Source: a virus
Direction: 5' to 3' (one strand)
Virus record (IMG/VR): IMGVR_UViG_3300045988_159115
Length of the DNA: 64,000 nucleotides
Part shown: one piece after another, positions 1 to 64,000 of the stretch
Layout of the letters: every line of letters begins with the position of its first letter
Numbering within the stretch: position 1 is the first letter of the stretch
Made by a program: the position numbers and the translations under genes
The notes under the pieces: model-generated
What the model saw: only the letters and a program-made list of their open reading frames with translations
What the model was told of the DNA's origin: nothing
Database searches by the model: none

Positions 1-280
1 CTTTCTTATAGTAGACATTGCCACGCCTTATGAAATATTCGTATCCCTTTTTCTCCATAAACTCGCAGAAAGACAGTCTCGCTGTGACCATCAAGAGATA
101 CTTTTTCACTCCCATCTTACGGACATTGATGATGACTGCAATAAGAATGAGGATACCTTTCAAAACCTTACTCAAAATCCAAATAGCGGCCCAGGCACAT
201 GCTACAACAAACATGAGCCTGAGCCATGATGGTGCTGTACGATAGCCATTCATGACCAGGTTAATCATAATTTTAATCAT
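1..280 (-). CDS. membrane protein, 5' part only (ORF runs off the left edge)
   Basis: Not in the ORF track because it has no stop inside the window. The reverse strand is open from the ATG at 280 down to base 1. A second in-frame ATG lies at 268, 12 nt after GAAAGG. Translation is MIKIMINLVMNGYRTAPSWLRLMFVVACAWAAIWILSKVLKGILILIAVIINVRKMG..., with two hydrophobic helices. Confidence 0.6.
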   Translation of the reverse strand, partial: MIKIMINLVMNGYRTAPSWLRLMFVVACAWAAIWILSKVLKGILILIAVIINVRKMGVKKYLLMVTARLSFCEFMEKKGYEYFIRRGNVYYKK

Positions 281-345
281 CCTTTCTCGTTTTTTACACG
301 TGTTAGTCCACATCCTACTGAGCAACGTTAGTAGTGAACTGACTA

Positions 346-385
346 AAGCTCACCAAGTGCGAGGTTGTAAACACTTGGTGAGCTT
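346..385 (-). terminator. stem-loop just downstream of the 391..2097 gene
   Basis: Perfect 14-bp inverted repeat AAGCTCACCAAGTG / CACTTGGTGAGCTT with a 12-nt loop, 6 nt after the stop codon. No clear U-tract, so terminator activity is uncertain. Confidence 0.45.
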
Positions 386-390
386 ATCAT

Positions 391-2097
391 TTAAATTCTG
401 CTAAGGAAGAACAGAAGTTCATCCGAGATCGTATCCTCATCGTAAGAGATAGGAGTGCCAAGGAGTTCTTCCTCTTCCCACACAACGTAGGTAAACGAAG
501 TGTTGATAAACTTAGACAGAATCTCCATGATGTAATCGGGTTTAATCGAGATCAACTGAGAGTATTTTCCCTCGCACATCTTCTGGTACAACGCAGTATT
601 CCGAACTTTCTCCACGAACTTATTCTTGCGAATCTGTCGGGTATTCACAGTGCCGGAAACATTGCCAGAAAGAATATAGGGAAGTGCGCAAGTCTCAATA
701 GATCCAGATCCATCGTAACCTGCCGTGTCGAACAACCGCTTCTTCAGAATCAGCATGAGAATGATATACTGGCGACGATTGATAAGCTCCATGTTCATGT
801 AACCACCGAAGTACTTTGCCCAGTAAGCACATACAAGCTGAACCTGCAACTGATGCATATTGTGGTTCTTGATGTAATACTGGATTTCGTTCTCGGAGAT
901 TTCGAAATCATTGTCTCTCATGATACGCGCCATAGTCGTCTTGATGTTCATCTCTGCCAAGAAGACGCGGCCCTCGTCGATTTTGCTAAGATTCATTTCC
1001 ATCTTATCATTACCGGAAAGGCCATCCGTATTCTTTGCAGAGGTGACTTCGGTCAGATTCTTCGCATACTGCTCTTTCAGGAAATAGACCAGCTGATACT
1101 TGATGATCGTCTTGTTGAAGCCAATGATGTTCTCCCGATATTTCTTGGTCTTCGGGTTATAGTGCTCATTGAACTGGTACTTGACGATGTTCTCGCTGAT
1201 CAGAACCTTACGCAGGAAGGAGTTCATCACGGTATACTCATCATAGCCAAGGATATCTCTTTGATCAAAAATTACGGAGTTATGAGATTTATTCTCAAGC
1301 ACCTTCGCCTTGACATAGACAAAGAGCTTGTTGTAAATATTCATGTCTCCTTCATTAAAGATGTCGAAGAGCTTGGCATAGAAATTGTAGATCGTGTCGG
1401 AGTCTCTTTCCGGCTTCATCCGGTTGACAGAGAAAAAGTGGAACATCACAGGGGCAATCAACTTCATACCAAAACTGATACGAAGAAGAACCTTCACGTG
1501 GATGTTTCGGAATTCAAGACTCTCCAGATGCTTCTTTGCATCCTTCAAGTACTTCGAATTATCCGTCGCTTCGATGTCGTCCAGATAGTTGTCCTCCACA
1601 AGCTGCTTAATCTTTTCAATGACCGTCGGAGTAAAGAGGATCTCGTAGATCAGACTAATCAGCTGAGGCATGTTGTCTTGTGTAAAGCGCTTGATTTCTT
1701 TACCATTCTCGTTCTCACCACAGGTTTCTTTATCAATTGCGTACTTCAACTTCAGTAAGGCTAATGGAACCTCATGCTCAGTATCGTACTTTTCAATGAA
1801 GTAATTAAGGTAAGTAGCGATGGTGGGAAGCTGGCTTCCGTAGGAGACTTTATCGACAAAGAATCTGTCATAGACAGACATCTTCTCTTCTGGCTTATAG
1901 AGCTTCTCGAAGTGGAAGATGAAAATTTTTCCATCTGCTTCCGCATACAGATTCGATTTGTCGCGCTTGGGTTTCCATTGGGTAATCTCCGCTTTGGGAG
2001 CCGTAGCTTCCGTCCACTCAGACTTCGGTCTTGTCGCACCACGAGACCGAGTAGGAGTGGAAACTGCTTGGGTAGTTTTGCTGTTGTCGGTTTCCAT
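391..2097 (-). CDS. hypothetical protein (568 aa)
   Basis: ORF-track ORF 391..2118. Start moved to the in-frame ATG (METDNSK...) that follows GAGGAG by 11 nt. No Walker A, polymerase or nuclease motif recognised. Confidence 0.85.
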   Translation of the reverse strand: METDNSKTTQAVSTPTRSRGATRPKSEWTEATAPKAEITQWKPKRDKSNLYAEADGKIFIFHFEKLYKPEEKMSVYDRFFVDKVSYGSQLPTIATYLNYFIEKYDTEHEVPLALLKLKYAIDKETCGENENGKEIKRFTQDNMPQLISLIYEILFTPTVIEKIKQLVEDNYLDDIEATDNSKYLKDAKKHLESLEFRNIHVKVLLRISFGMKLIAPVMFHFFSVNRMKPERDSDTIYNFYAKLFDIFNEGDMNIYNKLFVYVKAKVLENKSHNSVIFDQRDILGYDEYTVMNSFLRKVLISENIVKYQFNEHYNPKTKKYRENIIGFNKTIIKYQLVYFLKEQYAKNLTEVTSAKNTDGLSGNDKMEMNLSKIDEGRVFLAEMNIKTTMARIMRDNDFEISENEIQYYIKNHNMHQLQVQLVCAYWAKYFGGYMNMELINRRQYIILMLILKKRLFDTAGYDGSGSIETCALPYILSGNVSGTVNTRQIRKNKFVEKVRNTALYQKMCEGKYSQLISIKPDYIMEILSKFINTSFTYVVWEEEELLGTPISYDEDTISDELLFFLSRI

Positions 2098-2143
2098 CAG
2101 ATAACTAACTCCTCTCAAAAATCAGTTATACTAACGTGCTCAG

Positions 2144-2159
2144 AGATATAACATATCAT
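2144..2159 (-). promoter_or_regulatory. promoter-like box (ATGATATGTTATATC on the coding strand)
   Basis: One mismatch from the ATGATATATTATAT box found upstream of three other minus-strand genes (43171, 43509, 44951). Lies 46 nt upstream of the ATG at 2097. Confidence 0.4.
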
Positions 2160-2180
2160 TCAAAAGCACGATGTATATTT

Positions 2181-3050
2181 TTACTTTTTCTTTGCAGTGG
2201 ATTTCGTTGCATGCTTCTTCGGGTTAGGCTTGACTCTAACCGTACGAGAAACTTCAGAAGTGGAATTTTTTGCTCGAATGATTTTCGGCTCATCTGATTC
2301 AGATGTTGTCATTCGAGCAACTTTCTTCTCAAGAGAGTCTTTCTTCTGAAGCTGTTTCTGATAAAGAGCGTTTCTAGACTCAAGTTTATGACGCTCTGTG
2401 ATACTAAGCTTTCGATCTTTTCGCATCTCCTGCTTGATAGATCCTTCAAGATTCGTAACCTGACGAGAAATCTCAGAATCTTCAAAACTGGAAATAGCAG
2501 ATACGAACTGATCAAACTTTGGACGCTTCCAATGGATCAAACCAAGCTTGGTCATATAATCAAGTTTGTGGTCCTGAAGATATCGACAAGCATAGTAGAT
2601 ACTAGAATCATAATAAAGATCATAATTCTTATTTGCTTTATCCGGAAGTGTATCCAAAACACCAGAAGTAAATTTATACTGCAAGGTTTCGATTAAGTAT
2701 CCCTGCAACTTATAAAGTGCAGCATACTTATAAACGAAGCCTGGACTATTTGAGAAAAACTGAACCCAATACTCATTCAGTGACGTAGCTTTTGCCTTAT
2801 GATCATCCGGAGGAGTAAACTGGATAACTACGTCATATGAAAAATTTCCCTTATTGCTTTCAGAAGGGACTTTCACAAGAATGAAGTAATCTTTTTCAAC
2901 TTCGCATACAGCTGCGATTTTGATTCGATTCATCTTCTTGTATGCTTGATAACGGTCTTCATATCGAAGTTGCCGCTGATTATTTTGCTGATAAAACGGA
3001 GCAACCAAGAACTGCTCCAGGGTTTGTGTTGATACAGTTAACGATTCCAT
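2181..3050 (-). CDS. hypothetical protein with basic K/R/S-rich C-terminal tail (289 aa)
   Basis: Complete ORF with AAAGGTGA 7 nt upstream of the ATG. The last ~100 aa are rich in K, R and S (…KKVARMTTSESDEPKIIRAKNS…KKHATKSTAKKK). Confidence 0.85.
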   Translation of the reverse strand: MESLTVSTQTLEQFLVAPFYQQNNQRQLRYEDRYQAYKKMNRIKIAAVCEVEKDYFILVKVPSESNKGNFSYDVVIQFTPPDDHKAKATSLNEYWVQFFSNSPGFVYKYAALYKLQGYLIETLQYKFTSGVLDTLPDKANKNYDLYYDSSIYYACRYLQDHKLDYMTKLGLIHWKRPKFDQFVSAISSFEDSEISRQVTNLEGSIKQEMRKDRKLSITERHKLESRNALYQKQLQKKDSLEKKVARMTTSESDEPKIIRAKNSTSEVSRTVRVKPNPKKHATKSTAKKK

Positions 3051-3121
3051 ATTATCATCACCTTTCTAATAAAAATATAGACGAGATAACAATAAATAGT
3101 TTAATCGGTTGTCATTGGATC

Positions 3122-3173
3122 CATGAAAAAATAAAGAGTGAGTATTCATACTGTTCATGAATACTCACTCTTT
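3122..3173 (-). terminator. rho-independent terminator after the chaperonin gene
   Basis: 17-bp stem AAAGAGTGAGTATTCAT / ATGAATACTCACTCTTT with a 7-nt loop, followed on the minus strand by ATTTTTTC. Confidence 0.75.
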
Positions 3174-3182
3174 AAAAAGTTC

Positions 3183-5246
3183 TTAGCAGAGAACCATCTG
3201 GTTACCAGTAATCAGCAGAGACAGCAGATCAACGGTAGCATTCAGAACCTCGCGATCGGTTTCTGTAGAATTGATAACGTCACTGGTGAAATGACCAGTG
3301 GTAACATCAAGGACAACGCCATTCTGCCGAGAATAACGGTCCACAAATGCAACGACTGAATAGTGGACATCACCAGTTAATGAAGCATCATCGACGAGAG
3401 TAGAGAAAACCTTATTTGCCTTATCACGATCGGCATAAATCTTACGATGTGTTTTCTCATCGCAATAGATGACACAGTTTTCATCTGTGCCTCTCCAGAA
3501 CTCCGATACGTTAATAGTAGCATCGGAAGGATAGATGCTGTTAACGATCGTATCATAGGCAGTGAGATATCCAGATGCCAGGATGTTCAGGATATCATAG
3601 TAGAGTTCCTCATCATCACTGCAATTCTTCGTCAGCGGACGCTCCTTCATCAGAGTATCAATGGCATCGAGCAAGCTGACATTACAGCCAAGGACAACAC
3701 CATTATTGAATGCTGATGCGGCTGCCTTCACAGCGTCGTCCACAGAATCCTTCAGATAGCCCTGAGACATCTGAGAAGCTGCACCAACCTCGATCACACC
3801 AGTCTTAAGACCAAGTGCATTCAAACGCTGCTGCTTTTCCACGATAGACAGACTGAAAGAGCCAATCATCTCAAGCTTATGCTGTGCTTCAGCAAGCTCA
3901 GACTTAGCCACTCTCACAGTCGTCTCATACACATTCGGATCATAGTAAAATCCTGCAAAAATAGACTCCTTCATACCGAGGGTAGCCTTTTCGCAGTATC
4001 CAACACGAATCAGATTCGTAGCATCGTTCATGAAAATGGTATTCTTATCAATCGTCTCGTCATATGCAGCAAGACGGAGTGCAATACCATTCGGATCTGC
4101 CGGAGTTGGATTCGGGACCATCACGGCGATATTAGATCCGGGGATATTTCGATTATCCAGATCAAACTGCTTATAGATATCCGGATCCTTTTCCAGTGCT
4201 TCCAAAATCTGATCCTTCACCACACGGGTAATAACCGGAGTATTCAGAAGCATAGCCAGATCGTTCAGCAGGGTACGTGCATGTGCATTTGTCTTATTGC
4301 AGACAAGCAGAACCAGAGAGATAGAGCCATGCTGCTTCAGATCCTCAAGCAGGTCACGACGAATCGGACCGCCAAGTGCAACATCATCGTACCAAGGAGC
4401 AATACATGCAAGCTTACGACCACGCTGCTTGGATGCCTCACACAGAGGCTTCAAAATCTTATCATAGATATTCTGATCGACCTTATTGTCGAACACGATG
4501 TAATCCATGGGGCCTGCACTCATGGTATTATCATCATTATTGATATAAGACTGATCAGTCAGGGAAGTATCAATCTTATAGCCATTAATGGTGTATGCAT
4601 GAGTAGAGCCATCCTTGGAATTTGCAACGGAGATTGCAGGGAACTGAAGCTCCCTGTAAAGATCGGAAATCATATTGGTAATCTCTTCATTACCATTGGA
4701 AGAGACGTAGACGACCTTCTTGATATTCTCAGCCAGAACATCGGGATCATCAGACTGAATTGAAATTGCTCGCTTATTCAGCTCTTCGATCACATCATCC
4801 TTTACCCGATTCATCATCTTCATGATTTCACGGGGAAGAGCTCGATTGAGAGAGCAGTCACTCAGCTTCTTACGCATCCGATAAGACTCGTAAACACCAC
4901 GAGTTGCAACAACCGCAGTCGTAGTACCATCACCAACGGTAAAGTTCAGACGATCACAGATGGTAGACATCATATTCTTGATAGTGTGATCAATCTTCGT
5001 GTTGAACTCCAGGTACTTCATGATGGAATAACCATCTTTTGTATTGAAGAAGGTAGACTGGGTAGAAGAAGGAACGACGATGAACGTACCAGCACCAGCA
5101 GGGCCAAAAGACATGACCAGCTTTTCCCAGATGGTATTAAACACCTGGCCGACACGCTTATCGAATTCATCTTTGGAATAGACGTTGATCAGAGGCTCAC
5201 GATCGAGATCACTCCGACCAAAATCCATATCATCGGTAGTTTTCAT
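3183..5246 (-). CDS. groEL: GroEL-like (group I) chaperonin, 687 aa
   Basis: Contains GPAGAGTFIV (cf. GroEL GPKGRNVV) and VGDGTTTAVVAT (the GDGTTT nucleotide-binding loop, aa 105-110). Also EKQQRLNALGLKTGVIEVGAASQ and DAVKAAASAFNNGVVLG (cf. GroEL [21 protein letters not shown] / DALHATRAAVEEGVV). AGGAGG RBS upstream. Confidence 0.85.
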   Translation of the reverse strand: MKTTDDMDFGRSDLDREPLINVYSKDEFDKRVGQVFNTIWEKLVMSFGPAGAGTFIVVPSSTQSTFFNTKDGYSIMKYLEFNTKIDHTIKNMMSTICDRLNFTVGDGTTTAVVATRGVYESYRMRKKLSDCSLNRALPREIMKMMNRVKDDVIEELNKRAISIQSDDPDVLAENIKKVVYVSSNGNEEITNMISDLYRELQFPAISVANSKDGSTHAYTINGYKIDTSLTDQSYINNDDNTMSAGPMDYIVFDNKVDQNIYDKILKPLCEASKQRGRKLACIAPWYDDVALGGPIRRDLLEDLKQHGSISLVLLVCNKTNAHARTLLNDLAMLLNTPVITRVVKDQILEALEKDPDIYKQFDLDNRNIPGSNIAVMVPNPTPADPNGIALRLAAYDETIDKNTIFMNDATNLIRVGYCEKATLGMKESIFAGFYYDPNVYETTVRVAKSELAEAQHKLEMIGSFSLSIVEKQQRLNALGLKTGVIEVGAASQMSQGYLKDSVDDAVKAAASAFNNGVVLGCNVSLLDAIDTLMKERPLTKNCSDDEELYYDILNILASGYLTAYDTIVNSIYPSDATINVSEFWRGTDENCVIYCDEKTHRKIYADRDKANKVFSTLVDDASLTGDVHYSVVAFVDRYSRQNGVVLDVTTGHFTSDVINSTETDREVLNATVDLLSLLITGNQMVLC

Positions 5247-5297
5247 ATTACTTACCTCCTGTTTTATAAGTTAATTTTGTGTCATCACGTTGATTAA

Positions 5298-6044
5298 TTA
5301 CTCTACTGGATCTCTGTATGTGTTTCGGTTAATGGTATCAATAGACCCATTATCATGTTCGTCTGTACTACATGCTCTAGCATAGGCAAGCTTAAATGCA
5401 TACTTTTTCCATAGCTCAGTAAAATCAATCTTGTAGTCTTTCATATTCTTTTTATTATACCGATACTCAATCGGAAGAACGATAGAAGACAGATGAAGGA
5501 CTTTATTTTCTTCCATCCTATGAATGAGATCAATATTGGATAAGAAGTATGTAGAATTTGCTCCAGCCTTTTTACATACTTCATCGAAATCATCCATGAA
5601 AGTGAATTCAATCCCAAGTTCCCGTTTCAAATCTTCTTTCGGCCATGGAGTTTTGAAAGGACAGTAAACGAGAACATCTTTCACCGGATGCTTCTTACTC
5701 TTCAAAAATCTCAGCATATACTGAGTGCAAAGCACGTTACAGTTTGAATAGAATTTTTCCGAGATAAGCATTTGATCCATAATCAATCCATCTAAGAATT
5801 CTTCTGATACTCTTTCTGGATCTCGATTTAGATCAATAAGAAAATTCTGATGCTTCCGATTCACATACCACTCATACAGGGAAGCAAGATCGAACGATTC
5901 AATTTCTTCTAGACGAAGAATTGGACGAAGTTTTTCATTCTTCTGGATATACTGAAGAAGAACGAAATAAGGTGATTTAATAAAATCAAGATATTCAATC
6001 ACCAAATAATCTGCATTGTAGAAAATCGTCTCTGATTGTGCCAT
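5298..6044 (-). CDS. hypothetical protein (248 aa)
   Basis: Complete ORF with an AAAGGAA RBS. AT-rich codon usage. No recognisable motif. Confidence 0.85.
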   Translation of the reverse strand: MAQSETIFYNADYLVIEYLDFIKSPYFVLLQYIQKNEKLRPILRLEEIESFDLASLYEWYVNRKHQNFLIDLNRDPERVSEEFLDGLIMDQMLISEKFYSNCNVLCTQYMLRFLKSKKHPVKDVLVYCPFKTPWPKEDLKRELGIEFTFMDDFDEVCKKAGANSTYFLSNIDLIHRMEENKVLHLSSIVLPIEYRYNKKNMKDYKIDFTELWKKYAFKLAYARACSTDEHDNGSIDTINRNTYRDPVE

Positions 6045-6062
6045 AAACTCATTCCTTTCTAT

Positions 6063-6114
6063 GAAATAAAATAGGCCACCACAGCACTACTTATATAGAG
6101 TGTGTGGTGGCCTA
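6063..6114 (-). terminator. rho-independent terminator after the SSB-like gene
   Basis: 12-bp stem TAGGCCACCACA / TGTGGTGGCCTA, followed on the minus strand by TTTTATTTC. Confidence 0.7.
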
Positions 6115-6132
6115 ATTAGTTATCGTAATGAA

Positions 6133-6831
6133 TTAGAAAGGCAGATCCTCTGCACTGAATGCAGAATTAGCAGAAGGGGAAGTGGAAGGGACATCGGAAG
6201 ACTGAGCATTATTACCAGTCTGGAGACCATTGCCCCAGCTGTTAAAGAATGCATTGGACTGAGTAGAGACACCAAAGATGTCGTTGATATTCTTCAGAGC
6301 ATTGTAGAAGAACATGAACTCAGCCTCAGTAGACTTCACGGTACCATTGCCGGTATTGGGATCGTAATCCAGGACAACCTTGGTCTTATTGAACTTGTAG
6401 ATGTACCGGTTCGAAGGATCACAAGTGTTATCCTGATTTGCGCTGACATAGCCGATGAAATAGAGAGTAGGAACACCCTTGTCATCCTTTGCATACTGGA
6501 TGACAATGATAGCATTCTTATTGCCCATCTTCATAGCAACGTTGACAGGCTTCTCCAGATCCTCGCCAGCTTCCACCTTCTTGATAACGGGAACGATATG
6601 CTCATCAATAAGCTGAGTCAGACCCAGAGCCTTCTGTGCAGTAATTGCAGTAGAGAAGCTACGGTTCCGATCATACTGACGGATACCATCCTCGTTGGTA
6701 CCACTGCAAGGATTCAGACGAATGGAAATCATATCATTCCAATAGGTCATGCCCATCGAAGCAGTGTCGCCATAAAAGGTTTTGATGTTAGTAGAAACGT
6801 TTTTGCGATTAGTGTTAGAATTGTAAGGCAT
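6133..6831 (-). CDS. ssb: single-stranded-DNA-binding-like protein (232 aa)
   Basis: The C-terminus has a G/N/Q/S/P-rich linker (…NSWGNGLQTGNNAQSSDVPSTSPSANSAF) ending in the acidic tip SAEDLPF. Bacterial SSB ends in DDDIPF. The gene sits between the polymerase and the chaperonin. AAAGGAG RBS. The N-terminal fold is not recognisable by eye. Confidence 0.55.
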   Translation of the reverse strand: MPYNSNTNRKNVSTNIKTFYGDTASMGMTYWNDMISIRLNPCSGTNEDGIRQYDRNRSFSTAITAQKALGLTQLIDEHIVPVIKKVEAGEDLEKPVNVAMKMGNKNAIIVIQYAKDDKGVPTLYFIGYVSANQDNTCDPSNRYIYKFNKTKVVLDYDPNTGNGTVKSTEAEFMFFYNALKNINDIFGVSTQSNAFFNSWGNGLQTGNNAQSSDVPSTSPSANSAFSAEDLPF

Positions 6832-6892
6832 AATAAAATTCTCCTTTGTGTTTCAAAATTACGTATGTGTAAGTCGGACGATATGAAATCAT

Positions 6893-7651
6893 TTAGTCCT
6901 TTTTCTTAGAGTACTTCTTCAGAATCTTTCTTCTGACCTTAGCTTCAACCTCATAAAGGAAGGCTGAATAATCCGTAAGGTCAAAATAACAAGGTACAAA
7001 ATTACCTGTAAGAACCAACTTATCAAACTTCTCTTTCACAAACTCAGTCTCAAGGCAGGGAGACTCTCTGTCATCACACAGATCAAAGAATGTGTCAATG
7101 TCCATATCGAAGTCCATCGTGTCATGGATAACATCTCCCATGTGACCAAGGACATAAAGATCAGCAGGATCATCCACATATTTCTTCATAGAATTTGTGG
7201 TGACATCCTCATCCGGATCATCTGCCTGTGCATAAGAATCATGATGATCTTCGATGAAATTCATCACAGCAGAAGTGATATTTTTCTTGCAGTTTGTCAA
7301 GAAGAATCGGTATACGTAATGGATGATATCGTCTTGGTCAGACTCACTCATATCCCAGAAATCTACGATTCCGATACCGAGCTTCTTCTCAAACATTTTG
7401 AGCATGAAAGTATAGAATCCATCCCGAAGCTTTATAAGATTATCCATCTCTTCATCTTCATACACATTCACATTCTCTTTCGAGAATTTGTACTTATTGA
7501 TGAAGGTATCGACATAATCCTTCTTTGTATAGTCAATAGGATTCTTAAACTGCTTCTTGATACTCTCTTGAATCAGATTGATTGGAGCTTCTGAGAGAAA
7601 CTCCTCAGAACTAATATCATTGGGAGTATATACATAACCAGTTTCAAACAT
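6893..7651 (-). CDS. acidic hypothetical protein (252 aa)
   Basis: Complete ORF with an AAAGGAAG RBS. Rich in D and E. Immediately downstream of the polymerase gene. Confidence 0.85.
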   Translation of the reverse strand: MFETGYVYTPNDISSEEFLSEAPINLIQESIKKQFKNPIDYTKKDYVDTFINKYKFSKENVNVYEDEEMDNLIKLRDGFYTFMLKMFEKKLGIGIVDFWDMSESDQDDIIHYVYRFFLTNCKKNITSAVMNFIEDHHDSYAQADDPDEDVTTNSMKKYVDDPADLYVLGHMGDVIHDTMDFDMDIDTFFDLCDDRESPCLETEFVKEKFDKLVLTGNFVPCYFDLTDYSAFLYEVEAKVRRKILKKYSKKKD

Positions 7652-7696
7652 GGGAATCTTCCTTTCTATTTTATTTTTAATAGCTAATAGTTAGAA

Positions 7697-9790
7697 TCAG
7701 AATCTAACTATATTCGAGAACTTACCAGTCTTTCGATTGGCTGTCTTGTAGTTTTTACCAACCGTAGGAATATCGACACCGAAGATATCCAGAACGCCCT
7801 TAAAGGGAGCAAGGGTATTACCGATCACCGTCCGTACGTCAATATACGGCTGACACCAATCCGGAATCTTATGACCAGAAGGAATTGCAATAATCTGAAG
7901 ACCCTTATCCGAAATCTGCTTATCGGGAGAATGGAATACGTTTCTCATCAAAGCATCATAAACTTCAGGATAAGTATTCTGCAAATCCTTAATATCATTT
8001 TCCGTAAAAGTGGTAAGCTTTAAGATACTGACTTTCGACGGATACTGAATCTCATCATCCGGATATACAGCGTTCCAAGCAATTGCTCCACGGAAAGCCT
8101 GCTGAGAATACGGATTTGCATATGCTTCTTTTTCTTTTGCAGACGCAAGGGTGAGGTAAGTAATCTCACCATGACGAAGGGAATTCAAAATATCCTCTTC
8201 AAACTTTTTCAGTTCATACAGAATGCCAGACACATCCGGGACAACAGACTCAAGAATATACTGGCGAACGATATTGTCGAATCGCTTATTCGCAGTCTCT
8301 GCTGTACCAGCTTTCATATAATCAAAACCTTTTGTGTCCTGCTTATACGGATGGAACATGTTACCTTCACGAAGTTTCATCGCAGAGATATAGCGCTTTT
8401 TCTTCTTACCAACAACCAGCTTCTGGAAATAGAACTCATTCTTCATATTAAAAATCGGACGATAATCATCCGGGATATAAGAATGGAGTCCATACTCATT
8501 CAGAGTGTGCTGGACGGCAGCAGTGATATAATAAGTCAGTGTGTTAACACAGATAAACTTATTATTTTCAGCGCTTCTACCATAAGAAGAATTCCTGAGA
8601 ATGGTACGATTGCAAAAATTTACCCATTCGTCAATATTCAGAATATTCGAATCCGTATCGACGATGCAAACCGTTCTTCTCATGAAATACTTCAGACGAT
8701 GAATTCGATCAATCGACATGAAGGGAATATAAACGTACTTCATGTAAAGGTCTTTCAGCTTATCCAGAATCTCTTTGATAGAATCCGGAGGAGAATTCGG
8801 ATTCAGGAAGTACTGGATATTCACATACTCATTGTACGTTTTGACCTTATCATGCTCCTGGCCTTTTGTGAACTTTGAACGAAGCTCTTCAGGAATATCC
8901 TCATATTTTTTTGCATACGGAAGATTCTTAACTCCAGCGAAAAGATCATCATAAAGATCAAGAACTTTCTCATGTGCTTCTGTAAACTCGAGGAAGTTAT
9001 TCTTATAATAAATCTTCGTCACATCATCGTCACTGAGATTTGATACCATCTCAATAACGCCATCCTGCCAAGACGCTTCATAAGTATCCTCGTAAAACAT
9101 TCCAAGCAGTCGACTAATAAGCTGAGAATGAGTAACTCGTTTCATCCACTTCGGAATATTATAATCCTGCTTCAGAATTTCGTTGACGTAATGATAGCAT
9201 TCATTATCATCAATGAATTTATAGTTATTCACCAGATATCCCTCAAAGAGAGTCTCTGTGGTAGAAATAACAGACTGTGCTGTTCCAGTAGTCGCAGGGC
9301 CAGACCACTTGGAATAGAATGCAGACTGTGGCATACCAGAGCCACCATAATAGGAGTTTGCCAAGCGCTTCACATTACCCTGAAGACGGTCAAGATCTTT
9401 ATATTCATCAGACTGATCATCTTCAATCTGGAACATTTTCTTCTTAACTGCTTTACGCTCAACGAGGAAGCTGTTAACCATGTCTGCGATCGGGTTAATA
9501 GCTTCCAATTGATTCTTATAAAAAGTAGCATTGCCCGCAACGATGGGGTTCCGTTTCAGCACCCAATCGAGTACCGAGATTGCGCTTGCTTGCTTATGCT
9601 CATGTGTGTAGTTATTATCCAATTCAACATCTGGATTATACATTTGCTCCAGAAGCATTTTATCGAGTACTTCGTCAATTTCGCTCTTTTTCCAATTCGG
9701 ATTAAGACGCTTCATATTGACAATCATTTCTTCTTTCCATCGCTTGATGAAAATACTTTTGGAAAGAGTTTCTTTATTTAATCTTGGCAT
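7697..9790 (-). CDS. family B DNA polymerase, fingers/palm/thumb portion only (697 aa)
   Basis: Motif B KRLANSYYGGSG (K-x3-NS-x-YG) followed by PATTGTAQSVI. Motif C CIVDTDSNIL (DTDS). KKRY motif GKKKKRYISA. Start moved to MPRLNK (ATG at 9790, AGGAAAGGA 9 nt upstream). No exonuclease motifs and no motif A (DxxSLYPS). Confidence 0.85.
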   Translation of the reverse strand: MPRLNKETLSKSIFIKRWKEEMIVNMKRLNPNWKKSEIDEVLDKMLLEQMYNPDVELDNNYTHEHKQASAISVLDWVLKRNPIVAGNATFYKNQLEAINPIADMVNSFLVERKAVKKKMFQIEDDQSDEYKDLDRLQGNVKRLANSYYGGSGMPQSAFYSKWSGPATTGTAQSVISTTETLFEGYLVNNYKFIDDNECYHYVNEILKQDYNIPKWMKRVTHSQLISRLLGMFYEDTYEASWQDGVIEMVSNLSDDDVTKIYYKNNFLEFTEAHEKVLDLYDDLFAGVKNLPYAKKYEDIPEELRSKFTKGQEHDKVKTYNEYVNIQYFLNPNSPPDSIKEILDKLKDLYMKYVYIPFMSIDRIHRLKYFMRRTVCIVDTDSNILNIDEWVNFCNRTILRNSSYGRSAENNKFICVNTLTYYITAAVQHTLNEYGLHSYIPDDYRPIFNMKNEFYFQKLVVGKKKKRYISAMKLREGNMFHPYKQDTKGFDYMKAGTAETANKRFDNIVRQYILESVVPDVSGILYELKKFEEDILNSLRHGEITYLTLASAKEKEAYANPYSQQAFRGAIAWNAVYPDDEIQYPSKVSILKLTTFTENDIKDLQNTYPEVYDALMRNVFHSPDKQISDKGLQIIAIPSGHKIPDWCQPYIDVRTVIGNTLAPFKGVLDIFGVDIPTVGKNYKTANRKTGKFSNIVRF

Positions 9791-9940
9791 CTGTATCAGT
9801 CCTTTCCTAAGTATAGATACCATTTTCTTAAACTAAAGTAAACGACAATCTGAATAATCAGTGGCCCTAGAAAGACTACTATAAAAACAGTAGTGTAATG
9901 ACTTAACCGTCTTTACACTAATAAAGAAAGGATGAATCTC

Positions 9941-10603
9941 ATGTCAAAGTTTACTGAACTGATGAGCAAGCCTCTGCAGTCAGCTCTTGGCTCTGATGAC
10001 GCATTTACTCTCGAAGGCTTTGGCTGCGAAGAGGGTGGCGATATCTGTGATCCCAGCGAGCCGTTTGGCACTGACCCCACAACTCCCGTCACTGCTCCCG
10101 ATGCTTCCACTCCTGTTGATCAGGTGAAGGCAAACGTCGCAAAGGCAATGACTTCTTCTGATACAGAGATGCAGGATCCCCCTCCGCTTACTCCCGAGCA
10201 GGATCAGCATGTCGATGATGTCATGACTGCTGTCCTGACTCCTATGCTGCTGAAGGAGAGCATGACTGATGCCGAGTTCACTGAGTTTGTGAACTCCGAT
10301 GAGTTTGATACTCTGCGTGATGAGGGCTTCATGACTGAGCGTACTATCGTGAAGTTCGATAAGCACGCTCGTAAGGCTCAGCTGTATGAGGTCGCTATCC
10401 GTGCATGCGCTATGGAGCATCATGATCCGCTGTGGCGTAAGCTGGAGACTGTCTACAAGATGGAGCGTATCTTGAAGGCTAAACTTCGTATCAAGTATCA
10501 TTCTCAGGCCAACCGCAAGGTCAAGGAGTATCTGCGTAAGGCTCAGAAGTCTAAGTCTGGTATCCTCTCACGGATCGCCAGCAAGTTCTTCCACAAGAAG
10601 TAA
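9941..10603 (+). CDS. hypothetical protein, acidic N-terminus and basic helical C-terminus (220 aa)
   Basis: ORF-track ORF 9932..10603. The ATG at 9941 has better spacing to AAAGAAAGG. G/C-ending codons. The C-terminus reads …HHDPLWRKLETVYKMERILKAKLRIKYHSQANRKVKEYLRK. Confidence 0.8.
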   Translation: MSKFTELMSKPLQSALGSDDAFTLEGFGCEEGGDICDPSEPFGTDPTTPVTAPDASTPVDQVKANVAKAMTSSDTEMQDPPPLTPEQDQHVDDVMTAVLTPMLLKESMTDAEFTEFVNSDEFDTLRDEGFMTERTIVKFDKHARKAQLYEVAIRACAMEHHDPLWRKLETVYKMERILKAKLRIKYHSQANRKVKEYLRKAQKSKSGILSRIASKFFHKK

Positions 10604-10619
10604 CTTCTATGGAATAATT

Positions 10620-10676
10620 GGAATGAACCGATGTCCGGGTTTAAATTACTCAGACATCGGTTCATTCCATGTTTTG
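10620..10676 (+). terminator. rho-independent terminator
   Basis: 16-bp stem GGAATGAACCGATGTC / GACATCGGTTCATTCC followed by ATGTTTT. Confidence 0.75.
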
Positions 10677-10726
10677 AAAAAAGTAAGGAGAGCACAAAGT
10701 TAAGAGAAAATTTAAGACTAATTATG

Positions 10727-10743
10727 TTTATATATTATATATT
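10727..10743 (+). promoter_or_regulatory. promoter-like box TTTATATATTATATATT
   Basis: Identical 17-mer to the box at 54774..54790 (minus strand). Lies 56 nt upstream of the ATG at 10800. Confidence 0.45.
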
Positions 10744-10799
10744 TGTATTAACCAGGCGACATAAAATTTAATGCGCCTGGGTTTAGGAGGTGATTCATT

Positions 10800-11021
10800 A
10801 TGAAGTATGACCAGGCAGTTCTTGATCGAATGGCTGATAGTTATGAAAAGTATCTCTATTTTCTAAAGAGGTACATCGTGCTCGAAGGGCTCGAAGAAAA
10901 GACATACAAAAAGCATGTAAAAAAGATCAAGAAGATGATTAAGCATCTACGTAAGGGAGAGGGAGACAAAGTTCTCATTCCCGAGCGTTATCTTGCTTAT
11001 GTCGAGAAGTACGGAAAGTAA
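10800..11021 (+). CDS. small hypothetical protein (73 aa)
   Basis: Complete ORF with a TAGGAGGTGA RBS. Confidence 0.8.
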   Translation: MKYDQAVLDRMADSYEKYLYFLKRYIVLEGLEEKTYKKHVKKIKKMIKHLRKGEGDKVLIPERYLAYVEKYGK

Positions 11022-11045
11022 AGAAACGCTGATGGAGGACAAATA

Positions 11046-11741
11046 ATGGAAAGGAAAAAGTCGTATAATTTTCCGATTCAACTTGCGTTCCAGGATAAGA
11101 TCTACTCTATTAAGGGTTACATCGCTGATGATACGCAGTATATCGACGGAAAAGGATACATCGACGAAGACGATGGGCAGATTTATATCTGCTCCACGAA
11201 AAAGGACAGTGTCCGTCCTATCATTCCAACAGTCTATGTCATAGACGGGCATATGACGAAGGTTCTCACTCCGAATGAGAAGACAAATGAGATTTTCTCT
11301 GTCGGGCACACCTTCGAAATCACGTTGCCGAAGATTGAGGCAACTACCACAAAGAACGAAGTCTTGTATTCGGAAGAAGCATTGATGGATATGAATGCTG
11401 CAACTTCCGTTTTTCGTCCCATCATCAATGATACGGATGATGGATGGAAAAAATGCATCAAGAAATCAATCCTTGCAAAAGGCCGTGACATCAATTCTTT
11501 GAAGTATATGACCGGAGATAAGTATACGCTCACAAACATGAAGACCGCTTTGAATAACGGTACCCGTATGAGCGTCACCAACTTCTCTAAGTGGTGTGAA
11601 CTTCTCGGTCTTGACTTTGAGATCCGTGTCATGGATAATGGTGCAGACCCTGACTTCCCGCTTAAGAACGATATTGTCTTCAGCAGTGTGACCGGAAAGG
11701 TCTATCTGGAAGGCACTGCTGAAGATCCGAATAAAAAGTGA
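11046..11741 (+). CDS. hypothetical protein (231 aa)
   Basis: Complete ORF with a GGAGGA RBS. The C-terminal segment TRMSVTNFSKWCELLGLDFEI looks helix-turn-helix-like, which is a weak impression only. Confidence 0.8.
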   Translation: MERKKSYNFPIQLAFQDKIYSIKGYIADDTQYIDGKGYIDEDDGQIYICSTKKDSVRPIIPTVYVIDGHMTKVLTPNEKTNEIFSVGHTFEITLPKIEATTTKNEVLYSEEALMDMNAATSVFRPIINDTDDGWKKCIKKSILAKGRDINSLKYMTGDKYTLTNMKTALNNGTRMSVTNFSKWCELLGLDFEIRVMDNGADPDFPLKNDIVFSSVTGKVYLEGTAEDPNKK

Positions 11742-11762
11742 AAATATTGGAGGAAATGAAAA

Positions 11763-12590
11763 ATGCTGAAGGTTTATAATGATGGTAAGATGGCTACCGC
11801 TGTTCTCACTGAATGTGAGTATGACGCTATCCTCTACTATTCCAAGCGTCTGACCGATACCCTGAATTCTCAGATTCCTGGTTGCGACAGTTTCAACATC
11901 ATCTTCAACAGCTTCAATTTTGGAAAGCATAGCATCAATCAGGACCTCAGACTCCCTTGCAAGTTCCAGGCAACTGTTATGATCAACGGTGATACCCAGG
12001 AGGATATCATTGCCGCTGAGAATGCAGCAAAGAAGCGTGTGCTCGATGGGTACCATAATGAGATGCGGAAGGCTAAGCTGGTGCTCATCGCCGGCGCTGC
12101 AAAGTATACCGCCAAAGTCATGGGTCGCCTCATTGACATGTCTTATGAGATTGCACCTTGGGACGATGATGAGGAAGATTCTGCGCCACACCTCTTCAAC
12201 GGTATCCCTGCACCGAAGCACCACCACATGGACACGAGTGATAACGATAATGAGAGACGCCCTGTCATTCCTGCGTCGCTGTGTCTCAGCATGCTCTCTC
12301 CGAGCGACTACGATGGTGACACCGTTCCGAGCTTCAATGATCTGGTGAAAGCTGGAGAAGATGCCGTGGAAGACGAAGACGATGATCCCATTGAGGGCGA
12401 CCGTGTGAGTGCTAACAGCAACTTCAGCAGCCGTGAGCCTCTGACCGAGAAGGACGAAGACGATTACACGGATGACGTGGAGCTGACCGATCCCATCCCC
12501 TGCAAGAAGACCTATGAAACTCCGGTGATCATTCCTGTTGATGAAGATGGGAACGATATTCCCGAATCGGATAGTGACAGCATCCTCTAA
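11763..12590 (+). CDS. hypothetical protein with very acidic C-terminal half (275 aa)
   Basis: Complete ORF with a GGAGGAAATGAAAA RBS. The D/E-rich tail reads …EDAVEDEDDDPIEGD…DEDDYTDDVELTD. The longer antisense ORF 11466..12617 is a shadow. Confidence 0.8.
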   Translation: MLKVYNDGKMATAVLTECEYDAILYYSKRLTDTLNSQIPGCDSFNIIFNSFNFGKHSINQDLRLPCKFQATVMINGDTQEDIIAAENAAKKRVLDGYHNEMRKAKLVLIAGAAKYTAKVMGRLIDMSYEIAPWDDDEEDSAPHLFNGIPAPKHHHMDTSDNDNERRPVIPASLCLSMLSPSDYDGDTVPSFNDLVKAGEDAVEDEDDDPIEGDRVSANSNFSSREPLTEKDEDDYTDDVELTDPIPCKKTYETPVIIPVDEDGNDIPESDSDSIL

Positions 12591-12601
12591 TAAAGAATAA
12601 T

Positions 12602-12649
12602 AATCCTGGTGTAGCATGTGATTTAATGCTACACCAGGATTTCTTTTTT
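12602..12649 (+). terminator. rho-independent terminator
   Basis: 16-bp stem AATCCTGGTGTAGCAT / ATGCTACACCAGGATT followed by TCTTTTTT. Confidence 0.8.
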
Positions 12650-12691
12650 CCCATCCCGCTAATGACAGACTACTAAATAGGAGGTGAAATT

Positions 12692-13720
12692 ATGACAAAT
12701 CGAGAATTTAAAATTGAATTAATTAAGCAGTTAATGGAACGACCCATATTCACACAAAAAGTAAGTGATATCAATATTCGTACTCGATGCCCGTATTGTG
12801 GTGACTCTGTAAAGAACCAGAATACGGGTCATTTTTATATCCGAATATCTCCTAATGATAATCTTCCAATTCTTTATAACTGCTTCCGTTGTCCAGCACA
12901 TGGGATCGTAGATAAAGATGTGCTGGAAGAGTTGGAAATCCAGGATAAAAATCTACTCAACGATGCCGGAAAGGTTGCTAAAACTTCTGATAAGAATGCT
13001 GCAATCAATCCAGATCGTCCAGCAATCATATTCAATTATGAGCTCCCAGAGAATTATGAAGAGAAAAAGATTCGATACATCGAAAATCGACTCGGAAGAA
13101 AATTCACTGAGCAGGACTTAAAAGACTGCAAAGTGATTACTTCTTTACGAGAGTTTCTCTTGAAAAACGATATCCACACGATAACCGTAAAACCTGAAGT
13201 TGCAAACTTCTTAGATAGAGATTTCGTTGGATTCGTTACTTCTACTGGAACTCAAATCCTATTCCGAAGCATTCGGCCCGATACGGAGATTCGCTGGTTT
13301 AAATATTCTCTTATTCTAAACGAAAGTTTAGTAAGGCCATATTATGCAATTTCATCAGCTGTCGATCTATTCACTCCAGATGATATTACGATCAATATTT
13401 CGGAAGGAGTATTTGATTGTATGGGAATCGCATATGGATTGGATGAGATAAAAGAGAATACTTTAAACTTAGCCACATGCGGAAAGTTCTATGGTAATAT
13501 GATGAAAACGATGATGCAAAAAGGATTCGTTGGAAATAACATCATTTACCATATCTATGCAGATAATGATGGAAGCGAAGGAACTGACATTGATTATCTG
13601 AGGAGAACTTTAACGCAATATCTTCCTCTCACAAAAACAATTTACGTCCACTATAATATTCTTGAAAAAGATTGTGGTGTACGACCCGATAGAATCAAAC
13701 TAAAAACATACGAACTATAA
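12692..13720 (+). CDS. DNA primase (T4 gp61 / T7 gp4 type: zinc ribbon plus TOPRIM), 342 aa
   Basis: The N-terminal zinc ribbon CPYCGDSVKNQNTGHFYI…CFRCPAHG resembles the T4 gp61 CPVCGDS…CYNC motif. TOPRIM acidic motifs ISEGVFD and YADNDGSEG are present. TAGGAGGTGA RBS. Confidence 0.8.
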   Translation: MTNREFKIELIKQLMERPIFTQKVSDINIRTRCPYCGDSVKNQNTGHFYIRISPNDNLPILYNCFRCPAHGIVDKDVLEELEIQDKNLLNDAGKVAKTSDKNAAINPDRPAIIFNYELPENYEEKKIRYIENRLGRKFTEQDLKDCKVITSLREFLLKNDIHTITVKPEVANFLDRDFVGFVTSTGTQILFRSIRPDTEIRWFKYSLILNESLVRPYYAISSAVDLFTPDDITINISEGVFDCMGIAYGLDEIKENTLNLATCGKFYGNMMKTMMQKGFVGNNIIYHIYADNDGSEGTDIDYLRRTLTQYLPLTKTIYVHYNILEKDCGVRPDRIKLKTYEL

Positions 13721-13763
13721 AAGACAGAGATACTCTAATCATAGATGTATCTCTGTCTTTTTT
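13720..13763. terminator. bidirectional terminator between convergent genes
   Basis: 13-bp stem AAGACAGAGATAC / GTATCTCTGTCTT, with an A-tract before it and a T-tract after it. Confidence 0.75.
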
Positions 13764-13770
13764 GTAGTCG

Positions 13771-15333
13771 TTAAGCTTTAGCTTGAGCAGCCTTCCAATC
13801 CGTTCTATAAGAACGAATAGTATCTTTGAACTTCGGAACGTCTTGAATCTTAATAACTTTTTCCAGATAAATATTCATGAACCTGCTGAAATAGTCTTCA
13901 GTGTCATCTGCCTTTGCTTTCGAAAGATCAGTAACAAACTTTTCTGGCCAAGAAACTTCCTTGTGCTTATTAATATATTTCAGCATGCATTGCACCATGT
14001 CCATTTTCTTTGGTGAGGTTGCTTTAATAACGGTATCACCGAAATCAATTGTGACAAGGTAAGGTAGCTCGTAGACATAAGTCAACTTATCCGAGTTCGC
14101 ATATGTCGCCTGGATAAGGTCTTTTACATCTTTAGATACTTTTGATTTTTGAGGGAATCCATATAAGGCCCACGCATAAACCTCTCCAACAACGCCATTA
14201 TGCATAGAAGTCCCTTCACTCTGCTTCGCAGATCTCGCGGTCTTAAATGCTGCAAGACCGGTCTTATTCAATACATTATCTCGAATGAGTGGAATACTCG
14301 TAACAGCTTTGTTGACAGATGGAGCGATTTTATTGTTATACGTATCAGAAACGGTATTCCTAACAGTACCAGCAATATCGACTTCACCTTGGGTCGCCTG
14401 CTTTATTAACTCACTTGCGCCAAGTGAGGTAAGTGTGATGCCTGTAATTTTTGCGATAGCTAAAAGAGCTGCTGTATTCTTCTGGTGATACCCACCACAA
14501 TCTCGCATATATTTACGAACATGTGTTTCGATAGAAGAAGTCATCCTCTGAAGAAGATTTGCCTGCTCTTTTACCTTAACTCCTTTTGCGTCTTCCTTAA
14601 ACTTAGCAAGAACTTTATCGGAGTCGGCCTTAACAGCATCCATGTCAAGCTCAATGTCTTTCAGCTCTTTGTCTGAAAAACGGATCGCATCTTCAAGCGC
14701 GAGATTGACGACCTCGGCGTTCTGCTCAATCAGCTTTTCATACTTAGCATTGCACTTATCTATGGATTCTTTGATGTCGTTATACTCGAGAATAATTGAA
14801 GACGTATTATCCCTGTCGGGAACAAATGCGCCAACGATAGGAAGCATTTGCAGTCCATAACTAGCATCGTTATTTGCTTCAACCTTAAGGCGCATTAAAC
14901 GACGTTCAAGCTGAGCCATCTCTTTGATGTAAGCATCAAGTGCCTTCTTGTTCTTTTTTGTACGATAGACCTTAATCTGTTTGCGAGCAGATTCAGGGAG
15001 CTTCTTTGCAGATTTAACAGCCGCCTTGATCTGAGCAAGCTTTTCTTTCTCTTCCTTACTACCAAAGATCTTAATCTTTAGATTACGGAAGAAAAGGCCG
15101 ACGTTATCAATAACTTTCTGAATAAATCCAGAAAGTTTGGAAATCAGATCACTACACGCATTCTCATAAAGAATTGAAGTTTCGTGGTCTGAAATAATAT
15201 GAGAAGCTGCTTCCGTATAGAGTTCAGTAGCTTCTACATGAAATGCGTCAATGTAGGATCGCATCATGTGATCATTTTCCATAGCGATGCATTCACTCTC
15301 TGTGAAGATGATATCCAATTCTGGATAACACAT
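13771..15333 (-). CDS. helical hypothetical protein, paralog family member P1 (520 aa)
   Basis: Complete ORF with an AAAGGAG RBS. Its N-terminal 250 aa are collinear with the 15450 ORF. Compare …SGFIQKVIDNVGLFFRNLKIKIFG with …VDSIKAFFGKILNGIKTLVKKVTG, and AIRFSDKELKDIELDMDAV with AVKLSNKEIKDFDKNMSEI. Confidence 0.85.
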   Translation of the reverse strand: MCYPELDIIFTESECIAMENDHMMRSYIDAFHVEATELYTEAASHIISDHETSILYENACSDLISKLSGFIQKVIDNVGLFFRNLKIKIFGSKEEKEKLAQIKAAVKSAKKLPESARKQIKVYRTKKNKKALDAYIKEMAQLERRLMRLKVEANNDASYGLQMLPIVGAFVPDRDNTSSIILEYNDIKESIDKCNAKYEKLIEQNAEVVNLALEDAIRFSDKELKDIELDMDAVKADSDKVLAKFKEDAKGVKVKEQANLLQRMTSSIETHVRKYMRDCGGYHQKNTAALLAIAKITGITLTSLGASELIKQATQGEVDIAGTVRNTVSDTYNNKIAPSVNKAVTSIPLIRDNVLNKTGLAAFKTARSAKQSEGTSMHNGVVGEVYAWALYGFPQKSKVSKDVKDLIQATYANSDKLTYVYELPYLVTIDFGDTVIKATSPKKMDMVQCMLKYINKHKEVSWPEKFVTDLSKAKADDTEDYFSRFMNIYLEKVIKIQDVPKFKDTIRSYRTDWKAAQAKA

Positions 15334-15449
15334 AATTTTTCACTCCTTTACAACGTAGTAACCCTTGTAAACTTAGGGAATTGTTTCAGGGTGGGTACTT
15401 ACATTATATTAATTCTACGAATAATACATAGAGAAAGGAGGTTATCACA

Positions 15450-16490
15450 TTGATGGATAGTTACTTTCTCGAGTTTGACCTTGAATGTGAAAAGGCCGAT
15501 TACCTCTATGAATGTGCTTATGATAAGTTCATGATTGATGTAACGGAAGTTCACAATAAGGTCAAACTTGGGTATTTTAACGAATCATCAAACGATGCAT
15601 CCTTTATGCTTGAGGAAGCTGGAAAGTCGTTCGTTGACTCTATCAAGGCGTTCTTCGGTAAGATTCTTAACGGGATTAAGACTCTCGTTAAGAAAGTTAC
15701 CGGTGCGATCAAGACTAAGTTCAACCAGATCACTGCTTCCGGAAAGCTGAAGAATGTCGAACAGGCTCTTGTCACAAACAAAGAGCTTGCTGGTCAAAAA
15801 ATCAAAATCACCGATCGTGCGAAGTATATCGCCGCATACGATGATTATGTGAAAGCCGCTGTTGCTGGTGTACGCAAGCTTCAGACTACCCAGTATAAAA
15901 ACGCTGATGAATACAAGAAGGCTCAGGATGAACTTTCTGAGAAGCTTCAAGGTATCATCAAGAGTTGGAATCTGGATGGTTCTGACGTACGGCAGTTAAA
16001 CATCGGCATTGCTGATGCTGTAAAGCTCAGTAATAAAGAGATCAAGGATTTCGACAAGAATATGTCCGAAATCCAGGGGAAATGGACAGATACAATTGGC
16101 ATTCTCCAAAAATGTGCTCTCAATGAAGACGATCCTTCTAAGATCGGATTCATTAAGAGCATCACAAACCAATTCAATAGCGTGTCGTCCAAAGCGTACA
16201 ACTATTGTGCGAAGCATCCCGCTCAAATTGTCGCAGCAACCTTAACTGCATCTGCAGCTGCTGCAGGTGGCGTTGCTGTAAATAAAGCATACTGGAAGGG
16301 CGAAGGCCAACAAAGAATCCTTAAGAAAGATAATGAAGAGCGCGCAAAGAGAGGAGAAAAAACTCTCGAGACACCTGCAAAAAACACTTTTTGGGGAAAA
16401 GTAGTTGACGGCGCCCGGGGAATAACTGCAGGCATAAATCAAGCTACTGGCATAAAAGAAGACAATGATTTATGGAGAGATTTAATTTAA
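15450..16490 (+). CDS. helical hypothetical protein, paralog family member P2 (346 aa)
   Basis: Complete ORF with an AAAGGAGG RBS (TTG at 15450 or ATG at 15453). Similar to P1 (see 13771..15333). Contains the Ala-rich hydrophobic segment IVAATLTASAAAAGGVAV. Confidence 0.85.
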   Translation: MMDSYFLEFDLECEKADYLYECAYDKFMIDVTEVHNKVKLGYFNESSNDASFMLEEAGKSFVDSIKAFFGKILNGIKTLVKKVTGAIKTKFNQITASGKLKNVEQALVTNKELAGQKIKITDRAKYIAAYDDYVKAAVAGVRKLQTTQYKNADEYKKAQDELSEKLQGIIKSWNLDGSDVRQLNIGIADAVKLSNKEIKDFDKNMSEIQGKWTDTIGILQKCALNEDDPSKIGFIKSITNQFNSVSSKAYNYCAKHPAQIVAATLTASAAAAGGVAVNKAYWKGEGQQRILKKDNEERAKRGEKTLETPAKNTFWGKVVDGARGITAGINQATGIKEDNDLWRDLI

Positions 16491-16523
16491 TAATCCAAAT
16501 CAATTAAAAAGGAGTAATGCATT

Positions 16524-17417
16524 ATGACTAATCTTGAATTTGCAATCTGCGAAGCAGAAAATTCTGGCGAGATTACCATGTCTGATCGAGACTTCCTTCT
16601 CGATTACATTTCTGAGAAGTTCTCCAATCCGATCGCATCAGTTAAGTCTAAGCTTAACGCCAAGAAAGAAATGAATTCAGCAAAGGCTGCCATGCGCAAG
16701 GGCATTGCTGCTGAAACCCCCAAGGATCAGATTAAGGGCCTTACCGCTGAGAAAAATGCGCGCCTCGACAATCTTTATTTCCGTGCAGCATACAATATCG
16801 CGCTGTATCACGAAGCACTCAAGAAGATCTACAGCATGTCCGTTAGTGACGCCGCTGACGACGAGGCTGCATCTGGTAGCAAGAATACTAAGGTTGTCTC
16901 ACAGATTCTGACCAACAACCTTACTAAGGCAAATGAGCGTATCAAAGCCCAGCTTGCTGCTCTGGAGACTGAAGAGCAGAATATCACGAAGGGTACAGCT
17001 GCTCTCATTAAGCATATTCGCGAGGCGGCTGCCGGCAAGCTTCAGACAACAATTTCAAACGTTGCCTCCGCCTTTAAGAACGCCATTAAGGCTGGATGGG
17101 CATGGGCAAAAACGCACTTTGGCAAACTCATTCCTCACATCCATAAGAAGAATCTTTCTAAGGATCAGCAGGAAAAGCTGGAGGATGCTGAGGAGAAGGT
17201 TGCTGAGACTCCGGAAGCCGCAAGTGATGCAAAGGGCGGCGATGCAAAGGCTGAAGTTACACCTGAGTCTGTTCGCATGGACATCTATGATGCTGAGCTG
17301 AATGGCCAGATCACTGTTGAGGAGCGCGTCGCTCTTATCAATGAGCTCGACGAGCGTCTCGCATCTTATCAGGAGTCTTATGAGGATCCCGAGGCCGCAT
17401 TTGCAGATCTTCTGTAA
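16524..17417 (+). CDS. helical acidic hypothetical protein, family member P3 (297 aa)
   Basis: Complete ORF with an AAAGGAG RBS. The N-terminus MTNLEFAICEAENSGEITMSD is very similar to that of the 17975..19261 protein. The same short motif recurs near its C-terminus (DAELNGQITVEER). Confidence 0.85.
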   Translation: MTNLEFAICEAENSGEITMSDRDFLLDYISEKFSNPIASVKSKLNAKKEMNSAKAAMRKGIAAETPKDQIKGLTAEKNARLDNLYFRAAYNIALYHEALKKIYSMSVSDAADDEAASGSKNTKVVSQILTNNLTKANERIKAQLAALETEEQNITKGTAALIKHIREAAAGKLQTTISNVASAFKNAIKAGWAWAKTHFGKLIPHIHKKNLSKDQQEKLEDAEEKVAETPEAASDAKGGDAKAEVTPESVRMDIYDAELNGQITVEERVALINELDERLASYQESYEDPEAAFADLL

Positions 17418-17447
17418 TGCGTCACTGATCTAATATTCTGAACACTT

Positions 17448-17490
17448 AGTTGGCCAGACTGTATTAATTTTGCAGTCTGGCCAACTATTT
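17448..17490 (+). terminator. terminator hairpin after the 16524..17417 gene
   Basis: 14-bp stem AGTTGGCCAGACTG / CAGTCTGGCCAACT followed by ATTTATT (weak U-tract). Confidence 0.6.
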
Positions 17491-17523
17491 ATTATGGCAT
17501 TGCTTAGACATTTATTTTGAGTT

Positions 17524-17762
17524 CCGAGACCTAGATGGCCGTAGACGAACTGATAGTTTCTAAGCAAGAGTATTGATGAAACGATGGATGATTGTCCGAG
17601 ATCTATATGTTCGTAGACGATATGATTCTTGAAATTCACCAAAAGTAGACTTATATCGAATTGATACTGGAGATCTAAAATGTTCGTAGAAGGTATCTTG
17701 GAGATATAAGTTTACCAGCGAAGTGGGAGTACTGTCAGGAGATCTAGATGATCGTAGAATGA
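17524..17762. repeat. four ~26-bp imperfect direct repeats with 72/72/69-bp period (iteron-like)
   Basis: R1 at 17524 is CCGAGACCTAGATGGCCGTAGACGAA. R2 at 17596 is CCGAGATCTATATGTTCGTAGACGAT. R3 at 17668 is TGGAGATCTAAAATGTTCGTAGAAGG. R4 at 17737 is AGGAGATCTAGATGATCGTAGAATGA. They lie in a 557-bp ORF-free gap. Confidence 0.8.
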
Positions 17763-17927
17763 TTGCTGTCATTTCCCTGAATTTTAGAAGATACCGAGCT
17801 AAGATTCAGTGATTTCGGATTTATATTCTGCAAGTCGAATTAGTCTCCCTGGAATCACGGGAGTACCGGAATACAAAATAAAGTCCGAATATCAACCCAT
17901 CATCCTAACAAAGCGTTTAAAGTAAGT

Positions 17928-17967
17928 AAAATGCCCTATAGAGTTGAGATACTCTATAGGGCATTTT
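17928..17967. terminator. bidirectional terminator downstream of the 17975..19261 gene
   Basis: 16-bp stem AAAATGCCCTATAGAG / CTCTATAGGGCATTTT. A/T tracts are built into both ends. Confidence 0.75.
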
Positions 17968-17974
17968 CTAATGC

Positions 17975-19261
17975 TTATACGTCAAAAATAGCTTTCATGT
18001 CATCAACAGCGGACTCAGCCATCTGAAGCTGCTCGTTCTCATCAGAGCGATACTTAAACTTCGACATAGACTTCTCGAAATTATTGTCAATCGTGTCATC
18101 ATGACGATTATACACAACGAACTTCTCACGGGAAGAAACCACGTTCTTCAAAGTATCGTAGAAGCCACGATTCGCGCGAACCTCTTCCTTACAAACAGAG
18201 CTCAGCTTAGAATAGTAAGCATAATTTGTTCCCTTCGAAACAACTGCGCGTGCAGCAGGCTTAATATCGTCACTGAACTTATTGATCTCCTTCTCATAGT
18301 CGTCAATTGCGCTCTTGTACTGTGCGACCAGGTCCTTCGCCTTATCAAAGGCGTCATCAGACGGAGTCAGATAGCGAATAACACCAGAAGTTTCCTGATA
18401 CGCATTCACCATCTTAAGACGAGCTCGAGTAAGCTCGGTAATAGAAGAATTCATCTGACGAAGAAAGCCTTCATCTGTAGTACCACCAGTAACTGCACTC
18501 TTTGCAGTCTTCAGTGCGTTCATAACGTTCTTCTTCGCTTTATCAACGTTCTCCTTCTTCGGAGCAAGCTTTGACAGGATCTCCTTAACACCTTCCGAGT
18601 AATACTCCTCGTCAGTCATATAAGACTGAGTAGAGTATTCATTGAAAAATGCTTCGGTCTCATTCAGATCAGAAAGAAGATCATCGACGTATTCCTTTGC
18701 GAACAGAGGCTTCTTCGCAGGAGCAGCTGCCATATTATTCTCATATCGAGCAAGCTCCTTCTTACGGAACTTGATCTTATTCTTCAGCTCATCGGAATAC
18801 TGGATCAGTCGATTGATGTAGAAGTTCTTATCACCGTAGTTAATCTGGCCACCATTGAGACCCTTGCCTACGCTGTTCAGTCGCATGGACTCCTTCGTCC
18901 GATCAATAGCAGCTTTTCCAGTGAACGGAATAAAGTCCTTCAGAATAGGAATGAAAAGACCTGTGATATAGCTGCCGAATGTAGAAGCTTCACGCCACTC
19001 CTTCAGTGACGTATCAAGATCTTCCATAATCGCAACTGCCTTATCAAGATCTGCAGCTGCTGCCTTGAAATTCTTTGCTTTCACATCTTTCTTGTACTGC
19101 TTCACAAGAGCTTTTGCAGCACGAGTGCGATCGTGATATTCTTTATGTGCTTCCCAGTTTGCACCTTCTGTGGTAACTGTGAACATTGAAACTGCTTCAT
19201 CGTTAGACAGAAGTCCAGACTGAGCAGCTTCCATGATCACAAAATCAAGATTTGTTGCCAT
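17975..19261 (-). CDS. helical hypothetical protein, family member P4 (428 aa)
   Basis: Complete ORF with an AAAGGAG RBS. The N-terminus MATNLDFVIMEAAQSGLLSND is paralogous to that of the 16524 ORF. Confidence 0.85.
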   Translation of the reverse strand: MATNLDFVIMEAAQSGLLSNDEAVSMFTVTTEGANWEAHKEYHDRTRAAKALVKQYKKDVKAKNFKAAAADLDKAVAIMEDLDTSLKEWREASTFGSYITGLFIPILKDFIPFTGKAAIDRTKESMRLNSVGKGLNGGQINYGDKNFYINRLIQYSDELKNKIKFRKKELARYENNMAAAPAKKPLFAKEYVDDLLSDLNETEAFFNEYSTQSYMTDEEYYSEGVKEILSKLAPKKENVDKAKKNVMNALKTAKSAVTGGTTDEGFLRQMNSSITELTRARLKMVNAYQETSGVIRYLTPSDDAFDKAKDLVAQYKSAIDDYEKEINKFSDDIKPAARAVVSKGTNYAYYSKLSSVCKEEVRANRGFYDTLKNVVSSREKFVVYNRHDDTIDNNFEKSMSKFKYRSDENEQLQMAESAVDDMKAIFDV

Positions 19262-19275
19262 CTCTTTATACTCCT

Positions 19276-19569
19276 TTACTCATTATTATCAGAATCATCC
19301 ATAGGAGGAGGCTCTGTCTCATCACTGTTGGTACGTCCTTTCAGTGTCTTCGCCACAGTAATACCAGCACCAGTTGTGATAACCCACTTTGCAAAACCAA
19401 AAACTTCAGTTGTAAGCGTGCTATCAAGCTGAATCTGGCTACCAGTCTTCAGACCAACGAAGCCAAGAATGATGTCAATAATCGTATAGATGATGACCAA
19501 TGTGGAGCATAAGATCAGCATCATGTCACGAGTTTTAACCGTCTTCCTTTTCCCGTGTTTAGTGGTCAT
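19276..19569 (-). CDS. small membrane protein (97 aa, two predicted TM helices)
   Basis: ORF-track ORF 19276..19578. The ATG at 19569 follows AAAGGAG by 8 nt. Hydrophobic stretches are MMLILCSTLVIIYTIIDIILGFVGL and FGFAKWVITTGAGITVA. The C-terminus is acidic. Confidence 0.75.
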   Translation of the reverse strand: MTTKHGKRKTVKTRDMMLILCSTLVIIYTIIDIILGFVGLKTGSQIQLDSTLTTEVFGFAKWVITTGAGITVAKTLKGRTNSDETEPPPMDDSDNNE

Positions 19570-19718
19570 GCCTATCACTCCTTTCCATTAAACACTAGAG
19601 TTGACATTAAATACTTGTACTTAAGAGAAACCCTAGTGAATATAGCACCTGAAAACAATAGGGTAAGCGATTACGAGGAAACCCTACATTGAAAAAGAAA
19701 GGAGTGACGACTTCATAT

Positions 19719-21500
19719 ATGGCTCTCAAAATTGGTGACAAGGTAAGTACCTCTGCATCTGTTGATGTAAATGGTACTCACCTTGCTTCTTTTGTCAGAA
19801 ATAACGTGTATGAAATCATACATATTGGTGGTCAAAATTATCCAGATTCTCGAGTCGTCATTGGTAAAGATGGAAAAGAGATTGCTGCGGTTGATATCAA
19901 CACGCTAGTGTCTTTCCCAGAAAAGAGTCTGAAATCGACATATCCAGTTCCAACACCAATGCAAGTGCCAGCAAATCCGGAAGATGAGATTGATGCGCAG
20001 AGTTTTCTTGGCGATATGGTAAATGGAGCCAAGAATACCATCAGCAATATCAAAAACGGTGTGGATAAACTTCAAGATCAGGCTGGAAACTGGGTCGGTT
20101 CAAAAATAGACTCCTATGTCGGAACCGGTGCCGGTAAAGCTCTTGTGAACGGAGTTATGAATCTTGGTAAAAACTTACTATCAAGTGCACTCAGCAACCT
20201 ATTTGGATCTTTGAAATCGTGGATTACAAATGCCATCTTAGGTGATAGTCGAGTCATGTATCTTACGAGAAGATATAAGACAACACAGAATTCTGACTAT
20301 AAGTACACCTACACAGAAAAGCAGTCGGCTGACTACTATGCTGTCATGAATATGCTGAAGTACGGAGATCTCAAATATCAGCAAAGTTCAGTTACAATCA
20401 ATGCCCTCGACCGAAATGCTCCCAGCATTGTTCAGAATAAATATGGCTTCCCAAATAAGACTGCTAACCCTGATAGTACTCATTCTCTTTATCGCTATGA
20501 TTATTTCATGGATTATGAGAAGGAAAAACTTCTCGTAAATATGAATACAATCCGTCAGTCAGTCAACATCGACTTGATGGATCCGACAACGCTGTATCGT
20601 CAGTATACGAAGTACTATAATAAGTACAAGCAGCCGAACGGGAATGATGCCCTTTCAAAAACATTTGCGCATGTATTTTTCGTTCGCCCTGATTGCAATA
20701 TCTATGCTGAAGGATCAAATGGCGGTCTGTCATCTCCTGCATTATCGGATGATTTGAAGAATCTTTCTGAGTATTATTATGCTCTGAAGCATTGCCCAGA
20801 GATGCTGAGAGAACTGACGCAATCCAAAGCAGGATACAATCATCAGTTTGCATTGTACCTATCTAACAAGGCAAAATCCTTCCAGACAGCCGATGAGTAT
20901 ATTGATACTGACGCATATGGTCAGGCATTGACAGGTCATAAGGTTGCGTACGGCAAGAGTAATATCAAGAGTAAGACAGAAGGCAGTTTCCAGATCAAAT
21001 ATGTGGATGACCGAGATCTTCACATCTATCATCTCCACAAACTCTGGTCTGATTATGTGTCTCATGTTTACCGTGGTAAAGTAATGCCGAATGTCAACTA
21101 CATCAAAAATCGAATTATTGATTATGCGACGTGTGTGTATTACATCCTGACAGCAGAGGATGGAGAAACGATTATCTTTTGGTCGAAATATTACGGTGTA
21201 TTCCCGGTTACGATGCCGTCGTCTTCGTTTGCATACGATTCAGAGACACGACTTGCAAATCCTGAATACTCCGTTGAATACCGATTCTCATGGAAAGAAG
21301 ATTTTAATCCTCTCTCTTTGATCGAGTTCAATACTCATAGCCCCACAATGGGACAATGGAGATACGTCAATAAATTCCAGCCTGCTGTTTGTGGTACTGG
21401 TTACACATGGTCTGGCATTCCGTTCATTGAAACTTTCAATGGTGATGGTAAGAGAAATCTCCCATACACATTTAAACTTAGATTCCGTCCCATGAGATAA
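19719..21500 (+). CDS. virion structural protein with N-terminal SH3-like domain (593 aa)
   Basis: Start set at MALKIGDKV by analogy with its paralog. The N-terminal ~65 aa align with those of the 28149..29987 protein (…DVNGTHLASFVRNNVYEI…RVVIGKDGKEIAAVDINTL). It is followed by a large structural gene. Confidence 0.65.
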   Translation: MALKIGDKVSTSASVDVNGTHLASFVRNNVYEIIHIGGQNYPDSRVVIGKDGKEIAAVDINTLVSFPEKSLKSTYPVPTPMQVPANPEDEIDAQSFLGDMVNGAKNTISNIKNGVDKLQDQAGNWVGSKIDSYVGTGAGKALVNGVMNLGKNLLSSALSNLFGSLKSWITNAILGDSRVMYLTRRYKTTQNSDYKYTYTEKQSADYYAVMNMLKYGDLKYQQSSVTINALDRNAPSIVQNKYGFPNKTANPDSTHSLYRYDYFMDYEKEKLLVNMNTIRQSVNIDLMDPTTLYRQYTKYYNKYKQPNGNDALSKTFAHVFFVRPDCNIYAEGSNGGLSSPALSDDLKNLSEYYYALKHCPEMLRELTQSKAGYNHQFALYLSNKAKSFQTADEYIDTDAYGQALTGHKVAYGKSNIKSKTEGSFQIKYVDDRDLHIYHLHKLWSDYVSHVYRGKVMPNVNYIKNRIIDYATCVYYILTAEDGETIIFWSKYYGVFPVTMPSSSFAYDSETRLANPEYSVEYRFSWKEDFNPLSLIEFNTHSPTMGQWRYVNKFQPAVCGTGYTWSGIPFIETFNGDGKRNLPYTFKLRFRPMR

Positions 21501-21532
21501 TCTCTAATCTATTAGGAAAGGAGAAATGCTAA

Positions 21533-24500
21533 ATGGCTAAAGTAACTACAACGGATAAAATCGTTGTTGACCGTGACTATACGGACAGTTACTCCATTAA
21601 AGATACAGCACTGACTACTCTTGGTCAGAAATATTTCGGTGATATTCCGCTGTCAGCTCTGAATGTTGGCGAGCAAGGCTTCGTCATGGAGCAGATTGCA
21701 AATATCACTGAAGACGCAATGAATACAGCTTCAGTTCTTATCAACGAAGCTTTTCCGAATAAGGCAATTATCCCGGAATCCATCTATTCCCATGCCGCTA
21801 TTTTCCAGCTGGACAATTCTTTCGGATCCGCAGCAACTTGCACATTCGTTTTATTATTACAGCAGGAAGATATCCTCCTCTATGGTAGTCAGGATTCTTC
21901 AAACGGAACTGTAGTATTTACGATTGATAAGGATATGATTATCAATGTGGAAGATATTTCTTTCACTCTTGATTATGATGTCATTATCGAAGCAAAGAAA
22001 AAGAATATTGCGGGTACCTATCAATCAGAATATGTCTACAGTGCAAAGTACGACATGGCTGTTCCGAACTCAGTATCGACTGTTACGAATCCTTACCTGA
22101 AAATGCGTAAGGTGAATAACGGTCTTCTGATGTTGGAACTGACTGCACGACAGGTAACTCGCACAGAACTTCACGAGCAGATCATCACAAACACGAAGAT
22201 CAATTATCCGGTTCTGGACTTCGAATTTGACGATACCCTCGCTGGATTTGATATCTTCTACAAGGCGCCTACTGCATCCGATTATACAAGATTGGATAAG
22301 CTGGTAAAATTCTCTCTCCCTCTTAAAACACCTTTCTGCTATTATAGACTGAAAGATGAAAATATTCTGGAGATTTCTTTCTCTCCGAAAGATGGATACT
22401 TCCAGCCTGAGTTTAACTCAGATATCAAGGTGATCACCTATACAACAACTGGAGAAGAAGCAAACTTTGAAGAGTATACTGGTAGAAGTATCACTTTCCA
22501 GCCGTATTCGGAGAATTATGCATATAATTCTAAAATGATCATTGCTGGTAAAGCTGTATCTCCGGCTGCTGGTGGTGCTTCAAAGCTTTCCATTGATGCA
22601 CTGCAAGCTCTTACTGTGGAAGGATTCTCAACAGCAAATGAGCTTTCTACCGAAAACGATATTTCTACGTATTTCTACAACTATAAGTATCGATACGGTA
22701 ACGAGATTTTCGTCATTAAGCGTCGTGATGATATCATGGAACGACTCTTCTCAGCATTCCTTCTGATCAAGCGTGATGACTATATCTACCCAACAAATAC
22801 ACTCGGTGCAAACATCAACAGCTTTGAGTTTGATCGCTCTGAGAACGGTAATGTCTACACTCTGAACCCCGGTCATCTTTTCGTATATGAAGGCGACAGC
22901 AGAACTAGAGTGAGACTTCTTCCTGGCTATATGTCATATGATAAGACGATCACAGATCATCTCTACAAAGATCGGTATGAAACACCGAGCATTTGGTTTA
23001 GTGATCAGATTATCGTATTCGATAATAGCAAAAAAGAAGATCCGACTACTTGGAACACGACGTTTTTCGTTAAAAACCGAGAAGGTTATTGGCAGCATTA
23101 TGATGCTGATGGTAACATCATTGAGTATAATGAATATACCGATGCTGATATGGCTGCAAAGACTGAGCTTCTTGGTCTTAAAAAGAAGACTGTCTGCTAC
23201 CGTGAAGAAACCATCACAACCAAGCATTATGTAGATAATGAATCTGGTACGTATTATCTGTCTGATGGCAAGCATTATGATGCTGATGGTAATAAGATTG
23301 ATGGAGATCTTTCCACCGATACTCTTACTACAATGATCGAAAACGGGATGCTCGCCCTGTCCGTAGAATCACATCAGGTCTATTATGAGTCTGATACAAC
23401 CGGTAATAAAACTGGTGATTATATCGGATATGAAAAGCTGATGAAAGATATCAATATCTACAAGCTTTCTAATCTCGGTGAGTATTACGTCCAGGATCTT
23501 AACGGCTATTCTCGATACAATTGGTCTGGTGAAAAGCTGGAAACCCGTATCGACATGGAAGATTTGAAGCCTCTGATTCTCAGTGGTGGAGTTGAATTCA
23601 AGCAGGGTTATCAGTTCATCTACACAAACCCGTTCTTAATTTCCATGTCAAAGAGCCCAAATCTTGTCGGTCTTTACAAGAACATCCAGAATGAGATTGT
23701 GAGTCTGGATTACGTATCATCCAACGATAATCTTCTCTGTCAGTTCATTACTTCAAAACTGAAGCTGAATCGTAGACTGGAAGAGAATAGTCGATACGAG
23801 ATTTCTCTCAGCATTATTCCCTCCACAGTCTTGGATGGAGATTATGTCCACGAGTTCGGAAACTACAAGTCTGCTACTGGTATTCTGAACGACGTCCGTA
23901 TCTTTGCATCTTTCCTGAATGGTGACGAAGAGGTTGGATACATCGAACTGTATCCGTCCGAAGTGGATGCTTCGGATAAATCCATGGTAACATTTAGTGC
24001 AAAGATTATCACGAACGACTATATTACGACAGACAAGATGTTTGCAATTCTCAATCTTGTAAGTGCAGAAAGTGTTGACTACCACTACGTACCGATTGAA
24101 AATTGCTCTGTCAATATATACATCTGCTACCGTGATAATATCGGTGCAGTACAGCCTGGATTCTTTGATCTTTTCCGTCCGAAAAATGATAAGGGAGAGT
24201 CAGTTCCTGGTGGTGACATTGACCTTTACTCTCTGGCCAATGTATACTCTGCAAAAACAGAAGGTTTGACTTTCGTTGAACCTCTGAATATGATGCGTAG
24301 TAATGTGACCTTCTATACAGGTTCTCTCGATACAGAAGGAAATGAAAAGTGTACGATTGCTGCTATGTCTCTGCTTCCTATGGTGAAGGCAGACATGGTG
24401 AATAGCACAGACACATTCAATACCTTCATCAGCAAGGTTACAGATAACTATCGTTATCTTGAAGAGTGCTCACCTAGACTTCGTAACAACACAAACCTGG

Positions 24501-24931
24501 ATATCAAGTTCTATAACACTTATGGTCGTAGTAATAACTACTATATCGGCGACGAGCAAGAGCTCATTGACCGTGTTAATATTAGTATCAGTTACGACGT
24601 AAAGCTTGTAGACGGTACAACTGCTACAAATGTTATGGCTGAACTCCAGGCATTCATCAAAGCGTTTGTCGAAAAAGTCAATTCTACCGGTTCGAATGAC
24701 CTCTATATCTCAAATATGATTAAGGCGATCGAGAATAACTTCCCTGCCGTCCATCATCTGAGATTTACAGGAATCAATGATTACGACCCAAAGTATCAGA
24801 CAGTGTGCATGAAAGTAACTGATCTGAATGATCTTACCAAAGAAGAACTCCGGGAATACGTTCCCGAGGTTCTCGTTGTTGCACAGGATGATATCAAGCT
24901 CAACGTAGAGGTCGTAAAAACAATCAGTTAA
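21533..24931 (+). CDS. large virion structural protein, possible baseplate or tail component (1132 aa)
   Basis: Complete ORF with a GAAAGGAG RBS, in the same operon as the 19719 gene. Size and context suggest a tail or baseplate role. No enzymatic motif recognised. Confidence 0.6.
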   Translation: MAKVTTTDKIVVDRDYTDSYSIKDTALTTLGQKYFGDIPLSALNVGEQGFVMEQIANITEDAMNTASVLINEAFPNKAIIPESIYSHAAIFQLDNSFGSAATCTFVLLLQQEDILLYGSQDSSNGTVVFTIDKDMIINVEDISFTLDYDVIIEAKKKNIAGTYQSEYVYSAKYDMAVPNSVSTVTNPYLKMRKVNNGLLMLELTARQVTRTELHEQIITNTKINYPVLDFEFDDTLAGFDIFYKAPTASDYTRLDKLVKFSLPLKTPFCYYRLKDENILEISFSPKDGYFQPEFNSDIKVITYTTTGEEANFEEYTGRSITFQPYSENYAYNSKMIIAGKAVSPAAGGASKLSIDALQALTVEGFSTANELSTENDISTYFYNYKYRYGNEIFVIKRRDDIMERLFSAFLLIKRDDYIYPTNTLGANINSFEFDRSENGNVYTLNPGHLFVYEGDSRTRVRLLPGYMSYDKTITDHLYKDRYETPSIWFSDQIIVFDNSKKEDPTTWNTTFFVKNREGYWQHYDADGNIIEYNEYTDADMAAKTELLGLKKKTVCYREETITTKHYVDNESGTYYLSDGKHYDADGNKIDGDLSTDTLTTMIENGMLALSVESHQVYYESDTTGNKTGDYIGYEKLMKDINIYKLSNLGEYYVQDLNGYSRYNWSGEKLETRIDMEDLKPLILSGGVEFKQGYQFIYTNPFLISMSKSPNLVGLYKNIQNEIVSLDYVSSNDNLLCQFITSKLKLNRRLEENSRYEISLSIIPSTVLDGDYVHEFGNYKSATGILNDVRIFASFLNGDEEVGYIELYPSEVDASDKSMVTFSAKIITNDYITTDKMFAILNLVSAESVDYHYVPIENCSVNIYICYRDNIGAVQPGFFDLFRPKNDKGESVPGGDIDLYSLANVYSAKTEGLTFVEPLNMMRSNVTFYTGSLDTEGNEKCTIAAMSLLPMVKADMVNSTDTFNTFISKVTDNYRYLEECSPRLRNNTNLDIKFYNTYGRSNNYYIGDEQELIDRVNISISYDVKLVDGTTATNVMAELQAFIKAFVEKVNSTGSNDLYISNMIKAIENNFPAVHHLRFTGINDYDPKYQTVCMKVTDLNDLTKEELREYVPEVLVVAQDDIKLNVEVVKTIS

Positions 24932-24973
24932 GTTTTGAACTCAATACTCTAATAAGAAAGGTGGCTATGAATT

Positions 24974-25885
24974 ATGAAATCCGCAATTCAGTTCAAGCTG
25001 GAAACTGCTGGATTAGATGAGCGTGAAGCAAAAGTTCTCGATTTCATTCATGCCAAGAATAAAGCAAAGGATCGTATGGATCAAATGAGTGCATTTGAAA
25101 ACGATCCCGAGCATATGCGTCGCATGACACTGAAAGCTGCAGAAGACGGCAAGTCCGTTTGCATTGATACAGTCCTTGGTCAAATCTATAAGAACGCACT
25201 TCCTTACAACGATCCCGACAAGAACCTTTCTCCGTCGGACGCTGGTGCAGAAGTTCGCGATTTTATTGCCAAGCGCTGTGATAATAAGCCTACAGAATAC
25301 TACGTCCGTGAAGCTCTGAAGAAGAATAATTCTTCTGTGCTTCGTACGATCGTAACTGAGGCTGAAAACGCTGCTAAGCATGCAGTCACCATCAAGAAGA
25401 ATAACATTGGTCGTATTGATCCTGAGTCGATTCATTACGATCCCACAGCAAACGATACTGCTATCAAGAACATCAATGCAAAGATGAGCCTTGATGAAAT
25501 CAGTGATATCATCAAGAATAACGTCCAGACTACCATTGATGCAGAGAAGCAGAAGGTTGCTGACGAGGATCAGTATCGTCATGATATTGAAGATACTCTC
25601 GCTCAGGATAATAAGATCATGGACAATCAGACCATGCAGGATGCCGTGAACGAAGCTACAAACTACCGTTTCTCAGGTCGTCCGAAGGTATACCAGCCCT
25701 CTCTCTTCGAGGCTATTATGATGAATAAGGCCAATAAGATGCAGGGCTCCGATCCTCAGGATATCTTTACAGAGGCCGTTCATGAGTATACAAAGCTCGC
25801 AATGCTGAAGGCTCTGAAGCTGGAGAATTTCGATCTTCGCAACACTCGTGATATGACCTATAAGTATATCACTAACAAGGCTTAA
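24974..25885 (+). CDS. hypothetical protein (303 aa)
   Basis: Complete ORF with an AAGAAAGGTGG RBS. Helical and polar. Last gene of the plus-strand structural block. Confidence 0.8.
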   Translation: MKSAIQFKLETAGLDEREAKVLDFIHAKNKAKDRMDQMSAFENDPEHMRRMTLKAAEDGKSVCIDTVLGQIYKNALPYNDPDKNLSPSDAGAEVRDFIAKRCDNKPTEYYVREALKKNNSSVLRTIVTEAENAAKHAVTIKKNNIGRIDPESIHYDPTANDTAIKNINAKMSLDEISDIIKNNVQTTIDAEKQKVADEDQYRHDIEDTLAQDNKIMDNQTMQDAVNEATNYRFSGRPKVYQPSLFEAIMMNKANKMQGSDPQDIFTEAVHEYTKLAMLKALKLENFDLRNTRDMTYKYITNKA

Positions 25886-25932
25886 ATGATAGGCTAGAAG
25901 GAATATGAAAACCTTCTAGCCTATCATTTTTT
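25886..25932. terminator. bidirectional terminator between convergent genes
   Basis: 16-bp stem ATGATAGGCTAGAAGG / CCTTCTAGCCTATCAT followed by TTTTTT. Confidence 0.8.
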
Positions 25933-26209
25933 ATTTCAGTTGCTGTCTCACATATACCTTGTTATTGACATCCACCATATCAATCAAAGTATCAAAAGCG
26001 AGAATGGAACAACCTGCGGCTTCTGTAGCTAAAGCCCGAATTTCATCAGAGCTAATTGAATGCTCATCCGATTTATTTACAACGAGGTTCATGGAATCAA
26101 CCTCTGAGTACGAAATATCATTTTTGTTAAGAATCTCTTTAATGGTGCTTAGCATATTACCAGATATCTTCTTTACCTCAGATAATACGCTACTTGAATT
26201 ATTTGCCAT
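25931..26209 (-). CDS. small hypothetical protein (92 aa)
   Basis: Complete ORF. The RBS (AAAGGGG) is 14 nt from the ATG, so the start is less certain. Confidence 0.6.
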   Translation of the reverse strand: MANNSSSVLSEVKKISGNMLSTIKEILNKNDISYSEVDSMNLVVNKSDEHSISSDEIRALATEAAGCSILAFDTLIDMVDVNNKVYVRQQLK

Positions 26210-26315
26210 ATAATTGCGAAACCCCTTTCTACTCTAGAGTATCCAGCCTTAAATTTATGGTGATGTTTGAATATGCATTAAAACTCAATGCAATCCAAGC
26301 ATCACCATAAATTAT

Positions 26316-27536
26316 TTAGCCATTATCTTCAGAAGTATCTGTACTTCCTTCAGTGTTTTGATCCTTGTTGTCGCCAGGATTTTCAGTAGTACCCTGATCA
26401 CCATTCTGATCAGTATCAGTGGGAGGAGCTACAGGATCTTTCTTGTCCTCAGTAGGAGGAGTCTCCGGCTCTTTCTTATCGTCAGTGGGAGGAGTTACTG
26501 TGGAATCATCCTTCTTGGAACAACAGCCACAATTACCACCACAAGTACAATGATTACCGTTATTACCGGTATCAGTATCACCTGTGGAGTCATCCTTATC
26601 AGTGCCTGTCCCGTTCACGGTATCAAGCAGAGCCTTGATATCTGCAATATCGTAAACCGTATTGAAGTTATCCACGATTGCTTCCACATTCAGAACGATC
26701 TGATCAGCCTTACCATCAATCTTGACAGTATAGCTGTTGTCCTGTGTAGCACACGGAATATCCGCAACTACAACTTCAGTGTAATCTGCAGGTGCTTCCA
26801 GCACAGCAGGACCAACCATAGAATCAATGATGGATGTACCAATTTTTGCATTGGTAAGGAACTTGGACGCATAGTTATTATGAGTGATCTCATTCGGGCA
26901 ATCACACATATGATGATAGAGAGTATACTTTGCACTGTGATACTTTCCATCAACGTCCTTACCGCGAACAACCTGCTCATCCTTACCGATCATGTAAGTG
27001 TCATTGCCATATGTGGTAGTAACCTTAATCGAATTGATACGAATCGTATACGGATGCTGATTGTACTGGCACTTGATGCCATACCGAGAAATATTCGGTA
27101 CAGGGATCTCAATTCGACCATCAAAGACATACAGCTTACGGTACATCATATGATTGAACTGATCCACAGGAGCGAGAATAACACCATTGCAACTTTCAGC
27201 AAGAGTGGAAAGAACGCCATTAGACAGACACTTCCCGTCTTTATTAAAGAGCTCATAATCTGCAGAGATCAGGAACTCATTATTCACGTGAATAATCTGA
27301 GGCACCTTCTCATTGACAATGAACTCCTTCATGAAGGCAACACGCTCGCCATTCTCTTCTGTTGTCAGATCGGAATGATAGAGGTACATGTCGACATCAT
27401 ATACGTTATTGAGATTCTTAGATACCTGAATGCCACACTTCTTATAGTTTGCATCTTCAGGCACCACGATATTGGCTGATTCATCGACCATGTAATACTG
27501 ACCGTTGAAATAGCCGAACATCTGACTTGTAGCCAT
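26316..27536 (-). CDS. hypothetical protein with Cys cluster and PT/DKK-repeat acidic tail (406 aa)
   Basis: ATG at 27536 (the ORF-track start 27542 is a TTG overlapping the RusA stop). The C-terminus reads …NHCTCGGNCGCCSKKDDSTVTPPTDDKKEPETPPTEDKKDPVAPPTDTDQ…. Confidence 0.8.
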   Translation of the reverse strand: MATSQMFGYFNGQYYMVDESANIVVPEDANYKKCGIQVSKNLNNVYDVDMYLYHSDLTTEENGERVAFMKEFIVNEKVPQIIHVNNEFLISADYELFNKDGKCLSNGVLSTLAESCNGVILAPVDQFNHMMYRKLYVFDGRIEIPVPNISRYGIKCQYNQHPYTIRINSIKVTTTYGNDTYMIGKDEQVVRGKDVDGKYHSAKYTLYHHMCDCPNEITHNNYASKFLTNAKIGTSIIDSMVGPAVLEAPADYTEVVVADIPCATQDNSYTVKIDGKADQIVLNVEAIVDNFNTVYDIADIKALLDTVNGTGTDKDDSTGDTDTGNNGNHCTCGGNCGCCSKKDDSTVTPPTDDKKEPETPPTEDKKDPVAPPTDTDQNGDQGTTENPGDNKDQNTEGSTDTSEDNG

Positions 27537-27538
27537 AG

Positions 27539-28201
27539 TCAACCCTTCTTTCCAAATTTATTATAATTATAGAGGCAATCTGGTTCATCCATCCATTCAA
27601 TATGAATTTCAATCCTAGGTTTTAGTGAATAATACTTCTTAGAGACTCCCTCTACGATAAGAGAGTCATCTGCTAAAATTTTAGATTGAATCATATCAGA
27701 GTATGCTTTTCCCAGATTATCCCAATCAGGTTTACTTATAGGTCTAACTAATCCAAGTTCTGCCAAAATAGTATCTGCTTTTGACATAGACTTTGGGATT
27801 GGTAAGTAAGACACGCATGTAAATTTGCAAGGAGTATTGATCATTGGAAGATCTCTCCCTTTTGCAAATTTATCAAAAAGATCTTTGTTGTCTTTTGCTC
27901 CACGTACATAAAAGCTATTCGTCATAGAAGAATACCGTGGACGCGGAGTTGCTTTTGGAATCATATAAATCGTAAAATCCATATGACTCCAATGAATATT
28001 AAGAATATGATGGATTTTATCAGAAATTAACTCCTTTTGCCTGCCAAGCTTAAGCTGATCAAGGAGATAAACAAAGCGTTGCTGTGGATCTCTAGGAATT
28101 TCTCCATAGAGTTTACGATACTCACGCTCAATCTTCTTCAATGCTTTTTTACACTCCCGTGATACTAGCAATAAGATTCTCAAGACCACCAAAAATTGCA
28201 T
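27539..28201 (-). CDS. rusA: RusA-family Holliday junction resolvase (start uncertain)
   Basis: Core MIPKATPRPRY … KPDWDNLGKAYSDMIQSKILADDSLIVEGVSKKY matches the RusA catalytic D-x-D-N-L … DD pattern (E. coli RDLDNLQKAAFDAL…WLDDAQV). The first 17 codons overlap the upstream gene. The alternative start MDFTIY at 27982 would give a typical 147-aa RusA. Confidence 0.8.
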   Translation of the reverse strand: MQFLVVLRILLLVSRECKKALKKIEREYRKLYGEIPRDPQQRFVYLLDQLKLGRQKELISDKIHHILNIHWSHMDFTIYMIPKATPRPRYSSMTNSFYVRGAKDNKDLFDKFAKGRDLPMINTPCKFTCVSYLPIPKSMSKADTILAELGLVRPISKPDWDNLGKAYSDMIQSKILADDSLIVEGVSKKYYSLKPRIEIHIEWMDEPDCLYNYNKFGKKG

Positions 28202-29987
28202 TGCTCACATTATCACCAGCGCCAACAACAGCGGATTTCACAATAGTGGTAGCAAGAGCGATACGGTTTGAAAGCTGAGGAGTCACAAGACTAATACCAC
28301 ACTGAGATGCAATAAAGTCGATCAGACTAGAATTTGCAAGGAAAAGGGTAATATCACCAGACGGTGTGATACTCATATCGGAATAAAGATCGTCGATTGT
28401 AAAATCAACTCGGATATGAGTCGGATATCCATCAACAGACCACTCTCCGCCATCTGGGCACTTACTAATCGTCATATTAGAAATGATACCCAGATTACAA
28501 GAAAACACACCAGGATAGTATGCTTTCACAAGGAACGGAGAGCCATATGTATTCGCTGTTGTTTGCTTAGGAACAGCAAGCGCTACAAGATGCCAGAGTG
28601 GTACAAGGATATCCAAATAGAAGCCAAGCTTGTTACCATACGGTGTACGTAAGTCAACTGTCAAGTTATAGCTCTTTCCGTAGCTAGACTTCTTGTAAAT
28701 TTCAGGGAAGACCATCGTCTCACCACTGATGACATTAGAAGTCGTACTAAGAAGTCGGCTCATAACACCGGCGATACCAAACTTACTCTGAGACAGAACC
28801 GATGACATAGCATCAGCTGCACCTGTTGTAAGCTGCTTCAACTGAGTATCATCAACGCCGCCAGATTGGACAAGGAATGCAATTTCTTTGCCGAAATCAT
28901 CTGCTGAATCGTAGATACTTGAAAGTTTTGATGCCTCATGCTGGTTTGAGAATCCGTCAGACCCAGAAGTACTTGCATCGACATAAAATTCGACAAAGTT
29001 CATCTGAGTCAGAATATCAGAGATCGAACCAATTGCATCTTTCTCTTCACTCTTTCCAATTGCAGGAATCGACGATTCATTATTAAGTGCGATACCCATC
29101 ATTGATGCAAGACCTTTGATGGTTGAGCCAACCTTATTCTTCAAAGCATCTGCGATATTTTTCGATGCAGTAGAGTAAGCACCTTTCGTCCATCTGTAAT
29201 CTTTCCAATCGAACTTATCAAGCGTAGTTGATCCATCAATTGAAATCCCATTAAGATCAAGGAAAGCTGCAGACACCTGACAAAGAATATTGACATAGTT
29301 CATGTACTGCACGTATGTCTGCTGGAAGTCATAATAACGAAGTGCATTCTTTCTCTTCGCCTCATCCAGATTTGTCAGAAGAGCTGCCACATTACCGTTA
29401 GCAGCTTGCACCATCATATATGCAGTCTGTTTCTTTTTATCGCCTTCAACGGCCGGAAGATAAATAGGCTGTCCAGGAACGATTGTTACAACAGGTGCTT
29501 CCAGCATGATATTCTCGATAAAGGTTCGACCGATAAGCTGACTTTTCGGTTTATTGGCAATTGAATATGTCCGATAATCACAGTATTGAGTAAACTGGTG
29601 AGGAAGGCCAAATAATTTCATTGTATACTTGGTAATATCCTCACCATAATTATCAATCATATTCGTGAGAGTCTTATCAATGCCACTACTCAAAGAAGTT
29701 AGAAATCCGCCAACTCCACCACCGTTAGATGCCTTATCGGATGCTGTATTATCCGGGATAGGAACGTTTGGAGTATCTGCTTTCGTCTGCACAGATGGTG
29801 CACCAATTTGTGTCAACGTATTTGCATTGACAGCTGCTGTCACCTTTCCGTTTTGACCGATAACAACTCGATCACCATGGACTTCCAAAATATCATATGT
29901 ATTCTTACGAACGAACGGAGCAAGATGCGTTCCGTTCATGTCAGTCATTGCTGATGTGGTGACTTGCATACCTTCTGTAAAAGCCAT
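28149..29987 (-). CDS. virion structural protein with N-terminal SH3-like domain (612 aa)
   Basis: ATG at 29987 follows AGAGGTGA by 8 nt. The N-terminus MAFTEGMQVTTSAMTDMNGTHLAPFVRKNTYDILEVHGDRVVIGQNGKVTAAVNANTL is paralogous to that of the 19719 gene. Lies immediately downstream of the giant tape-measure-like gene. Confidence 0.65.
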   Translation of the reverse strand: MAFTEGMQVTTSAMTDMNGTHLAPFVRKNTYDILEVHGDRVVIGQNGKVTAAVNANTLTQIGAPSVQTKADTPNVPIPDNTASDKASNGGGVGGFLTSLSSGIDKTLTNMIDNYGEDITKYTMKLFGLPHQFTQYCDYRTYSIANKPKSQLIGRTFIENIMLEAPVVTIVPGQPIYLPAVEGDKKKQTAYMMVQAANGNVAALLTNLDEAKRKNALRYYDFQQTYVQYMNYVNILCQVSAAFLDLNGISIDGSTTLDKFDWKDYRWTKGAYSTASKNIADALKNKVGSTIKGLASMMGIALNNESSIPAIGKSEEKDAIGSISDILTQMNFVEFYVDASTSGSDGFSNQHEASKLSSIYDSADDFGKEIAFLVQSGGVDDTQLKQLTTGAADAMSSVLSQSKFGIAGVMSRLLSTTSNVISGETMVFPEIYKKSSYGKSYNLTVDLRTPYGNKLGFYLDILVPLWHLVALAVPKQTTANTYGSPFLVKAYYPGVFSCNLGIISNMTISKCPDGGEWSVDGYPTHIRVDFTIDDLYSDMSITPSGDITLFLANSSLIDFIASQCGISLVTPQLSNRIALATTIVKSAVVGAGDNVSNAIFGGLENLIASITGV

Positions 29988-30079
29988 GAAATAAATCACC
30001 TCTTTCTAACACAAAATAAATGGTAAGGAAAACCCCAGTTAATTTAGGAGTTTTCCTTACCATTTTGTTTCACTGAGGT

Positions 30080-33000
30080 TTAGACCCCAAATGCAATGCG
30101 ACGAGCAACCAACTCGGCATTTGTCATGGAAGAATCAGAGACACTTCCATTATTATATGACTTCTTGAATGCTCCGCGAGGAGTTGTTACGCTGGATTTG
30201 CTATCACCTTTTCCACCAGTCATCGGAGTATAATTCGAAGCTTTGATCTTCGAAATACCTTCTTTGATGTCGGACAGCTCATCCAGATTTTCAGTATTAC
30301 CAGAGATCGTACTAAGAAGAGCAACCATCTTATCCATAAGAATAAGAACCTGAGTGTTGTCAACACCACGGCCGCCATTCTTTTCCTTAGAAGTATAGCT
30401 AGAAGAATGAGGAGCTTGATAATAGCTACGGGTCTGATAAGAATCCACAGTAGAATTATGCTCATTCGTCCGATCAATGGATTTTGCCACAGGAGCAAAC
30501 CGCATATCCTTGACAGTAGCGCCTCTTCCACCCTTTCTATCAGCTCCGCTAATAGCATCAACGCCAGAATTCTGCTTAGCCTCATTGAACTTGTCATTGA
30601 TATAATCTTTGCCAGCTTTCAGTGCAACCGGCAGGACTACATCCTCCAAGACCACCTGACCAAGCGGACGCTTAGCAAGCTCTTCCTTGCGTTTCTTCTC
30701 TTCCTCAGCTTTCTTCTTAGCTTCAGCCTGTCTCTTACGCTCAGCACGAGAAACTTTCGGCTTTTGTCCAGTAAGTTTCTCAAACCATTCGTCAGAATGC
30801 TGATCAACCTCATACTCGAGATAAGCTCCAAGAAGTTGTCCACTAAGCGAGCCGATTCCGTCAGCGACCTTCTCAGCACCGCTCTGTTTCTTCTTCTTAG
30901 AATTCGTCTTCTTAGGACCATTGCCACCCTCTTCGCTCATGACATCTTTCCCATGGAAAGCCTGATAGTATTTCTCTGCCCACTGAGCACGAGGTGCAAA
31001 CTGACTAGACGTTCTAGCACGATTGTCGCCCCAACCAGGCATCTCATATCCGCCGAGAACAGCAGTAGCGGCATCAACAGGAGATGTGATGGTCTTAAGA
31101 CGATTAAATGTCTTGCGATATGCCGAACTACCGTTCTTAAACTCATCAAGCGCAAATGCGATCTGAGTATAAAGATTACCGATAGACGTCTTCTTCTGCT
31201 TCGCAAAATTAAGAAGTCTCTCTTTACGAGAAGTTTTATTAGGCTGATTTGCATAAGTCCATTGAGCAAGGCCATAGCCAGCAACGTCACTAGACTTATC
31301 AGGGAATCTACCATGCTGATCAGCATACGCAGTATATTGATCATCAGACATTCCGTACCGCTTATTGTACGAATCCTCCAGATTCTTAGGCTGTAATCTA
31401 GATTCGTTGTGCCAGCATCCAAGAACACCAGCAGCACCAGCATCAGACATACCAGCTTCACGAAGTTTACGGAAGATATTACGAGCGTTACCTTCAATCG
31501 TGCCAGTATCAGCATCAGCTCCACTAATACCGTCCACGTCTTCATCAGACGAACTAGACGAAGTATCTGTGTCGCCATTGATCTCATTCACCACTGCGTC
31601 CCAATCAACATCCATATTACCAGTAACAGCAGCTTCGAACATCTTGCTACCAATTGTGGACATTGCATTCGACATCAGTGAGAAGAACGACGCACTCTTA
31701 GATTCAGTATCACTATCGTAATAGCTATCACTTGCATCAGCACCATCAGCAGATGCTGCGGCAGAGTTATTGAACTGAATCGTACCCTTAGGAGCCTGAG
31801 TGTAATTAGCACCTGGCTTACCAGGAGTCCAAACGCAAGAATACGTTTTATAAGCACGACCTGTTGCAGATGCAGAGTTTGCAGAATTCGGAGATCCGAC
31901 GTTATAGACGAAAATGTTACCATTCAGTCTACCAGCGTAAATCTCAGTATGGCCAGACTTTGCAACGATATCACCAGGCTGGAGATTCCAGTTGGAGAAT
32001 GTCTTATAGGTGAATCCTGTATTTGCCATAAGCCCATTCTGATGAGTCATCTCACCAGAATAAAGCTGAGTGGAATCAGGAAGTACACCATAGAACTTCA
32101 GACATGCAGACACGAAGCCAGAGCAATCAGAACGAGTCCGAATAGTACGTCCACCAATTGTGACGTTGACATATCTATTTGAACTGTATCCAACACCAGA
32201 TCTTGCGATCTGCTTCTTTACTTCAATGACGATATCCATCCAGCGATCGCGATTGCTTCTACCACGGCCACCAACAACGCGACGAATGATATTACGGAAA
32301 CTCTTACGATGGCCGGAACCACCATAAGGCTTGTAATCGTCAAACGTCCAAACTGCTGATGTGTTATTATTGAGCTCATCGGGAGACACTGCTCCAGAAT
32401 ACTCAACGCCGCGAGGATCGTTAATGATAATATTGCCATTCGAATCAACGCCGTTTGCAACCACATAGTGGCCAGAATCAGTATAAGGAGAATTTCCATT
32501 ACCGTTATCACGGCCAAGAAGCATGACAGGACCGTTGGAATTGCGAACCTTACTGACGATCTCAGAGGAAGACGGATTCCGTTCCATAGAAGAGCGTACG
32601 CCATAAGCGCTTGCTGCATTCTGAACGAAATTCATATTCGTACCAGTTTCGTCACGGTCGCCAGTCTGCTGAGCAAGACGTGCAAGAGACACAGGATCAG
32701 TGTGATTTGCAGAGACATCCGAAAGAACCATTGCCATAGCCGTCGGGCCACAGCCGGTATCAGACATTGTTGCAGATGCATCAGAACCATCAGCCTTAGA
32801 GTAGGACTTCGATGCCCAACGAGAATCGTCCTGAGAATAATAAGTGCCACCATTCAGTGTATCAGGAGCAAGCCCACGACCACCGGATGTCTTACGGCGG
32901 CCAGAGCCACCTTCAGTCTTGTTAATCTCTTTAACGTCATTATTGATCTGATCCCAATCAACACCGTTACCAGAACCACCATCTGTCTTCTTCTTACCAC

Positions 33001-36000
33001 GGATCCAATCCATGAGAGAAGTACCGATGGAGTTGATAGCGTTCTTAATGGTGTCTCCGATGCTGTTGAAAATTCGAGGAATACCTACTGTAATCCAAGA
33101 AGCAAGTTTAATGGCACCGCCAATAAACTTTTTGAGACCATTGTCTTTTGAGTTCGGCATTTCAGCCTTCTCGAATCCAGACCAAGACTTGCTAGGATCA
33201 GTATATTGCTTCAGAGTTGACTGATAAGCTGCAATATCCTTATCAATTCCACCAAGTCCGACTGCAGTGAGAGCCTTGTCGACAAGTCCGCCGATCTTAT
33301 TCATGGCATAATTATAACCAGTGACAATATACATCGGAGCTCTGGAAATCTTAACGATTGCACCAGATAAGAGGCCCTTAGTTTTATCCTTACCAGCAGA
33401 AAGGAATTTAGAAAAGTCGCCAGTCACAGCAGCGTCCCAAGACTCGCCAACACCAGTCTTAATTGCGTCAATCTGCTCTTGATGGCTATCAATGAATTCA
33501 TCAATCTTACCCTTAACGCCTCTGATAGCAAATGCAGGGAGAGATCCGATAAGGAACGGAAGCTTCAGAACACCACAGACTGCTCCAGAGATTCCAGCAA
33601 GAGGACCATCAAAGTCGATATTAGCGTTACCAATTGCAGAAGGATCACCCTTCACCATATTGACGCTATAATCGGCAAGATGCTTAGGAATTTCAGCAAT
33701 ATTACCTGCTGCTCCGCCAATAAACTCAGGAACTTTCTTAAGCAGGAAGTCTCCACCAACAGATCCAAGCTTGCCAATCAAATGACCGACAAACACTGCA
33801 ACCTTACCAACACCAAGTGTTGCTCCGATGATTCCGTGGAGAGGGTTGTTCGGATCGGAAGTATTGACTTTAGCCTTTGCATAAGACATGAAATCAATAT
33901 TTGGATCGTTGAAGTTCTGATTGATTGTGCGGAAACCTGTTACAAGTGCACTACCAGCATCACCAAGAGTAGTAGTAAGATTCTTTCCAAAATTACCAAA
34001 GAACTGCTTGGCAGAATTAAATCCGCCCTTAATCATTTCAATGGGTTTTGTAAGAAGTCCACTCTTCTGCTCAGTAGTATCCTCGTAGCGACCGTTCTCA
34101 CCAGTCTGTCCCTCGAATGCTCTAGCATCAAGCTTAGCTGTTCCCAGCTGCTTACCAGTTGTAGCATCGTATGCCGAGAAAGTACCATCACTGTTTTCAC
34201 GATACTCAGTATTGGACTGCTTATCGACGAAAACTCTCTGCTTCTTACCGACGAGTTTCTCACGAGCCTTGTCGCCAAAGCCCTTAAGACCCTTCTGAAG
34301 ACGAGAACCAAGTGTCTGATTCTTCTCATCATTATAGTCAGCAAACGACTGAATATTTGCGCCATACTCGCCATTCTTAGCACCCTCAGTGAATTGCTCC
34401 AAAGTAACGCTAGGATCGAGCAGGCCTGCTTTGATCATCTCATTATACTGAGACTCAAGGTTTGAACTCACATTGGCATCGTATGCTTCCTTAAGTTCAG
34501 TCTGACCAGCAGCCAGAGCAGCAAACTTATCGTCACCAGCCACCATCTGATAAATCAGAGTAGCCAGTTCAGTATACATATCAACGCCAGTAACAGAAAC
34601 GATCAACTCATTGACACAGTCAACGATACTACCAAATGTTGAACCACTGAATGCACCAAAGAGTCCAGCGATGATCATCATAGTAGCATCTGGCTGACTA
34701 GATGTGCGGAAAAGTCTCTTAGCACCAGAAACGCCATTGATAGCACCAAGAACCACCCAAGTAGATTCTTTTGCTGCATAACCAACAACTGTAGTTGCGA
34801 GACCAGCTGCTGTGCCGAGAATAGTTGCAATCTTAGCAGAAATCTTCTTAAAGTGCTTCTGGACACATCCGGTCGCACTAGACAGAAGTTTGGTAACCTT
34901 ACCAGGTTTGATTGAGCCGCCAAATCGAGCGCTTGCTTTCTCCATGATGCTAGAGAAGAATTTCTTCACAACGTCAATGACTTTTGTGATACCACTCTTC
35001 TCACTTGCAGCCATGATCTTATCAGCTGTTGTATTCGCAAACTTACCAACCTTCGATGCAACAGATGCTACATGGTCACCGTTATTGATGTTATCCTCCA
35101 TCATTCCTGTGAGGATTTCATTGGAGAAGGTTTCGTTCGATAATGCCTTACCAGCACCATACTTGAAACCATTCACTGCAGAAGAGGTAACCTCAAGGTA
35201 TTTATTCTTGATACCACTACCAATCTTATTCTTAAGACCAGAGACAGCTTTACCGGCTCTTGTATTAGCAAGAGCATTGCCGATGAATTTTCCACCCTTA
35301 CGAAGATCACCACCAAGGTTCTTGATGTTGTCAATTCCACCCTTCACCTTAGGAATAGCCTTCTTACCAGCCTCATAGATCGTGTTTGCGCCACCAGCAA
35401 CGCCTTGCGCGAGAAGCTTGGTACGAGCTCCAGTTTCGTTGTAAATATTACCGTCCTTATCATAGAGGAAACTCTTGATAGCGTCCGGAATATTACCAGT
35501 AAGAAGATTACCAACGGTGTTCTTCAAACCATCCAGTTCATCAGAAATGACATCTGCAGATGTTCTACCGTCACCGAGTCTTTCCTTTCCATACATATAG
35601 TCCGAAACAAGACGTTCTGCAGGATTCGTTGACTCGGAAGACCCATTGCCAGGATTTGCAAAGAGACTGATAAGTCTACCAAGAAGCTTCAGCACCATAG
35701 GAGCAAGGAGAATGAATGCACCTGTGATAATACCCTTCTTCGAGAAAATCGAATTCCAGATAGTATTATGAGAATGAATACCTTCGTTAATGGATTCCAT
35801 CAAACCAGTATTCTTCTTATCCTTTGCTTCCTGCTCAGCCTTTTCATCAACAGCAGCACGCTGAGCACGCTGTTCATCTGCTGTCTTACCCTTAGGAGCA
35901 GACTGATCCGGATTGATAGTTGCGTCACCGTAAGAAATCTCACCATCGGTAGTTTCCTCACTAGCAACGGTCTTACTAGGATCAATCGTAGCATTGGCTT

Positions 36001-39000
36001 TCAGTGCAGAAGTGATTGCGGTATTTGCACCAGCAAACGGAGAATTTGAATTTCCAATATTCGGTACCGAAATATTGGTAGGAGCCTTCACGGACGCATC
36101 CGTAGAAGTATAGGTTTTCGTGATATTGGTATCGGCATCTTCACGAGCAGTTTCCATATCACTAAATCCACCCTTAACGGTATCAAAGATACCACCGAGC
36201 AGATCACGGATATCCGCAAAGATACCTACGAGGCCAGTACGAGCAGAAGCATCATTCGGAATGACCTTCTCGCCACCAGCCATCTCACGAACTTCAGGAC
36301 CGCTGGTACCGACGACAGTTGCACCCTTATCGGTAACAACCATCTCTTCGCCTTCCTCACCGACATCGGCGGGACCCGGCTTAGCATTATCGGTACCATC
36401 AGCATAATGAGCACGCTTCCTCTTTGCTTCAAGCTCCTCTTTGCGTCTACGGCGACGTTCCTCAAGTGCACGATGTGCTGCTTCCTTTGCTTCGCGATTT
36501 GCTTTGACGCGATCAAGATACGCCTCATAGTTAATATCGCGTTGCTGTTTCATCTCATGACGAGTCTGATCGGAATCCAGCATCGTGCCATTCTTACGAC
36601 GGTCTTTACGACGCTGCTTATAATCTTTATTCGATTCTTTAGCGCCAGCACGAAGACCACCGATATTGGACAGAGCAACTTCAATACCGCCAAAGAACCC
36701 ATAGTCCTTCATGTAGTCAGAGAACTTCTTTTGACGATCCTTAGAAGACGACTTTGTTGCGCGATCACGTGCAGCTTCAGCAATCTTAATTTCAGCACCA
36801 TGATTTCCGTTCTCATCCTTATGAAGAAGCTCAATATTGCGATCGGTGTTACGATCAGTATATCCCTGAGCCTTACCTGTTGTAAAAGCTTCCGCCTTTG
36901 CTTCGTCTTTTGTAAGCTTAGGTTTACGGCCAAGAATAAAATCGAGCGCCTTATGAAGAATAGCATTCGTATCCTTCTGGACATCGAGCGATGCATCCTG
37001 GAATTTCTCAGTTTTGATCTGAGATTCAGTCTTGATGGCATCTCCCTTGAAACTGATATGCTCACCACGCTCAAGCGCAGCAGCTTTTGCAAATGCACGG
37101 TTTTCCTCAGTATCTTCCGATCTCTGATTCTTCGTGTACTTTGCAATCAGTCTCTGGTTATTAAGGAGGTCTTTGCGTTTCTGCCGACGCTCCTTAGCCA
37201 TATTCTTCTGACGTTCTTTTTTTTCCTTATTTAAACGAACTCTTGTCGCCCAAGGAAGACCCTTACCGGCATCTTTAATACTGCCATCAGGATTAAAGAG
37301 CATCTTGGAGCTAACGTCCTTCTTTTCCATTCCGTACTTTGTTGAATCCCAAACCTTACGGAAATAAGCTCCGAGACCACTACCCTCTTCGCGCTTCTCA
37401 GCTCCAAGACCAAAGAACTTACGACCCTTATCAATGATACCATTGATCCAAGTCATAGGATTCATGAAGTGAAGGATGTTCTTAACAGATTTTGTGATTG
37501 CGCCAGTAACCTGATCACGAACGTAAGTAACAGCAGACTTTGCAAGATCAACCACAGGACTCACAAGACGGCGCATACCGCCCTGAACCCAGCGAAGAGC
37601 ATCTTGTGCACTCTTGAAAGCAGTCTGAATCAGACGCATCGGCCAAGAATTCATGACGGCGTCTTTTACATCACGAAGAACCGAGATGCCAAAACGACCA
37701 ATATGAGCGACAGTGCCGATGATCTTATCATTAATGAATCCGAATGTCTTCTGAACTGCCTTAAACGGGAGAGAAACAGCAGTGCCAATAGCTTTTGCAG
37801 CAACACCGAGTGCCTTAGAGAATACACCAAAAGTAGTCTTAACTGCGAGACCGATCGGAGTAGTAATCGCCTTAATAGCGAGACCAACGCCATGACGAAG
37901 TGCAGTAGCCATGGGCGACAGCATTGTCATAACGAGATTGATCGGTGTAGAAATGATTGCTTTAGCAGCTCCCCAGATAGCATTACCAGCTGCAGTAGCT
38001 GCGGCAGTAACAGGCTGAAGAATCTTCTTCGTAGCATCGACCATTCCACCAAGGAAGTCTTCCTTAATGAATCGGCCGACATCTTTTGCAGTATTCCAAG
38101 CAAACGAAGTCAGACTACCAATCATGGACGATACAGCATCGCCAATCGGTTCCATGATCAGAGTGATCTTATTGAAGACGTCAAACTGAAGGAAATTCTT
38201 CGCGTCGTCAATGAAGTTTGCAGCAGCATTCTTGATAGGCTGGAATACGGAGACATTCAGAGCATTCTTAAACTGGCCAAGAATACCTTCTCGTTTTACT
38301 CCAGTCTCTTCATCAACTTTGCCGAACAGCCATTCATGGAAGTTATCCTTCTGAGCAAGAATAGCTGCACCAAGACCAAGAGATGCACCGAGAACAGGAC
38401 CGCCAACGAGAGTACCGAGTAAGCCGCCTGTGCCAAGGCCAATACCAAGCATACCAGCAAGCTTACCGCCAGAAACGCCACCATTGGATTCAGCATCACC
38501 AACGATGTTGCGCATCCACTTCTTGCCAAGAGTGACAATACCGAGCTGTCCGTTTTCAGCATCACCAAAAAGGAACTTCTGGAAAATTTCACTCTTTAAA
38601 ACAGTAGCGGATGCAAGACCCATGAGTGCGCCAGCAATAGGACCGCCGACGATAGTACCGAGGATACCACCACCAGTGATTGTACCAGTAACGGCACCTA
38701 CTGCAGCGCCGCCTGTTAAGAACTTTCCATGCTCATGGAAGAATTCTTGAGTTTTATCACTGATAAAGCCTTCGTGGTCTTCTGTACCAAAAAGCCAATC
38801 TTGGAATTTTTCAGACTTTGAAAGAATACCACCAGCAAAGCCAAGAAGAGCTCCGCCGATAGGACCACCGACGAGAGTACCGAGTAAACCGCCAGCAGCA
38901 ACGCCGCCAGCAGCACCAACGGCTGCGCCAGCCATTCCGGAAGGAAGCATCTCAGAGGCTTTCTCTTTGATAGAATCAATGACTTCTTGCTGAGTCTTCT

Positions 39001-41803
39001 CATCATCTTCGTCATCATTCGTACCAAAAAGAGCGTTCTTCCAACCAACTAATCCTTTACGTAAAGAATCTGCTACAGAAGATAATCCAGAGGTAGCCTT
39101 ATGAATAAGGCCTTCTTTTCCAGATTCTTCTTCGCCCTCTTTTTTCTCGCCAAAGAGACGAACCTCAATACCTTCTTTGATATGATTGACCATACCGGTA
39201 AGCTTACCCTTAACGGTATTCTTCATCTCTTCGTCATTGGCCTTCGGAACAGCAGTGCCATCTGCTGCAATGTAACCTTCACCTGTGATCATATGGCGCA
39301 GGCCAAAATATGATTCACGGATTCGGTTATTCACACCAGAAAGAATACCATTCTGCTTATAGCCATTCTCGTCCTTGCTACCAAAGAGAGTTTCTTTTAA
39401 AGGAGTAAGGAATTTCTCAGAGATATATTCTCCGGCCTTAGTAAACGAAGCACCAAGACCCTTCATCATAGCGTCCCAAGCAGCATCAGAATCTCCATTC
39501 ATGATACCAGCAAGGACGCCACTCGCTTTCTGGAAGAAAGTAGCAGTAATACCACCAAGCTGACCTTTTTCAGGTTCAGGCTGAACGATATTCGGCTGAG
39601 CAGCAAAGAGCTTTTCGTAGTCGTCTGCTGTCTGCGGGCCCTCAGGTTCAGGAGGATTGACAAAATGATTCAATACGGGAGCCTGGCTCGCTGCTTGTTG
39701 TGCAGAAACGAGCAGACCGTGAGCATTCTGCTTAAACCCTTCCATCAACGGATGATTCGGTACATATACACCAGTTTTCTGGTCTCTATGGTACATCGTT
39801 CCGTCAATGCCCTTTGTCTCGTCATTATACGGGATTCTGATATCGTCGTCAATATCTACGCCGTCCAGCTTACGACGAATCTGGACGAAAATACCACGAC
39901 GAAGAATATCCCGAATGTCAGTGACAAGAGAAGGAAGAGAAGCTGCCGGGCTCGGATTAACAGGACGAATCTCTCCACCCTGCTTAATCGTCTCAACAGC
40001 ACGGTCATTGATCATCTGATCAATATTACGGCCATCAAAAATCTTACCGACGTTATTATGCTCACCCGCTTCGTTGTAACCGGTAACAGATTTGACTCGG
40101 TTTGCAGATGCTCTCTGCTTTGCATAGTTTGCGGAAATTAATGCTCCATCATTGGTTTTCACCATATTCTGGAACATGCCAAGATAAGCATTCTTTACCC
40201 GCTCATCAGCAGTCTCAAGACTATTGATAAGAGTCTCTCGATTCAGGGCATCTTCAAGACGAAGCGGACCATTGATCTGCTCCATCTTGAGAAACAGCTC
40301 AGGAAGACTCTTTAAGAATGATTCTTGGAGAGCTGGATCAACTGACCCAAGGTTTGCAGCATAAATCTTTGCTTTCTTACCAAAATCACTCTTGTTAAAT
40401 TCATTGACCGTATCATACGTGAGGTTATCCGTGATCTCATCACGCATCTGTTTTACGGTCTTATATCTGCCTTCCTCCCAATCATATGCCTGAATATTCT
40501 TATCGAAATCACTCGCGTTCTTACCAGTAACAGCAATTGCGATCTGCTGTAAATATCCGGTAGACTCACGAAGATATTTCGGAATAATTTCAGTAATGGC
40601 ATGGTTGGCCATTCCGTTATACGGAACCGGAGTCGCGTCAACTCTCTTGAGGTCAAAATCTTTGGTACGCTTTGTTCTCGTACCAAAGATAGCACCAATT
40701 GTACGCTTACCTTCACCAATGAGGGTTGCATCATCTTCACCCCAAGCACCAATACGCTCAAGGACAGAAGGAATGAATGCTTTCAAAGTATTATCAAACT
40801 GCTTCATAGCAGATTTGGTAATCTTCGGAATCATTGCATCAATACCCATCTTAAGAGCAGCGCCTACAGGATTTGCTGTAAGAGCTTCCTTGTTCTCAAG
40901 AAGAGTATTTGCCATACCAACCACGTTACCGAGTGCGGTTGCAGATTGGTCAATCTTTTTGATATTCTGAGTAACGTACTTGACATAATTACCCAGATCG
41001 AATCCGCCTTCCATGGTGACAAGGTCCTTCGAAGTGATCTCGTCTTTCCCACCCTTGTACGGATCTTCCTGCTTAGGAGTCATTTGCTCATAGTATGCGA
41101 TAGAAGCATCTATGAACTTCGTCATATTCTCTGTCTGATAATTCAGTAATGCAGAGATGTTAGAATTAATTGACGTTAACTGACCAATTACTTCTTGACC
41201 GATCTCAGCATTTTTTGCCAAAGAAATAGACGTAAGCGAAACCATCGCATCAACTTGTGCCTTAGCAGCAGTAAGTTGATACTCGGATTGCTTTTGGATT
41301 AATCGAACGGTCGCATCATTGCTTCCATTAGACTGCGTTTGATTAACTACGTTATTATTGATTTGGACATTTGTGTCGTCATCAATATCTGAGAAAGAAA
41401 CGTCTCCAGAAGAATCAAAGAGTTTATCAATATCATCTTCTGAAAATTGATCTTTCTGGTCACCATAACCACCCATGAGCGCTTTTTCTTCACGCTCTTT
41501 ATTATAGAGATTACCAGATTTCAAGTCTTGCAGCGAGTTATCAATTACCTGCTGGGCGAATTTAACTGCCGGAGTACCTTTGATCATGGTAATTACTTTT
41601 CCGGAGGTTAACTTTGAATCTCGAATGGTCTTTGCAACTTCCGATGAAGATTGTGATACCGACTTAATAGTAGAAGCGGTTGACGGCATGATGTCTTTGA
41701 TGACTTCAGTGCCAGCCAAACCGAGACTATTAAGAGCATTTCGTAACCAAGGAGAATTTAACTTCGTCCTGGTTACCGTGATATCGGTATTTTTCTTAGC
41801 CAT
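30080..41803 (-). CDS. giant tape-measure-like virion protein with three cell-wall hydrolase domains (3,907 aa)
   Basis: Single uninterrupted ORF. There are three GGLLGTLVGGP…FQxWLFG glycine-zipper repeats (aa ~956-1161), long helical and K/R/E-rich stretches, and a …VGEEGEEMVV…GGEKVIPN motif typical of tape measure proteins. The C39-like domain reads YYSQDDSRW…TGCGPTAMAMVL…GHYVV…NDP (aa ~2985-3135). The NlpC/P60-like domain reads RSDCSGFV…GHTEIYAG (aa ~3190-3310). The phage-tail-lysozyme-like domain reads AAGVLGCWHNES…GYGLAQWT (aa ~3435-3620). Confidence 0.85.
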   Translation of the reverse strand: MAKKNTDITVTRTKLNSPWLRNALNSLGLAGTEVIKDIMPSTASTIKSVSQSSSEVAKTIRDSKLTSGKVITMIKGTPAVKFAQQVIDNSLQDLKSGNLYNKEREEKALMGGYGDQKDQFSEDDIDKLFDSSGDVSFSDIDDDTNVQINNNVVNQTQSNGSNDATVRLIQKQSEYQLTAAKAQVDAMVSLTSISLAKNAEIGQEVIGQLTSINSNISALLNYQTENMTKFIDASIAYYEQMTPKQEDPYKGGKDEITSKDLVTMEGGFDLGNYVKYVTQNIKKIDQSATALGNVVGMANTLLENKEALTANPVGAALKMGIDAMIPKITKSAMKQFDNTLKAFIPSVLERIGAWGEDDATLIGEGKRTIGAIFGTRTKRTKDFDLKRVDATPVPYNGMANHAITEIIPKYLRESTGYLQQIAIAVTGKNASDFDKNIQAYDWEEGRYKTVKQMRDEITDNLTYDTVNEFNKSDFGKKAKIYAANLGSVDPALQESFLKSLPELFLKMEQINGPLRLEDALNRETLINSLETADERVKNAYLGMFQNMVKTNDGALISANYAKQRASANRVKSVTGYNEAGEHNNVGKIFDGRNIDQMINDRAVETIKQGGEIRPVNPSPAASLPSLVTDIRDILRRGIFVQIRRKLDGVDIDDDIRIPYNDETKGIDGTMYHRDQKTGVYVPNHPLMEGFKQNAHGLLVSAQQAASQAPVLNHFVNPPEPEGPQTADDYEKLFAAQPNIVQPEPEKGQLGGITATFFQKASGVLAGIMNGDSDAAWDAMMKGLGASFTKAGEYISEKFLTPLKETLFGSKDENGYKQNGILSGVNNRIRESYFGLRHMITGEGYIAADGTAVPKANDEEMKNTVKGKLTGMVNHIKEGIEVRLFGEKKEGEEESGKEGLIHKATSGLSSVADSLRKGLVGWKNALFGTNDDEDDEKTQQEVIDSIKEKASEMLPSGMAGAAVGAAGGVAAGGLLGTLVGGPIGGALLGFAGGILSKSEKFQDWLFGTEDHEGFISDKTQEFFHEHGKFLTGGAAVGAVTGTITGGGILGTIVGGPIAGALMGLASATVLKSEIFQKFLFGDAENGQLGIVTLGKKWMRNIVGDAESNGGVSGGKLAGMLGIGLGTGGLLGTLVGGPVLGASLGLGAAILAQKDNFHEWLFGKVDEETGVKREGILGQFKNALNVSVFQPIKNAAANFIDDAKNFLQFDVFNKITLIMEPIGDAVSSMIGSLTSFAWNTAKDVGRFIKEDFLGGMVDATKKILQPVTAAATAAGNAIWGAAKAIISTPINLVMTMLSPMATALRHGVGLAIKAITTPIGLAVKTTFGVFSKALGVAAKAIGTAVSLPFKAVQKTFGFINDKIIGTVAHIGRFGISVLRDVKDAVMNSWPMRLIQTAFKSAQDALRWVQGGMRRLVSPVVDLAKSAVTYVRDQVTGAITKSVKNILHFMNPMTWINGIIDKGRKFFGLGAEKREEGSGLGAYFRKVWDSTKYGMEKKDVSSKMLFNPDGSIKDAGKGLPWATRVRLNKEKKERQKNMAKERRQKRKDLLNNQRLIAKYTKNQRSEDTEENRAFAKAAALERGEHISFKGDAIKTESQIKTEKFQDASLDVQKDTNAILHKALDFILGRKPKLTKDEAKAEAFTTGKAQGYTDRNTDRNIELLHKDENGNHGAEIKIAEAARDRATKSSSKDRQKKFSDYMKDYGFFGGIEVALSNIGGLRAGAKESNKDYKQRRKDRRKNGTMLDSDQTRHEMKQQRDINYEAYLDRVKANREAKEAAHRALEERRRRRKEELEAKRKRAHYADGTDNAKPGPADVGEEGEEMVVTDKGATVVGTSGPEVREMAGGEKVIPNDASARTGLVGIFADIRDLLGGIFDTVKGGFSDMETAREDADTNITKTYTSTDASVKAPTNISVPNIGNSNSPFAGANTAITSALKANATIDPSKTVASEETTDGEISYGDATINPDQSAPKGKTADEQRAQRAAVDEKAEQEAKDKKNTGLMESINEGIHSHNTIWNSIFSKKGIITGAFILLAPMVLKLLGRLISLFANPGNGSSESTNPAERLVSDYMYGKERLGDGRTSADVISDELDGLKNTVGNLLTGNIPDAIKSFLYDKDGNIYNETGARTKLLAQGVAGGANTIYEAGKKAIPKVKGGIDNIKNLGGDLRKGGKFIGNALANTRAGKAVSGLKNKIGSGIKNKYLEVTSSAVNGFKYGAGKALSNETFSNEILTGMMEDNINNGDHVASVASKVGKFANTTADKIMAASEKSGITKVIDVVKKFFSSIMEKASARFGGSIKPGKVTKLLSSATGCVQKHFKKISAKIATILGTAAGLATTVVGYAAKESTWVVLGAINGVSGAKRLFRTSSQPDATMMIIAGLFGAFSGSTFGSIVDCVNELIVSVTGVDMYTELATLIYQMVAGDDKFAALAAGQTELKEAYDANVSSNLESQYNEMIKAGLLDPSVTLEQFTEGAKNGEYGANIQSFADYNDEKNQTLGSRLQKGLKGFGDKAREKLVGKKQRVFVDKQSNTEYRENSDGTFSAYDATTGKQLGTAKLDARAFEGQTGENGRYEDTTEQKSGLLTKPIEMIKGGFNSAKQFFGNFGKNLTTTLGDAGSALVTGFRTINQNFNDPNIDFMSYAKAKVNTSDPNNPLHGIIGATLGVGKVAVFVGHLIGKLGSVGGDFLLKKVPEFIGGAAGNIAEIPKHLADYSVNMVKGDPSAIGNANIDFDGPLAGISGAVCGVLKLPFLIGSLPAFAIRGVKGKIDEFIDSHQEQIDAIKTGVGESWDAAVTGDFSKFLSAGKDKTKGLLSGAIVKISRAPMYIVTGYNYAMNKIGGLVDKALTAVGLGGIDKDIAAYQSTLKQYTDPSKSWSGFEKAEMPNSKDNGLKKFIGGAIKLASWITVGIPRIFNSIGDTIKNAINSIGTSLMDWIRGKKKTDGGSGNGVDWDQINNDVKEINKTEGGSGRRKTSGGRGLAPDTLNGGTYYSQDDSRWASKSYSKADGSDASATMSDTGCGPTAMAMVLSDVSANHTDPVSLARLAQQTGDRDETGTNMNFVQNAASAYGVRSSMERNPSSSEIVSKVRNSNGPVMLLGRDNGNGNSPYTDSGHYVVANGVDSNGNIIINDPRGVEYSGAVSPDELNNNTSAVWTFDDYKPYGGSGHRKSFRNIIRRVVGGRGRSNRDRWMDIVIEVKKQIARSGVGYSSNRYVNVTIGGRTIRTRSDCSGFVSACLKFYGVLPDSTQLYSGEMTHQNGLMANTGFTYKTFSNWNLQPGDIVAKSGHTEIYAGRLNGNIFVYNVGSPNSANSASATGRAYKTYSCVWTPGKPGANYTQAPKGTIQFNNSAAASADGADASDSYYDSDTESKSASFFSLMSNAMSTIGSKMFEAAVTGNMDVDWDAVVNEINGDTDTSSSSSDEDVDGISGADADTGTIEGNARNIFRKLREAGMSDAGAAGVLGCWHNESRLQPKNLEDSYNKRYGMSDDQYTAYADQHGRFPDKSSDVAGYGLAQWTYANQPNKTSRKERLLNFAKQKKTSIGNLYTQIAFALDEFKNGSSAYRKTFNRLKTITSPVDAATAVLGGYEMPGWGDNRARTSSQFAPRAQWAEKYYQAFHGKDVMSEEGGNGPKKTNSKKKKQSGAEKVADGIGSLSGQLLGAYLEYEVDQHSDEWFEKLTGQKPKVSRAERKRQAEAKKKAEEEKKRKEELAKRPLGQVVLEDVVLPVALKAGKDYINDKFNEAKQNSGVDAISGADRKGGRGATVKDMRFAPVAKSIDRTNEHNSTVDSYQTRSYYQAPHSSSYTSKEKNGGRGVDNTQVLILMDKMVALLSTISGNTENLDELSDIKEGISKIKASNYTPMTGGKGDSKSSVTTPRGAFKKSYNNGSVSDSSMTNAELVARRIAFGV

Positions 41804-41915
41804 AGTGGCTCATCCACTCCTTTCTATTTTGAGAGTTGAGTAGATCGCAATACTCATTAATACAATGATTAACCGTTACAAGTCTGTTTTTAAGAGGATT
41901 TGCCAATGGACGGAC

Positions 41916-41963
41916 AAAAAAGAAGACTACACGCTATAAATTAGCAATGTAGTCTTCTTTTTT
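41916..41963. terminator. bidirectional terminator after the 41962..42339 gene
   Basis: Stem AAAAAGAAGACTACA / TGTAGTCTTCTTTTT with a 16-nt loop, and a T-tract on the minus strand (TTTTTTGTCC). Confidence 0.7.
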
Positions 41964-42339
41964 ACTTCTGCATGGAGAGGTTGGGATCATGGCCAACTTC
42001 TTCAATCGTTGCATACCGAATCATGCTTTCTCCTTCTTCCGGAGAAAAATAGTTATTCACGACAGCAACGACGTACTTCTTGTCACGCTTATACTTCCGA
42101 TACTTAAGCTTCGTAATATCAGCGCCAACGTCACGATCGTCTGCCATAATCATAATACCGGTCGTTGTAGCAATGATATCACGGAACGCCTGATTATTCA
42201 GAATGCGTCCAGCGTGCTTGCCACTGATAGGCCGGATTGCATGATTTGTCATCGTAAGGGTACCATCTTCATTTCGATACCACATCTCAATGGACTGTGC
42301 AAAACGACCGAGCTCACGTAGGATAGTCTTCTTTGTCAT
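41962..42339 (-). CDS. hypothetical protein (125 aa)
   Basis: Complete ORF with a TAAGGAGGA RBS and its own terminator. Confidence 0.8.
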   Translation of the reverse strand: MTKKTILRELGRFAQSIEMWYRNEDGTLTMTNHAIRPISGKHAGRILNNQAFRDIIATTTGIMIMADDRDVGADITKLKYRKYKRDKKYVVAVVNNYFSPEEGESMIRYATIEEVGHDPNLSMQK

Positions 42340-42391
42340 AGTAATTCCTCCTTAAGGATCATAGTAATTAGAATAAAGTCATCCATATAAT

Positions 42392-42434
42392 ATCAAAAAA
42401 GAAGGATACCTAACTGGATGTTAGGTCCTTCTTT
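42392..42434 (-). terminator. rho-independent terminator
   Basis: Stem AAAGAAGGATACCTAAC / GTTAGGTCCTTCTTT (one bulge), followed on the minus strand by TTTTTTGA. Confidence 0.7.
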
Positions 42435-42445
42435 AAACCGCATAC

Positions 42446-42511
42446 TCAGTTCTTGAGCATGTAGTTCATAGTCCACACCAAAAGTGCGAGGTCGGCAAGT
42501 TTACGGAGCAT
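42446..42511 (-). CDS. candidate 21-aa hydrophobic micro-protein
   Basis: MLRKLADLALLVWTMNYMLKN, preceded by GAAAGGAGGAG 7 nt upstream of the ATG. It lies between the stop of the 172-aa gene and the terminator. It corresponds to the last 21 codons of ORF-track ORF 42446..42775. Confidence 0.4.
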   Translation of the reverse strand: MLRKLADLALLVWTMNYMLKN

Positions 42512-42560
42512 TATGACTCCTCCTTTCTTTTCATAATATAAATTCTGTGAGCGCAAGATA

Positions 42561-43079
42561 TCAGATAATCTTGAGCTCATAGCTGATGGCGTCAGTCCAG
42601 GCATTGGGCTTCTCACCATCAAATGAGATGAGTGCGTAATCGCCGCTATGACTACGATAGCGAACGACGCGGCCATCATCGTAAGAAGAGCACTGGCTCG
42701 CGATGTACTCTTTAGCAGAGGTCTCACCGCCAACGAAATTGGTAACCGCTCTCTGCGTTGCTTCATAATGGCCATCGGCTTTCTTTACAAGGGTCCAGGT
42801 GGTCAGGATCGCGCTGTGCTTGCCCTCCTTACGAAGGTCACGCTTAGCAATCGAAACCGTGCCGATATTGCAGCGAGCACGCTCCCACAGCTCTTCACGA
42901 GTCATGGGCTGAAGCGGGAAGTTTGCTTTACGTGCACGAGAACGCATAGCCATAAGATTAGCGAACTCGTAAGCGCTACGTGCTTCGTAGCTGGTGGCCA
43001 TCTCAATCAGACCATCAACAGCCAGGCAGCCGAAAGCAAACTTAGCGATAGAACGAACCTTAGAAGAATTGATAGACAT
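42561..43079 (-). CDS. hypothetical protein (172 aa), GC-rich codon usage
   Basis: ORF-track ORF 42561..43118. The ATG at 43079 (MSINSSK…) follows GGAAGGAG by 7 nt. G/C-ending codons contrast with the neighbouring genes. Confidence 0.8.
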   Translation of the reverse strand: MSINSSKVRSIAKFAFGCLAVDGLIEMATSYEARSAYEFANLMAMRSRARKANFPLQPMTREELWERARCNIGTVSIAKRDLRKEGKHSAILTTWTLVKKADGHYEATQRAVTNFVGGETSAKEYIASQCSSYDDGRVVRYRSHSGDYALISFDGEKPNAWTDAISYELKII

Positions 43080-43170
43080 AGTAAACTCCTTCCGACCCTC
43101 TATTCTTATGAGGATCATACAAATGATTTATTTTAAGCAAGGTATTTATTATTCCTTGCTTTCTTTCACC

Positions 43171-43185
43171 AATATAATATATCAT
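43171..43185 (-). promoter_or_regulatory. promoter-like box ATGATATATTATATT (coding-strand reading)
   Basis: Same box as at 43509 and 44951. Upstream of the 42561..43079 gene. Confidence 0.45.
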
Positions 43186-43261
43186 TATTTTTAAAGAATA
43201 TACGGATAAAAACAAAAAAGAAAGACTAGAAGATTTTGCAGGTCTTCTAGTCTTTGCTGAG

Positions 43262-43447
43262 TTACTTATCTACTTCTTTGTGAGATTCTGGAGTAGATAA
43301 GGAGGAATCTTCACGTTTCGATTTTACACGGGTCCAGTGAAGATCCTCAACTGGGGTAACGGTTATGGACCCGTCTAAGTCTATAACTCTACCTCCTTCC
43401 AAATTCATATAGATGAATGCGAGTGTTTCATTTGAGAAGATATGCAT
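43262..43447 (-). CDS. small hypothetical protein (61 aa)
   Basis: ORF-track ORF 43262..43453. The third codon ATG (43447) has 8-nt spacing from AAAGGAG. Confidence 0.65.
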   Translation of the reverse strand: MHIFSNETLAFIYMNLEGGRVIDLDGSITVTPVEDLHWTRVKSKREDSSLSTPESHKEVDK

Positions 43448-43508
43448 AATCATGGCTCCTTTGCAGAAGTAAATTTGTATATCCCATCATCCTAACACTG
43501 CATTCATC

Positions 43509-43523
43509 TATATAATATATCAT
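43509..43523 (-). promoter_or_regulatory. promoter-like box ATGATATATTATATA (coding-strand reading)
   Basis: About 60 nt upstream of the 43262..43447 gene. Confidence 0.45.
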
Positions 43524-43737
43524 TTTAATTTCAATCTACCGAAAAACACATCGGTAATGAATGAATATGTTGCCAGTAGCTCTTTTCCATACCAAGTCGC
43601 GCTGGTCGGAGAGTAAAAACCTCAGAAGCATTCATAAACTTCAATATCCCATTTGCTGTTGCGCATCTTCATTGGGAAACCTTTCAGGTTGACGAGAGAG
43701 TATGTTTAAGCTTCCATACTCTCTCGTCTTCCCACCC

Positions 43738-43798
43738 AAAAAAATACAAAAAAGACGGCTGCCACGAATTACTCATAATCGAGTTTCGTGGCAGCCGT
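43738..43798 (-). terminator. rho-independent terminator after the 43829..44416 gene
   Basis: Stem GACGGCTGCCACGAA / TTCGTGGCAGCCGT, followed on the minus strand by TTTTTTGTATTTTTTT. Confidence 0.8.
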
Positions 43799-43828
43799 AA
43801 AAGCTGCTTAGTTATATCGCAACCAAGA

Positions 43829-44416
43829 TTACTTCTTGGTCACGTTCTTGAGGCGGGTCTTCATCCAGTTGGGGCAACCAGACTTCACAGTAGCCTCCCA
43901 ATGGGGCTTCATGTCAGTCTGGTAAGTACCCAGAGTTTCGCCGGTGGAGGGGTTCAGCAGGGTACCCTTCTTCGTCTTTGCATCGACATGCTTCATGCCG
44001 ATGGATGCCTTGAAGTCCTTCTTCGGCAGCAGATCGAAGCGATGTGCGCCCTCGCACATGTACTCGTACATGGCGGTAGCGAAGAACTCGTACAGGCCAT
44101 CGACGTTGTCGAAGGTGAAGTCCTTGGTCAGGACAATGGCGCTCTCGTTCTTGTCGATGCCGGCCTTCTCGAGGACCTTCTGCAGGAACTTGCGGAAGCC
44201 CTCTGTGACCTTGATCTCCTCGACGCTCTTGAGCTCACCCTTGGAGGTCAGAGCGACCTTGGTAGTGAAGTCAGTGTCGTTCAGCATAGCACGCATGAGG
44301 TCATTGAAAGACTTCTGGCTGAAACGAGCCAGATTGCGCTTGCCGTTCTCCTTCACTTCAGGATTGGGCTTAATGTTATTGAGAACTTCAGCCACGGACA
44401 GAATTTCCTTAGACAT
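43829..44416 (-). CDS. abundant-looking hypothetical protein, possible HU/IHF-like DNA-binding protein (195 aa)
   Basis: Complete ORF with a TAAGGAG RBS and markedly GC-rich, G/C-ending codons. The C-terminal segment KKGTLLNPSTGETLGTYQTDMKPHWEATVKSG loosely resembles the DNABII beta-arm signature (R-N-P-x-T-G-E … F-K-x-G). The functional call is weak. Confidence 0.35.
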   Translation of the reverse strand: MSKEILSVAEVLNNIKPNPEVKENGKRNLARFSQKSFNDLMRAMLNDTDFTTKVALTSKGELKSVEEIKVTEGFRKFLQKVLEKAGIDKNESAIVLTKDFTFDNVDGLYEFFATAMYEYMCEGAHRFDLLPKKDFKASIGMKHVDAKTKKGTLLNPSTGETLGTYQTDMKPHWEATVKSGCPNWMKTRLKNVTKK

Positions 44417-44479
44417 ACTTTATATCTCCTTACTTATTATATTTGAACAGCTTAATGCTATTCCAGTTTTACTTACAAG

Positions 44480-44653
44480 TTATGAAGCTGATTTTTTATT
44501 ACGCTTCTTTCCCTTGTGCGATTTGGACTTCTCTTCGGGATGATCGTCTTCATACTCAAGACGTCCGACTGAAAAATCGAATACGTCCTTGAGAGTGAAG
44601 TCATCATAGTTCTTCCCGAAGAATTCTTTTGCTTGTTTCTTTTGACTAGACAT
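44480..44653 (-). CDS. small basic/acidic hypothetical protein (57 aa)
   Basis: MSSQKKQAKEFFGKNYDD… The ATG at 44653 is preceded by AAGGAGG and lies downstream of the 79-aa gene stop at 44670. Confidence 0.6.
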   Translation of the reverse strand: MSSQKKQAKEFFGKNYDDFTLKDVFDFSVGRLEYEDDHPEEKSKSHKGKKRNKKSAS

Positions 44654-44669
44654 CCATATCAATACCTCC

Positions 44670-44909
44670 TTAATCCTGGATTTCCATGTTATCCATGAGC
44701 TGCGAGTCGATGCTTGCCACGGTAACCGTAACAATCGACGAAACTGCCATGGTAGCAGCAGATGCTACCTGGACCTTCTTCAGCATCTTACGCTGCTTCC
44801 GATGGAACTTGGGAGTGTTCTCCAAGGCAATCGTAGATCCCACATACACAGAACCTGCAATTGCCGCAGTAGACGAAGTTGCAAGGACAACCTTAGACGT
44901 ATCAACCAT
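44670..44909 (-). CDS. small hypothetical protein (79 aa), Ala/Ser/Thr/Val-rich
   Basis: MVDTSKVVLATSSTAAIAGSVYVG… The ATG at 44909 follows GGAGG by 9 nt. Confidence 0.7.
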   Translation of the reverse strand: MVDTSKVVLATSSTAAIAGSVYVGSTIALENTPKFHRKQRKMLKKVQVASAATMAVSSIVTVTVASIDSQLMDNMEIQD

Positions 44910-44950
44910 AATTATACCTCCAATCATTCATGGGATTGCTTTACGTCTTA

Positions 44951-44965
44951 AGTATAATATATCAT
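44951..44965 (-). promoter_or_regulatory. promoter-like box ATGATATATTATACT (coding-strand reading)
   Basis: 43 nt upstream of the ATG at 44909. Confidence 0.45.
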
Positions 44966-45045
44966 TAAAAACGAGAACTAAAAACTTATCCATTATCAAA
45001 CCATTAAGTAGTTAAGGACATGAATGGTAGATTAAGGAGGTATAT

Positions 45046-46062
45046 ATGAAACGCCCAACTATTGAAGAAAAGATTCGATCCACAATAACTGGATTTGATC
45101 TAATCTGCTATCCACGAAACTCAAATTTCATTTATAGGTTCAATCAGGTAATTCATAAGATTGATACGTTTGATGGGGAAGACAAGTATCAGATAAAGCA
45201 AGTCCATCATACCATAAAGGAAGATGGATTCTTGACATACTACGTATCAAAATTATCCTTCTTTATGAGTTTTGGAAATACTCTTGACGAAGGCGGATTT
45301 GAACGATTCACGATCAAATTAACCGATATTAATCCTTATAATCTTTTCGGTGCAAATTCGATTTTGCATGGAATAAATGATTCCACGTATGAAGACTCAG
45401 CTGCTCCTTATGTGGAATTAATGGACTTCTTGAAATACATCGGATACTATTCATCCGACGATTCGGAAGACAAACCGAAAGATCAATGGCTTCTGAAAAA
45501 TGTGATTTGCTCTCAAGACTTCTATGTCAATGGACATCCAGAGTTCTATCTGGAGCTTTTCAGAAGAGTTGCTATAGAAGCAAGCTCCAAGCAAGTTTCC
45601 AATGAAAAAGGATATAATTGGAATGATCAATGGGACGATGATATCGTATCAATTCGACTCGTCCATTTGAAAAAGCTTGCAAAGAAATATAATAATTTCC
45701 TTGAAGATAATAAACTGACTCCAGTGAAAAAGAAAGAATTAAAACTCTGCGAAAATCGTCTTAGATTTCAGGTGTGTCTCAAAACACCTCAGATAATCCG
45801 TCAGTTCTCAAATACGACAGACGGAAATCTTCTCTTGGAAATCTTAAGCGGAAAATATCAGACAGCAGTTGCTCTGATTGAGTATGCCGATAAATATTTC
45901 TCTGATAAAAAGTGGATTCTTTCTGATCACAATTCTATTCCAAAGAGAATTCAGGATGAGTATATTATCATCAATGGAGATAACTTCGACAAAACCTTTA
46001 CAAAGCTTTTCTATAGCTGGAAAACTTGCAAAGCAAATATGTCTCAATACGTAGTCTTATAA
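45046..46062 (+). CDS. hypothetical protein (338 aa)
   Basis: Complete ORF with a TAAGGAGG RBS and AT-rich codons. Confidence 0.85.
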   Translation: MKRPTIEEKIRSTITGFDLICYPRNSNFIYRFNQVIHKIDTFDGEDKYQIKQVHHTIKEDGFLTYYVSKLSFFMSFGNTLDEGGFERFTIKLTDINPYNLFGANSILHGINDSTYEDSAAPYVELMDFLKYIGYYSSDDSEDKPKDQWLLKNVICSQDFYVNGHPEFYLELFRRVAIEASSKQVSNEKGYNWNDQWDDDIVSIRLVHLKKLAKKYNNFLEDNKLTPVKKKELKLCENRLRFQVCLKTPQIIRQFSNTTDGNLLLEILSGKYQTAVALIEYADKYFSDKKWILSDHNSIPKRIQDEYIIINGDNFDKTFTKLFYSWKTCKANMSQYVVL

Positions 46063-46063
46063 T

Positions 46064-46109
46064 AAAATGACCATAGACAGTTTCTTTCGATTCTGTCTAT
46101 GGTCATTTT
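46064..46109 (+). terminator. rho-independent terminator
   Basis: 17-bp stem AAAATGACCATAGACAG / CTGTCTATGGTCATTTT. Confidence 0.8.
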
Positions 46110-46401
46110 CATGTCTAGAAATAAATGACGTACTTCAATTCTCAGAGGATAACGGCCTCCTGGCGAACTGAATTTCTTTCTTCAGCCATAACCGCCATTG
46201 AGTACAAAAGAAGGCGATAGTCATTTAAATCAGTGACGCAAAGGTCGCTTATATGACTCGTACTATCAGTCATTCTACCTCTGGGATACCGACACCAGTC
46301 TCAAATGAATAACTTATACATCGAATGCATAAGTCCAAGGATAATAAAAGTTTCCACAAACGAATTCTTCGCTAACAAATTGTATTCGGTATCCGGATAA
46401 A

Positions 46402-47319
46402 TTACGACGCAGAGAAATGCTTATCCTCTTTGTGGTCTTCCTTATCAGCTGTGCCAGCCATGGGAAGATTCTTTACCCACATCTCAAGAGAATCCATATA
46501 CTTCTGCTTCCACTTGCTCATCTGATTCGGATCATCATTCTCACTCATAGGCTTCACATACAGAGCCTTGAAGCCATTATCGAGAACCTTCCACTCCCAA
46601 TACTTCGGAGTCGTATTGAAGCGATAATCCTTTGAAAAGACGATACGTGCAGACGATGCTGTCTTACCGTTGATGACGCCATCCTTATTTCGGTCTCTCT
46701 TAAAATGAGAATCCATATAACCGGGAGAAGAATACTTCACACGGTAACCCTTACCCTCAAGTGCAACAACGATGTGCTTGATCGGATCAGGAGTCTTCTC
46801 ATTGGAATCGTCATTATTCGCATCAGCTTCAAAGAAACCTTTAAACATGGAATCCACAAGATTCGTACTTTCCATTTTTAACTCATCTCCTTTGATATAT
46901 TTCTTCAAGCGGTTCTTTTCTCCAATTACGTCTATAGTAATAGAGTACTCTTTCATTTTCTCGAAGATTGCCTTAGCTAGTTGTTTTTCGTGCTGTTTGT
47001 CAACACGGTTAAACATCTGAATTGCAAGAAGTACATGCTTTTTATCCGGCATGGGATACTTCTTTAATTCAGGAATTCCATAGTCAGACAAAGCAACTTT
47101 ACTGCGATCCAGCTTTGCTTCCAGAGTAAAATTCAAACTCTGATTAGCAAGTTCATTCGTTCTCCGAATCAGATCGTCTACGGTTACTTTGTCATATTCA
47201 TGCTTTCCACAACTACCACTTAGATCAATCGTAGGAAGCATTGCGCCTACAGAATATTCATTCAATTCATCATCTGAAATCTGAGTAGATGAATCATCAA
47301 ATACTGAAATATTTTTCAT
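46402..47319 (-). CDS. hypothetical protein (305 aa)
   Basis: Complete ORF with a GAAAGGAG RBS. Two-part architecture: an N-terminal half ending …KKYPMPDKKHVLLAIQMFNRVDKQHEKQLAKAI…, and a C-terminal half with no motif recognised. Confidence 0.85.
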   Translation of the reverse strand: MKNISVFDDSSTQISDDELNEYSVGAMLPTIDLSGSCGKHEYDKVTVDDLIRRTNELANQSLNFTLEAKLDRSKVALSDYGIPELKKYPMPDKKHVLLAIQMFNRVDKQHEKQLAKAIFEKMKEYSITIDVIGEKNRLKKYIKGDELKMESTNLVDSMFKGFFEADANNDDSNEKTPDPIKHIVVALEGKGYRVKYSSPGYMDSHFKRDRNKDGVINGKTASSARIVFSKDYRFNTTPKYWEWKVLDNGFKALYVKPMSENDDPNQMSKWKQKYMDSLEMWVKNLPMAGTADKEDHKEDKHFSAS

Positions 47320-47361
47320 GGATTACGATTTCTCCTTTCTATTAAAATTAGTATATAGTCA

Positions 47362-47410
47362 AAACAGAAATAACCCCAGTGTAGCATGATGGAAACTACA
47401 CTGGGGTTAT
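47362..47410 (-). terminator. terminator after the Mre11/SbcD gene
   Basis: 15-bp stem ATAACCCCAGTGTAG / CTACACTGGGGTTAT, followed on the minus strand by TTCTGTTTTG. Confidence 0.7.
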
Positions 47411-47483
47411 TTACTGATGGTAGGACATAGATAGATTGAAGTTATGGAAACCTTCGACCCTATCAAAATGTTACTGTAGTAAT

Positions 47484-48671
47484 TTATTGAGAAAGAAGAT
47501 ATCGCTTCACATCTTCTGGAGCAATTTCTTTTCCATACTCATCCTTGATGAAATAACTTACTTTATCTTCTGTAGATAGATTATCATCAAAGATAAATCC
47601 ATACTTATTCTTCATTGCAGTCAAAACTTCTTTATCTGCTTTATACTGAGAGGAAGCTTTCAAATTCTTCACTGCAATTTTAACGGATGGGTTATTCTTA
47701 TATCGCTCTCCAATAATTTTTGTAAAAGCTGTATCTTCTTGGTAATCTTCTGGGATATTAAAAACGTATCGAGTATGCTCAACACCAAGATCTTGATTGA
47801 CAGAATCCATTCTACCGAGAGTATCTATCAGCTCTTCTTGAGAAGAGTAAATATTGCTTCCTTTGGAAAACTGAATGGTATTAAATTTTGGAGCAAGTTC
47901 ATTCACAATAAATTCGTTTTCATACCTAGACTTACTAGGAGTAAATGTAAGATGATAAAAGCCTTTTTGCTCTTCTTCACCAAACTGCCACCTACTGTAG
48001 CTCCCTACATAATGAACGGTATCACGAATTGTAGAGTGAATGTGATAATGACCAAAATAGACTTCTCCATTACAAGCGTCCATCAATTCTTCTGATGAAA
48101 ATACTGGAACTTTCTTTCTACTACTGCTCTCATTAGAAGATTTGATAGATACCATAATATCATTGATCACTCCATGACCAAAAATATAGTCATAAGAATT
48201 TTCAGAATAGAGGTAATCTTTATAAAAATCTTCTTTTGATACCATGTATTCTTCTGGAAGATATAATACATGCATATCTGGTAGAAGTTCTTCATCAGAA
48301 ACTGATTTTATGATTCTGAAGTCAATATCTTTTCTGTCTTTATAGACATCAAAAATTCCATATTGATTTGATTCATGAGATTCTGTACCATAGATAATCC
48401 GAATTGGACAGAATTCTCCACAATCTGGATTCGTATGTCTCTTTGCAATTTCTACTACTTGATTCATAAATTCAATTGCATAAGAAACTGAATCATCATT
48501 TAATGAAAGTCTTTTATCAAAATAATCTCCATCAAAGATAATGAAGTTTAATTGATCCATAGATTCTATATATTGAAGAAAAACTTCTTCTAATTCTCTT
48601 TTTAGATGAGTAATATTAGTAGATCCAAAATGAATATCTGCTATTACTACTCCTTCATATTTTTTCTTCAT
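47484..48671 (-). CDS. sbcD: Mre11/SbcD-family metallophosphoesterase nuclease (T4 gp47-like), 395 aa
   Basis: Ordered phosphoesterase motifs are IADIHFG (D-x-H), FDGDYFD (GD-x2-D), YGTESHE, FGHG and GHYHIH. The ATG at 48671 (MKKKYEG) follows AAAGGTGA by 5 nt. Confidence 0.8.
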   Translation of the reverse strand: MKKKYEGVVIADIHFGSTNITHLKRELEEVFLQYIESMDQLNFIIFDGDYFDKRLSLNDDSVSYAIEFMNQVVEIAKRHTNPDCGEFCPIRIIYGTESHESNQYGIFDVYKDRKDIDFRIIKSVSDEELLPDMHVLYLPEEYMVSKEDFYKDYLYSENSYDYIFGHGVINDIMVSIKSSNESSSRKKVPVFSSEELMDACNGEVYFGHYHIHSTIRDTVHYVGSYSRWQFGEEEQKGFYHLTFTPSKSRYENEFIVNELAPKFNTIQFSKGSNIYSSQEELIDTLGRMDSVNQDLGVEHTRYVFNIPEDYQEDTAFTKIIGERYKNNPSVKIAVKNLKASSQYKADKEVLTAMKNKYGFIFDDNLSTEDKVSYFIKDEYGKEIAPEDVKRYLLSQ

Positions 48672-48731
48672 AGATTTCACCTTTTTATCTTTATAGATTA
48701 TTTTTACGTAGAAGAAGAAATCTATACTCAC

Positions 48732-48758
48732 TTATATTATATATTTTATATTATATAT
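48732..48758 (+). promoter_or_regulatory. tandem duplicated promoter-like box (2 x TTATATTATATAT)
   Basis: Two exact 13-mers 14 bp apart. Both contain the TATATTATAT core in plus orientation and point into the ORF-free region 48760..49350. Confidence 0.4.
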
Positions 48759-48966
48759 TTCGCCTCTCAAAAAATTTTTAAAAACATTTCATCATTTTTT
48801 CATAGATTGCTAGTTATATTAATTATTATAGGTTGAGATATATGAAAAAACGTTAAAATGTTTAAAGTGAAAAATAGAGAAATCAATAAAGTTCTAAGGG
48901 TAAGTAAAAATCATAAAAATTTCACTTCTATTTTTTGGAAATTTTTTCATCTATTTTGGGGTAAAA

Positions 48967-49016
48967 TTTGGTAGAAATTGATCGAATCTAAAAATTCGGA
49001 ATCAACTTCTACCAAA
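48967..49016. repeat. long imperfect inverted repeat / hairpin
   Basis: TTTGGTAGAAATTGATCGAAT … ATTCGGAATCAACTTCTACCAAA. About 20 of 23 positions pair, with a 6-nt loop. Confidence 0.7.
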
Positions 49017-49103
49017 AAATTCAAAAATTGGGGCAAAAAAAGACTCGAGCGCTTGAACAGGACACCGAGTCAAAAATCGCCGCGACCTGACATGCATTCG
49101 CGA

Positions 49104-49199
49104 CTTACTTCTTTTTTCTTTTCTTTCATTTATTCTAATTTCTTTTTCTTCTTTTCTCTCTTTTTCTTTCTTCTTATTCACTTTCTATTCTTGTATTAT
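49104..49199 (+). repeat. 96-nt polypyrimidine (C/T) tract
   Basis: cttacttcttttttcttttctttcatttattctaatttctttttcttcttttctctctttttctttcttcttattcactttctattcttgtattat is about 90 percent C/T on the plus strand. Confidence 0.85.
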
Positions 49200-49344
49200 T
49201 AGATGACCATATCTTTTCCCCCCTTCAGTCAGAATTATTTTTTACTACGAATTGGTCAGTATGACGTAGCAATCTGCCCCGGGGCGATACGGGCATGACT
49301 AAGATAACGATTAGCCAGCGAATTAGATATATATGAGAGATATG

Positions 49345-49390
49345 ATGAAAAATAATTAGCATACATAATTACTCTTATGTATGCTAATTA
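49345..49390. terminator. terminator after the 49415..50005 gene (bidirectional shape)
   Basis: 16-bp stem TAATTAGCATACATAA / TTATGTATGCTAATTA with a 6-nt loop. A-tract before and T-tract after on both strands. Confidence 0.75.
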
Positions 49391-49414
49391 TTATTTTAAA
49401 ATACAATTGTATTT

Positions 49415-50005
49415 TTATGCACCCTTGATCAGGCACATAGTGGTAGACTTGATATTACCACCAGCCCAAGCTGTGTTGTAATCTGCCATAGAAGCGAAAG
49501 TTTTGAAGCTTTCAGATGCGGCAGTGGCGGAAGATTTTGCTTCGGCTGCGATACTCTTAGCAGAGTCAGCTGTGCTCTTTGCAGTATTAGCAACGGACTT
49601 CGCTGAGTCCGCTGCTGTCTTAGCAGCATTTGCAGTTGTAACCGCATTGGATGCTGCCTTAGACGCGGCGCTTGCTGAATCCTTTGCTGTTGTAGCATTA
49701 GACATTGCTGTGTTAGAGTTAGTCAGCGCTGTGTCAGCAGTACTCTTTGCAGTATTTGCAGTCTTAGTAGCTGCATCTGCTGCGGTCTTAGCTGCATTTG
49801 CTGTGGAGTTGGCAGTGTTTGCTGTAGACTGAGCTTTGCTGGTAGCAGTATCCATGCTGGTGATCTTGGAAGCCAGCGTAGTACCTGTGCCGTTCATGAT
49901 AACGAGATTGCTCAGGGTACGAGGCAGGAACGGGATCTTACCATTGACGTTACCAGAAGAATCGAACGTCTTTTTATACAGCACACCCATTAAGGCATTT
50001 GCCAT
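49415..50005 (-). CDS. fibrous Ala/Thr/Ser/Asn-repeat protein (tail-fibre or whisker-like), 196 aa
   Basis: The central ~130 aa are degenerate repeats of the type TANTAKSTAD(T/S)A… (KAQSTANTANSTANAAKTAADAATKTANTAKSTADTALTNSNTAMSNATTAKDSASAASKAASNAVTTANAAKTAADSAKSVANTAKSTADSAKSIAAEAKSS). GC-rich codons. Confidence 0.6.
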   Translation of the reverse strand: MANALMGVLYKKTFDSSGNVNGKIPFLPRTLSNLVIMNGTGTTLASKITSMDTATSKAQSTANTANSTANAAKTAADAATKTANTAKSTADTALTNSNTAMSNATTAKDSASAASKAASNAVTTANAAKTAADSAKSVANTAKSTADSAKSIAAEAKSSATAASESFKTFASMADYNTAWAGGNIKSTTMCLIKGA

Positions 50006-50033
50006 AGTTTAATTTACCACCTTTCGTTTGAGT

Positions 50034-51014
50034 TTACATCACACGAGCGAGTTCACTGTAGAACCTATTGATATTCTTCGTGTTCTTTATGATATCGTTT
50101 AAAGCCGTCTGACTCACCAAGAATGTGCTCATGACAACGTTCGTAATCACAAAGAATACATAAGGAAGATAATCAATGCTTAAGATAGATGACCCGTGGT
50201 AGGTCTTGATGAATCGTTCGATATAATATCTCAAATTCAGATCACTCATTCGAGGAGACAGCGATTTTACAAACTCTAAGAGATTTGCAATCGTTTTAAT
50301 CTCCATTTTAGAATAAGTGGCATCAAGTGCATCCAAATCAAACTGCTGAATATACTTCAGATCACTGGATGCGTAATTTGAGACAAGACCCGTATTAGGA
50401 TACTCCCATACACATTCCAGATAGAATCTCTTGATACAGTAGCACACTTTATCGTAAAGAACCTTATCCAGAGTGAGAGCATATTCCTTATTCAGGATTC
50501 TTGCCATCATCTCAGTATAGACGGAAGCTGTTGTCATCATCAGCTCTGCATTCTTCATAACCTTTACCGGATCGGTTTGAAGTTTCAGAGCGATATATGC
50601 ACCCTCCATCAGGCCGTAGAGCTGTTTTGCAGGAATGACAAGAATGGAATCGTCTTTAATCGTTGCAAACGCATTGATAAAGATAGTAGAAACGATCTTA
50701 CCATCACTTTTTCTACGTACGATGAAAGGCATGGCAACACCGACCTTTTCTGTATTATTCCAGATAATTTCGATATCGCCATTGTTAAATGCTTCCAGTA
50801 CTTTCTGAGATAGAGGGGAAATACCAGCACCACGACGAATGATCGCATACTGATCTTCAATGTAAGATTTATCAAGCAGAACGCCAGAGGATAAATACTT
50901 GACGATTTTATCTACAACGCCATTCGCTTGATTAAACGTCTTATAGACAAGAGAATCTTCCATTGTATTTTCACAGACGTAGTCGGCATCTGTGAGAAAG
51001 CGTGAAATATCCAT
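50034..51014 (-). CDS. hypothetical protein (326 aa)
   Basis: Complete ORF with an AAGAAAGGAG RBS. Located between the fibre-like gene and family member P5, so a virion role is possible by context only. Confidence 0.8.
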   Translation of the reverse strand: MDISRFLTDADYVCENTMEDSLVYKTFNQANGVVDKIVKYLSSGVLLDKSYIEDQYAIIRRGAGISPLSQKVLEAFNNGDIEIIWNNTEKVGVAMPFIVRRKSDGKIVSTIFINAFATIKDDSILVIPAKQLYGLMEGAYIALKLQTDPVKVMKNAELMMTTASVYTEMMARILNKEYALTLDKVLYDKVCYCIKRFYLECVWEYPNTGLVSNYASSDLKYIQQFDLDALDATYSKMEIKTIANLLEFVKSLSPRMSDLNLRYYIERFIKTYHGSSILSIDYLPYVFFVITNVVMSTFLVSQTALNDIIKNTKNINRFYSELARVM

Positions 51015-51087
51015 ATCTATCTCCTTTCTTTCGTTATTTATTTAGCTAAATAAGTGACTTACCCTATTGTTTTTAAGGGGTATATTG

Positions 51088-51129
51088 AGCAAAAAGAGAG
51101 ATTACGGATAATCTCACGTAATCTCTCTT
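51088..51129. terminator. terminator after the 51158..52168 gene
   Basis: 13-bp stem AAGAGAGATTACG / CGTAATCTCTCTT, with T-tracts on both strands. Confidence 0.7.
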
Positions 51130-51157
51130 AGTTTTTGGAAAATTGGAGTACTCCAAA

Positions 51158-52168
51158 TTAGATGTCCATGTATGCGAAGATATCATCCCAGCTGGAAGAC
51201 TCGCTCAGGAAGCTACCGGATGCAAAGTCGGAGTATGCACTACTATTAACATTCTGCTCCTTCGTCTTGTCATCTTTAGGAGCGGGGGTACCGCTCTTAG
51301 GTGCAGCAGCATCCTGTTCATCCTTAGGCGTCTGCTCGGCTGCCGGAGTTTCAGCTGCTGCAGCTTGAGCACCAGTTCCACCACCTGCTGCGTTTGCTGC
51401 TTCTTCCTCTTTCGGATCCAGCTTAAGCTCCTTACCGTCTGCGCCTTTCTCTTCTTGGGCATTAAGTTTTTCAGCAGATTTATTGATCATCTGGCCGATT
51501 TTCTTTCTCATCCAACCAACGAGGGTAACCTTTTCAGCCTTAAAATCCTTAAAGATTTTTGTAAGCATAGCAGCACCTGACGCACCAAGTGCTGTGACAA
51601 CGCTCGCATTTGGATGATCTTTGATATATTGGGCAGCATCACTACCATCCTTGATAGCGGTTGCCTGCAGGTCGACAAATTTCTTGTATGTCATCTTAAC
51701 CTTTCGACCTGCAAAAATTGATGCGCCAATACTAGCCGCAATACCAGCAATTCGAGCAGCAATACCTGGTGTGCTATGACCTGATGTGATTTCGTGGCAG
51801 AGACCGCTGAACTTCTTGTAAAGGCTTACCTTTTCGGCATTTACCGGAATGACAGGGTTGCCTTTAAATTCGATACCGAAGATCGCAGAAATAATACCCT
51901 GTAACCAGCTCACGAATTTATCCCAGATTTCCTTGACGCCCTCAGTATACACCTGAGCCTGCTCCTGGAAATCGGAGAAATCCATACAGCCGTTTGCAGC
52001 TTCCATGGCAACACCCATGAAGGTATTTTCCAGAGCTTCATACTCGGCAACAATGTGATCGCCCTCGATATCCATGACCTTTTCCAGCATCTGAGTGGCC
52101 TGGGGACCAGAAATTTCACCACTCTGATACGACTCATAAATACTACGACGTAAATCATTATAAGTCAT
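51158..52168 (-). CDS. helical hypothetical protein, family member P5 (336 aa)
   Basis: The N-terminus …IYESYQSGEISGPQATQMLEKV carries the same motif as P3 and P4. …EGVKEIWDKFVSWLQGIISAIFG resembles the P1/P2 amphipathic segment. The C-terminus is Ala/Pro/Lys/Glu-rich. Confidence 0.8.
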   Translation of the reverse strand: MTYNDLRRSIYESYQSGEISGPQATQMLEKVMDIEGDHIVAEYEALENTFMGVAMEAANGCMDFSDFQEQAQVYTEGVKEIWDKFVSWLQGIISAIFGIEFKGNPVIPVNAEKVSLYKKFSGLCHEITSGHSTPGIAARIAGIAASIGASIFAGRKVKMTYKKFVDLQATAIKDGSDAAQYIKDHPNASVVTALGASGAAMLTKIFKDFKAEKVTLVGWMRKKIGQMINKSAEKLNAQEEKGADGKELKLDPKEEEAANAAGGGTGAQAAAAETPAAEQTPKDEQDAAAPKSGTPAPKDDKTKEQNVNSSAYSDFASGSFLSESSSWDDIFAYMDI

Positions 52169-52268
52169 AATGTATTCTCCTTTACATTAAAAATTTAAAG
52201 TCCCAGAATATCTAGGACACAATTGGTTAATTAGCTGTTTCTCGGAAAACGCATCGAGGTGATTAATT

Positions 52269-53060
52269 ATGAAAGCGTTTTTATCAGTTCTATTCATTCC
52301 ACTGGCTGCTATTCTCTTATCGGTTAACGTAAACTACACAAAAGAATTTGGCCTTGTAGCCGACGCATCTTATCATGATACGACGATGTCGATTGCGTCA
52401 GACTATTCAGATCGTCAAATGGTTACAGACAAAGAAAAAGCGTATCTTCATCAATTTGGCGAGAAAAAATTTAATGAGGTCTGGACTTCGCTATTGAAAG
52501 ACGAATTATCTACTCTTGATGAAGAAAACGATTATACATCGGTTGTAGATACTTTCAGTAAGTTTTATCGTCTCTATAAAGAAGTCTATCCAGATTCTCA
52601 GCAAGTTTCAGATCTTGACTCTCTCTATCAAGAGGGCTTGAAGCTCTTTAATATTATTTCAAATTCAGAGTCTTCTTATGGATTTAATCTGTCTCGATAT
52701 CTTATTCTTTTAAAGGGAGCTACGATTCAGATTCATTCCAAAATCAACGCTTCTAATCAAAGCATCATTGCGTCTTATTCTCATCCATACTATGGATATT
52801 TTTACGTAAATATCTTAAACCAGCCAGATCAATCTTTCTCTGGCGATTTGATTTTAGCAATTCCAGATTCTATTCCGGTCACAGAAGGAAGTATCTTGAG
52901 AACAGATGTTGGCCTGTTCGATGATACAGAAAATTCTTCGGAGACATATGGGATCGTAATGAATAGAAGTGTCTATGAGGATGAAATGAGAACGTATGAA
53001 AACGCTCTAGTTTCATATTACATTGAGCTTCCTCAAAAGATCTTAGATAGATTCTTATAA
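52269..53060 (+). CDS. signal-anchored hypothetical protein, paralog of 55303..56049 (263 aa)
   Basis: N-terminal hydrophobic segment MKAFLSVLFIPLAAILLSVNV. EKKFNEVWTSLLKDELSTL and TFSKFYRLYKEVYPDS align with DEEFYQVWLTALKEDEVSRL and TFVSYYELYDTIYPDS of the other gene. Confidence 0.8.
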   Translation: MKAFLSVLFIPLAAILLSVNVNYTKEFGLVADASYHDTTMSIASDYSDRQMVTDKEKAYLHQFGEKKFNEVWTSLLKDELSTLDEENDYTSVVDTFSKFYRLYKEVYPDSQQVSDLDSLYQEGLKLFNIISNSESSYGFNLSRYLILLKGATIQIHSKINASNQSIIASYSHPYYGYFYVNILNQPDQSFSGDLILAIPDSIPVTEGSILRTDVGLFDDTENSSETYGIVMNRSVYEDEMRTYENALVSYYIELPQKILDRFL

Positions 53061-53104
53061 AAAAGAAGAAGGAGTACCTAATGCCAAGGTACTCCTTCTT
53101 TTTA
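53061..53104. terminator. bidirectional terminator between convergent genes
   Basis: 14-bp stem AAGAAGGAGTACCT / AGGTACTCCTTCTT flanked by A- and T-tracts. Confidence 0.75.
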
Positions 53105-53743
53105 CTGCTTGAAGGTTCCTCCGTAGTATCTTACGAATAGAGCCATTTCGTCAAATGCATACCCGTCTCTGAATTCTTCTAAGATGAGATTGCACGCAGG
53201 ACCATAGGAATTATAGGTTGAATCATAGTCTGGTTCGTAAAGCATGAATCCTTTCTTTTTCTTATAGAAAGAATATGCATCGTTGTAAAGAAGACTCTGA
53301 AGAGCATCTCGGTATTCCTGTCTAAGTAGACTTGGATCATTGCTCGGATCAATCGCATATTCCCAAACCGAGTCTGCCATCATCATAGTAGTCTCTTCTT
53401 CTCCAGACGTACATGTCACCGTTGTAGGAACTCTTCTCGTTGGATCTTCTTGATCTCTTGCATAGAATCTTCCAACCTGGAGATACTCCCTGGGATACTT
53501 TGCACAGATGCTCATATACATCTCATGGCTCATCTTCGTTTTTACGAAGTTAAATTTCGTCATGTCTCGTAATTCTCTGAACGAGTCTGCGAGAGCCTTA
53601 TCATCGGTGTATGCATACAATCTGGCTGTATCCGTTATATTCATAAACTCCAGTTGATTCAGTTTTACAGGAAGAGGCCCGCTTAAAGTTCCGTTGGAAA
53701 ACGTCATCATCTTTGGCTTCAGATAGAATAGGTAGACTTTCAA
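53102..53743 (-). CDS. MKVY-family paralog A (213 aa)
   Basis: TTG start giving MKVYLFYL, with GGAGGTGA 5 nt upstream. Shares LYAYTDDKALADSFRELRDMTKF and YRDALQSL with the three tandem genes at 58707..60491. Confidence 0.8.
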   Translation of the reverse strand: MKVYLFYLKPKMMTFSNGTLSGPLPVKLNQLEFMNITDTARLYAYTDDKALADSFRELRDMTKFNFVKTKMSHEMYMSICAKYPREYLQVGRFYARDQEDPTRRVPTTVTCTSGEEETTMMMADSVWEYAIDPSNDPSLLRQEYRDALQSLLYNDAYSFYKKKKGFMLYEPDYDSTYNSYGPACNLILEEFRDGYAFDEMALFVRYYGGTFKQ

Positions 53744-53760
53744 CTACTTCACCTCCATTC

Positions 53761-54186
53761 TTAAGTAATCTTTTCTTGGTAATCGGCTTCCATAGAGAGA
53801 AGCTCTTCCATCGTATCAATCGTTGGAGCCTCCTCTGGATCTATCTCGTCCTCTAAAATTAAGATGGCTTTCTCTATATGCTTTTTCTTTTTATCAGAGA
53901 GATCCGAATATTCCAAGACGTTTAAGAGGACATCTCTAGCGTACTTAATATCATAATTACGCTGACTAGACACATCTTCAAGAGCAGTATAATATTTCGA
54001 CGGAATATAGTCTTCCCCATATCGAACCAAAATCAAATCTGCTCTATCGGATGCTGCTAGTTCCTTTTTTCTTACTTTCACAATCCCACTGATAAACTTC
54101 TTGTTTTTCACAACGAAGCTATTGATATGATCAAGGTCGTCGCTTATTGCAAGAAGCTTTCCACCTGTGGAAATTACACCATACAC
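53761..54186 (-). CDS. hypothetical protein (141 aa)
   Basis: ORF with a GTG start in the track. RBS spacing is poor, so the start is uncertain. Confidence 0.65.
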   Translation of the reverse strand: MYGVISTGGKLLAISDDLDHINSFVVKNKKFISGIVKVRKKELAASDRADLILVRYGEDYIPSKYYTALEDVSSQRNYDIKYARDVLLNVLEYSDLSDKKKKHIEKAILILEDEIDPEEAPTIDTMEELLSMEADYQEKIT

Positions 54187-54218
54187 ACTCGGTACTCACA
54201 TCCTTTCTTTCTTACTCG

Positions 54219-54719
54219 TTAGACACAGAGTGCAAGATCATGTACCTTTACGAGTTTCGTGATAAAATTGACGGGCAAAACTTCTTTCACATAGGAAGTT
54301 CTTAAGAAGATTCCAATGACTTCGGCAATCTTCAAAGCGATCGTTTTTACAATCGGGATCACTGCACCCAGTACGGCCATGACTGTATCCAGGAATCCGA
54401 TTTTCGTCCATTTCTCACTGATCTTTTTCCTTTCCTTGATGCCCTGGATGGAATAATAGAATTCCTTCTCTTTCCCATTGATCATGGTACGATGCTTTCG
54501 ATCAACTCGTTTGTCGACTTCAAAGAGTCTCATCCGAGTATATTCGATCTCATCGAGAATGGAATCAATATTTCGATCCAGAGCGCTCTTATACTGATTG
54601 ATTCCCTTCTTAAGGCGTTTTGCATTCTTCTCCTTTCCATCGTCCCAGAAGAGTTCGTCGTGCCAATTTACTTCATACCCCCATTTCTTACTTCCTTTGC
54701 TTTTCTTTTTCTTGGCCAT
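54219..54719 (-). CDS. hypothetical protein with basic N-terminus and C-terminal TM helix (166 aa)
   Basis: Begins MAKKKKSKGSKKWG… and contains the hydrophobic stretch FLDTVMAVLGAVIPIVKTIALKIAEVIGIFL. AAGGAAGG RBS. Confidence 0.8.
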   Translation of the reverse strand: MAKKKKSKGSKKWGYEVNWHDELFWDDGKEKNAKRLKKGINQYKSALDRNIDSILDEIEYTRMRLFEVDKRVDRKHRTMINGKEKEFYYSIQGIKERKKISEKWTKIGFLDTVMAVLGAVIPIVKTIALKIAEVIGIFLRTSYVKEVLPVNFITKLVKVHDLALCV

Positions 54720-54749
54720 GATTTTGCGTACCTTCCTTATGTGAGATTC

Positions 54750-54778
54750 TTGACTAAGTAATTTCCCTAGTCTAATAT
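54750..54778 (+). promoter_or_regulatory. sigma-A/sigma-70-type promoter (TTGACT - 17 nt - TAATAT)
   Basis: TTGACT at 54750..54755, an exact 17-nt spacer, and TAATAT at 54773..54778. It points into an ORF-free region that ends at the plus-strand terminator at 54931..54976. Confidence 0.45.
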
Positions 54779-54790
54779 ATAATATATAAA
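54774..54790 (-). promoter_or_regulatory. promoter-like box TTTATATATTATATATT (coding-strand reading)
   Basis: Identical 17-mer to 10727..10743. Lies 54 nt upstream of the ATG at 54719. Overlaps the divergent plus-strand promoter. Confidence 0.45.
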
Positions 54791-54976
54791 TGAATCTAAA
54801 AACAATAAATTAGCTCCTACTTGAGGTTGCGAACGTTTTTGCTTTGCCGCTCGTAGACGCTCATGCAACGTAAGAGCTTTTAGGGGAAAGCGACAAAAGA
54901 AGGGTGAACCTTTTGTCGTGGGAAGGTGATACAGCCAGCCGGTTTGTCTTTGTGATAGCCGGCTGGCTGTATTTTT
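54786..54976 (+). ncRNA. candidate ~190-nt small RNA
   Basis: Bounded by the TTGACT-17-TAATAT promoter and a strong plus-strand terminator. No ORF is present. Contains the internal hairpin CGACAAAAG…CTTTTGTCG. The family is unknown. Confidence 0.35.
54931..54976 (+). terminator. plus-strand rho-independent terminator
   Basis: 12-bp GC-rich stem ACAGCCAGCCGG / CCGGCTGGCTGT followed by ATTTTT. There is no U-tract in the minus orientation. Confidence 0.75.
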
Positions 54977-55139
54977 AATCTTATAACAAAATGATAGCGA
55001 TGAAGCAGAGAGCTACATATGCTCATCGTATCAAGTAATGTAGCACAGGTATTATCCTTTTTCTACATTTCATTACCGCAAATTTCATTTTCGTTTTCAC
55101 ACCAACCGTTTTCGAAACAAACCCAAGCTTCATTCTGCC

Positions 55140-55180
55140 AAAAGACCACCTATAGTGCCGCAAGCTATAGGTGGTCTTTT
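55140..55180. terminator. bidirectional terminator hairpin
   Basis: 16-bp stem AAAAGACCACCTATAG / CTATAGGTGGTCTTTT with a 9-nt loop. Confidence 0.7.
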
Positions 55181-55259
55181 ATTGCTAGAACAAAGTCTTA
55201 TGGGAGTACCATAGAAAGACTTTCTCTGCATTGTGACGCTTTTTCGGTTTCTCTTTTTC

Positions 55260-55304
55260 CCGGCGACTCAGCTACTATTTCAGTAAACTGAGTCGCCGGT
55301 TTTT
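55260..55304 (+). terminator. plus-strand terminator abutting the stop of the 55303..56049 gene
   Basis: 12-bp stem CCGGCGACTCAG / CTGAGTCGCCGG followed by TTTTT. In the minus orientation the stem is followed by GGAAAAAG. Confidence 0.7.
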
Positions 55305-56049
55305 AATTGTCTTCAATGACGCCAATTGCTCTTAAAATCTTCATGGGATTCGTTTTATTATAATTATCTTCCATCCGAATGAAATCACTAATAACTTCTT
55401 CATGCTCTTTGGAGAAGGCAACTCCAACTTTCATATCCTTATAGGTAACATCTGTCGTTACAACACTAAGAGTTTGAGTGCTTCCAATTTCAAATGGAGT
55501 AAAAGAAGCTAATATGATTTCTTTATGGATTCCATAATGCGCTTTGTAATAGCTCACATTGGAATCTGTTTTTAAGAGCTCATCAATCACAAAGTCATTC
55601 ATCACAGCACTATCAATACCAAGCTCATTGAGATAATTCATGGTATCTCCGTATTCAGTGTGCTCGTAGATGACTTTGATTGTGATCCAGTAAAGACTAT
55701 AGTATTTCTTTAGACATGCGCTATCAGGATAAATCGTATCGTATAATTCATAATACGATACGAAAGTCTCATTCATCTGATTGCGACTATAATTCGATGA
55801 GGGTTTCGTAAGACGAGACACCTCATCTTCTTTTAAGGCGGTTAGCCAGACTTGATAGAATTCTTCATCTGTCATAGAGTTTCGGATACTCTCTACATCA
55901 CGCATAGTAAGAGATTCGGAATCTTTGACAGCACTTTTCAGAAAAGGGATACTCACACTAACTGCATTCACTTTCATAAAACCATACCCGAAGATGATAA
56001 GATATACGATAAGGACGACCAAGGCATATGGCCAAATTCGTTTGTTCAT
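55303..56049 (-). CDS. membrane-anchored hypothetical protein, paralog of 52269..53060 (248 aa)
   Basis: N-terminal TM segment WPYALVVLIVYLIIFGYGF and an AAAGGAG RBS. Shared motifs are listed under 52269..53060. Confidence 0.8.
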   Translation of the reverse strand: MNKRIWPYALVVLIVYLIIFGYGFMKVNAVSVSIPFLKSAVKDSESLTMRDVESIRNSMTDEEFYQVWLTALKEDEVSRLTKPSSNYSRNQMNETFVSYYELYDTIYPDSACLKKYYSLYWITIKVIYEHTEYGDTMNYLNELGIDSAVMNDFVIDELLKTDSNVSYYKAHYGIHKEIILASFTPFEIGSTQTLSVVTTDVTYKDMKVGVAFSKEHEEVISDFIRMEDNYNKTNPMKILRAIGVIEDN

Positions 56050-56117
56050 GATAGGATCTCCTTTGTGAAAAAGATACGGTATGACATTTAGAATTGTGTC
56101 ATACCGTATCTAATTTA

Positions 56118-57275
56118 TCAGCCTACCACAGATTCAACGATCTGAAGATAGATATTGATGTCGTTCTTGAGAGCTTCGATTTCCTCATCCTGGAAAGGAG
56201 TTGCAACGAAATCCTTCACTTTTGCCATGGACATTTGCACGGTGTAAGTGATCGGAGTACCGTTGAAGATGAAGTTGAACTTATTCAGATCAACTGTCTG
56301 AGAGGAATCCAGCTCAACCTTAAACGAGTTGATGTAGTTAATCGCACTGGAAATGCGTGCATTATACTTCGTGATGATATCATCACTGACGTTGACGTTT
56401 TCCTTCTTATAGACGAGATTCAGATTCTCGTACTCTACGACTTTCCAAGAATCCCGTGCTCCAAAGAAAATCTGAGAGAAGAGATCGAATGTCGTATTGA
56501 ATACGAAGCCGATCGTGATATCTTCCGGGAAAACATACGGAGACGATTCCTGCGAAGCTTTGATACGATCAACCTGAAGAGCGAGGTTTTTCGGATCGGT
56601 TCCGAGGAAGTTCAGCTGGCCAAATGGAGTATTGACGTATGCGATATTGCAGATAGCATCGGAGTAGTCAAAGAAGTTCTTCTTTGCCTCGAACATCGAG
56701 ACTGCATCAACAGCCTTCATATGAGAAAGCATATATGCATAGAAGTTCTGTACGAATCGACCAGCACAGTTGGATTCAACAGCTTCATCGCCAGCATACT
56801 CTGTCCACGTTTTTGAAGTATGCTTTTCGTTATCAGTGGTCGTGAAGACTTCATTTACAACCGCACCAGTAACTGCCATGATAGCAGCGCCATTGAAGAT
56901 AGCCAGGACATGATGCTTCATGCAGCCAACGGGCAGTACATTATTGACATTGCACTTATTAGCGTCGATGTCTGAGTCGTGAATCATTTCGCCATGGATA
57001 GACAGAATCGCATCCAGCTTCTGATGAACGTCCATCTGCTTCTCTTTATTGACGAAATTCTCGAACTTCATGTCCAGTTCACGAAGTTCAGAACAGAAGG
57101 TTTTCAGATAGAACTTCTCCATGGTGGTAATGTCTTCCATCTCAATGCTGAGCATTGCATGCTGGACGTACTTACCAAAATCGGAGCCGAATCCGGACTT
57201 ATTCAGTTTTGCTGCATCCTTGTAGCCTTCAAACAAACGCTGAAAACCACAAGCTCTTACCTTTTTGATAATCAT
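56118..57275 (-). CDS. hypothetical protein (385 aa)
   Basis: Complete ORF with a GAGGTGA RBS. Its start overlaps the stop of the upstream 64-aa gene by 4 nt. No motif recognised (no ThyX RHR and no ligase KxDG). Confidence 0.85.
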   Translation of the reverse strand: MIIKKVRACGFQRLFEGYKDAAKLNKSGFGSDFGKYVQHAMLSIEMEDITTMEKFYLKTFCSELRELDMKFENFVNKEKQMDVHQKLDAILSIHGEMIHDSDIDANKCNVNNVLPVGCMKHHVLAIFNGAAIMAVTGAVVNEVFTTTDNEKHTSKTWTEYAGDEAVESNCAGRFVQNFYAYMLSHMKAVDAVSMFEAKKNFFDYSDAICNIAYVNTPFGQLNFLGTDPKNLALQVDRIKASQESSPYVFPEDITIGFVFNTTFDLFSQIFFGARDSWKVVEYENLNLVYKKENVNVSDDIITKYNARISSAINYINSFKVELDSSQTVDLNKFNFIFNGTPITYTVQMSMAKVKDFVATPFQDEEIEALKNDINIYLQIVESVVG

Positions 57276-57466
57276 TCGCTTTCACCTCGTAATTCAGTAT
57301 CTTTTACTAGAATCTTGCATGTGTAGATTCCGTTTTCGAACGTTGCATTGTCACAGTGGCTGCAAGTTTCTGTAGTCTGCTTATCAGAGCAGAACTGCTT
57401 ATATACCTCATTTGCAGAGCAGCAGCCAAGCGGACAATCATAACCATGAATATTAGTGGTTGGCAT
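57272..57466 (-). CDS. small Cys-rich (zinc-ribbon-like) protein (64 aa)
   Basis: Seven Cys residues, including CPLGCC and CSHC. Overlaps both neighbouring genes, which suggests translational coupling. Confidence 0.65.
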   Translation of the reverse strand: MPTTNIHGYDCPLGCCSANEVYKQFCSDKQTTETCSHCDNATFENGIYTCKILVKDTELRGESE

Positions 57467-58079
57467 ATTCTTTCATCCTCTCTTTTCGATCAGTATCAAT
57501 GATATCATCCATGTATAGAATGATATTGCGTGTAGTATTAAATGCATACCCGTCGTTATTGAAAGTATTTTCAGGACGGATTCCAGCATCATATAATACT
57601 TTTTGAGTATATCTCTCCTCGTCAGATTGGAATCTTCGCTTGAACTCTTCGAAGTTCGGATGCTCAAGACGCATTTCACGCATTTCAAGTCTCTTATAGC
57701 GAATACCACTGTCGATGGAGATATAGATGGGATAGACTGTGATTCCAGGAACTGCCATGCAGGTTGGGATCACATCCGGCGTCATGGTTGTGATGGAATA
57801 ATTTGATTCAGGAAATCCTGTACCATATTTCCATACGTCACCCTGTGCCTGAGTGTATTTTCTATGTTCCATGAGGAGGTTGTGCTGAATCATCAGTTCG
57901 AATTGGTCATCCGTAATGAAGAAGTATTCATCAGAATTCTTTTCATTACTTCTCATAGGACGAGTTGTGTAGCTCTGGAGTTTTTCGATATCTTTTCCTT
58001 TTACTTCTCGGATCATGTTGAGAATTGTGGATTTTCCACTACCAGTTTTTCCGAGAAGAACGAATACAAGTTTATTCAT
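57453..58079 (-). CDS. gmk: guanylate-kinase-like nucleoside monophosphate kinase (208 aa)
   Basis: P-loop GKTGSGKST. SYTTRPMRSNEKNSDEYFFITDDQFELMIQHNLLMEHRKY…YGT parallels E. coli Gmk [47 protein letters not shown]. The ATG at 58079 follows GGAGG by 9 nt. Confidence 0.8.
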   Translation of the reverse strand: MNKLVFVLLGKTGSGKSTILNMIREVKGKDIEKLQSYTTRPMRSNEKNSDEYFFITDDQFELMIQHNLLMEHRKYTQAQGDVWKYGTGFPESNYSITTMTPDVIPTCMAVPGITVYPIYISIDSGIRYKRLEMREMRLEHPNFEEFKRRFQSDEERYTQKVLYDAGIRPENTFNNDGYAFNTTRNIILYMDDIIDTDRKERMKEYANH

Positions 58080-58184
58080 ATTATTTTCCTCCGGCATTGA
58101 TGAAGTTTAGAATTCTGTCTTAAGAATAGTTTCTCAGCAAAAACGTAATATTAACGGTTCCACCATAAGAAAGGAGAAATATCT

Positions 58185-58589
58185 ATGGAAACGATTATCA
58201 CCATGCTGGGCAGTGACGTTTGGACTGTCCTCGTTACCCTCATTTCCATCGTTCTTGTCTTCGTTGGCATTATCGCATCAAAGGTTCTTCTGCTTCTTTC
58301 AAAGAAGCTCGGAATCGACGTTGATGCTCAGACCATGAAGACGATTCAGGCTCTTGTCAATAAGCTGGTTCAGGCAATGAATCAGAGTGTTGTCAATGAC
58401 CTGAAGAAAGCGAATCCGGATGGTAAGCTGACTGCTGAGCAGAAGGCACAGGTATTCAATGATGTACGAAATGATTTGGAGAAGTCTCTGACTGATGAAG
58501 AGAAGCAGTATCTGATTGATAAGTTTAAAGATCTTGATACTGCACTGAAGGCATTGATTGAGTCCTCTGTTGGTGAGAACCATAAGTAA
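58185..58589 (+). CDS. holin-like membrane protein (LL-H holin family pattern), 134 aa
   Basis: Single N-terminal TM helix VWTVLVTLISIVLVFVGIIASKVLLLL followed by a helical domain. The pattern …LVQAMNQ…GKLTAEQKAQV…LKALIESSV is what I associate with Phage_holin_6_1 (LL-H). Confidence 0.5.
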   Translation: METIITMLGSDVWTVLVTLISIVLVFVGIIASKVLLLLSKKLGIDVDAQTMKTIQALVNKLVQAMNQSVVNDLKKANPDGKLTAEQKAQVFNDVRNDLEKSLTDEEKQYLIDKFKDLDTALKALIESSVGENHK

Positions 58590-58592
58590 TTG

Positions 58593-58634
58593 AAAGCACC
58601 CTAGTAGTTTTTCATAGCTACTAGGGTGCTTTTG
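58593..58634 (+). terminator. rho-independent terminator
   Basis: 15-bp stem AAAGCACCCTAGTAG / CTACTAGGGTGCTTT followed by TG. Confidence 0.75.
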
Positions 58635-58661
58635 AGAAAAGAATTTTCATTCAGACTCATA

Positions 58662-58677
58662 TTTATATATTATATTG
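58662..58677 (+). promoter_or_regulatory. promoter-like box TTTATATATTATATTG
   Basis: 29 nt upstream of the ATG at 58707. Confidence 0.45.
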
Positions 58678-58706
58678 ATAGATGGATAGAAAGGAGGGTG
58701 ATTATT

Positions 58707-59225
58707 ATGGACCAAGAATACATGAAAATTTGGTTAATCTATCTCATTGATCAAGATGAGCCAAATATTTATGGCTATTCTACCAATAAAGAATTGGTGA
58801 AGAAATTTAGAGAAACTAGGAATATGAAGCATTATAAGATATTCAAACGAGTTATTACGAAGGGAGAGTTTGAAAGTATTTCGTTTGAATATATGACGGC
58901 AATCTTAATGGAATTCGAAGGATATGGAAAAGACCAGAACGGCTACCCGATTCCATTTAAATTTGTCGTCACACAAAAAGAATTAAACCACATTCGTGCA
59001 AGAGAATCGTTCTTATTTGAAACGGAAATATTCAAACTTGTTTCCGTGAATCATGGAATGGCTGTAAAGAATTCGTATCGAGATGCACTTGCGTCTCTCA
59101 TGTATTTCGTTTACAATAGTTACCTGTCTGATCAAACTGACCTAAGTGAACGAATGATTTTAGCACGAACCAAACGAAATGATTTTGAGGTACTGATGGA
59201 ATTATATAAGGATGTGATATTGTGA
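58707..59225 (+). CDS. MKVY-family paralog B (172 aa)
   Basis: The ATG at 58707 follows AAAGGAGG by 8 nt. Shares KIWLIYL, NIYGYSTNKELVKKFRETRNMKHY and YRDALASL with the family. Confidence 0.8.
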   Translation: MDQEYMKIWLIYLIDQDEPNIYGYSTNKELVKKFRETRNMKHYKIFKRVITKGEFESISFEYMTAILMEFEGYGKDQNGYPIPFKFVVTQKELNHIRARESFLFETEIFKLVSVNHGMAVKNSYRDALASLMYFVYNSYLSDQTDLSERMILARTKRNDFEVLMELYKDVIL

Positions 59226-59875
59226 AAGTATATCGGTACTATCTTCAACTTCCAGATGATTTTTCAAAGACTCTTCCAGAGGAATCACGACAGGCTTTTT
59301 ATCTTATCGAATCTGGTCTTGAGAAATTGCAATCCGTGAAACGTGACGGATATATCATCTACTTCTATGCTTTTACAAACCGGAAGGCATTGGCAAAGCA
59401 ATTTGAAGAGCTTCACAACATGAGCCTCTTTTCTACCTACCATAAGAAGATGTCTAAGAAAGAATACAAAGAGCTTTTGAAGATGCATCCATATTCGGAG
59501 TTTAAACTCCAAGAAATTGATGAGTTTTCTTATGGTGGGCAGAAAGGATATATGTATTGCACCGGTGCAGAAGCATATGATTTATATGGGGCGGCATATG
59601 ATTTCATAGTAAATAAGCTGATGGATGTCTCTGTCTACCCATATGATATGATAAAGCAAAAATACCAAGTATCATTGGATATCCTTCGTTATACCTATTA
59701 TTACGATTGCGTTTTCTCTGATGATCTGTCACAGTTGAGTGATATGGAGTCATATGGCTTGACTCCTCTTGGATACGGATGTGGAGAGCACGTTCATCCA
59801 AATCTTCTTACCTGCTATGCTCGAATTTATGCACCACTATTAAAGAAAGGAAGTGTGCCCCTTGAAAGTCTATAA
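59222..59875 (+). CDS. MKVY-family paralog C (217 aa)
   Basis: GTG start in a GTGA overlap with the preceding stop. Contains MKVYRYYL and YFYAFTNRKALAKQFEELHNMSLF. Confidence 0.8.
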   Translation: MKVYRYYLQLPDDFSKTLPEESRQAFYLIESGLEKLQSVKRDGYIIYFYAFTNRKALAKQFEELHNMSLFSTYHKKMSKKEYKELLKMHPYSEFKLQEIDEFSYGGQKGYMYCTGAEAYDLYGAAYDFIVNKLMDVSVYPYDMIKQKYQVSLDILRYTYYYDCVFSDDLSQLSDMESYGLTPLGYGCGEHVHPNLLTCYARIYAPLLKKGSVPLESL

Positions 59876-60491
59876 ATTTTACCTCAGTCAAGATGATGAT
59901 ACGGTAAGACGGGCTATTGAGACTGGGAATAATATGCGCGATGTCCATCCTCTTTATGCATTTACAAACAGCAAAGAGATGCGAGACGAATTCGTAGAAA
60001 TGCATAATATGAAATGCTTTTACGAAGTCGTCTCGAAAATGCCGAAATCGGAATGGGCGGAGTTTGCAAATAATAATCGTGGCAGGCTCTTGGAATATTT
60101 TGATTATAAGACACGATTCTATGATGATGCTGGTGTCATGCATCTTACGGATGAAGCTACAAATGGAATGAGCGGAGTTTCGATTCTTTCTACCAATAGC
60201 GAGCGTCTTCAGATTGAGTCGAATACGGATATCTTTAATGGTGTTCAGCTCATCAATGGAGAGCTTGCAGATATTTCGTGGCCAAATCCTTGGATTCTTA
60301 AACCGAAGTATCAAGAATCTCTCTTAGCTTTAGCATACGATAATTTTTGGAGACTTCTCAGAGATCCCGCTCAGCCTAAACTTGATGAGTATGCACCAGA
60401 ATGCTACGATCCTTATTCTGAATGGTGTGATGCAACTTTTGACGAAGCAGCAGCTTATGTTGCTGAGTACAAAGACTATCTGCGGAAGTAA
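59862..60491 (+). CDS. MKVY-family paralog D (209 aa)
   Basis: The TTG at 59862 gives MKVYKFYL, as in paralogs A and C, with AAAGGAAG 9 nt upstream. The track start is a GTG at 59853. Contains LYAFTNSKEMRDEFVEMHNMKCF and KYQESLLAL. Confidence 0.75.
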   Translation: MKVYKFYLSQDDDTVRRAIETGNNMRDVHPLYAFTNSKEMRDEFVEMHNMKCFYEVVSKMPKSEWAEFANNNRGRLLEYFDYKTRFYDDAGVMHLTDEATNGMSGVSILSTNSERLQIESNTDIFNGVQLINGELADISWPNPWILKPKYQESLLALAYDNFWRLLRDPAQPKLDEYAPECYDPYSEWCDATFDEAAAYVAEYKDYLRK

Positions 60492-60528
60492 GCCTTGGAA
60501 CAGCTCTATAAGAAAGGAGCTGTGTTAC

Positions 60529-61194
60529 ATGACTGGTATTGATCGTATTCGTAAGAAGACGTTCCAAGCACCGGAAGATATGGAATATACCGTTACGTTT
60601 AATAACTCGAAAGATAAGACGAAGTTCATTAAGCGTTGCGAACGCCTTATCCGGTCTTCTATGGAATATCGAGATTACATTTCGTATTTGAAGGAGTACG
60701 TTGACATGAATCATTGTGCTTTCTTCAATAACGTTGAGAACGGGAATGGAAGTCGTGTTCGTATTGAGATTCATCATGAACCGTTTACACTGTACGATAT
60801 CACAAATGTCGTAGTGAACCGATTCCAGAAGGACGGCATTCCTCTGAATGATTACTTCATTGCCGATGAAGTGATGAAGCTTCATTATCAGAATGAGGTT
60901 GGCCTGATCCCTCTCTCAAAGTCGCTTCATCAGATGGTACACTTCTCGGATAACATCGTGATTCCGTTTAACCTCATCTACGGGAACTACCGTAAGTTTA
61001 TTGAGGATTACAGTGATTACTTTGATTTCGATGGTGATACCTCGATTCTCGATAAGTTTGAAGCAAAGGCTATTGATAGCCGGAAGTTCAGCGCAGAGAT
61101 GCTGAATAAGCTGACTCCGTCGTTTGTGTACATCGCAGTTGATGGCTTCTCGCTTCCTCAGAAAGTTCCTGTACAGGAATTGGAACACGCATAA
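60529..61194 (+). CDS. hypothetical protein with HNH-like (His-Me finger) pattern, 221 aa
   Basis: The ATG at 60529 follows AAAGGAG by 10 nt. The pattern is HCAFFNNVENGNGSRVRIEIHHEP … LIPLSKSLHQMVH. Also contains the string YFDFDGDT. The functional call is weak. Confidence 0.35.
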   Translation: MTGIDRIRKKTFQAPEDMEYTVTFNNSKDKTKFIKRCERLIRSSMEYRDYISYLKEYVDMNHCAFFNNVENGNGSRVRIEIHHEPFTLYDITNVVVNRFQKDGIPLNDYFIADEVMKLHYQNEVGLIPLSKSLHQMVHFSDNIVIPFNLIYGNYRKFIEDYSDYFDFDGDTSILDKFEAKAIDSRKFSAEMLNKLTPSFVYIAVDGFSLPQKVPVQELEHA

Positions 61195-61200
61195 AAACAG

Positions 61201-61252
61201 TTAGATGACTCCATGTAGCTTTGATATAACTACATGGAGTCATCTAATTTTG
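61201..61252 (+). terminator. rho-independent terminator
   Basis: 18-bp stem TTAGATGACTCCATGTAG / CTACATGGAGTCATCTAA followed by TTTTG. Confidence 0.8.
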
Positions 61253-61412
61253 AAAAAACACACATCGAAAAACCAAAGGAGAATCTATTAAAGAAAAGTC
61301 AGATTGTGAAAATCTTAGTTCCTTAGCCGATTGTTAGATGATGAAAAAGTAAATAACTGTCGACTATATGATAGATTGAAAGGTCTATTCTCAAATGAAA
61401 GGAAGCATTAGA

Positions 61413-62714
61413 ATGAATAAGTTTAGAGACATTGAAGACACTATTTTCGATCTTTACATCGCTGATATTGAAGAAGACAGCGAAGAAGAAGCCAGCATCG
61501 TGACCCCTAAGTTACCCATGCTGGCTTCTAATGATTTAGCCCATAAGATTTCCGGTGTGTACAATCCGGATTATATCACGGATAACAGCGACAATGCCTT
61601 TTATAAGGTCATCTGCAATAAGATGATTGCGCTCGATCCGAGCCTCAAGGACAATATCCGCACCCTTGAGGACTATGAGACTGGCGGTAAGAAAAACAGC
61701 CGCGCGGACGTTAGTCAGACGATTCTGACTATGACGAAAAATACGCTTGCTCCTGGCATCTATTATGTGAAGGCTGGTAAGAAGGTATACTTCTATCTCA
61801 CGATTTCTGTGTATACCCCGAAGTCTGCTGATGACGATCGTAGCAGCTACTTCTATAAGGAGAATTCTCTCAGCTATGAGTTCTGGATTATCGGTAGGAA
61901 GTGGAAGAAGTATTTCGATGAACTCGTTGCTGAGAAGGATAAGTATGATAAGGAGTGCGAGAAGTCCTCTTCTGACTGGTTCATCGTTCCTGACGGACAG
62001 GAAGGCCGTGATCGGAAGACTGTCTTTAAGTCTTTCGACAATCTGGTTATGAGAGACAAGGACAAGGTTATCAAATACATTGACAACTGGGTCGCGAACA
62101 TCCCGTATTTCTACAAGAAGTACAATATGATTTCGAAGCTCTCGGTAATTTTGTACGGCGAACCCGGCACTGGTAAGAGCACTTTCTGTCAGGCAGTCGC
62201 TCGGTACCTTGGCATCCATAACATCGTTCCGATTCAGCCGAATACGTTTGAGACGAAAGCAACGATTCGTTCTCCGTTCAGCGAGCTCGTTCCTGTCATC
62301 TATTCCATTGACGACATCGACTGTGTTTGCAAGTCCCGTGACGATAAGAAGAGCACCAAGGAAGATTCGATGGCAACGGCAAACGTTCTCGCATTCCTTG
62401 ATAATCCTCCCACGTTCTTCTTTAAGGCAAAGGACGGGATGATGTATCCTGTTTCCATCTGCATTGCTACCACGAACTACTATGACAAGTTGGATCCGGC
62501 TGTGAAGCGTTACGGTCGATTCGACCTCCATATTGCAATGAATGAGTTTGATAAGGAACTTGCAGAGGAGATGTGCAAGGTTTATGACTTGGAGCTCAAG
62601 GATGTTTTGAGTGAGGAAGAGCTTAATGCAAAGAACTTCCATTACTCTCCTGCAAAGCTTCAGGCAATGTGCCTTGCAAATATCGACAAGCGGATGAAAG
62701 AAATCAAGGAATAA
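61413..62714 (+). CDS. classic-clade AAA ATPase with unknown N-terminal domain (433 aa)
   Basis: Walker A GEPGTGKST, Walker B VIYSIDDID, sensor-1 ATTN and second region of homology KLDPAVKRYGRFD. The ATG at 61413 follows AAAGGAAG by 7 nt. Confidence 0.8.
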   Translation: MNKFRDIEDTIFDLYIADIEEDSEEEASIVTPKLPMLASNDLAHKISGVYNPDYITDNSDNAFYKVICNKMIALDPSLKDNIRTLEDYETGGKKNSRADVSQTILTMTKNTLAPGIYYVKAGKKVYFYLTISVYTPKSADDDRSSYFYKENSLSYEFWIIGRKWKKYFDELVAEKDKYDKECEKSSSDWFIVPDGQEGRDRKTVFKSFDNLVMRDKDKVIKYIDNWVANIPYFYKKYNMISKLSVILYGEPGTGKSTFCQAVARYLGIHNIVPIQPNTFETKATIRSPFSELVPVIYSIDDIDCVCKSRDDKKSTKEDSMATANVLAFLDNPPTFFFKAKDGMMYPVSICIATTNYYDKLDPAVKRYGRFDLHIAMNEFDKELAEEMCKVYDLELKDVLSEEELNAKNFHYSPAKLQAMCLANIDKRMKEIKE

Positions 62715-62719
62715 ATTCG

Positions 62720-62734
62720 ATTATATATTATATC
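62720..62734 (+). promoter_or_regulatory. promoter-like box ATTATATATTATATC
   Basis: 41 nt upstream of the ATG at 62776. Confidence 0.4.
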
Positions 62735-62775
62735 AATAGCAGGCAGAATAACTTTAGTAAAGGAGTGTGAATCAA

Positions 62776-64000
62776 ATGGATGAAGAATTGGATACGTTAG
62801 TATTCAACGTCAAATCCAAGAGACCTGTGTTGGCATCCGATGAAGATGCGACAGAGATTATGGAAGAGGAATCCAGAACGACGAGGAGGAATTCTGTTCG
62901 TCGGTATACCCATCAGGAAATCAAGGTGAACCTTCCGAAGGGAGCAAAGTACGATGAGTATGCTGCTCTCTATAGCCACGTGGCAGTTCATGATTATGGT
63001 GAGAATGATGACTATAATCTGGACGATGCCACAAAGATTGCACGTCAGAAGTATTACGCAGAATTTGCGAAACTGCGTAAGGCGAAGCGTCGTTATCGTG
63101 AGATTGACAAGTATGTCAGAACTTGTCGTCAGTGCTATGTGTGTATGAAGCTCGTAGCATATACGAATGGCGTTTATCCTCCTGACGAGTTCATGCAGCG
63201 TGTTCTCGATAAGAAGATTCACATCGTTGGTGTGAACTTCCCGAAATACGTTGGAAAAGACCGCAAGAAGATCAACTGGGATTTCATCCAGAAGTATATC
63301 GAGAATCCGTCTCTGGATCTTCGTGAGATGATGGACGAACTGACTGGTACAGTTCCCGATATTGACATGGATGATATTCCGGATAATCCGGAACTGAATC
63401 GACTCATGGCAAGTATCACGTCCGATGATGATCTCGTGGATGTTGTTTTCCTGAGTAAGAAGGACAACAAGAAGTTCATGAAGGTCTTTGGTGATGAAGC
63501 AGCTTCTGCATTTGAAGATGTTGTGAAAGCCAAGAAGGGTCAGAATAATCGTGTTGGAAGCATGTCTCAGTTTGGCGATCATGCTTATGACACGTCTTCT
63601 GACATCGACAAGATCATGAAGCTTGATAAGAAGCGTAAGATCTTCCATGACGATGATATCCCGGATGTCACTGGACCGATTCAGTCTCTCGATGATCTGG
63701 ATGCTCGTATTGACGCAATGGATGATTTCCTGTATCGTCATACTACGGTCGTCTATAACAACAAAGCTGTTACTCCGGAGCGTCGTGATGAGATCAAGAT
63801 CAAAGATGCTATGGAGAGTGGCGGCTTTAACGTTCGTATGCTCATGGATACTCGAACGGATGAAGAGCGTCAGAGAGATAAAGAAAAGGAACGTGATAAG
63901 AAGAAGGAAGAAGAACTTCTTAAACGTCTTCAGGAAATCGACGCACGGAAGAAGGCTCGTAAGAAGGGCAAGGACATCGTGGAAGTCGATGTGAAGAAGA
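62776..64000 (+). CDS. hypothetical protein, 5' part (ORF runs off the right edge; more than 408 aa)
   Basis: Not in the ORF track because it has no stop in the window. The ATG at 62776 lies 11 nt after AAAGGAG. The frame stays open to base 64000: MDEELDTLVFNVKSKRPVLASDEDATEIMEEE…CRQCYVCMKL…DERQRDKEKERDKKKEEELLKRL… Composition is normal, unlike the I/L/R/H-rich antisense ORF 62797..63741. Confidence 0.8.
   Translation, partial: MDEELDTLVFNVKSKRPVLASDEDATEIMEEESRTTRRNSVRRYTHQEIKVNLPKGAKYDEYAALYSHVAVHDYGENDDYNLDDATKIARQKYYAEFAKLRKAKRRYREIDKYVRTCRQCYVCMKLVAYTNGVYPPDEFMQRVLDKKIHIVGVNFPKYVGKDRKKINWDFIQKYIENPSLDLREMMDELTGTVPDIDMDDIPDNPELNRLMASITSDDDLVDVVFLSKKDNKKFMKVFGDEAASAFEDVVKAKKGQNNRVGSMSQFGDHAYDTSSDIDKIMKLDKKRKIFHDDDIPDVTGPIQSLDDLDARIDAMDDFLYRHTTVVYNNKAVTPERRDEIKIKDAMESGGFNVRMLMDTRTDEERQRDKEKERDKKKEEELLKRLQEIDARKKARKKGKDIVEVDVKK

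Follow-up and report, generated by a model that had tools for sequence, protein, structure and literature searches.

A 3,907-residue tape-measure-like protein with a putative three-enzyme wall-cutting cassette in an uncultivated jumbo phage

The giant gene and its neighbourhood

The window analysed here is a 64,000-nucleotide stretch of the virus record IMGVR_UViG_3300045988_159115. On its minus strand lies a single 11.7-kb open reading frame (ORF; 30080..41803), which runs from an ATG start through 3,907 codons to a stop, as the original prediction had it. Downstream is the gene for a 616-aa virion structural protein (28149..29999, minus strand; phrog_20401) that matches both exons of AR9 g205 by BLASTP, followed by a RusA-like resolvase gene (27539..28201, minus strand) with counterparts in AR9 g208 and BpSp gp265. 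The small upstream ORFs are without family matches.

The giant ORF is real. It recurs on four independent IMG/VR contigs at 94-97% identity: three of these (L004, L006 and L007) each encode a 3,907-aa protein that aligns over its full length without gaps at 96-97% identity, and the fourth (L005), from another dataset, encodes a protein that is 94% identical. Twenty-four complete IMG/VR homologues measure at least 3,100 aa, and the family includes 101 representative giant proteins of at least 2,400 aa. Given these unbroken counterparts, it is extremely improbable that the ORF arose by chimeric assembly or by a sequencing error that joined two genes. One relative (L002) does have the protein broken into ORFs of 980 and 3,166 aa, and in S. 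aureus jumbo phages a pair of distinct genes encodes proteins of ∼2,000 aa. The L002 break, however, is due to one base missing from a T-run. In the S. aureus phage DC4, both proteins carry the N-terminal domain described below at the same position and are therefore paralogues rather than halves of one gene, so that a fusion of two neighbouring genes is rejected. Megablast of the ORF against phage genomes returns no match, a PDB sequence search with the whole protein gives nothing usable and no solved structure, and self-BLAST detects no large internal repeats at an E-value of 1e-3. A homologue search brings up only three proteins with the N-terminal 960 aa and only two with the C-terminal 721 aa, low numbers that stem from the word index used.

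The first 620 residues (39944..41803, minus strand) form the family-defining domain. It is homologous to the N-termini of AR9 g204 and PBS1 gp95 (E 2e-26, BLASTP), and in tblastn the N-terminal ∼570-620 aa are 24% identical to AR9 g204 (E 6e-16). Homologues of this domain occur at 48 IMG/VR loci and in 100 of the 101 representative giants (the profile matches itself at E 4.6e-190); no second paralogue is found in the 64-kb window. Gene order is shared as well: in AR9, g204 is followed by the g205 virion protein and the g208 RusA, and the order in PBS1 and BpSp is also as here. With a homologous ∼600-aa domain and this arrangement of neighbours, the giant protein belongs to an AR9 g204-like family. 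The AR9 g204 record is labelled ‘tail tape measure protein’, which is an annotation rather than an experiment.

AR9 g204, PBS1 gp95 and BpSp gp263 (Takahashivirus), annotated as ‘tail tape measure protein’ or ‘lysis domain protein’, share the N-terminal ∼570 aa with the giant protein, and the AR9 g204-type protein also carries a C-terminal wall-hydrolase domain (VgrG3-like_C, aa 1468-1658). In contrast, at 1,797-1,925 aa they are about half as long and only ∼24% identical, they are without C39_2, NlpC-like and Phage_lysozyme2 domains, and the second hydrophobic module described below is not detected in them. The AR9-related S. aureus jumbo phages MarsHill and DC4 have adjacent genes for ∼2,000-aa proteins, a ‘tail tape measure’ (M23) and a ‘tail lysin’ (PF18013 and PF00877). 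Their products resemble the giant protein in having helical, TM-rich regions together with lysozyme2 and NlpC-type domains, and the pair matches the family N-domain profile (E 1.6e-17 and 1.6e-12). They differ in being two paralogous genes where here there is one, in having no reported C39_2 domain and in showing BLAST similarity to the giant protein only in the lysozyme domain.

Hydrophobic modules and the tape-measure signature

Glycine-zipper hydrophobic repeats, anticipated by the original prediction, appear three times in a Kyte-Doolittle scan at aa 960-1150, within a feature drawn at aa ∼955-1150 (38354..38941, minus strand). The repeats follow the pattern GG..LGTLVGGPIGGALLG...SEKFQ.WLFG, are conserved in most relatives and are candidate membrane-inserting hairpins. 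Beyond them, composition picks out an Ala/Val/Ile-rich hydrophobic segment (aa 1165-1480; 37364..38311, minus strand), 36% identical to the L002 homologue, and a highly charged K/R/E-rich segment (aa 1500-1800; 36404..37306, minus strand). The charged segment is the part of the predicted K/R/E coiled coils that composition bears out. A second hydrophobic module (aa 2019-2763; 33515..35749, minus strand), delimited by the Kyte-Doolittle scan and family conservation, has TM-like segments at residues 2019-2048, 2325-2343, 2376-2394, 2655-2676 and 2735-2763, and aa 2270-2500 within it are conserved across the family. The three repeats and these five segments give the protein the hydrophobic make-up of a tape measure.

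Between the two hydrophobic regions lies a canonical tape-measure C-terminal signature, found by tblastn (aa 1798-1852; 36248..36412, minus strand), with the sequence HYADGTDNAKPGPADVGEEGEE...GPEV...GGEKVIPN. It contains the previously noticed VGEEGEE...GGEKVIPN motif (aa 1814-1851) and fits the pattern YA.GT....G.A.VGE.GPE...V.P common to many tape measures. In tblastn, the 85 residues at aa 1798-1882 match ∼100 phage records, almost only siphophage tape-measure proteins: among the best 40 of these ∼100 matches listed, almost every annotated one is a tape-measure protein. The E-values are individually weak (best 3e-4), and the argument rests on how the matches are annotated. Searches for tape-measure HMMs give no match at E≤1 in Pfam, for either the whole protein or ten 330-aa tiles, and none in NCBIfam, for either the giant protein or AR9 g204. 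The best structural matches in BFVD are fragments of giant ‘Myoviridae sp.’ proteins from the gut, which bear the name ‘Tail tape measure’.

The position of the signature bears on the length of the tail. Canonical tape measures carry the motif within their C-terminal third, in one example close to the end (1071/1495 in that of phage yong1, 902/1029 in that of phage FA88), whereas here it lies at residue ∼1814 of 3,907, or 46% of the length. For this reason the very long tail that had been extrapolated from protein length is weakly founded. A protein of 3,907 aa far exceeds the need of any tail ruler; we infer that the ruler, if any, would occupy at most ∼1,850 aa, about the size of the AR9 protein, and that the residues beyond would be a hydrophobic and lytic extension.

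The putative wall-degrading domains and their glycine-rich linkers

The first enzyme-like domain is a Peptidase_C39_2 domain (aa 2975-3165; 32309..32881, minus strand), which lies where a C39-like cysteine peptidase had been expected and passes the Pfam threshold with a match at aa 2994-3130 (PF13529; E 3.3e-12, 47.6 bits against a cut-off of 24). The motif TGCGPTAMAM carries Cys3018 and SGHYVV carries H3112; the latter had been numbered His3111, the only wrong residue number among the motifs cited beforehand, all of which are located in the protein. Q2991, C3018 and H3112 are invariant and D3129 nearly so, and the alignment, AlphaFold2 and Foldseek all bear out a papain-like fold with conserved Gln/Cys/His/Asp. 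In the AlphaFold2 model the pLDDT of the core is mostly above 90, falling to ∼76 across aa ∼3095-3114. The nearest solved folds in Foldseek are the C39 domains of the exporters ComA and PCAT1 (target-normalised TM-score 0.79, rmsd 2.5 Å); other matches are papain-like toxins, staphopains, Josephin clippases and 3ERV, and no NlpC or CHAP wall hydrolase is among the best 50 matches listed. The domain shares with ComA and PCAT1 the conserved Gln/Cys/His/Asp and adjoining Gly-Gly-containing motifs, but it has no ABC transporter attached, is only 14-20% identical and is assigned by Pfam to C39_2 rather than to C39. Its sequence homologues are fused to PG_binding_1, PG_binding_3 or SH3_3 in endolysin-like architectures, and Peptidase_C39_2 is treated in the literature as a lysin catalytic domain (PMC8223927, PMC3314691). 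The substrate may be peptidoglycan or protein: protein-cleaving enzymes are nearest in fold and endolysin-like ones nearest in sequence.

The second domain (aa 3185-3335; 31799..32251, minus strand) resembles the NlpC/P60 superfamily and has invariant Cys3227 (RSDCSGFV), His3285 (GHTEIYAG) and Asn3301. The expected NlpC/P60- or CHAP-like peptidase is thus present as a related Cys/His domain, while the family assignments fall away: the NlpC/P60 model (PF00877) scores below threshold (17 bits against a cut-off of 23, E 0.005) and reaches E≤1 in three of six family members (best 0.0047), and CHAP (PF05257) has no Pfam match at E≤1 in aa 3170-3347. In some relatives a genuine CHAP domain takes its place. 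The closest model is ELLD (PF25309, endolysin-like domain), a resemblance rather than membership, since the score here is 17 bits against a cut-off of 27; among the homologues it reaches E≤1 in five of six (best 5e-6), and the best standalone score is 23.4 bits. At the superfamily level, the invariant Cys and His and the fusion of standalone homologues to PG_binding_1 or Peptidase_M23 suggest a papain-like wall hydrolase. In a low-confidence AlphaFold2 model the Cys sits at the N-terminal end of a helix and the His within a strand; a PDB search with the NlpC-like profile gives nothing usable.

The third domain is a phage tail lysozyme, Phage_lysozyme2 (aa 3439-3616; 30956..31489, minus strand). 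It was correctly foreseen, range included, and covers model positions 2-140 of 140 (PF18013; E 5.4e-24, 85.4 bits against 28.2). The E-S motif in GCWHNES carries Glu3467, and GYGLAQWT begins at 3509, with GLAQW at 3511. The region matches phrog_20388 (endolysin), and the domain is 37-40% identical to lysins of Acutalibacter and Faecalibacterium phages. Behind it, a conserved C-terminal tail (aa 3640-3907; 30083..30886, minus strand) contains a K/E-rich stretch, the helix LLSTISGNTENLDEL and the family-wide terminal motif A-R/K-x-I-A-x-G. An AlphaFold2 model of the whole cassette (721 aa, three sequences) has a pLDDT of 42.6, too poor for a fold search, and only its secondary-structure pattern is used, cautiously.

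The linkers of this region are marked by nine GG[RSKN]G motifs, all at domain boundaries in the last 977 aa, against 0.33 expected by shuffling (nine are reached in 0 of 5,000 shuffles). A cluster lies upstream of the C39 domain (GGSG 2942, GGSG 2965, GGRG 2974; 32873..32980, minus strand) and a pair between the C39 and NlpC-like domains (GGSG 3161, GGRG 3178; 32261..32323, minus strand); others are at 3626, just upstream of the tail, and at 3758, 3810 and 3863. Across 73 C39 sites in the representative giants, a GGxG occurs 25-75 aa before the catalytic Cys in 85% and 125-185 aa after it in 89% (background 0.09 per 50 aa), whereas none of 95 standalone C39_2 homologues is bracketed on either side. 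The positions are kept in proteins of only 22-40% identity, and several relatives have a GGxG directly before the mid-protein tape-measure motif, for example at residue 1556 of L022.

This pattern, and a fold closest to double-glycine peptidases rather than to NlpC or CHAP hydrolases, make it possible, if on balance doubtful, that wall hydrolysis is not the role, or not the only role, of the C39-like domain, and that it acts in cis as a double-glycine protease on the giant precursor, with the GGxG linkers as cleavage sites. In this way the tape-measure part would be separated from the membrane module and from single lytic enzymes, during assembly or after ejection. Self-cleavage at a glycine-rich site has a precedent in the lactococcal tail lysin Tal2009; no usable primary data on Tal2009 processing were found in the literature. 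To our knowledge, no such protease has been described for a tape measure. The endolysin-like, peptidoglycan-binding homologues of the domain, and its treatment as a lysin domain in the literature, argue against this possibility. GGxG may also be a mere flexible linker in multi-domain contexts, and some giants have the motif in an internal loop of the C39 domain (+75 peak). A linker docked in the active site was sought in the AlphaFold2 C39 model; the linkers are disordered, lie outside the cleft and are uninformative. Were cleavage to occur, the protein might tentatively be seen as a virion polyprotein with a putative built-in protease, and the family as a self-dismantling tail-lumen cargo system, perhaps common to at least 100 jumbo-phage lineages, from which a host-specific set of wall enzymes and a membrane-inserting module could be freed. 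Assembly or activation of tail proteins by such a mechanism would be new.

Probable tail function and the family of giant proteins

The ORF probably encodes a tape-measure or ejection protein equipped with a three-enzyme wall-cutting cassette, in an uncultivated jumbo myophage that is AR9/PBS1-like and ∼255 kb in size; the host is probably Gram-positive (Bacillota). The tape-measure reading, which upholds the original prediction, follows from the homology to AR9 g204, the gene order, the motif matches and the glycine-zipper repeats; the reading of the cassette follows from C39_2 and lysozyme2 scores above Pfam cut-offs, conserved catalytic residues and the wall-binding fusions of homologues.

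In this reading the protein consists of two stacked modules: module 1 (aa 1 to ∼1850) holds the N-domain, three glycine-zipper hairpins, the hydrophobic and charged segments and the tape-measure signature, and module 2 (aa ∼1850-3907) further hydrophobic helices, the lytic cassette (C39-like cysteine peptidase, NlpC/ELLD-like Cys/His peptidase, tail lysozyme) and a conserved C-terminal tail for docking. Homology, domain identities, conservation of the catalytic residues, family size and gene order are direct results; for tail location, ejection and enzymatic specificity we infer the following course. The protein would be built into the tail tube and baseplate and be expelled when the sheath contracts. 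The lysozyme would cut the glycan strands and the peptidases the peptide stems or cross-links of the thick wall; the hydrophobic segments, glycine zippers included, may then enter the membrane and help form a conduit for the DNA. In published proteomics (BpSp, DC4), direct evidence of presence in virions was found for none of the family members: gp263 is absent from the BpSp gel-band MS proteins and the DC4 giants from the DC4 LC-MS list, and no usable primary data on AR9 virion proteomics were found in the literature.

The protein might instead be packaged in the capsid, not the tail lumen, and be expelled to build a trans-envelope channel in the manner of podophage ejectosome proteins or the ejection proteins of phiKZ and SPN3US. 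A size far above ruler needs, the many hydrophobic segments and the missing tape-measure HMM match (Pfam, NCBIfam) would suit such a role. So would the second peptidase: the term ‘endolysin-like domain’, from its closest Pfam model, was found only for an ejectosome protein of ΦM1, whose paper is presumably the source of that model. Packaging in the head is nevertheless unlikely, in view of a signature motif specific to tail tape measures, of neighbouring genes and an AR9 annotation that indicate tail and virion, and of a contractile-tailed lineage whose long tube requires a lumen protein; the 64-kb window, of a genome of ∼255 kb, holds no other tape-measure candidate.

The preferred tail-lumen assignment has parallels in long tail-lumen proteins that degrade peptidoglycan and may insert into membranes (PMC9662197), such as SPβ CwlP/YomI (B. 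subtilis) and T5 Pb2. The giant protein resembles them as a tape measure with built-in muralytic domains. Tape-measure proteins with a lytic domain are textbook, and those of the CwlP/Pb2 type reach at most ∼2,300 aa and have one or two enzyme domains that lie close to, or at, the C-terminal end. Unlike these, the giant protein has its tape-measure signature in mid-protein, followed by ∼2,050 aa that comprise a hydrophobic module, three enzyme domains and a terminal tail. The family approximately doubles the usual upper size of tape measures and adds to them a second hydrophobic module and a swappable cassette.

Three wall-degrading modules on a tape-measure-like protein of this size had been thought rare. 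They are not: the N-domain and papain-like domain are common to at least 100 protein clusters (50% identity) of 2,400-5,854 aa, the same four-part architecture occurs in at least 24 of these, and giant size with a C39-led multi-enzyme cassette is the norm. Far from being a one-off, the protein belongs to a large family that has been little studied and is widespread in uncultivated jumbo phages. In most members the C39-like peptidase leads the cassette, and relatives swap the enzymes behind it (CHAP and glucosaminidase; GDSL, CHAP and lysozyme2; a VgrG3-like lysozyme). Such swapping favours the wall-cutting assignment, because it is expected of a host-adapted lytic cassette. The family offers a concrete test case of how very large phages breach thick walls. 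For enzybiotic mining it provides a natural catalogue of wall-lytic modules that are delivered by virions and matched to Gram-positive hosts, among them Clostridia-like hosts of the gut. Annotators should be aware that pieces of these giants are probably counted as ‘endolysins’ in virome surveys: an ‘endolysin’ architecture of C39_2-C39_2-lysozyme2-NLPC_P60 is listed in one (PMC13284279).

Gene order and integrity of the giant open reading frame

By its sequence matches, the window belongs to a jumbo-phage relative of Bacillus phage AR9/PBS1: among its products, a GroEL-like chaperonin, a DNA polymerase and a primase match jumbo-phage PHROGs, several virion structural proteins are encoded, and the gene order matches that of AR9. 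The chaperonin gene (3183-5246, minus strand, 687 aa; phrog_5725, E 4.7e-64) has counterparts described for AR9 and for Staphylococcus aureus jumbo phages, and a block conserved with AR9 includes a 1,132-aa homologue of the hypothetical protein AR9 g212 (21533-24931, plus strand; phrog_18960). The giant ORF (30080..41803, minus strand) is followed by the gene for a 616-aa virion protein (28149..29999, minus strand; AR9 g205 counterpart), the end of which is overlapped by the gene for a RusA-like Holliday-junction resolvase (27539..28201, minus strand; counterpart of AR9 g208 and BpSp gp265). This order corresponds to g204, g205 and g208 in AR9 and is likewise kept in phage BpSp. Since the BpSp RusA homologue was detected by mass spectrometry of purified virions (PMC4870245), the resolvase may, by analogy, be a packaged protein.

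As originally predicted, the 11.7-kb region is a single ORF (ATG start, 3,907 codons by ORF listing and translation), and every motif quoted in that prediction is present in the protein. An assembly artefact is ruled out, because three IMG/VR contigs of 145-259 kb (L004, L006 and L007) encode gap-free 3,907-aa proteins at 96-97% identity and another dataset holds a version at 94% (L005). In L002, an ENA relative, the gene is split at 12754-12997 into ORFs of 980 and 3,166 aa. One base is missing there from a T-run (GGTTTGCT; expected GGTTTTGCT) and homology continues in both frames across the junction; the break probably arose as an indel during sequencing or assembly, and the protein would reach ~4,150 aa once repaired. 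Within 30001-40000 of the window, the G+C of the giant ORF is 0.445-0.469 against ~0.40-0.41 in the flanks, and GC skew is negative throughout the ORF; both may reflect Gly/Ala-rich coding.

The N-terminal region and the length of a proposed ruler

The N-terminal part had been called tape-measure-like. No tape-measure model in Pfam or NCBIfam matches the giant protein, but residues 19-590 are homologous to AR9 g204 (tblastn E 6e-16; pairwise 2e-26), a 1,925-aa protein annotated as a tail tape measure. In addition, the VGEEGEE...GGEKVIPN motif falls within an 85-aa stretch (aa 1798-1882) that matches ~100 phage records at a permissive threshold; among the 40 listed, nearly all those annotated are siphophage tape-measure proteins, with hosts in Bacillus, Clostridium, Staphylococcus, Lactococcus, Brevibacterium and Pseudomonas. 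The shared pattern is YA.GT....G.A.VGE.G.E...V.P. Canonical tape measures have it within their C-terminal third (phage yong1, residue 1071 of 1,495; phage FA88, 902 of 1,029), whereas it is found at residue 1814 of 3,907 here and at 1540-1810 in relatives. We infer a ruler-like module extending to about residue 1850, which makes it roughly as long as the complete AR9 protein; with 0.15 nm allowed for each residue, such a ruler would span at most ~275 nm, an estimate rather than a measurement, and the very long tail envisaged originally does not follow.

Beyond the homologous N-terminus, three of the glycine-zipper hydrophobic repeats are present at aa 960-1150, five further TM-like segments lie at aa 2019-2763, and aa 2270-2500 are conserved family-wide. 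The extreme C-terminus (window 30083-30130, the last ~15 codons) carries an A-R/K-x-I-A-x-G(G)(Y/L/V) motif, here ARRIAFGV, preceded by a conserved helix, IAGNT...KLD.L. Family members of 2,700 to 5,800 aa nearly all share this motif, which may serve to dock the protein onto the baseplate hub or tail terminator. Because both ends are conserved, the sequences argue for the entire polypeptide as the functional unit when it is synthesised.

The most likely role of the giant protein is that of a tape-measure/ejection protein housed in the tail lumen, a variation on the already known tape measures that carry lytic domains. When the sheath contracts, the protein would leave the tail; the lysozyme and peptidases would then breach the thick wall at the site, and the hydrophobic segments would serve membrane entry. 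What the sequences show is homology, domain content, conservation of catalytic residues, gene order and the size of the family. Virion location, ejection and bond specificity are presumed: no direct virion evidence was found for the family, and BpSp gp263 and the giants of S. aureus phage DC4 are absent from the mass-spectrometry protein lists. The observation behind the original prediction is confirmed, its interpretation in part only.

Three enzyme domains and the GGxG motifs

Two of the three predicted peptidoglycan hydrolase domains are recovered by whole-protein Pfam search: Peptidase_C39_2 (aa 2994-3130; E 3.3e-12, 48 bits against a cut-off of 24) and Phage_lysozyme2 (aa 3439-3616; E 5.4e-24, 85 bits against 28). 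The lysozyme-like region, with Glu3467 within HNES and GLAQW at 3511, also matches a PHROGs endolysin family. The domain between them (Cys3227, His3285) does not bear out its NlpC/P60 or CHAP naming: it scores only 17 bits against NLPC_P60 (cut-off 23), similarly against ELLD and Amidase_6, and has no CHAP match in Pfam. Among six homologues, five are matched by ELLD (best E 5e-6) and three by NLPC_P60; a profile search of PDB sequences gave no match. Searched exhaustively with a profile, 1.84 billion representative proteins yielded 524 homologues, the short standalone ones with PG_binding_1 or Peptidase_M23. Invariant in the alignment are D-C-S-G, G-H-x-E-I and, 16 residues further on, an Asn. 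On these grounds the domain is accepted as a putative papain-like Cys/His wall hydrolase, filed under neither name.

The C39 domain (Cys3018 as predicted; His3112, not 3111) can be read as a wall peptidase or as a peptidase that cuts proteins, and both readings are kept. Its 494 sequence homologues are mostly of 230-440 aa and combine PF13529 with PG_binding_1, PG_binding_3 or SH3_3, an endolysin-like layout; Peptidase_C39_2 is listed in the literature as a lysin catalytic domain in phages of Gram-positive hosts (PMC8223927, PMC3314691). The AlphaFold2 model (123 homologues; ~aa 2979-3160) has a core pLDDT mostly >90, falling to ~76 across one loop region. Its closest Foldseek matches in the PDB are papain-like proteases that cut proteins, namely a CdiA-CT toxin, the PCAT1 and ComA C39 domains (target-normalised TM-score 0.79, rmsd 2.5 Å), staphopains, Josephin clippases and the B. 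anthracis C39-like protein 3ERV; the top 50 contain neither NlpC nor CHAP enzymes.

A new observation is that GGxG motifs bracket this domain. The giant protein has nine copies of GG[RSKN]G, every one of them inside aa 2942-3863 and at a domain boundary; for that region shuffling predicts 0.33 (0 of 5,000 shuffles reach nine). At 73 C39 sites in representative giants, GGxG occurs 25-75 residues before the catalytic Cys in 85% and 125-185 residues after it in 89%, against a background of 0.09 per 50 residues. The IMG/VR relatives show 85% on either side, and the motifs hold their places in proteins that share just 22-40% identity. Neither flanking motif occurs in any of 95 standalone C39_2 homologues. 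Taken with the domain's resemblance in fold to double-glycine peptidases, this conserved bracketing raises the tentative and rather doubtful idea that the C39 domain cuts the giant precursor at GGxG sites, which, if correct, would make the protein more interesting. GGxG could, however, act as a linker particular to this context, an internal loop carries it too in some giants, and the AlphaFold2 model does not place the linkers in the cleft.

A large family of giant proteins

Three wall-degrading modules on one such protein had been considered rare, a claim refuted by the 101 proteins of 2,400-5,854 aa among the best 148 representative matches to the NlpC-like domain. The family-defining N-terminal ~600 aa (N-domain) is present in 100 of these 101, the C39 domain in 85 and the glycine-zipper segment in 82; at least 24 have the identical layout of N-domain, C39, NlpC-like and lysozyme2. 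The giant protein belongs to a large family that is as yet undescribed. An N-domain profile recovered 48 IMG/VR loci, mostly on contigs of 200-280 kb, with 24 complete homologues of 3,100-3,907 aa and 18 more extending past the fetched flank; the AR9 protein is a short outlier. In BFVD, the best structural matches come from fragments of giant proteins of gut 'Myoviridae sp.' that already bear the label 'Tail tape measure', and C39_2-C39_2-lysozyme2-NLPC_P60 is counted as an 'endolysin' architecture in a survey of gut viromes (PMC13284279).

In S. aureus phages MarsHill and DC4, two adjacent genes of ~2,000 aa contrast with the single 3,907-aa ORF: a 'tape measure' with an M23 domain and a 'tail lysin' with PF18013 and PF00877. 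The DC4 pair (L052, 6375-18259) is annotated 'tail lysozyme' and 'tail tape measure'. A fusion of two such genes is rejected as the origin of the giant ORF; the N-domain profile hits the two DC4 proteins over the same interval (aa ~353-669; E 1.6e-17 and 1.6e-12), and they are therefore paralogues, not halves.

In Pfam searches of the relatives, C39_2 comes first and is followed by a variable cassette: CHAP with glucosaminidase; GDSL lipase, CHAP and lysozyme2; a VgrG3-like lysozyme; or lysozyme2 alone. Some family members have two or three tandem or scattered C39-like domains, as in the relatives' loci L028 (aa 3396 and 3614), L044 (aa 2772 and 2948) and L033, and in representative proteins such as P0129, P0156 and P0164.

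Follow-up and report, generated by a model that had tools for sequence, protein, structure and literature searches.

A putative late non-coding RNA gene with a purine tract in AR9-like jumbo phages

The longest stretch without a credible open reading frame (ORF, by crude gene calls) in the 64,000 nucleotides of DNA that we analysed, hereafter the window, spans 740 bp and is most probably the gene of a new family of late non-coding RNAs of AR9-like jumbo phages, encoded on the minus strand. By its sequence, the window belongs to an uncultured phage related to the Bacillus jumbo phage AR9/PBS1; the genes that flank the region on both sides have the same orientation. The region holds a set of parts in a fixed order (Table 1) that recurs in seven phage lineages, with a constrained 5′ domain, helices that show compensatory changes and no conserved ORF; from it we infer the transcription, the ends and the mode of action of what we call the purine-tract RNA. 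This would be the product of a stand-alone gene of about 335-410 nt, whose transcription would start near 49370 at a late-type promoter (TACA-N6-TA) used by the non-virion RNA polymerase, proceed through the folded 5′ domain, a G-run and a purine tract of roughly 96 nt, and stop at the tandem intrinsic terminators T2 and, as a back-up, T3.

Table 1. Features of the gene-free region and its flanking genes, in the order in which the minus strand would be transcribed (positions in the window).
Feature	Position	Strand	Basis or detail
196-aa tail-fibre-like gene, hypervariable	49415-50005	minus	
T1, A/T-rich hairpin right after the stop codon of the 196-aa gene; bidirectional terminator	49348-49395	both	inverted repeat I5, 21-nt arms (49348-49368 and 49375-49395), 95% complementary
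Candidate late-type (nvRNAP) promoter TACA-TAAGAG-TA, embedded in T1	49370-49381	minus	one non-consensus base
Conserved folded 5′ domain, three hairpins (Pa, Pc, Pb)	49203-49335	minus	conservation and RNAfold
Hairpin Pa, GGCUAA/UUAGUC	49297-49316	minus	
Hairpin Pc, loop GUAUCGCC	about 49271-49300	minus	
Hairpin Pb, UGCUACG/CGUAGUA	49243-49271	minus	
Signature motif CUGACUGA-AGGGGGG (GACU-N2-AGGGGG then G-run), Shine-Dalgarno-like	49218-49232	minus	
Three-codon mini-ORF AUG GUC AUC UAA, 8 nt past the G-run	49199-49210	minus	
Purine tract of the RNA (pyrimidine on the plus strand)	49104-49199	minus	88.5% purine, no GG dinucleotide
Small GC hairpin CGCGA...UCGCG	49081-49102	minus	RNAfold
T2, intrinsic terminator, GC-rich 10-bp stem with one bulge, then U7	49035-49071	minus only	RNAfold and sequence reading
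Motif copy 1, (U-run)-GCCCC-AAUUUUUGA	49021-49034	minus	reverse complement of plus-strand word AATTGGGGCAAAA
T3, long 20-bp hairpin	48967-49016	minus	G.U pair in place of plus-strand A.C mismatch
Motif copy 2, AUUUUACCCCAAAAUAG	48950-48966	minus	reverse complement of plus-strand word TTTTGGGGTAAAA; matches CAUUUACCCCCAAAAUUAG of L040
A/T-rich A-tract module (about 20% GC), three ATGAAAAAA copies	48761-48959	none	GC profile
Two TTATATTATATAT boxes with early core TATATTAT	48732-48758 (48732-48744 and 48746-48758)	plus, ambiguous	motif scan and relatives
SbcD-like nuclease gene	start codon at 48671	minus	

A sequence-only reading of this region had listed its salient features and proposed either a long non-coding RNA or a replication origin. 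All of these features were found where it had placed them, including a short GC-rich patch, the two exact boxes, the bidirectional terminator, the repeated words TTGGGGTAAAA (48956) and TTGGGGCAAAA (49028), which are the sole two copies in the 64 kb, and the long imperfect hairpin, here T3, which against shuffles had z-scores of −5.3 (plus strand) and −6.9 (minus strand). The pyrimidine tract of the plus strand was likewise corroborated (88.5% C/T; 65 T, 20 C, 10 A and 1 G): the maximum pyrimidine fraction reached in 200 shuffles was 75%, and the tract is unique in the window except for a marginal one of 85% at 63854. The ORF at 48978-49202 is, as had been said, a mere translation of this tract. 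The idea of a long non-coding RNA gained support, whereas its strand had to be corrected from plus to minus. Since the RNA would come from the purine strand and be A/G-rich, it cannot act as the CU-rich RNA that was envisaged to pair with the AAAGGAG ribosome-binding sites (RBSs) of the genes.

The transcription units of AR9 have early and late promoter motifs upstream of the early and late genes, and hairpin terminators; the late promoters, used by the non-virion RNA polymerase (nvRNAP), follow the consensus AACA-(6N)-T(A/G), in which the last base is the start site, and the early promoters, used by the virion RNA polymerase, follow AAATATATATTAT-(6N)-G (PMC5312081). This promoter grammar is shared by the window, where we found both sets of AR9-type motifs (early, TATATTAT-6N-G; late, AACA-6N-TA); no purine-tract element was found in the part of AR9 examined. 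In the window, 13 of the 20 AACA-N6-TA sites are intergenic, although intergenic DNA represents 12% of the sequence, and the variant TACA-N6-TA showed a weak intergenic enrichment (4/16 sites). The promoter motif is present on the purine strand in 7/7 lineages: TACA-N6-TA-AT is also directly upstream of the RNA in L005, L006 and L039, and the full consensus AACA-N6-TA precedes the element in L040, L042 (twice) and L048. The predicted start of the RNA in the window is the A at 49370. The promoter of the window, a one-base TACA variant that lies within the terminator hairpin T1, may have matched by chance.

At the other end of the putative gene, T2 combines a stable hairpin with a U-run on the transcribed strand; on the plus strand, the hairpin is preceded by A7 and lacks a U-run at its 3′ side. 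Its stem is kept in the relatives through changed bases, and the equivalent in the sister clades is a hairpin followed by AUUUUUU. The U-runs of T3 (AUUUUA) and T1 (UUUUUC) also follow their hairpins on the minus strand, and the folding energy of T3 was −24.3 for the minus strand versus −20.6 for the plus strand. In L006 and L005, long U-runs come after the equivalents of T3 on the purine strand, and on this strand the terminator hairpins of L005, L006, L040, L042 and L048 have U6-U10 behind them. The three terminators were called by sequence reading and RNAfold; a simple scanner called none of them.

The same architecture was observed in at least seven phage lineages, which differ in the position and orientation of the element relative to the SbcD-like nuclease gene. 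On the purine strand, the order is constant: the late-type promoter motif (A/T)ACA-N6-TA comes first, then the folded 5′ domain, GGGGG, a purine tract, and one or two hairpins with U-runs at the 3′ end. The region is present in close relatives at 94-96% identity. In the sister clades L005, L006, L018, L044 and L039 the element is elsewhere and inverted; an 87-bp terminator spacer occupies precisely this junction in sister clades. The more distant clades (L040, L042 and L048) were assigned by architecture and short motifs alone. The lineage comparison covered 10 kb to the left and right of the nuclease gene, and in every case the element was at most about 6 kb from this gene, amid DNA-metabolism genes. 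The nuclease proteins of the lineages that carry the element are only 45-59% identical; the nuclease of the window has 715 relatives in the database at E < 1e-10.

Several short motifs accompany this architecture. The signature motif has its counterparts in L006 (GACUUAAGGGGG), L005 (GACUUCAGGGGG) and L039 (GACUACAGGGGG), and GGGGGAG(G) is present in L042 and L048; a U-run followed by (A/G)CCC(C/G)..AAAAUU is found 3′ of a hairpin in L006, L005, L040, L042 and L048. The purine tract occupies the same position in all lineages and has 50-350 nt, that of L039 being short and only about 70% purine. The length of the tract differs by +10, −7 and +2 nt among close relatives, and by −41 nt in L018 versus L006, none of these being a multiple of 3. 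The A-tract module, which contains three of the four copies of the 9-mer ATGAAAAAA in the window, has 8% variable columns versus 22% at third codon positions, and stretches homologous to it adjoin the RNA gene in L005 and L006, inverted relative to this gene. An nhmmer profile obtained from the sister clades had its best window match at 49184-49021 on the minus strand (E = 2e-5, bias 17.6); the similarity of the window clade to the other clades is weak and partly compositional. The first 33 nt of contig L016 are odd and have no other occurrence.

Within this element, the strongest constraint falls on the folded 5′ domain, where only 2 of 122 columns vary among eight near-identical relatives (1.6%), against 9% of all coding columns and 22% of third codon positions. 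This is about 14-fold below the latter value (P about 3e-11, for a segment chosen post hoc). The domain folds better as minus-strand RNA (−34.1 kcal/mol) than as plus-strand RNA (−22.1 kcal/mol; RNAfold), and the minus strand out-folded the plus strand in the three sub-regions compared; the MFE z-scores of the domain were modest (−1.5). When helices were defined by hand on the purine strand, we counted 195 Watson-Crick pairs, 13 G.U pairs and 5 mismatches, the G.U count being biased because the helices were defined by eye on that strand. Helix Pc shows compensatory changes between clades, and the sister clades have equivalents of the 5′-domain hairpins in which such changes are also seen.

A small protein gene was rejected, given that neither the relatives nor the other lineages conserve the frames of the candidate ORFs (38, 31, 45, 59 and 74 aa, and the three-codon mini-ORF). 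Frameshifts disrupt the 38-aa ORF in L012 and L013 and the 45-aa ORF in L002, and a 1-nt indel shifts the frame of the 31-aa ORF in 2/3 relatives in one alignment and 4/7 in another. The mini-ORF is kept in all the close relatives, with AUC changed to AUA in two of them; it is probably not the function of the region, because no start codon is conserved in the other lineages.

These data also bear on the possibility that the region has no RNA of its own and is a terminator and insulator array plus what is left of a decayed insert, for example a former small gene or homing-endonuclease gene, between the late structural operon and the nuclease. The sister clades need just the short terminator spacer at the junction, three minus-strand hairpins are found consecutively in the window, and the A-tract module holds fragments that resemble gene starts (ATGAAAAAACG). 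However, decaying DNA is expected to be no less variable than third codon positions, which is not the case for the 5′ domain, and the ordered parts, with their compensated helices, recur in lineages whose nucleases have diverged substantially. We therefore regard decay as improbable.

The sequence-only reading had the two boxes pointing away from the nuclease gene, as promoters of an early plus-strand RNA of ~600 nt that would extend to the hairpin at 49348-49395 and pair through its CU tract with RBSs. Allowing up to two mismatches, TTATATTATATAT had 16 matches in the window versus 3.9 expected, a number that none of 100 shuffles reached. The early promoters of this phage have the form TT(T/G)A-TATATTAT-AT-N4-G/A and are located 30-60 nt upstream of the RBS and start codon. 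In the plus-strand orientation, both boxes retain the 8-nt core of the early promoters. A gene-by-gene check revealed that the other nine core sites in the window are all on the strand of the downstream gene, most of them 30-60 nt before its start codon; besides, no plus-strand terminator precedes 49348. Box 2 is intact in 8/8 close relatives, and box 1 was lost in L004, L012 and L016.

The orientation of the boxes is nevertheless ambiguous. Read on the minus strand, they match the AR9 early motif at 12 of 13 positions plus the G, with the core TT broken, and are at the usual promoter distance from the nuclease start codon; this minus-strand reading is eroded by a 2-nt indel in close relatives. 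On the plus strand, they have T at −1 and T or C at +1, without the −1 A and +1 G that are nearly invariant at the other sites. No RBS or ORF was found downstream of them on this strand, the 38-aa ORF is frameshifted in two relatives, and in the sister clades an early motif is absent from this side of the element. For these reasons, a plus-strand early RNA is unproven and not a family feature. Moreover, the plus-strand core folds poorly (z = +0.84), the U-runs of the hairpins are on the minus strand only, and CC, which could pair with GGAG, does not occur in the tract. Altogether, we consider this RNA very unlikely.

The polarity of the element is relevant to a different possibility, in which the RNA would act in cis. 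Tracts of the GAA.TTC type give rise to persistent hybrids if their purine strand is the one present as RNA. Likewise, the purine RNA could stay hybridised to its pyrimidine template after the G-cluster, as an R-loop that primes synthesis or opens the duplex. Consistent with this, the RNA would be the purine strand in 7/7 lineages, always with the G-run before the tract, and nearest-neighbour calculations favoured the hybrid over the duplex by −8.6 kcal/mol for the window tract and by −15 to −24 for those of other lineages, versus +33.6 for RNA of the opposite sense. As at transcription-primed replication origins (T7 primary origin, T4 oriF/oriG, ColE1), the promoter motif adjoins a potential A/T-rich unwinding region, here the conserved 200-bp module of about 20% GC with its three ATGAAAAAA copies; the proximity of the element to the SbcD-like nuclease and other DNA-metabolism genes, and the fact that two contigs of ~262 kb break inside the region, also agree with this proposal. 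On the other hand, the window tract is in the top 3.4% for hybrid advantage and is not the best site in the window, and neither a GC-skew inflection nor a gene-strand switch was detected at the element: the cumulative skew falls steadily through 49 kb and turns near 57 kb. The shifts in position and orientation between clades, the short and less pure tract of L039, and a constraint that is strongest on the folded 5′ domain, and not on the tract or the AT module, also argue against it, and the strong terminators right after the tract would free the RNA. We consider the R-loop unlikely, although it is the main rival and the form in which the earlier idea of an origin persists; the other form of that idea, H-DNA, is not supported.

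In this regard, the longest mirror repeat in the window tract was 11, compared with 10.4 ± 1.9 in shuffles, and the mirror symmetry was similar in five other lineages (six tracts in all, L039 having no qualifying tract and L048 being left out); H-DNA is unsupported because there is no mirror symmetry. A DNA-only element, either an H-DNA or triplex tract or a packaging (pac) site recognised by the terminase, would account for the homopurine.homopyrimidine composition, the A-tract-rich DNA (expected, although not computed, to bend), the conserved short word TTTGGGG(G)TAAAA and the assembly breaks. However, 434 bp separate the two breaks, which fall in indel-rich spots of low complexity, as is expected of assembly artefacts, and such an element leaves unexplained the polarity of the promoter and terminators and the compensatory changes in the helices. 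It is, in our opinion, highly improbable.

Comparison with known RNAs and elements did not provide an identity for the region. Rfam (cmscan at gathering thresholds), including GOLLD, ROOL, HEARO, 6S, tmRNA, riboswitches and ribozymes, gave zero matches in the 64-kb window and in loci L005, L006, L039, L040 and L042, and at permissive E values up to 10, for window positions 48500-49600, only chance-level matches to miRNAs and snoRNAs were obtained. ARAGORN detected no tRNA or tmRNA. In a blastn search of the region and two related elements against 50,697 GenBank phage records, the element itself had no match, and exact-pattern scans of IMG/VR with the core 18-mer and the G-run 17-mer retrieved known relatives only, plus chance matches in high-GC contigs. 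When the G-run (GGGGG-N-AAAA) was examined for long-range pairing with the 3′ motif (UUUU-N-CCCC), no lineage surpassed the result for shuffled motifs. A retron (msr/msd) or a diversity-generating element (DGR) was discarded, given that no RT domain was found in eight flanking proteins (Pfam, PHROGs) and that no stretch of the hypervariable 196-aa gene is repeated in the region, as a DGR template would be. By inspection, the resemblance to a Cas12a repeat (AATTTCTAC...TAGAT) involves an 18-nt loop and a reversed arm order, and was also dismissed. Host sigma-70 promoters were fewer than expected (5 sites versus 10), and the single good one, 48770-48743 on the minus strand, is not kept in the relatives. 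In AR9 (roughly 100 kb examined), there is no purine tract outside coding sequence; two purine/pyrimidine tracts of this phage are inside coding sequences, one of them the tail-fibre gene g012, and a tract in L049 is also coding and corresponds to a Lys-rich tail. The coordinate origin of AR9 is a divergent pair of early promoters.

Regarding the function of the minus-strand RNA, we tentatively propose that it acts in trans, with the purine tract as a single-stranded binding platform. The tract cannot base-pair with itself and would therefore remain a long single-stranded platform, and the folded 5′ domain would be a specific handle for a partner. The tract and the Shine-Dalgarno-like G-run could capture pyrimidine-rich RNA, for example the 3′ tail of 16S rRNA in 30S subunits; alternatively, the partner could be a protein that binds single-stranded purine RNA (Hfq-type). 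In either case the RNA would behave as a decoy or sponge late in infection, with the 3′ hairpins as a shield. An anti-Shine-Dalgarno sponge is not uniformly supported, because the Shine-Dalgarno-like GG motifs are absent from the window tract and present in other lineages. A trans-acting RNA leaves the conserved A-tract module and the U-run-ACCCC-AAAA motif without an explanation.

GOLLD and ROOL, whose functions are unknown or recently emerging, are likewise non-coding RNAs of several hundred nucleotides from phages of Gram-positive hosts, found by conservation, with their own transcription signals and no known partner; their structure is dense over the whole length, while the purine-tract RNA, which has no match in Rfam, consists to about one third of an unpairable tract of variable length. 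As in CsrB/RsmZ, repetitive single-stranded purine-rich segments could titrate a factor, and GGA/GGAG is frequent in the tracts of five lineages. In contrast to those RNAs, the motifs are not displayed by hairpin loops and there is a conserved 5′ domain free of repeats; in addition, GGA is not a conserved feature, since the window tract has no GG and those of other lineages have 5-6. The STAB-SD elements of Bacillus mRNAs are 5′ stabilisers with a strong Shine-Dalgarno-like site. The purine-tract RNA resembles them in having a G-rich site of this kind without a conserved ORF start, but here a folded domain comes first, so that the site is about 150 nt from the 5′ end of the RNA, and a long purine tract follows it instead of a coding region. 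In ColE1 RNA II and T4 oriF/oriG, an RNA with its own promoter forms a persistent hybrid with the template, in the vicinity of replication genes and beside A/T-rich DNA. The putative RNA, with a promoter, a folded 5′ part and a G-run, is reminiscent of these systems; unlike them, the element has no skew or strand-switch signature, has terminators after the tract, and moves and inverts. In the limited literature examined, which was not a full survey, we found no non-coding RNA or replication start described for AR9/PBS1-like phages.

The AR9/PBS1-like jumbo phages are a large and mostly uncultured group, and the build of this locus, a constrained folded domain fused to a purine-only tract of 50-350 nt, is unusual. 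Automatic annotation leaves such a feature blank or fills it with spurious low-complexity ORFs, and the feature is a likely cause of assembly breaks. If the action in trans is true, the element would represent a new class of phage RNA able to titrate a host factor late in infection; alternatively, the purine-tract RNA could form the RNA core of an entirely novel ribonucleoprotein of late infection. An action in cis, in turn, could show how AR9-like phages begin DNA replication. There is a lesser chance that the purine-tract RNA serves as primer or activator where replication or recombination starts in these phages, which probably have uracil-DNA; in that case, it would be the first defined replication start of the group and a phage counterpart of ColE1 RNA II and the retroviral polypurine tract.

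Reading both strands of the gene-free stretch between the nuclease gene and the 196-aa gene, we found every feature that the sequence-only reading had listed, and the observation is real. The two TTATATTATATAT boxes are in place, the repeated words TTGGGGTAAAA and TTGGGGCAAAA occur at a spacing of 72 nt with no further copy within the window, the long hairpin (T3; z = -5.3 to -6.9) is followed by a GC-richer patch, and the tract is 88.5% pyrimidine, against a shuffle maximum of 75%. Another hairpin (T1) lies at the end of the region, which matched no tRNA, tmRNA or Rfam family. A virion protein gene adjoins the 196-aa gene. The nuclease gene and its surroundings (47001-49000) are A/T-rich, with ~31% GC versus ~41% for the window.

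Features of the window referred to in the text
Feature	Position	Strand	Remark
GroEL-like chaperonin	3183-5246	minus	PHROG 5725, E = 5e-64
DNA polymerase	7697-9823	minus	PHROG 2927, E = 4e-83
3,907-aa ORF	30080-41803	minus	
SbcD-like metallophosphatase (nuclease) gene	47484-48671	minus	weak Metallophos hit
Gene-free element	~48672-49414	minus	purine-strand RNA (predicted)
Boxes	48732, 48746		
A/T-rich stretch (module)	48761-48959		
Hairpin T3	48967-49016		
Terminator hairpin T2	49071-49035	minus	
Best sister-clade profile match	49184-49021	minus	E = 2e-5, high composition bias
Pyrimidine/purine tract	49104-49199		
5' block	49203-49323		
Hairpin T1	49348-49395		
TACA-N6-TA variant	49381-49370	minus	inside T1
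196-aa alanine-zipper protein, tail-fibre-like	49415-50005	minus	flanking gene
Virion protein	50034-51014		
Candidate early promoters	10738, 42533, 43174, 43512, 44954, 54779, 58673, 62731	that of downstream gene	TT(T/G)A-TATATTAT-AT-N4-G/A
Intergenic AACA-N6-TA sites	9897, 15374, 24930, 26256, 30058, 41877, 42411, 43556, 47461, 51060, 52228, 54812, 61324		

The virion protein matches only AR9, PBS1 and related Staphylococcus and Listeria jumbo phages (~24% identity), and the window has its relatives among metagenomic contigs of ~250-263 kb. The 3,907-aa ORF has counterparts of 3,541-4,030 aa in related loci, with Peptidase_C39_2, CHAP and phage-lysozyme domains, which makes a giant cell-wall hydrolase associated with the virion, or a tape-measure-like protein, its likely identity. 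AR9 encodes two multisubunit RNA polymerases; promoters have the form AAATATATATTAT-6N-G for early and AACA-6N-T(A/G) for late transcription, and its operons have predicted terminators at their ends (PMC5312081). The motifs of the window indicate that it shares this promoter grammar. The core TATATTAT has 11 copies, and a gene-by-gene reading placed all nine sites outside the element on the strand of the downstream gene, most of them 30-60 nt 5' of the RBS and start codon; the candidate early promoter form essentially corresponds to the AR9 early consensus. AACA-N6-TA occurs at 20 sites, 13 of which fall in intergenic DNA (12% of the sequence), usually have AAA on their 5' side and fit the AR9 late-promoter consensus. 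These sites suggest gp226-like template-strand recognition and possibly hint at uracil-containing DNA. Genes of the dCTP-deaminase/dUTPase family adjoin or lie near the nuclease gene in three related loci (L048 9378-9998, L049 12946-13638 and L050 12526-13248), which is consistent with PBS1-like dUMP-DNA metabolism.

The minus (purine) strand is indicated as the RNA strand by four kinds of evidence. Promoter motifs are present on this strand in all seven lineages, and only here do U-runs follow the hairpins (U7 after T2 in the window; U8GU10 after the T3 equivalent in the sister-clade locus L006). Folding energies of three sub-regions, minus versus plus, were -34.1 vs -22.1, -23.7 vs -17.5 and -24.3 vs -20.6 kcal/mol. 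The helices hold 13 G.U pairs that become A.C mismatches on the opposite strand, a count biased by the definition of the helices on the purine strand. Of the six other lineages checked, five have the RNA antisense to the genes on both sides (for L042, the check covered the upstream gene), a placement consistent with a self-contained unit that has a promoter and terminators of its own. The earlier proposal of a long non-coding RNA keeps its kind, but neither its plus strand nor its mechanism, the pairing of a CU-rich segment with ribosome-binding sites.

The sequence offers arguments for either orientation of the boxes, and the main conclusion is unaffected either way. On the plus strand, the core TATATTAT(AT) is intact in both boxes and box 2 is identical in all relatives; the minus-strand reading is weakened by a 2-nt indel and a point change. 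However, the boxes lack the -1 A and +1 G that are nearly invariant at the other sites, no RBS or ORF lies 3' of them, and nothing comparable was found in the sister clades. On the minus strand, 12 of 13 positions and the start G of AAATATATAATAT-AAGTGA-G agree with the AR9 consensus, the distance from the nuclease start codon is the one usual for promoters, and the AR9 nuclease operon carries an early promoter. An annotated AR9 early promoter (KU878088.1 227688-227700; 27688-27700 in locus L032) is directed into the late amidase gene g272 on its antisense strand, so orphan or antisense early promoters exist in AR9-like phages.

Sister phages, with a nuclease of 57-59% identity, have only 87 bp and a single terminator between the 197-aa gene and the nuclease gene. 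The first impression that the region is a clade-specific insertion was rejected, since a scan of all fetched loci for purine/pyrimidine tracts found the same kind of element elsewhere in the sisters, ~1.2 kb downstream of the nuclease gene and in the opposite orientation. It lies directly 3' of the nuclease gene in L039, from a third sub-clade, and 3-6 kb away in the more distant L040, L042 and L048 (nuclease 45-50% identity); none was found within 10 kb of the nuclease gene in L049 or L050. The latter contains a gene-free gap (14889-15716) whose minus strand carries several tRNA T-arm-like sequences of the GGTTCGAA type and which probably holds a tRNA cluster.

The order along the purine strand is constant: a late-type promoter motif, a GC-richer folded domain, a G-run, the purine tract, one or two hairpins with U-runs, and a short motif, U-run-(A/G)CCC(C)-AAAAUU, which is the reverse complement of the repeated words. 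The candidate promoter is the consensus AACA-N6-TA in L040, L042 (two copies) and L048, and TACA-N6-TA-AT in L005, L006 and L039. The G-run reads GACU-N2-AGGGGG in four lineages and GGGGGAG(G) in others; the tract ranges from 50 to 350 nt, its composition being kept across lineages but not its sequence or length. A sister-clade nhmmer profile matched L039 with E = 2e-10 and gave no match in L040 or L042. Between the window clade and the other lineages, homology at the sequence level is weak, and the family is defined by architecture and short motifs; the three most distant lineages probably belong to it. The A/T-rich module shares the stretches AGATATATG...GAAAAAACG and AAGTAAAAAT..TTTCA with L005 (~8400-8560) and L006 (~8420-8600), where it is inverted relative to the RNA gene. 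It holds three of the four window copies of the 9-mer ATGAAAAAA and may represent bent DNA, an array of binding sites or the decayed start of a gene.

Nine near relatives keep the region at 94-96% identity, with strongly uneven variation. In the 5' block only 2 of 122 alignment columns vary (1.6%), compared with 9.3% in the flanking genes (22% at third codon positions), 8% in the A/T-rich stretch and ~26% in the tract and following hairpin, where indels of +10, -7 and +2 nt occur. For the block, which was picked post hoc, the binomial P was 6e-4 when compared with coding sequence overall and 3e-11 when compared with third positions. Every small-ORF candidate is frameshifted in at least one relative. 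The low variation and the broken ORFs indicate that this ~120-nt block is under stronger nucleotide constraint than the neighbouring proteins and is non-coding. The 196-aa gene is hypervariable among these near-identical relatives (27% variable columns vs 8-10% in flanking genes), mainly at 49500-49800, and is possibly a determinant of host range subject to diversifying selection or to the shuffling of repeats. Two independent ~262-kb contigs, L015 and L016, begin inside the region, one in the box repeats and the other in the purine tract; the first 33 nt of L016 (positions 1-33) matched none of the sequences fetched or scanned. The probable cause of both starts is a break in the assembly at DNA of low complexity that is rich in indels; real genome ends are less likely.

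The sister-clade 5' domain is predicted to fold into a three-hairpin junction (Pa, Pc, Pb) with a closing helix, P0. The stems of L006, L005 and L039 are complementary despite their different sequences, and Pc has a bulged A and the loop GU(A/C)UACC throughout; RNAalifold, on a rough MAFFT alignment, gave compensatory double changes in 6 of 15 predicted pairs. Corresponding positions in the window also have hairpins, and its Pc loop (GUAUCGCC) is similar; its domain measures 115 nt between the GCUAA hairpin and the G-run, versus 112 and 103 nt in the sister clades. Long-range pairing of the G-run with a C-run was no better than in shuffles and was discarded.

These results show that the element is a conserved non-coding unit that has its own signals and joins a folded domain under constraint to a purine-only tract. 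Where a discrete unit from promoter to terminator has covarying helices and conserved loops, its RNA generally acts as a molecule. We tentatively favour a trans-acting RNA because the element is such a unit, because constraint is densest in the folded domain, linkers included, and because the purine-only tract, which would not self-pair, adjoins a Shine-Dalgarno-like G-run. The tract would stay single-stranded and, with the G-run, would suit the capture of pyrimidine-rich RNA such as the 16S 3' tail; a protein binding single-stranded purine RNA would be an alternative partner. However, Shine-Dalgarno-like GG motifs fill the tract in five lineages and are absent from that of the window.

The main rival, a cis-acting R-loop or primer element, seems rather unlikely. 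In its favour, the RNA is always the purine strand with the G-cluster 5' of the tract, and the hybrid is favoured over the duplex by -8.6 to -24 kcal/mol (+33.6 in the opposite sense), but the window tract is only within the top 3.4% of windows and the L039 tract is degenerate. The RNA gene lies next to a conserved A-tract module, in which ATGAAAAAA occurs three times, and the neighbouring genes belong to DNA metabolism, yet the site has no GC-skew or gene-strand-switch signature, the element changes position and orientation between clades, and terminators lie directly 3' of the tract. The origin suggested earlier survives only in this R-loop form; its H-DNA form was rejected, as the tracts lack mirror symmetry.

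Nothing similar was found in Rfam or in 50,697 GenBank phage records, and ~100 kb of AR9 contained no purine tract outside coding sequence and no profile match. Such an RNA was found neither by literature searches nor by text searches of the paper on the AR9 transcriptome and of a 2026 review on jumbo phages. We likened the element to phage lncRNA genes such as GOLLD and ROOL and to primer RNAs such as ColE1 RNA II, but it is a member of neither group. It is best filed as a new family, the late, purine-tract non-coding RNAs of AR9-like jumbo phages, which is worth testing by RNA-seq and DRIP.
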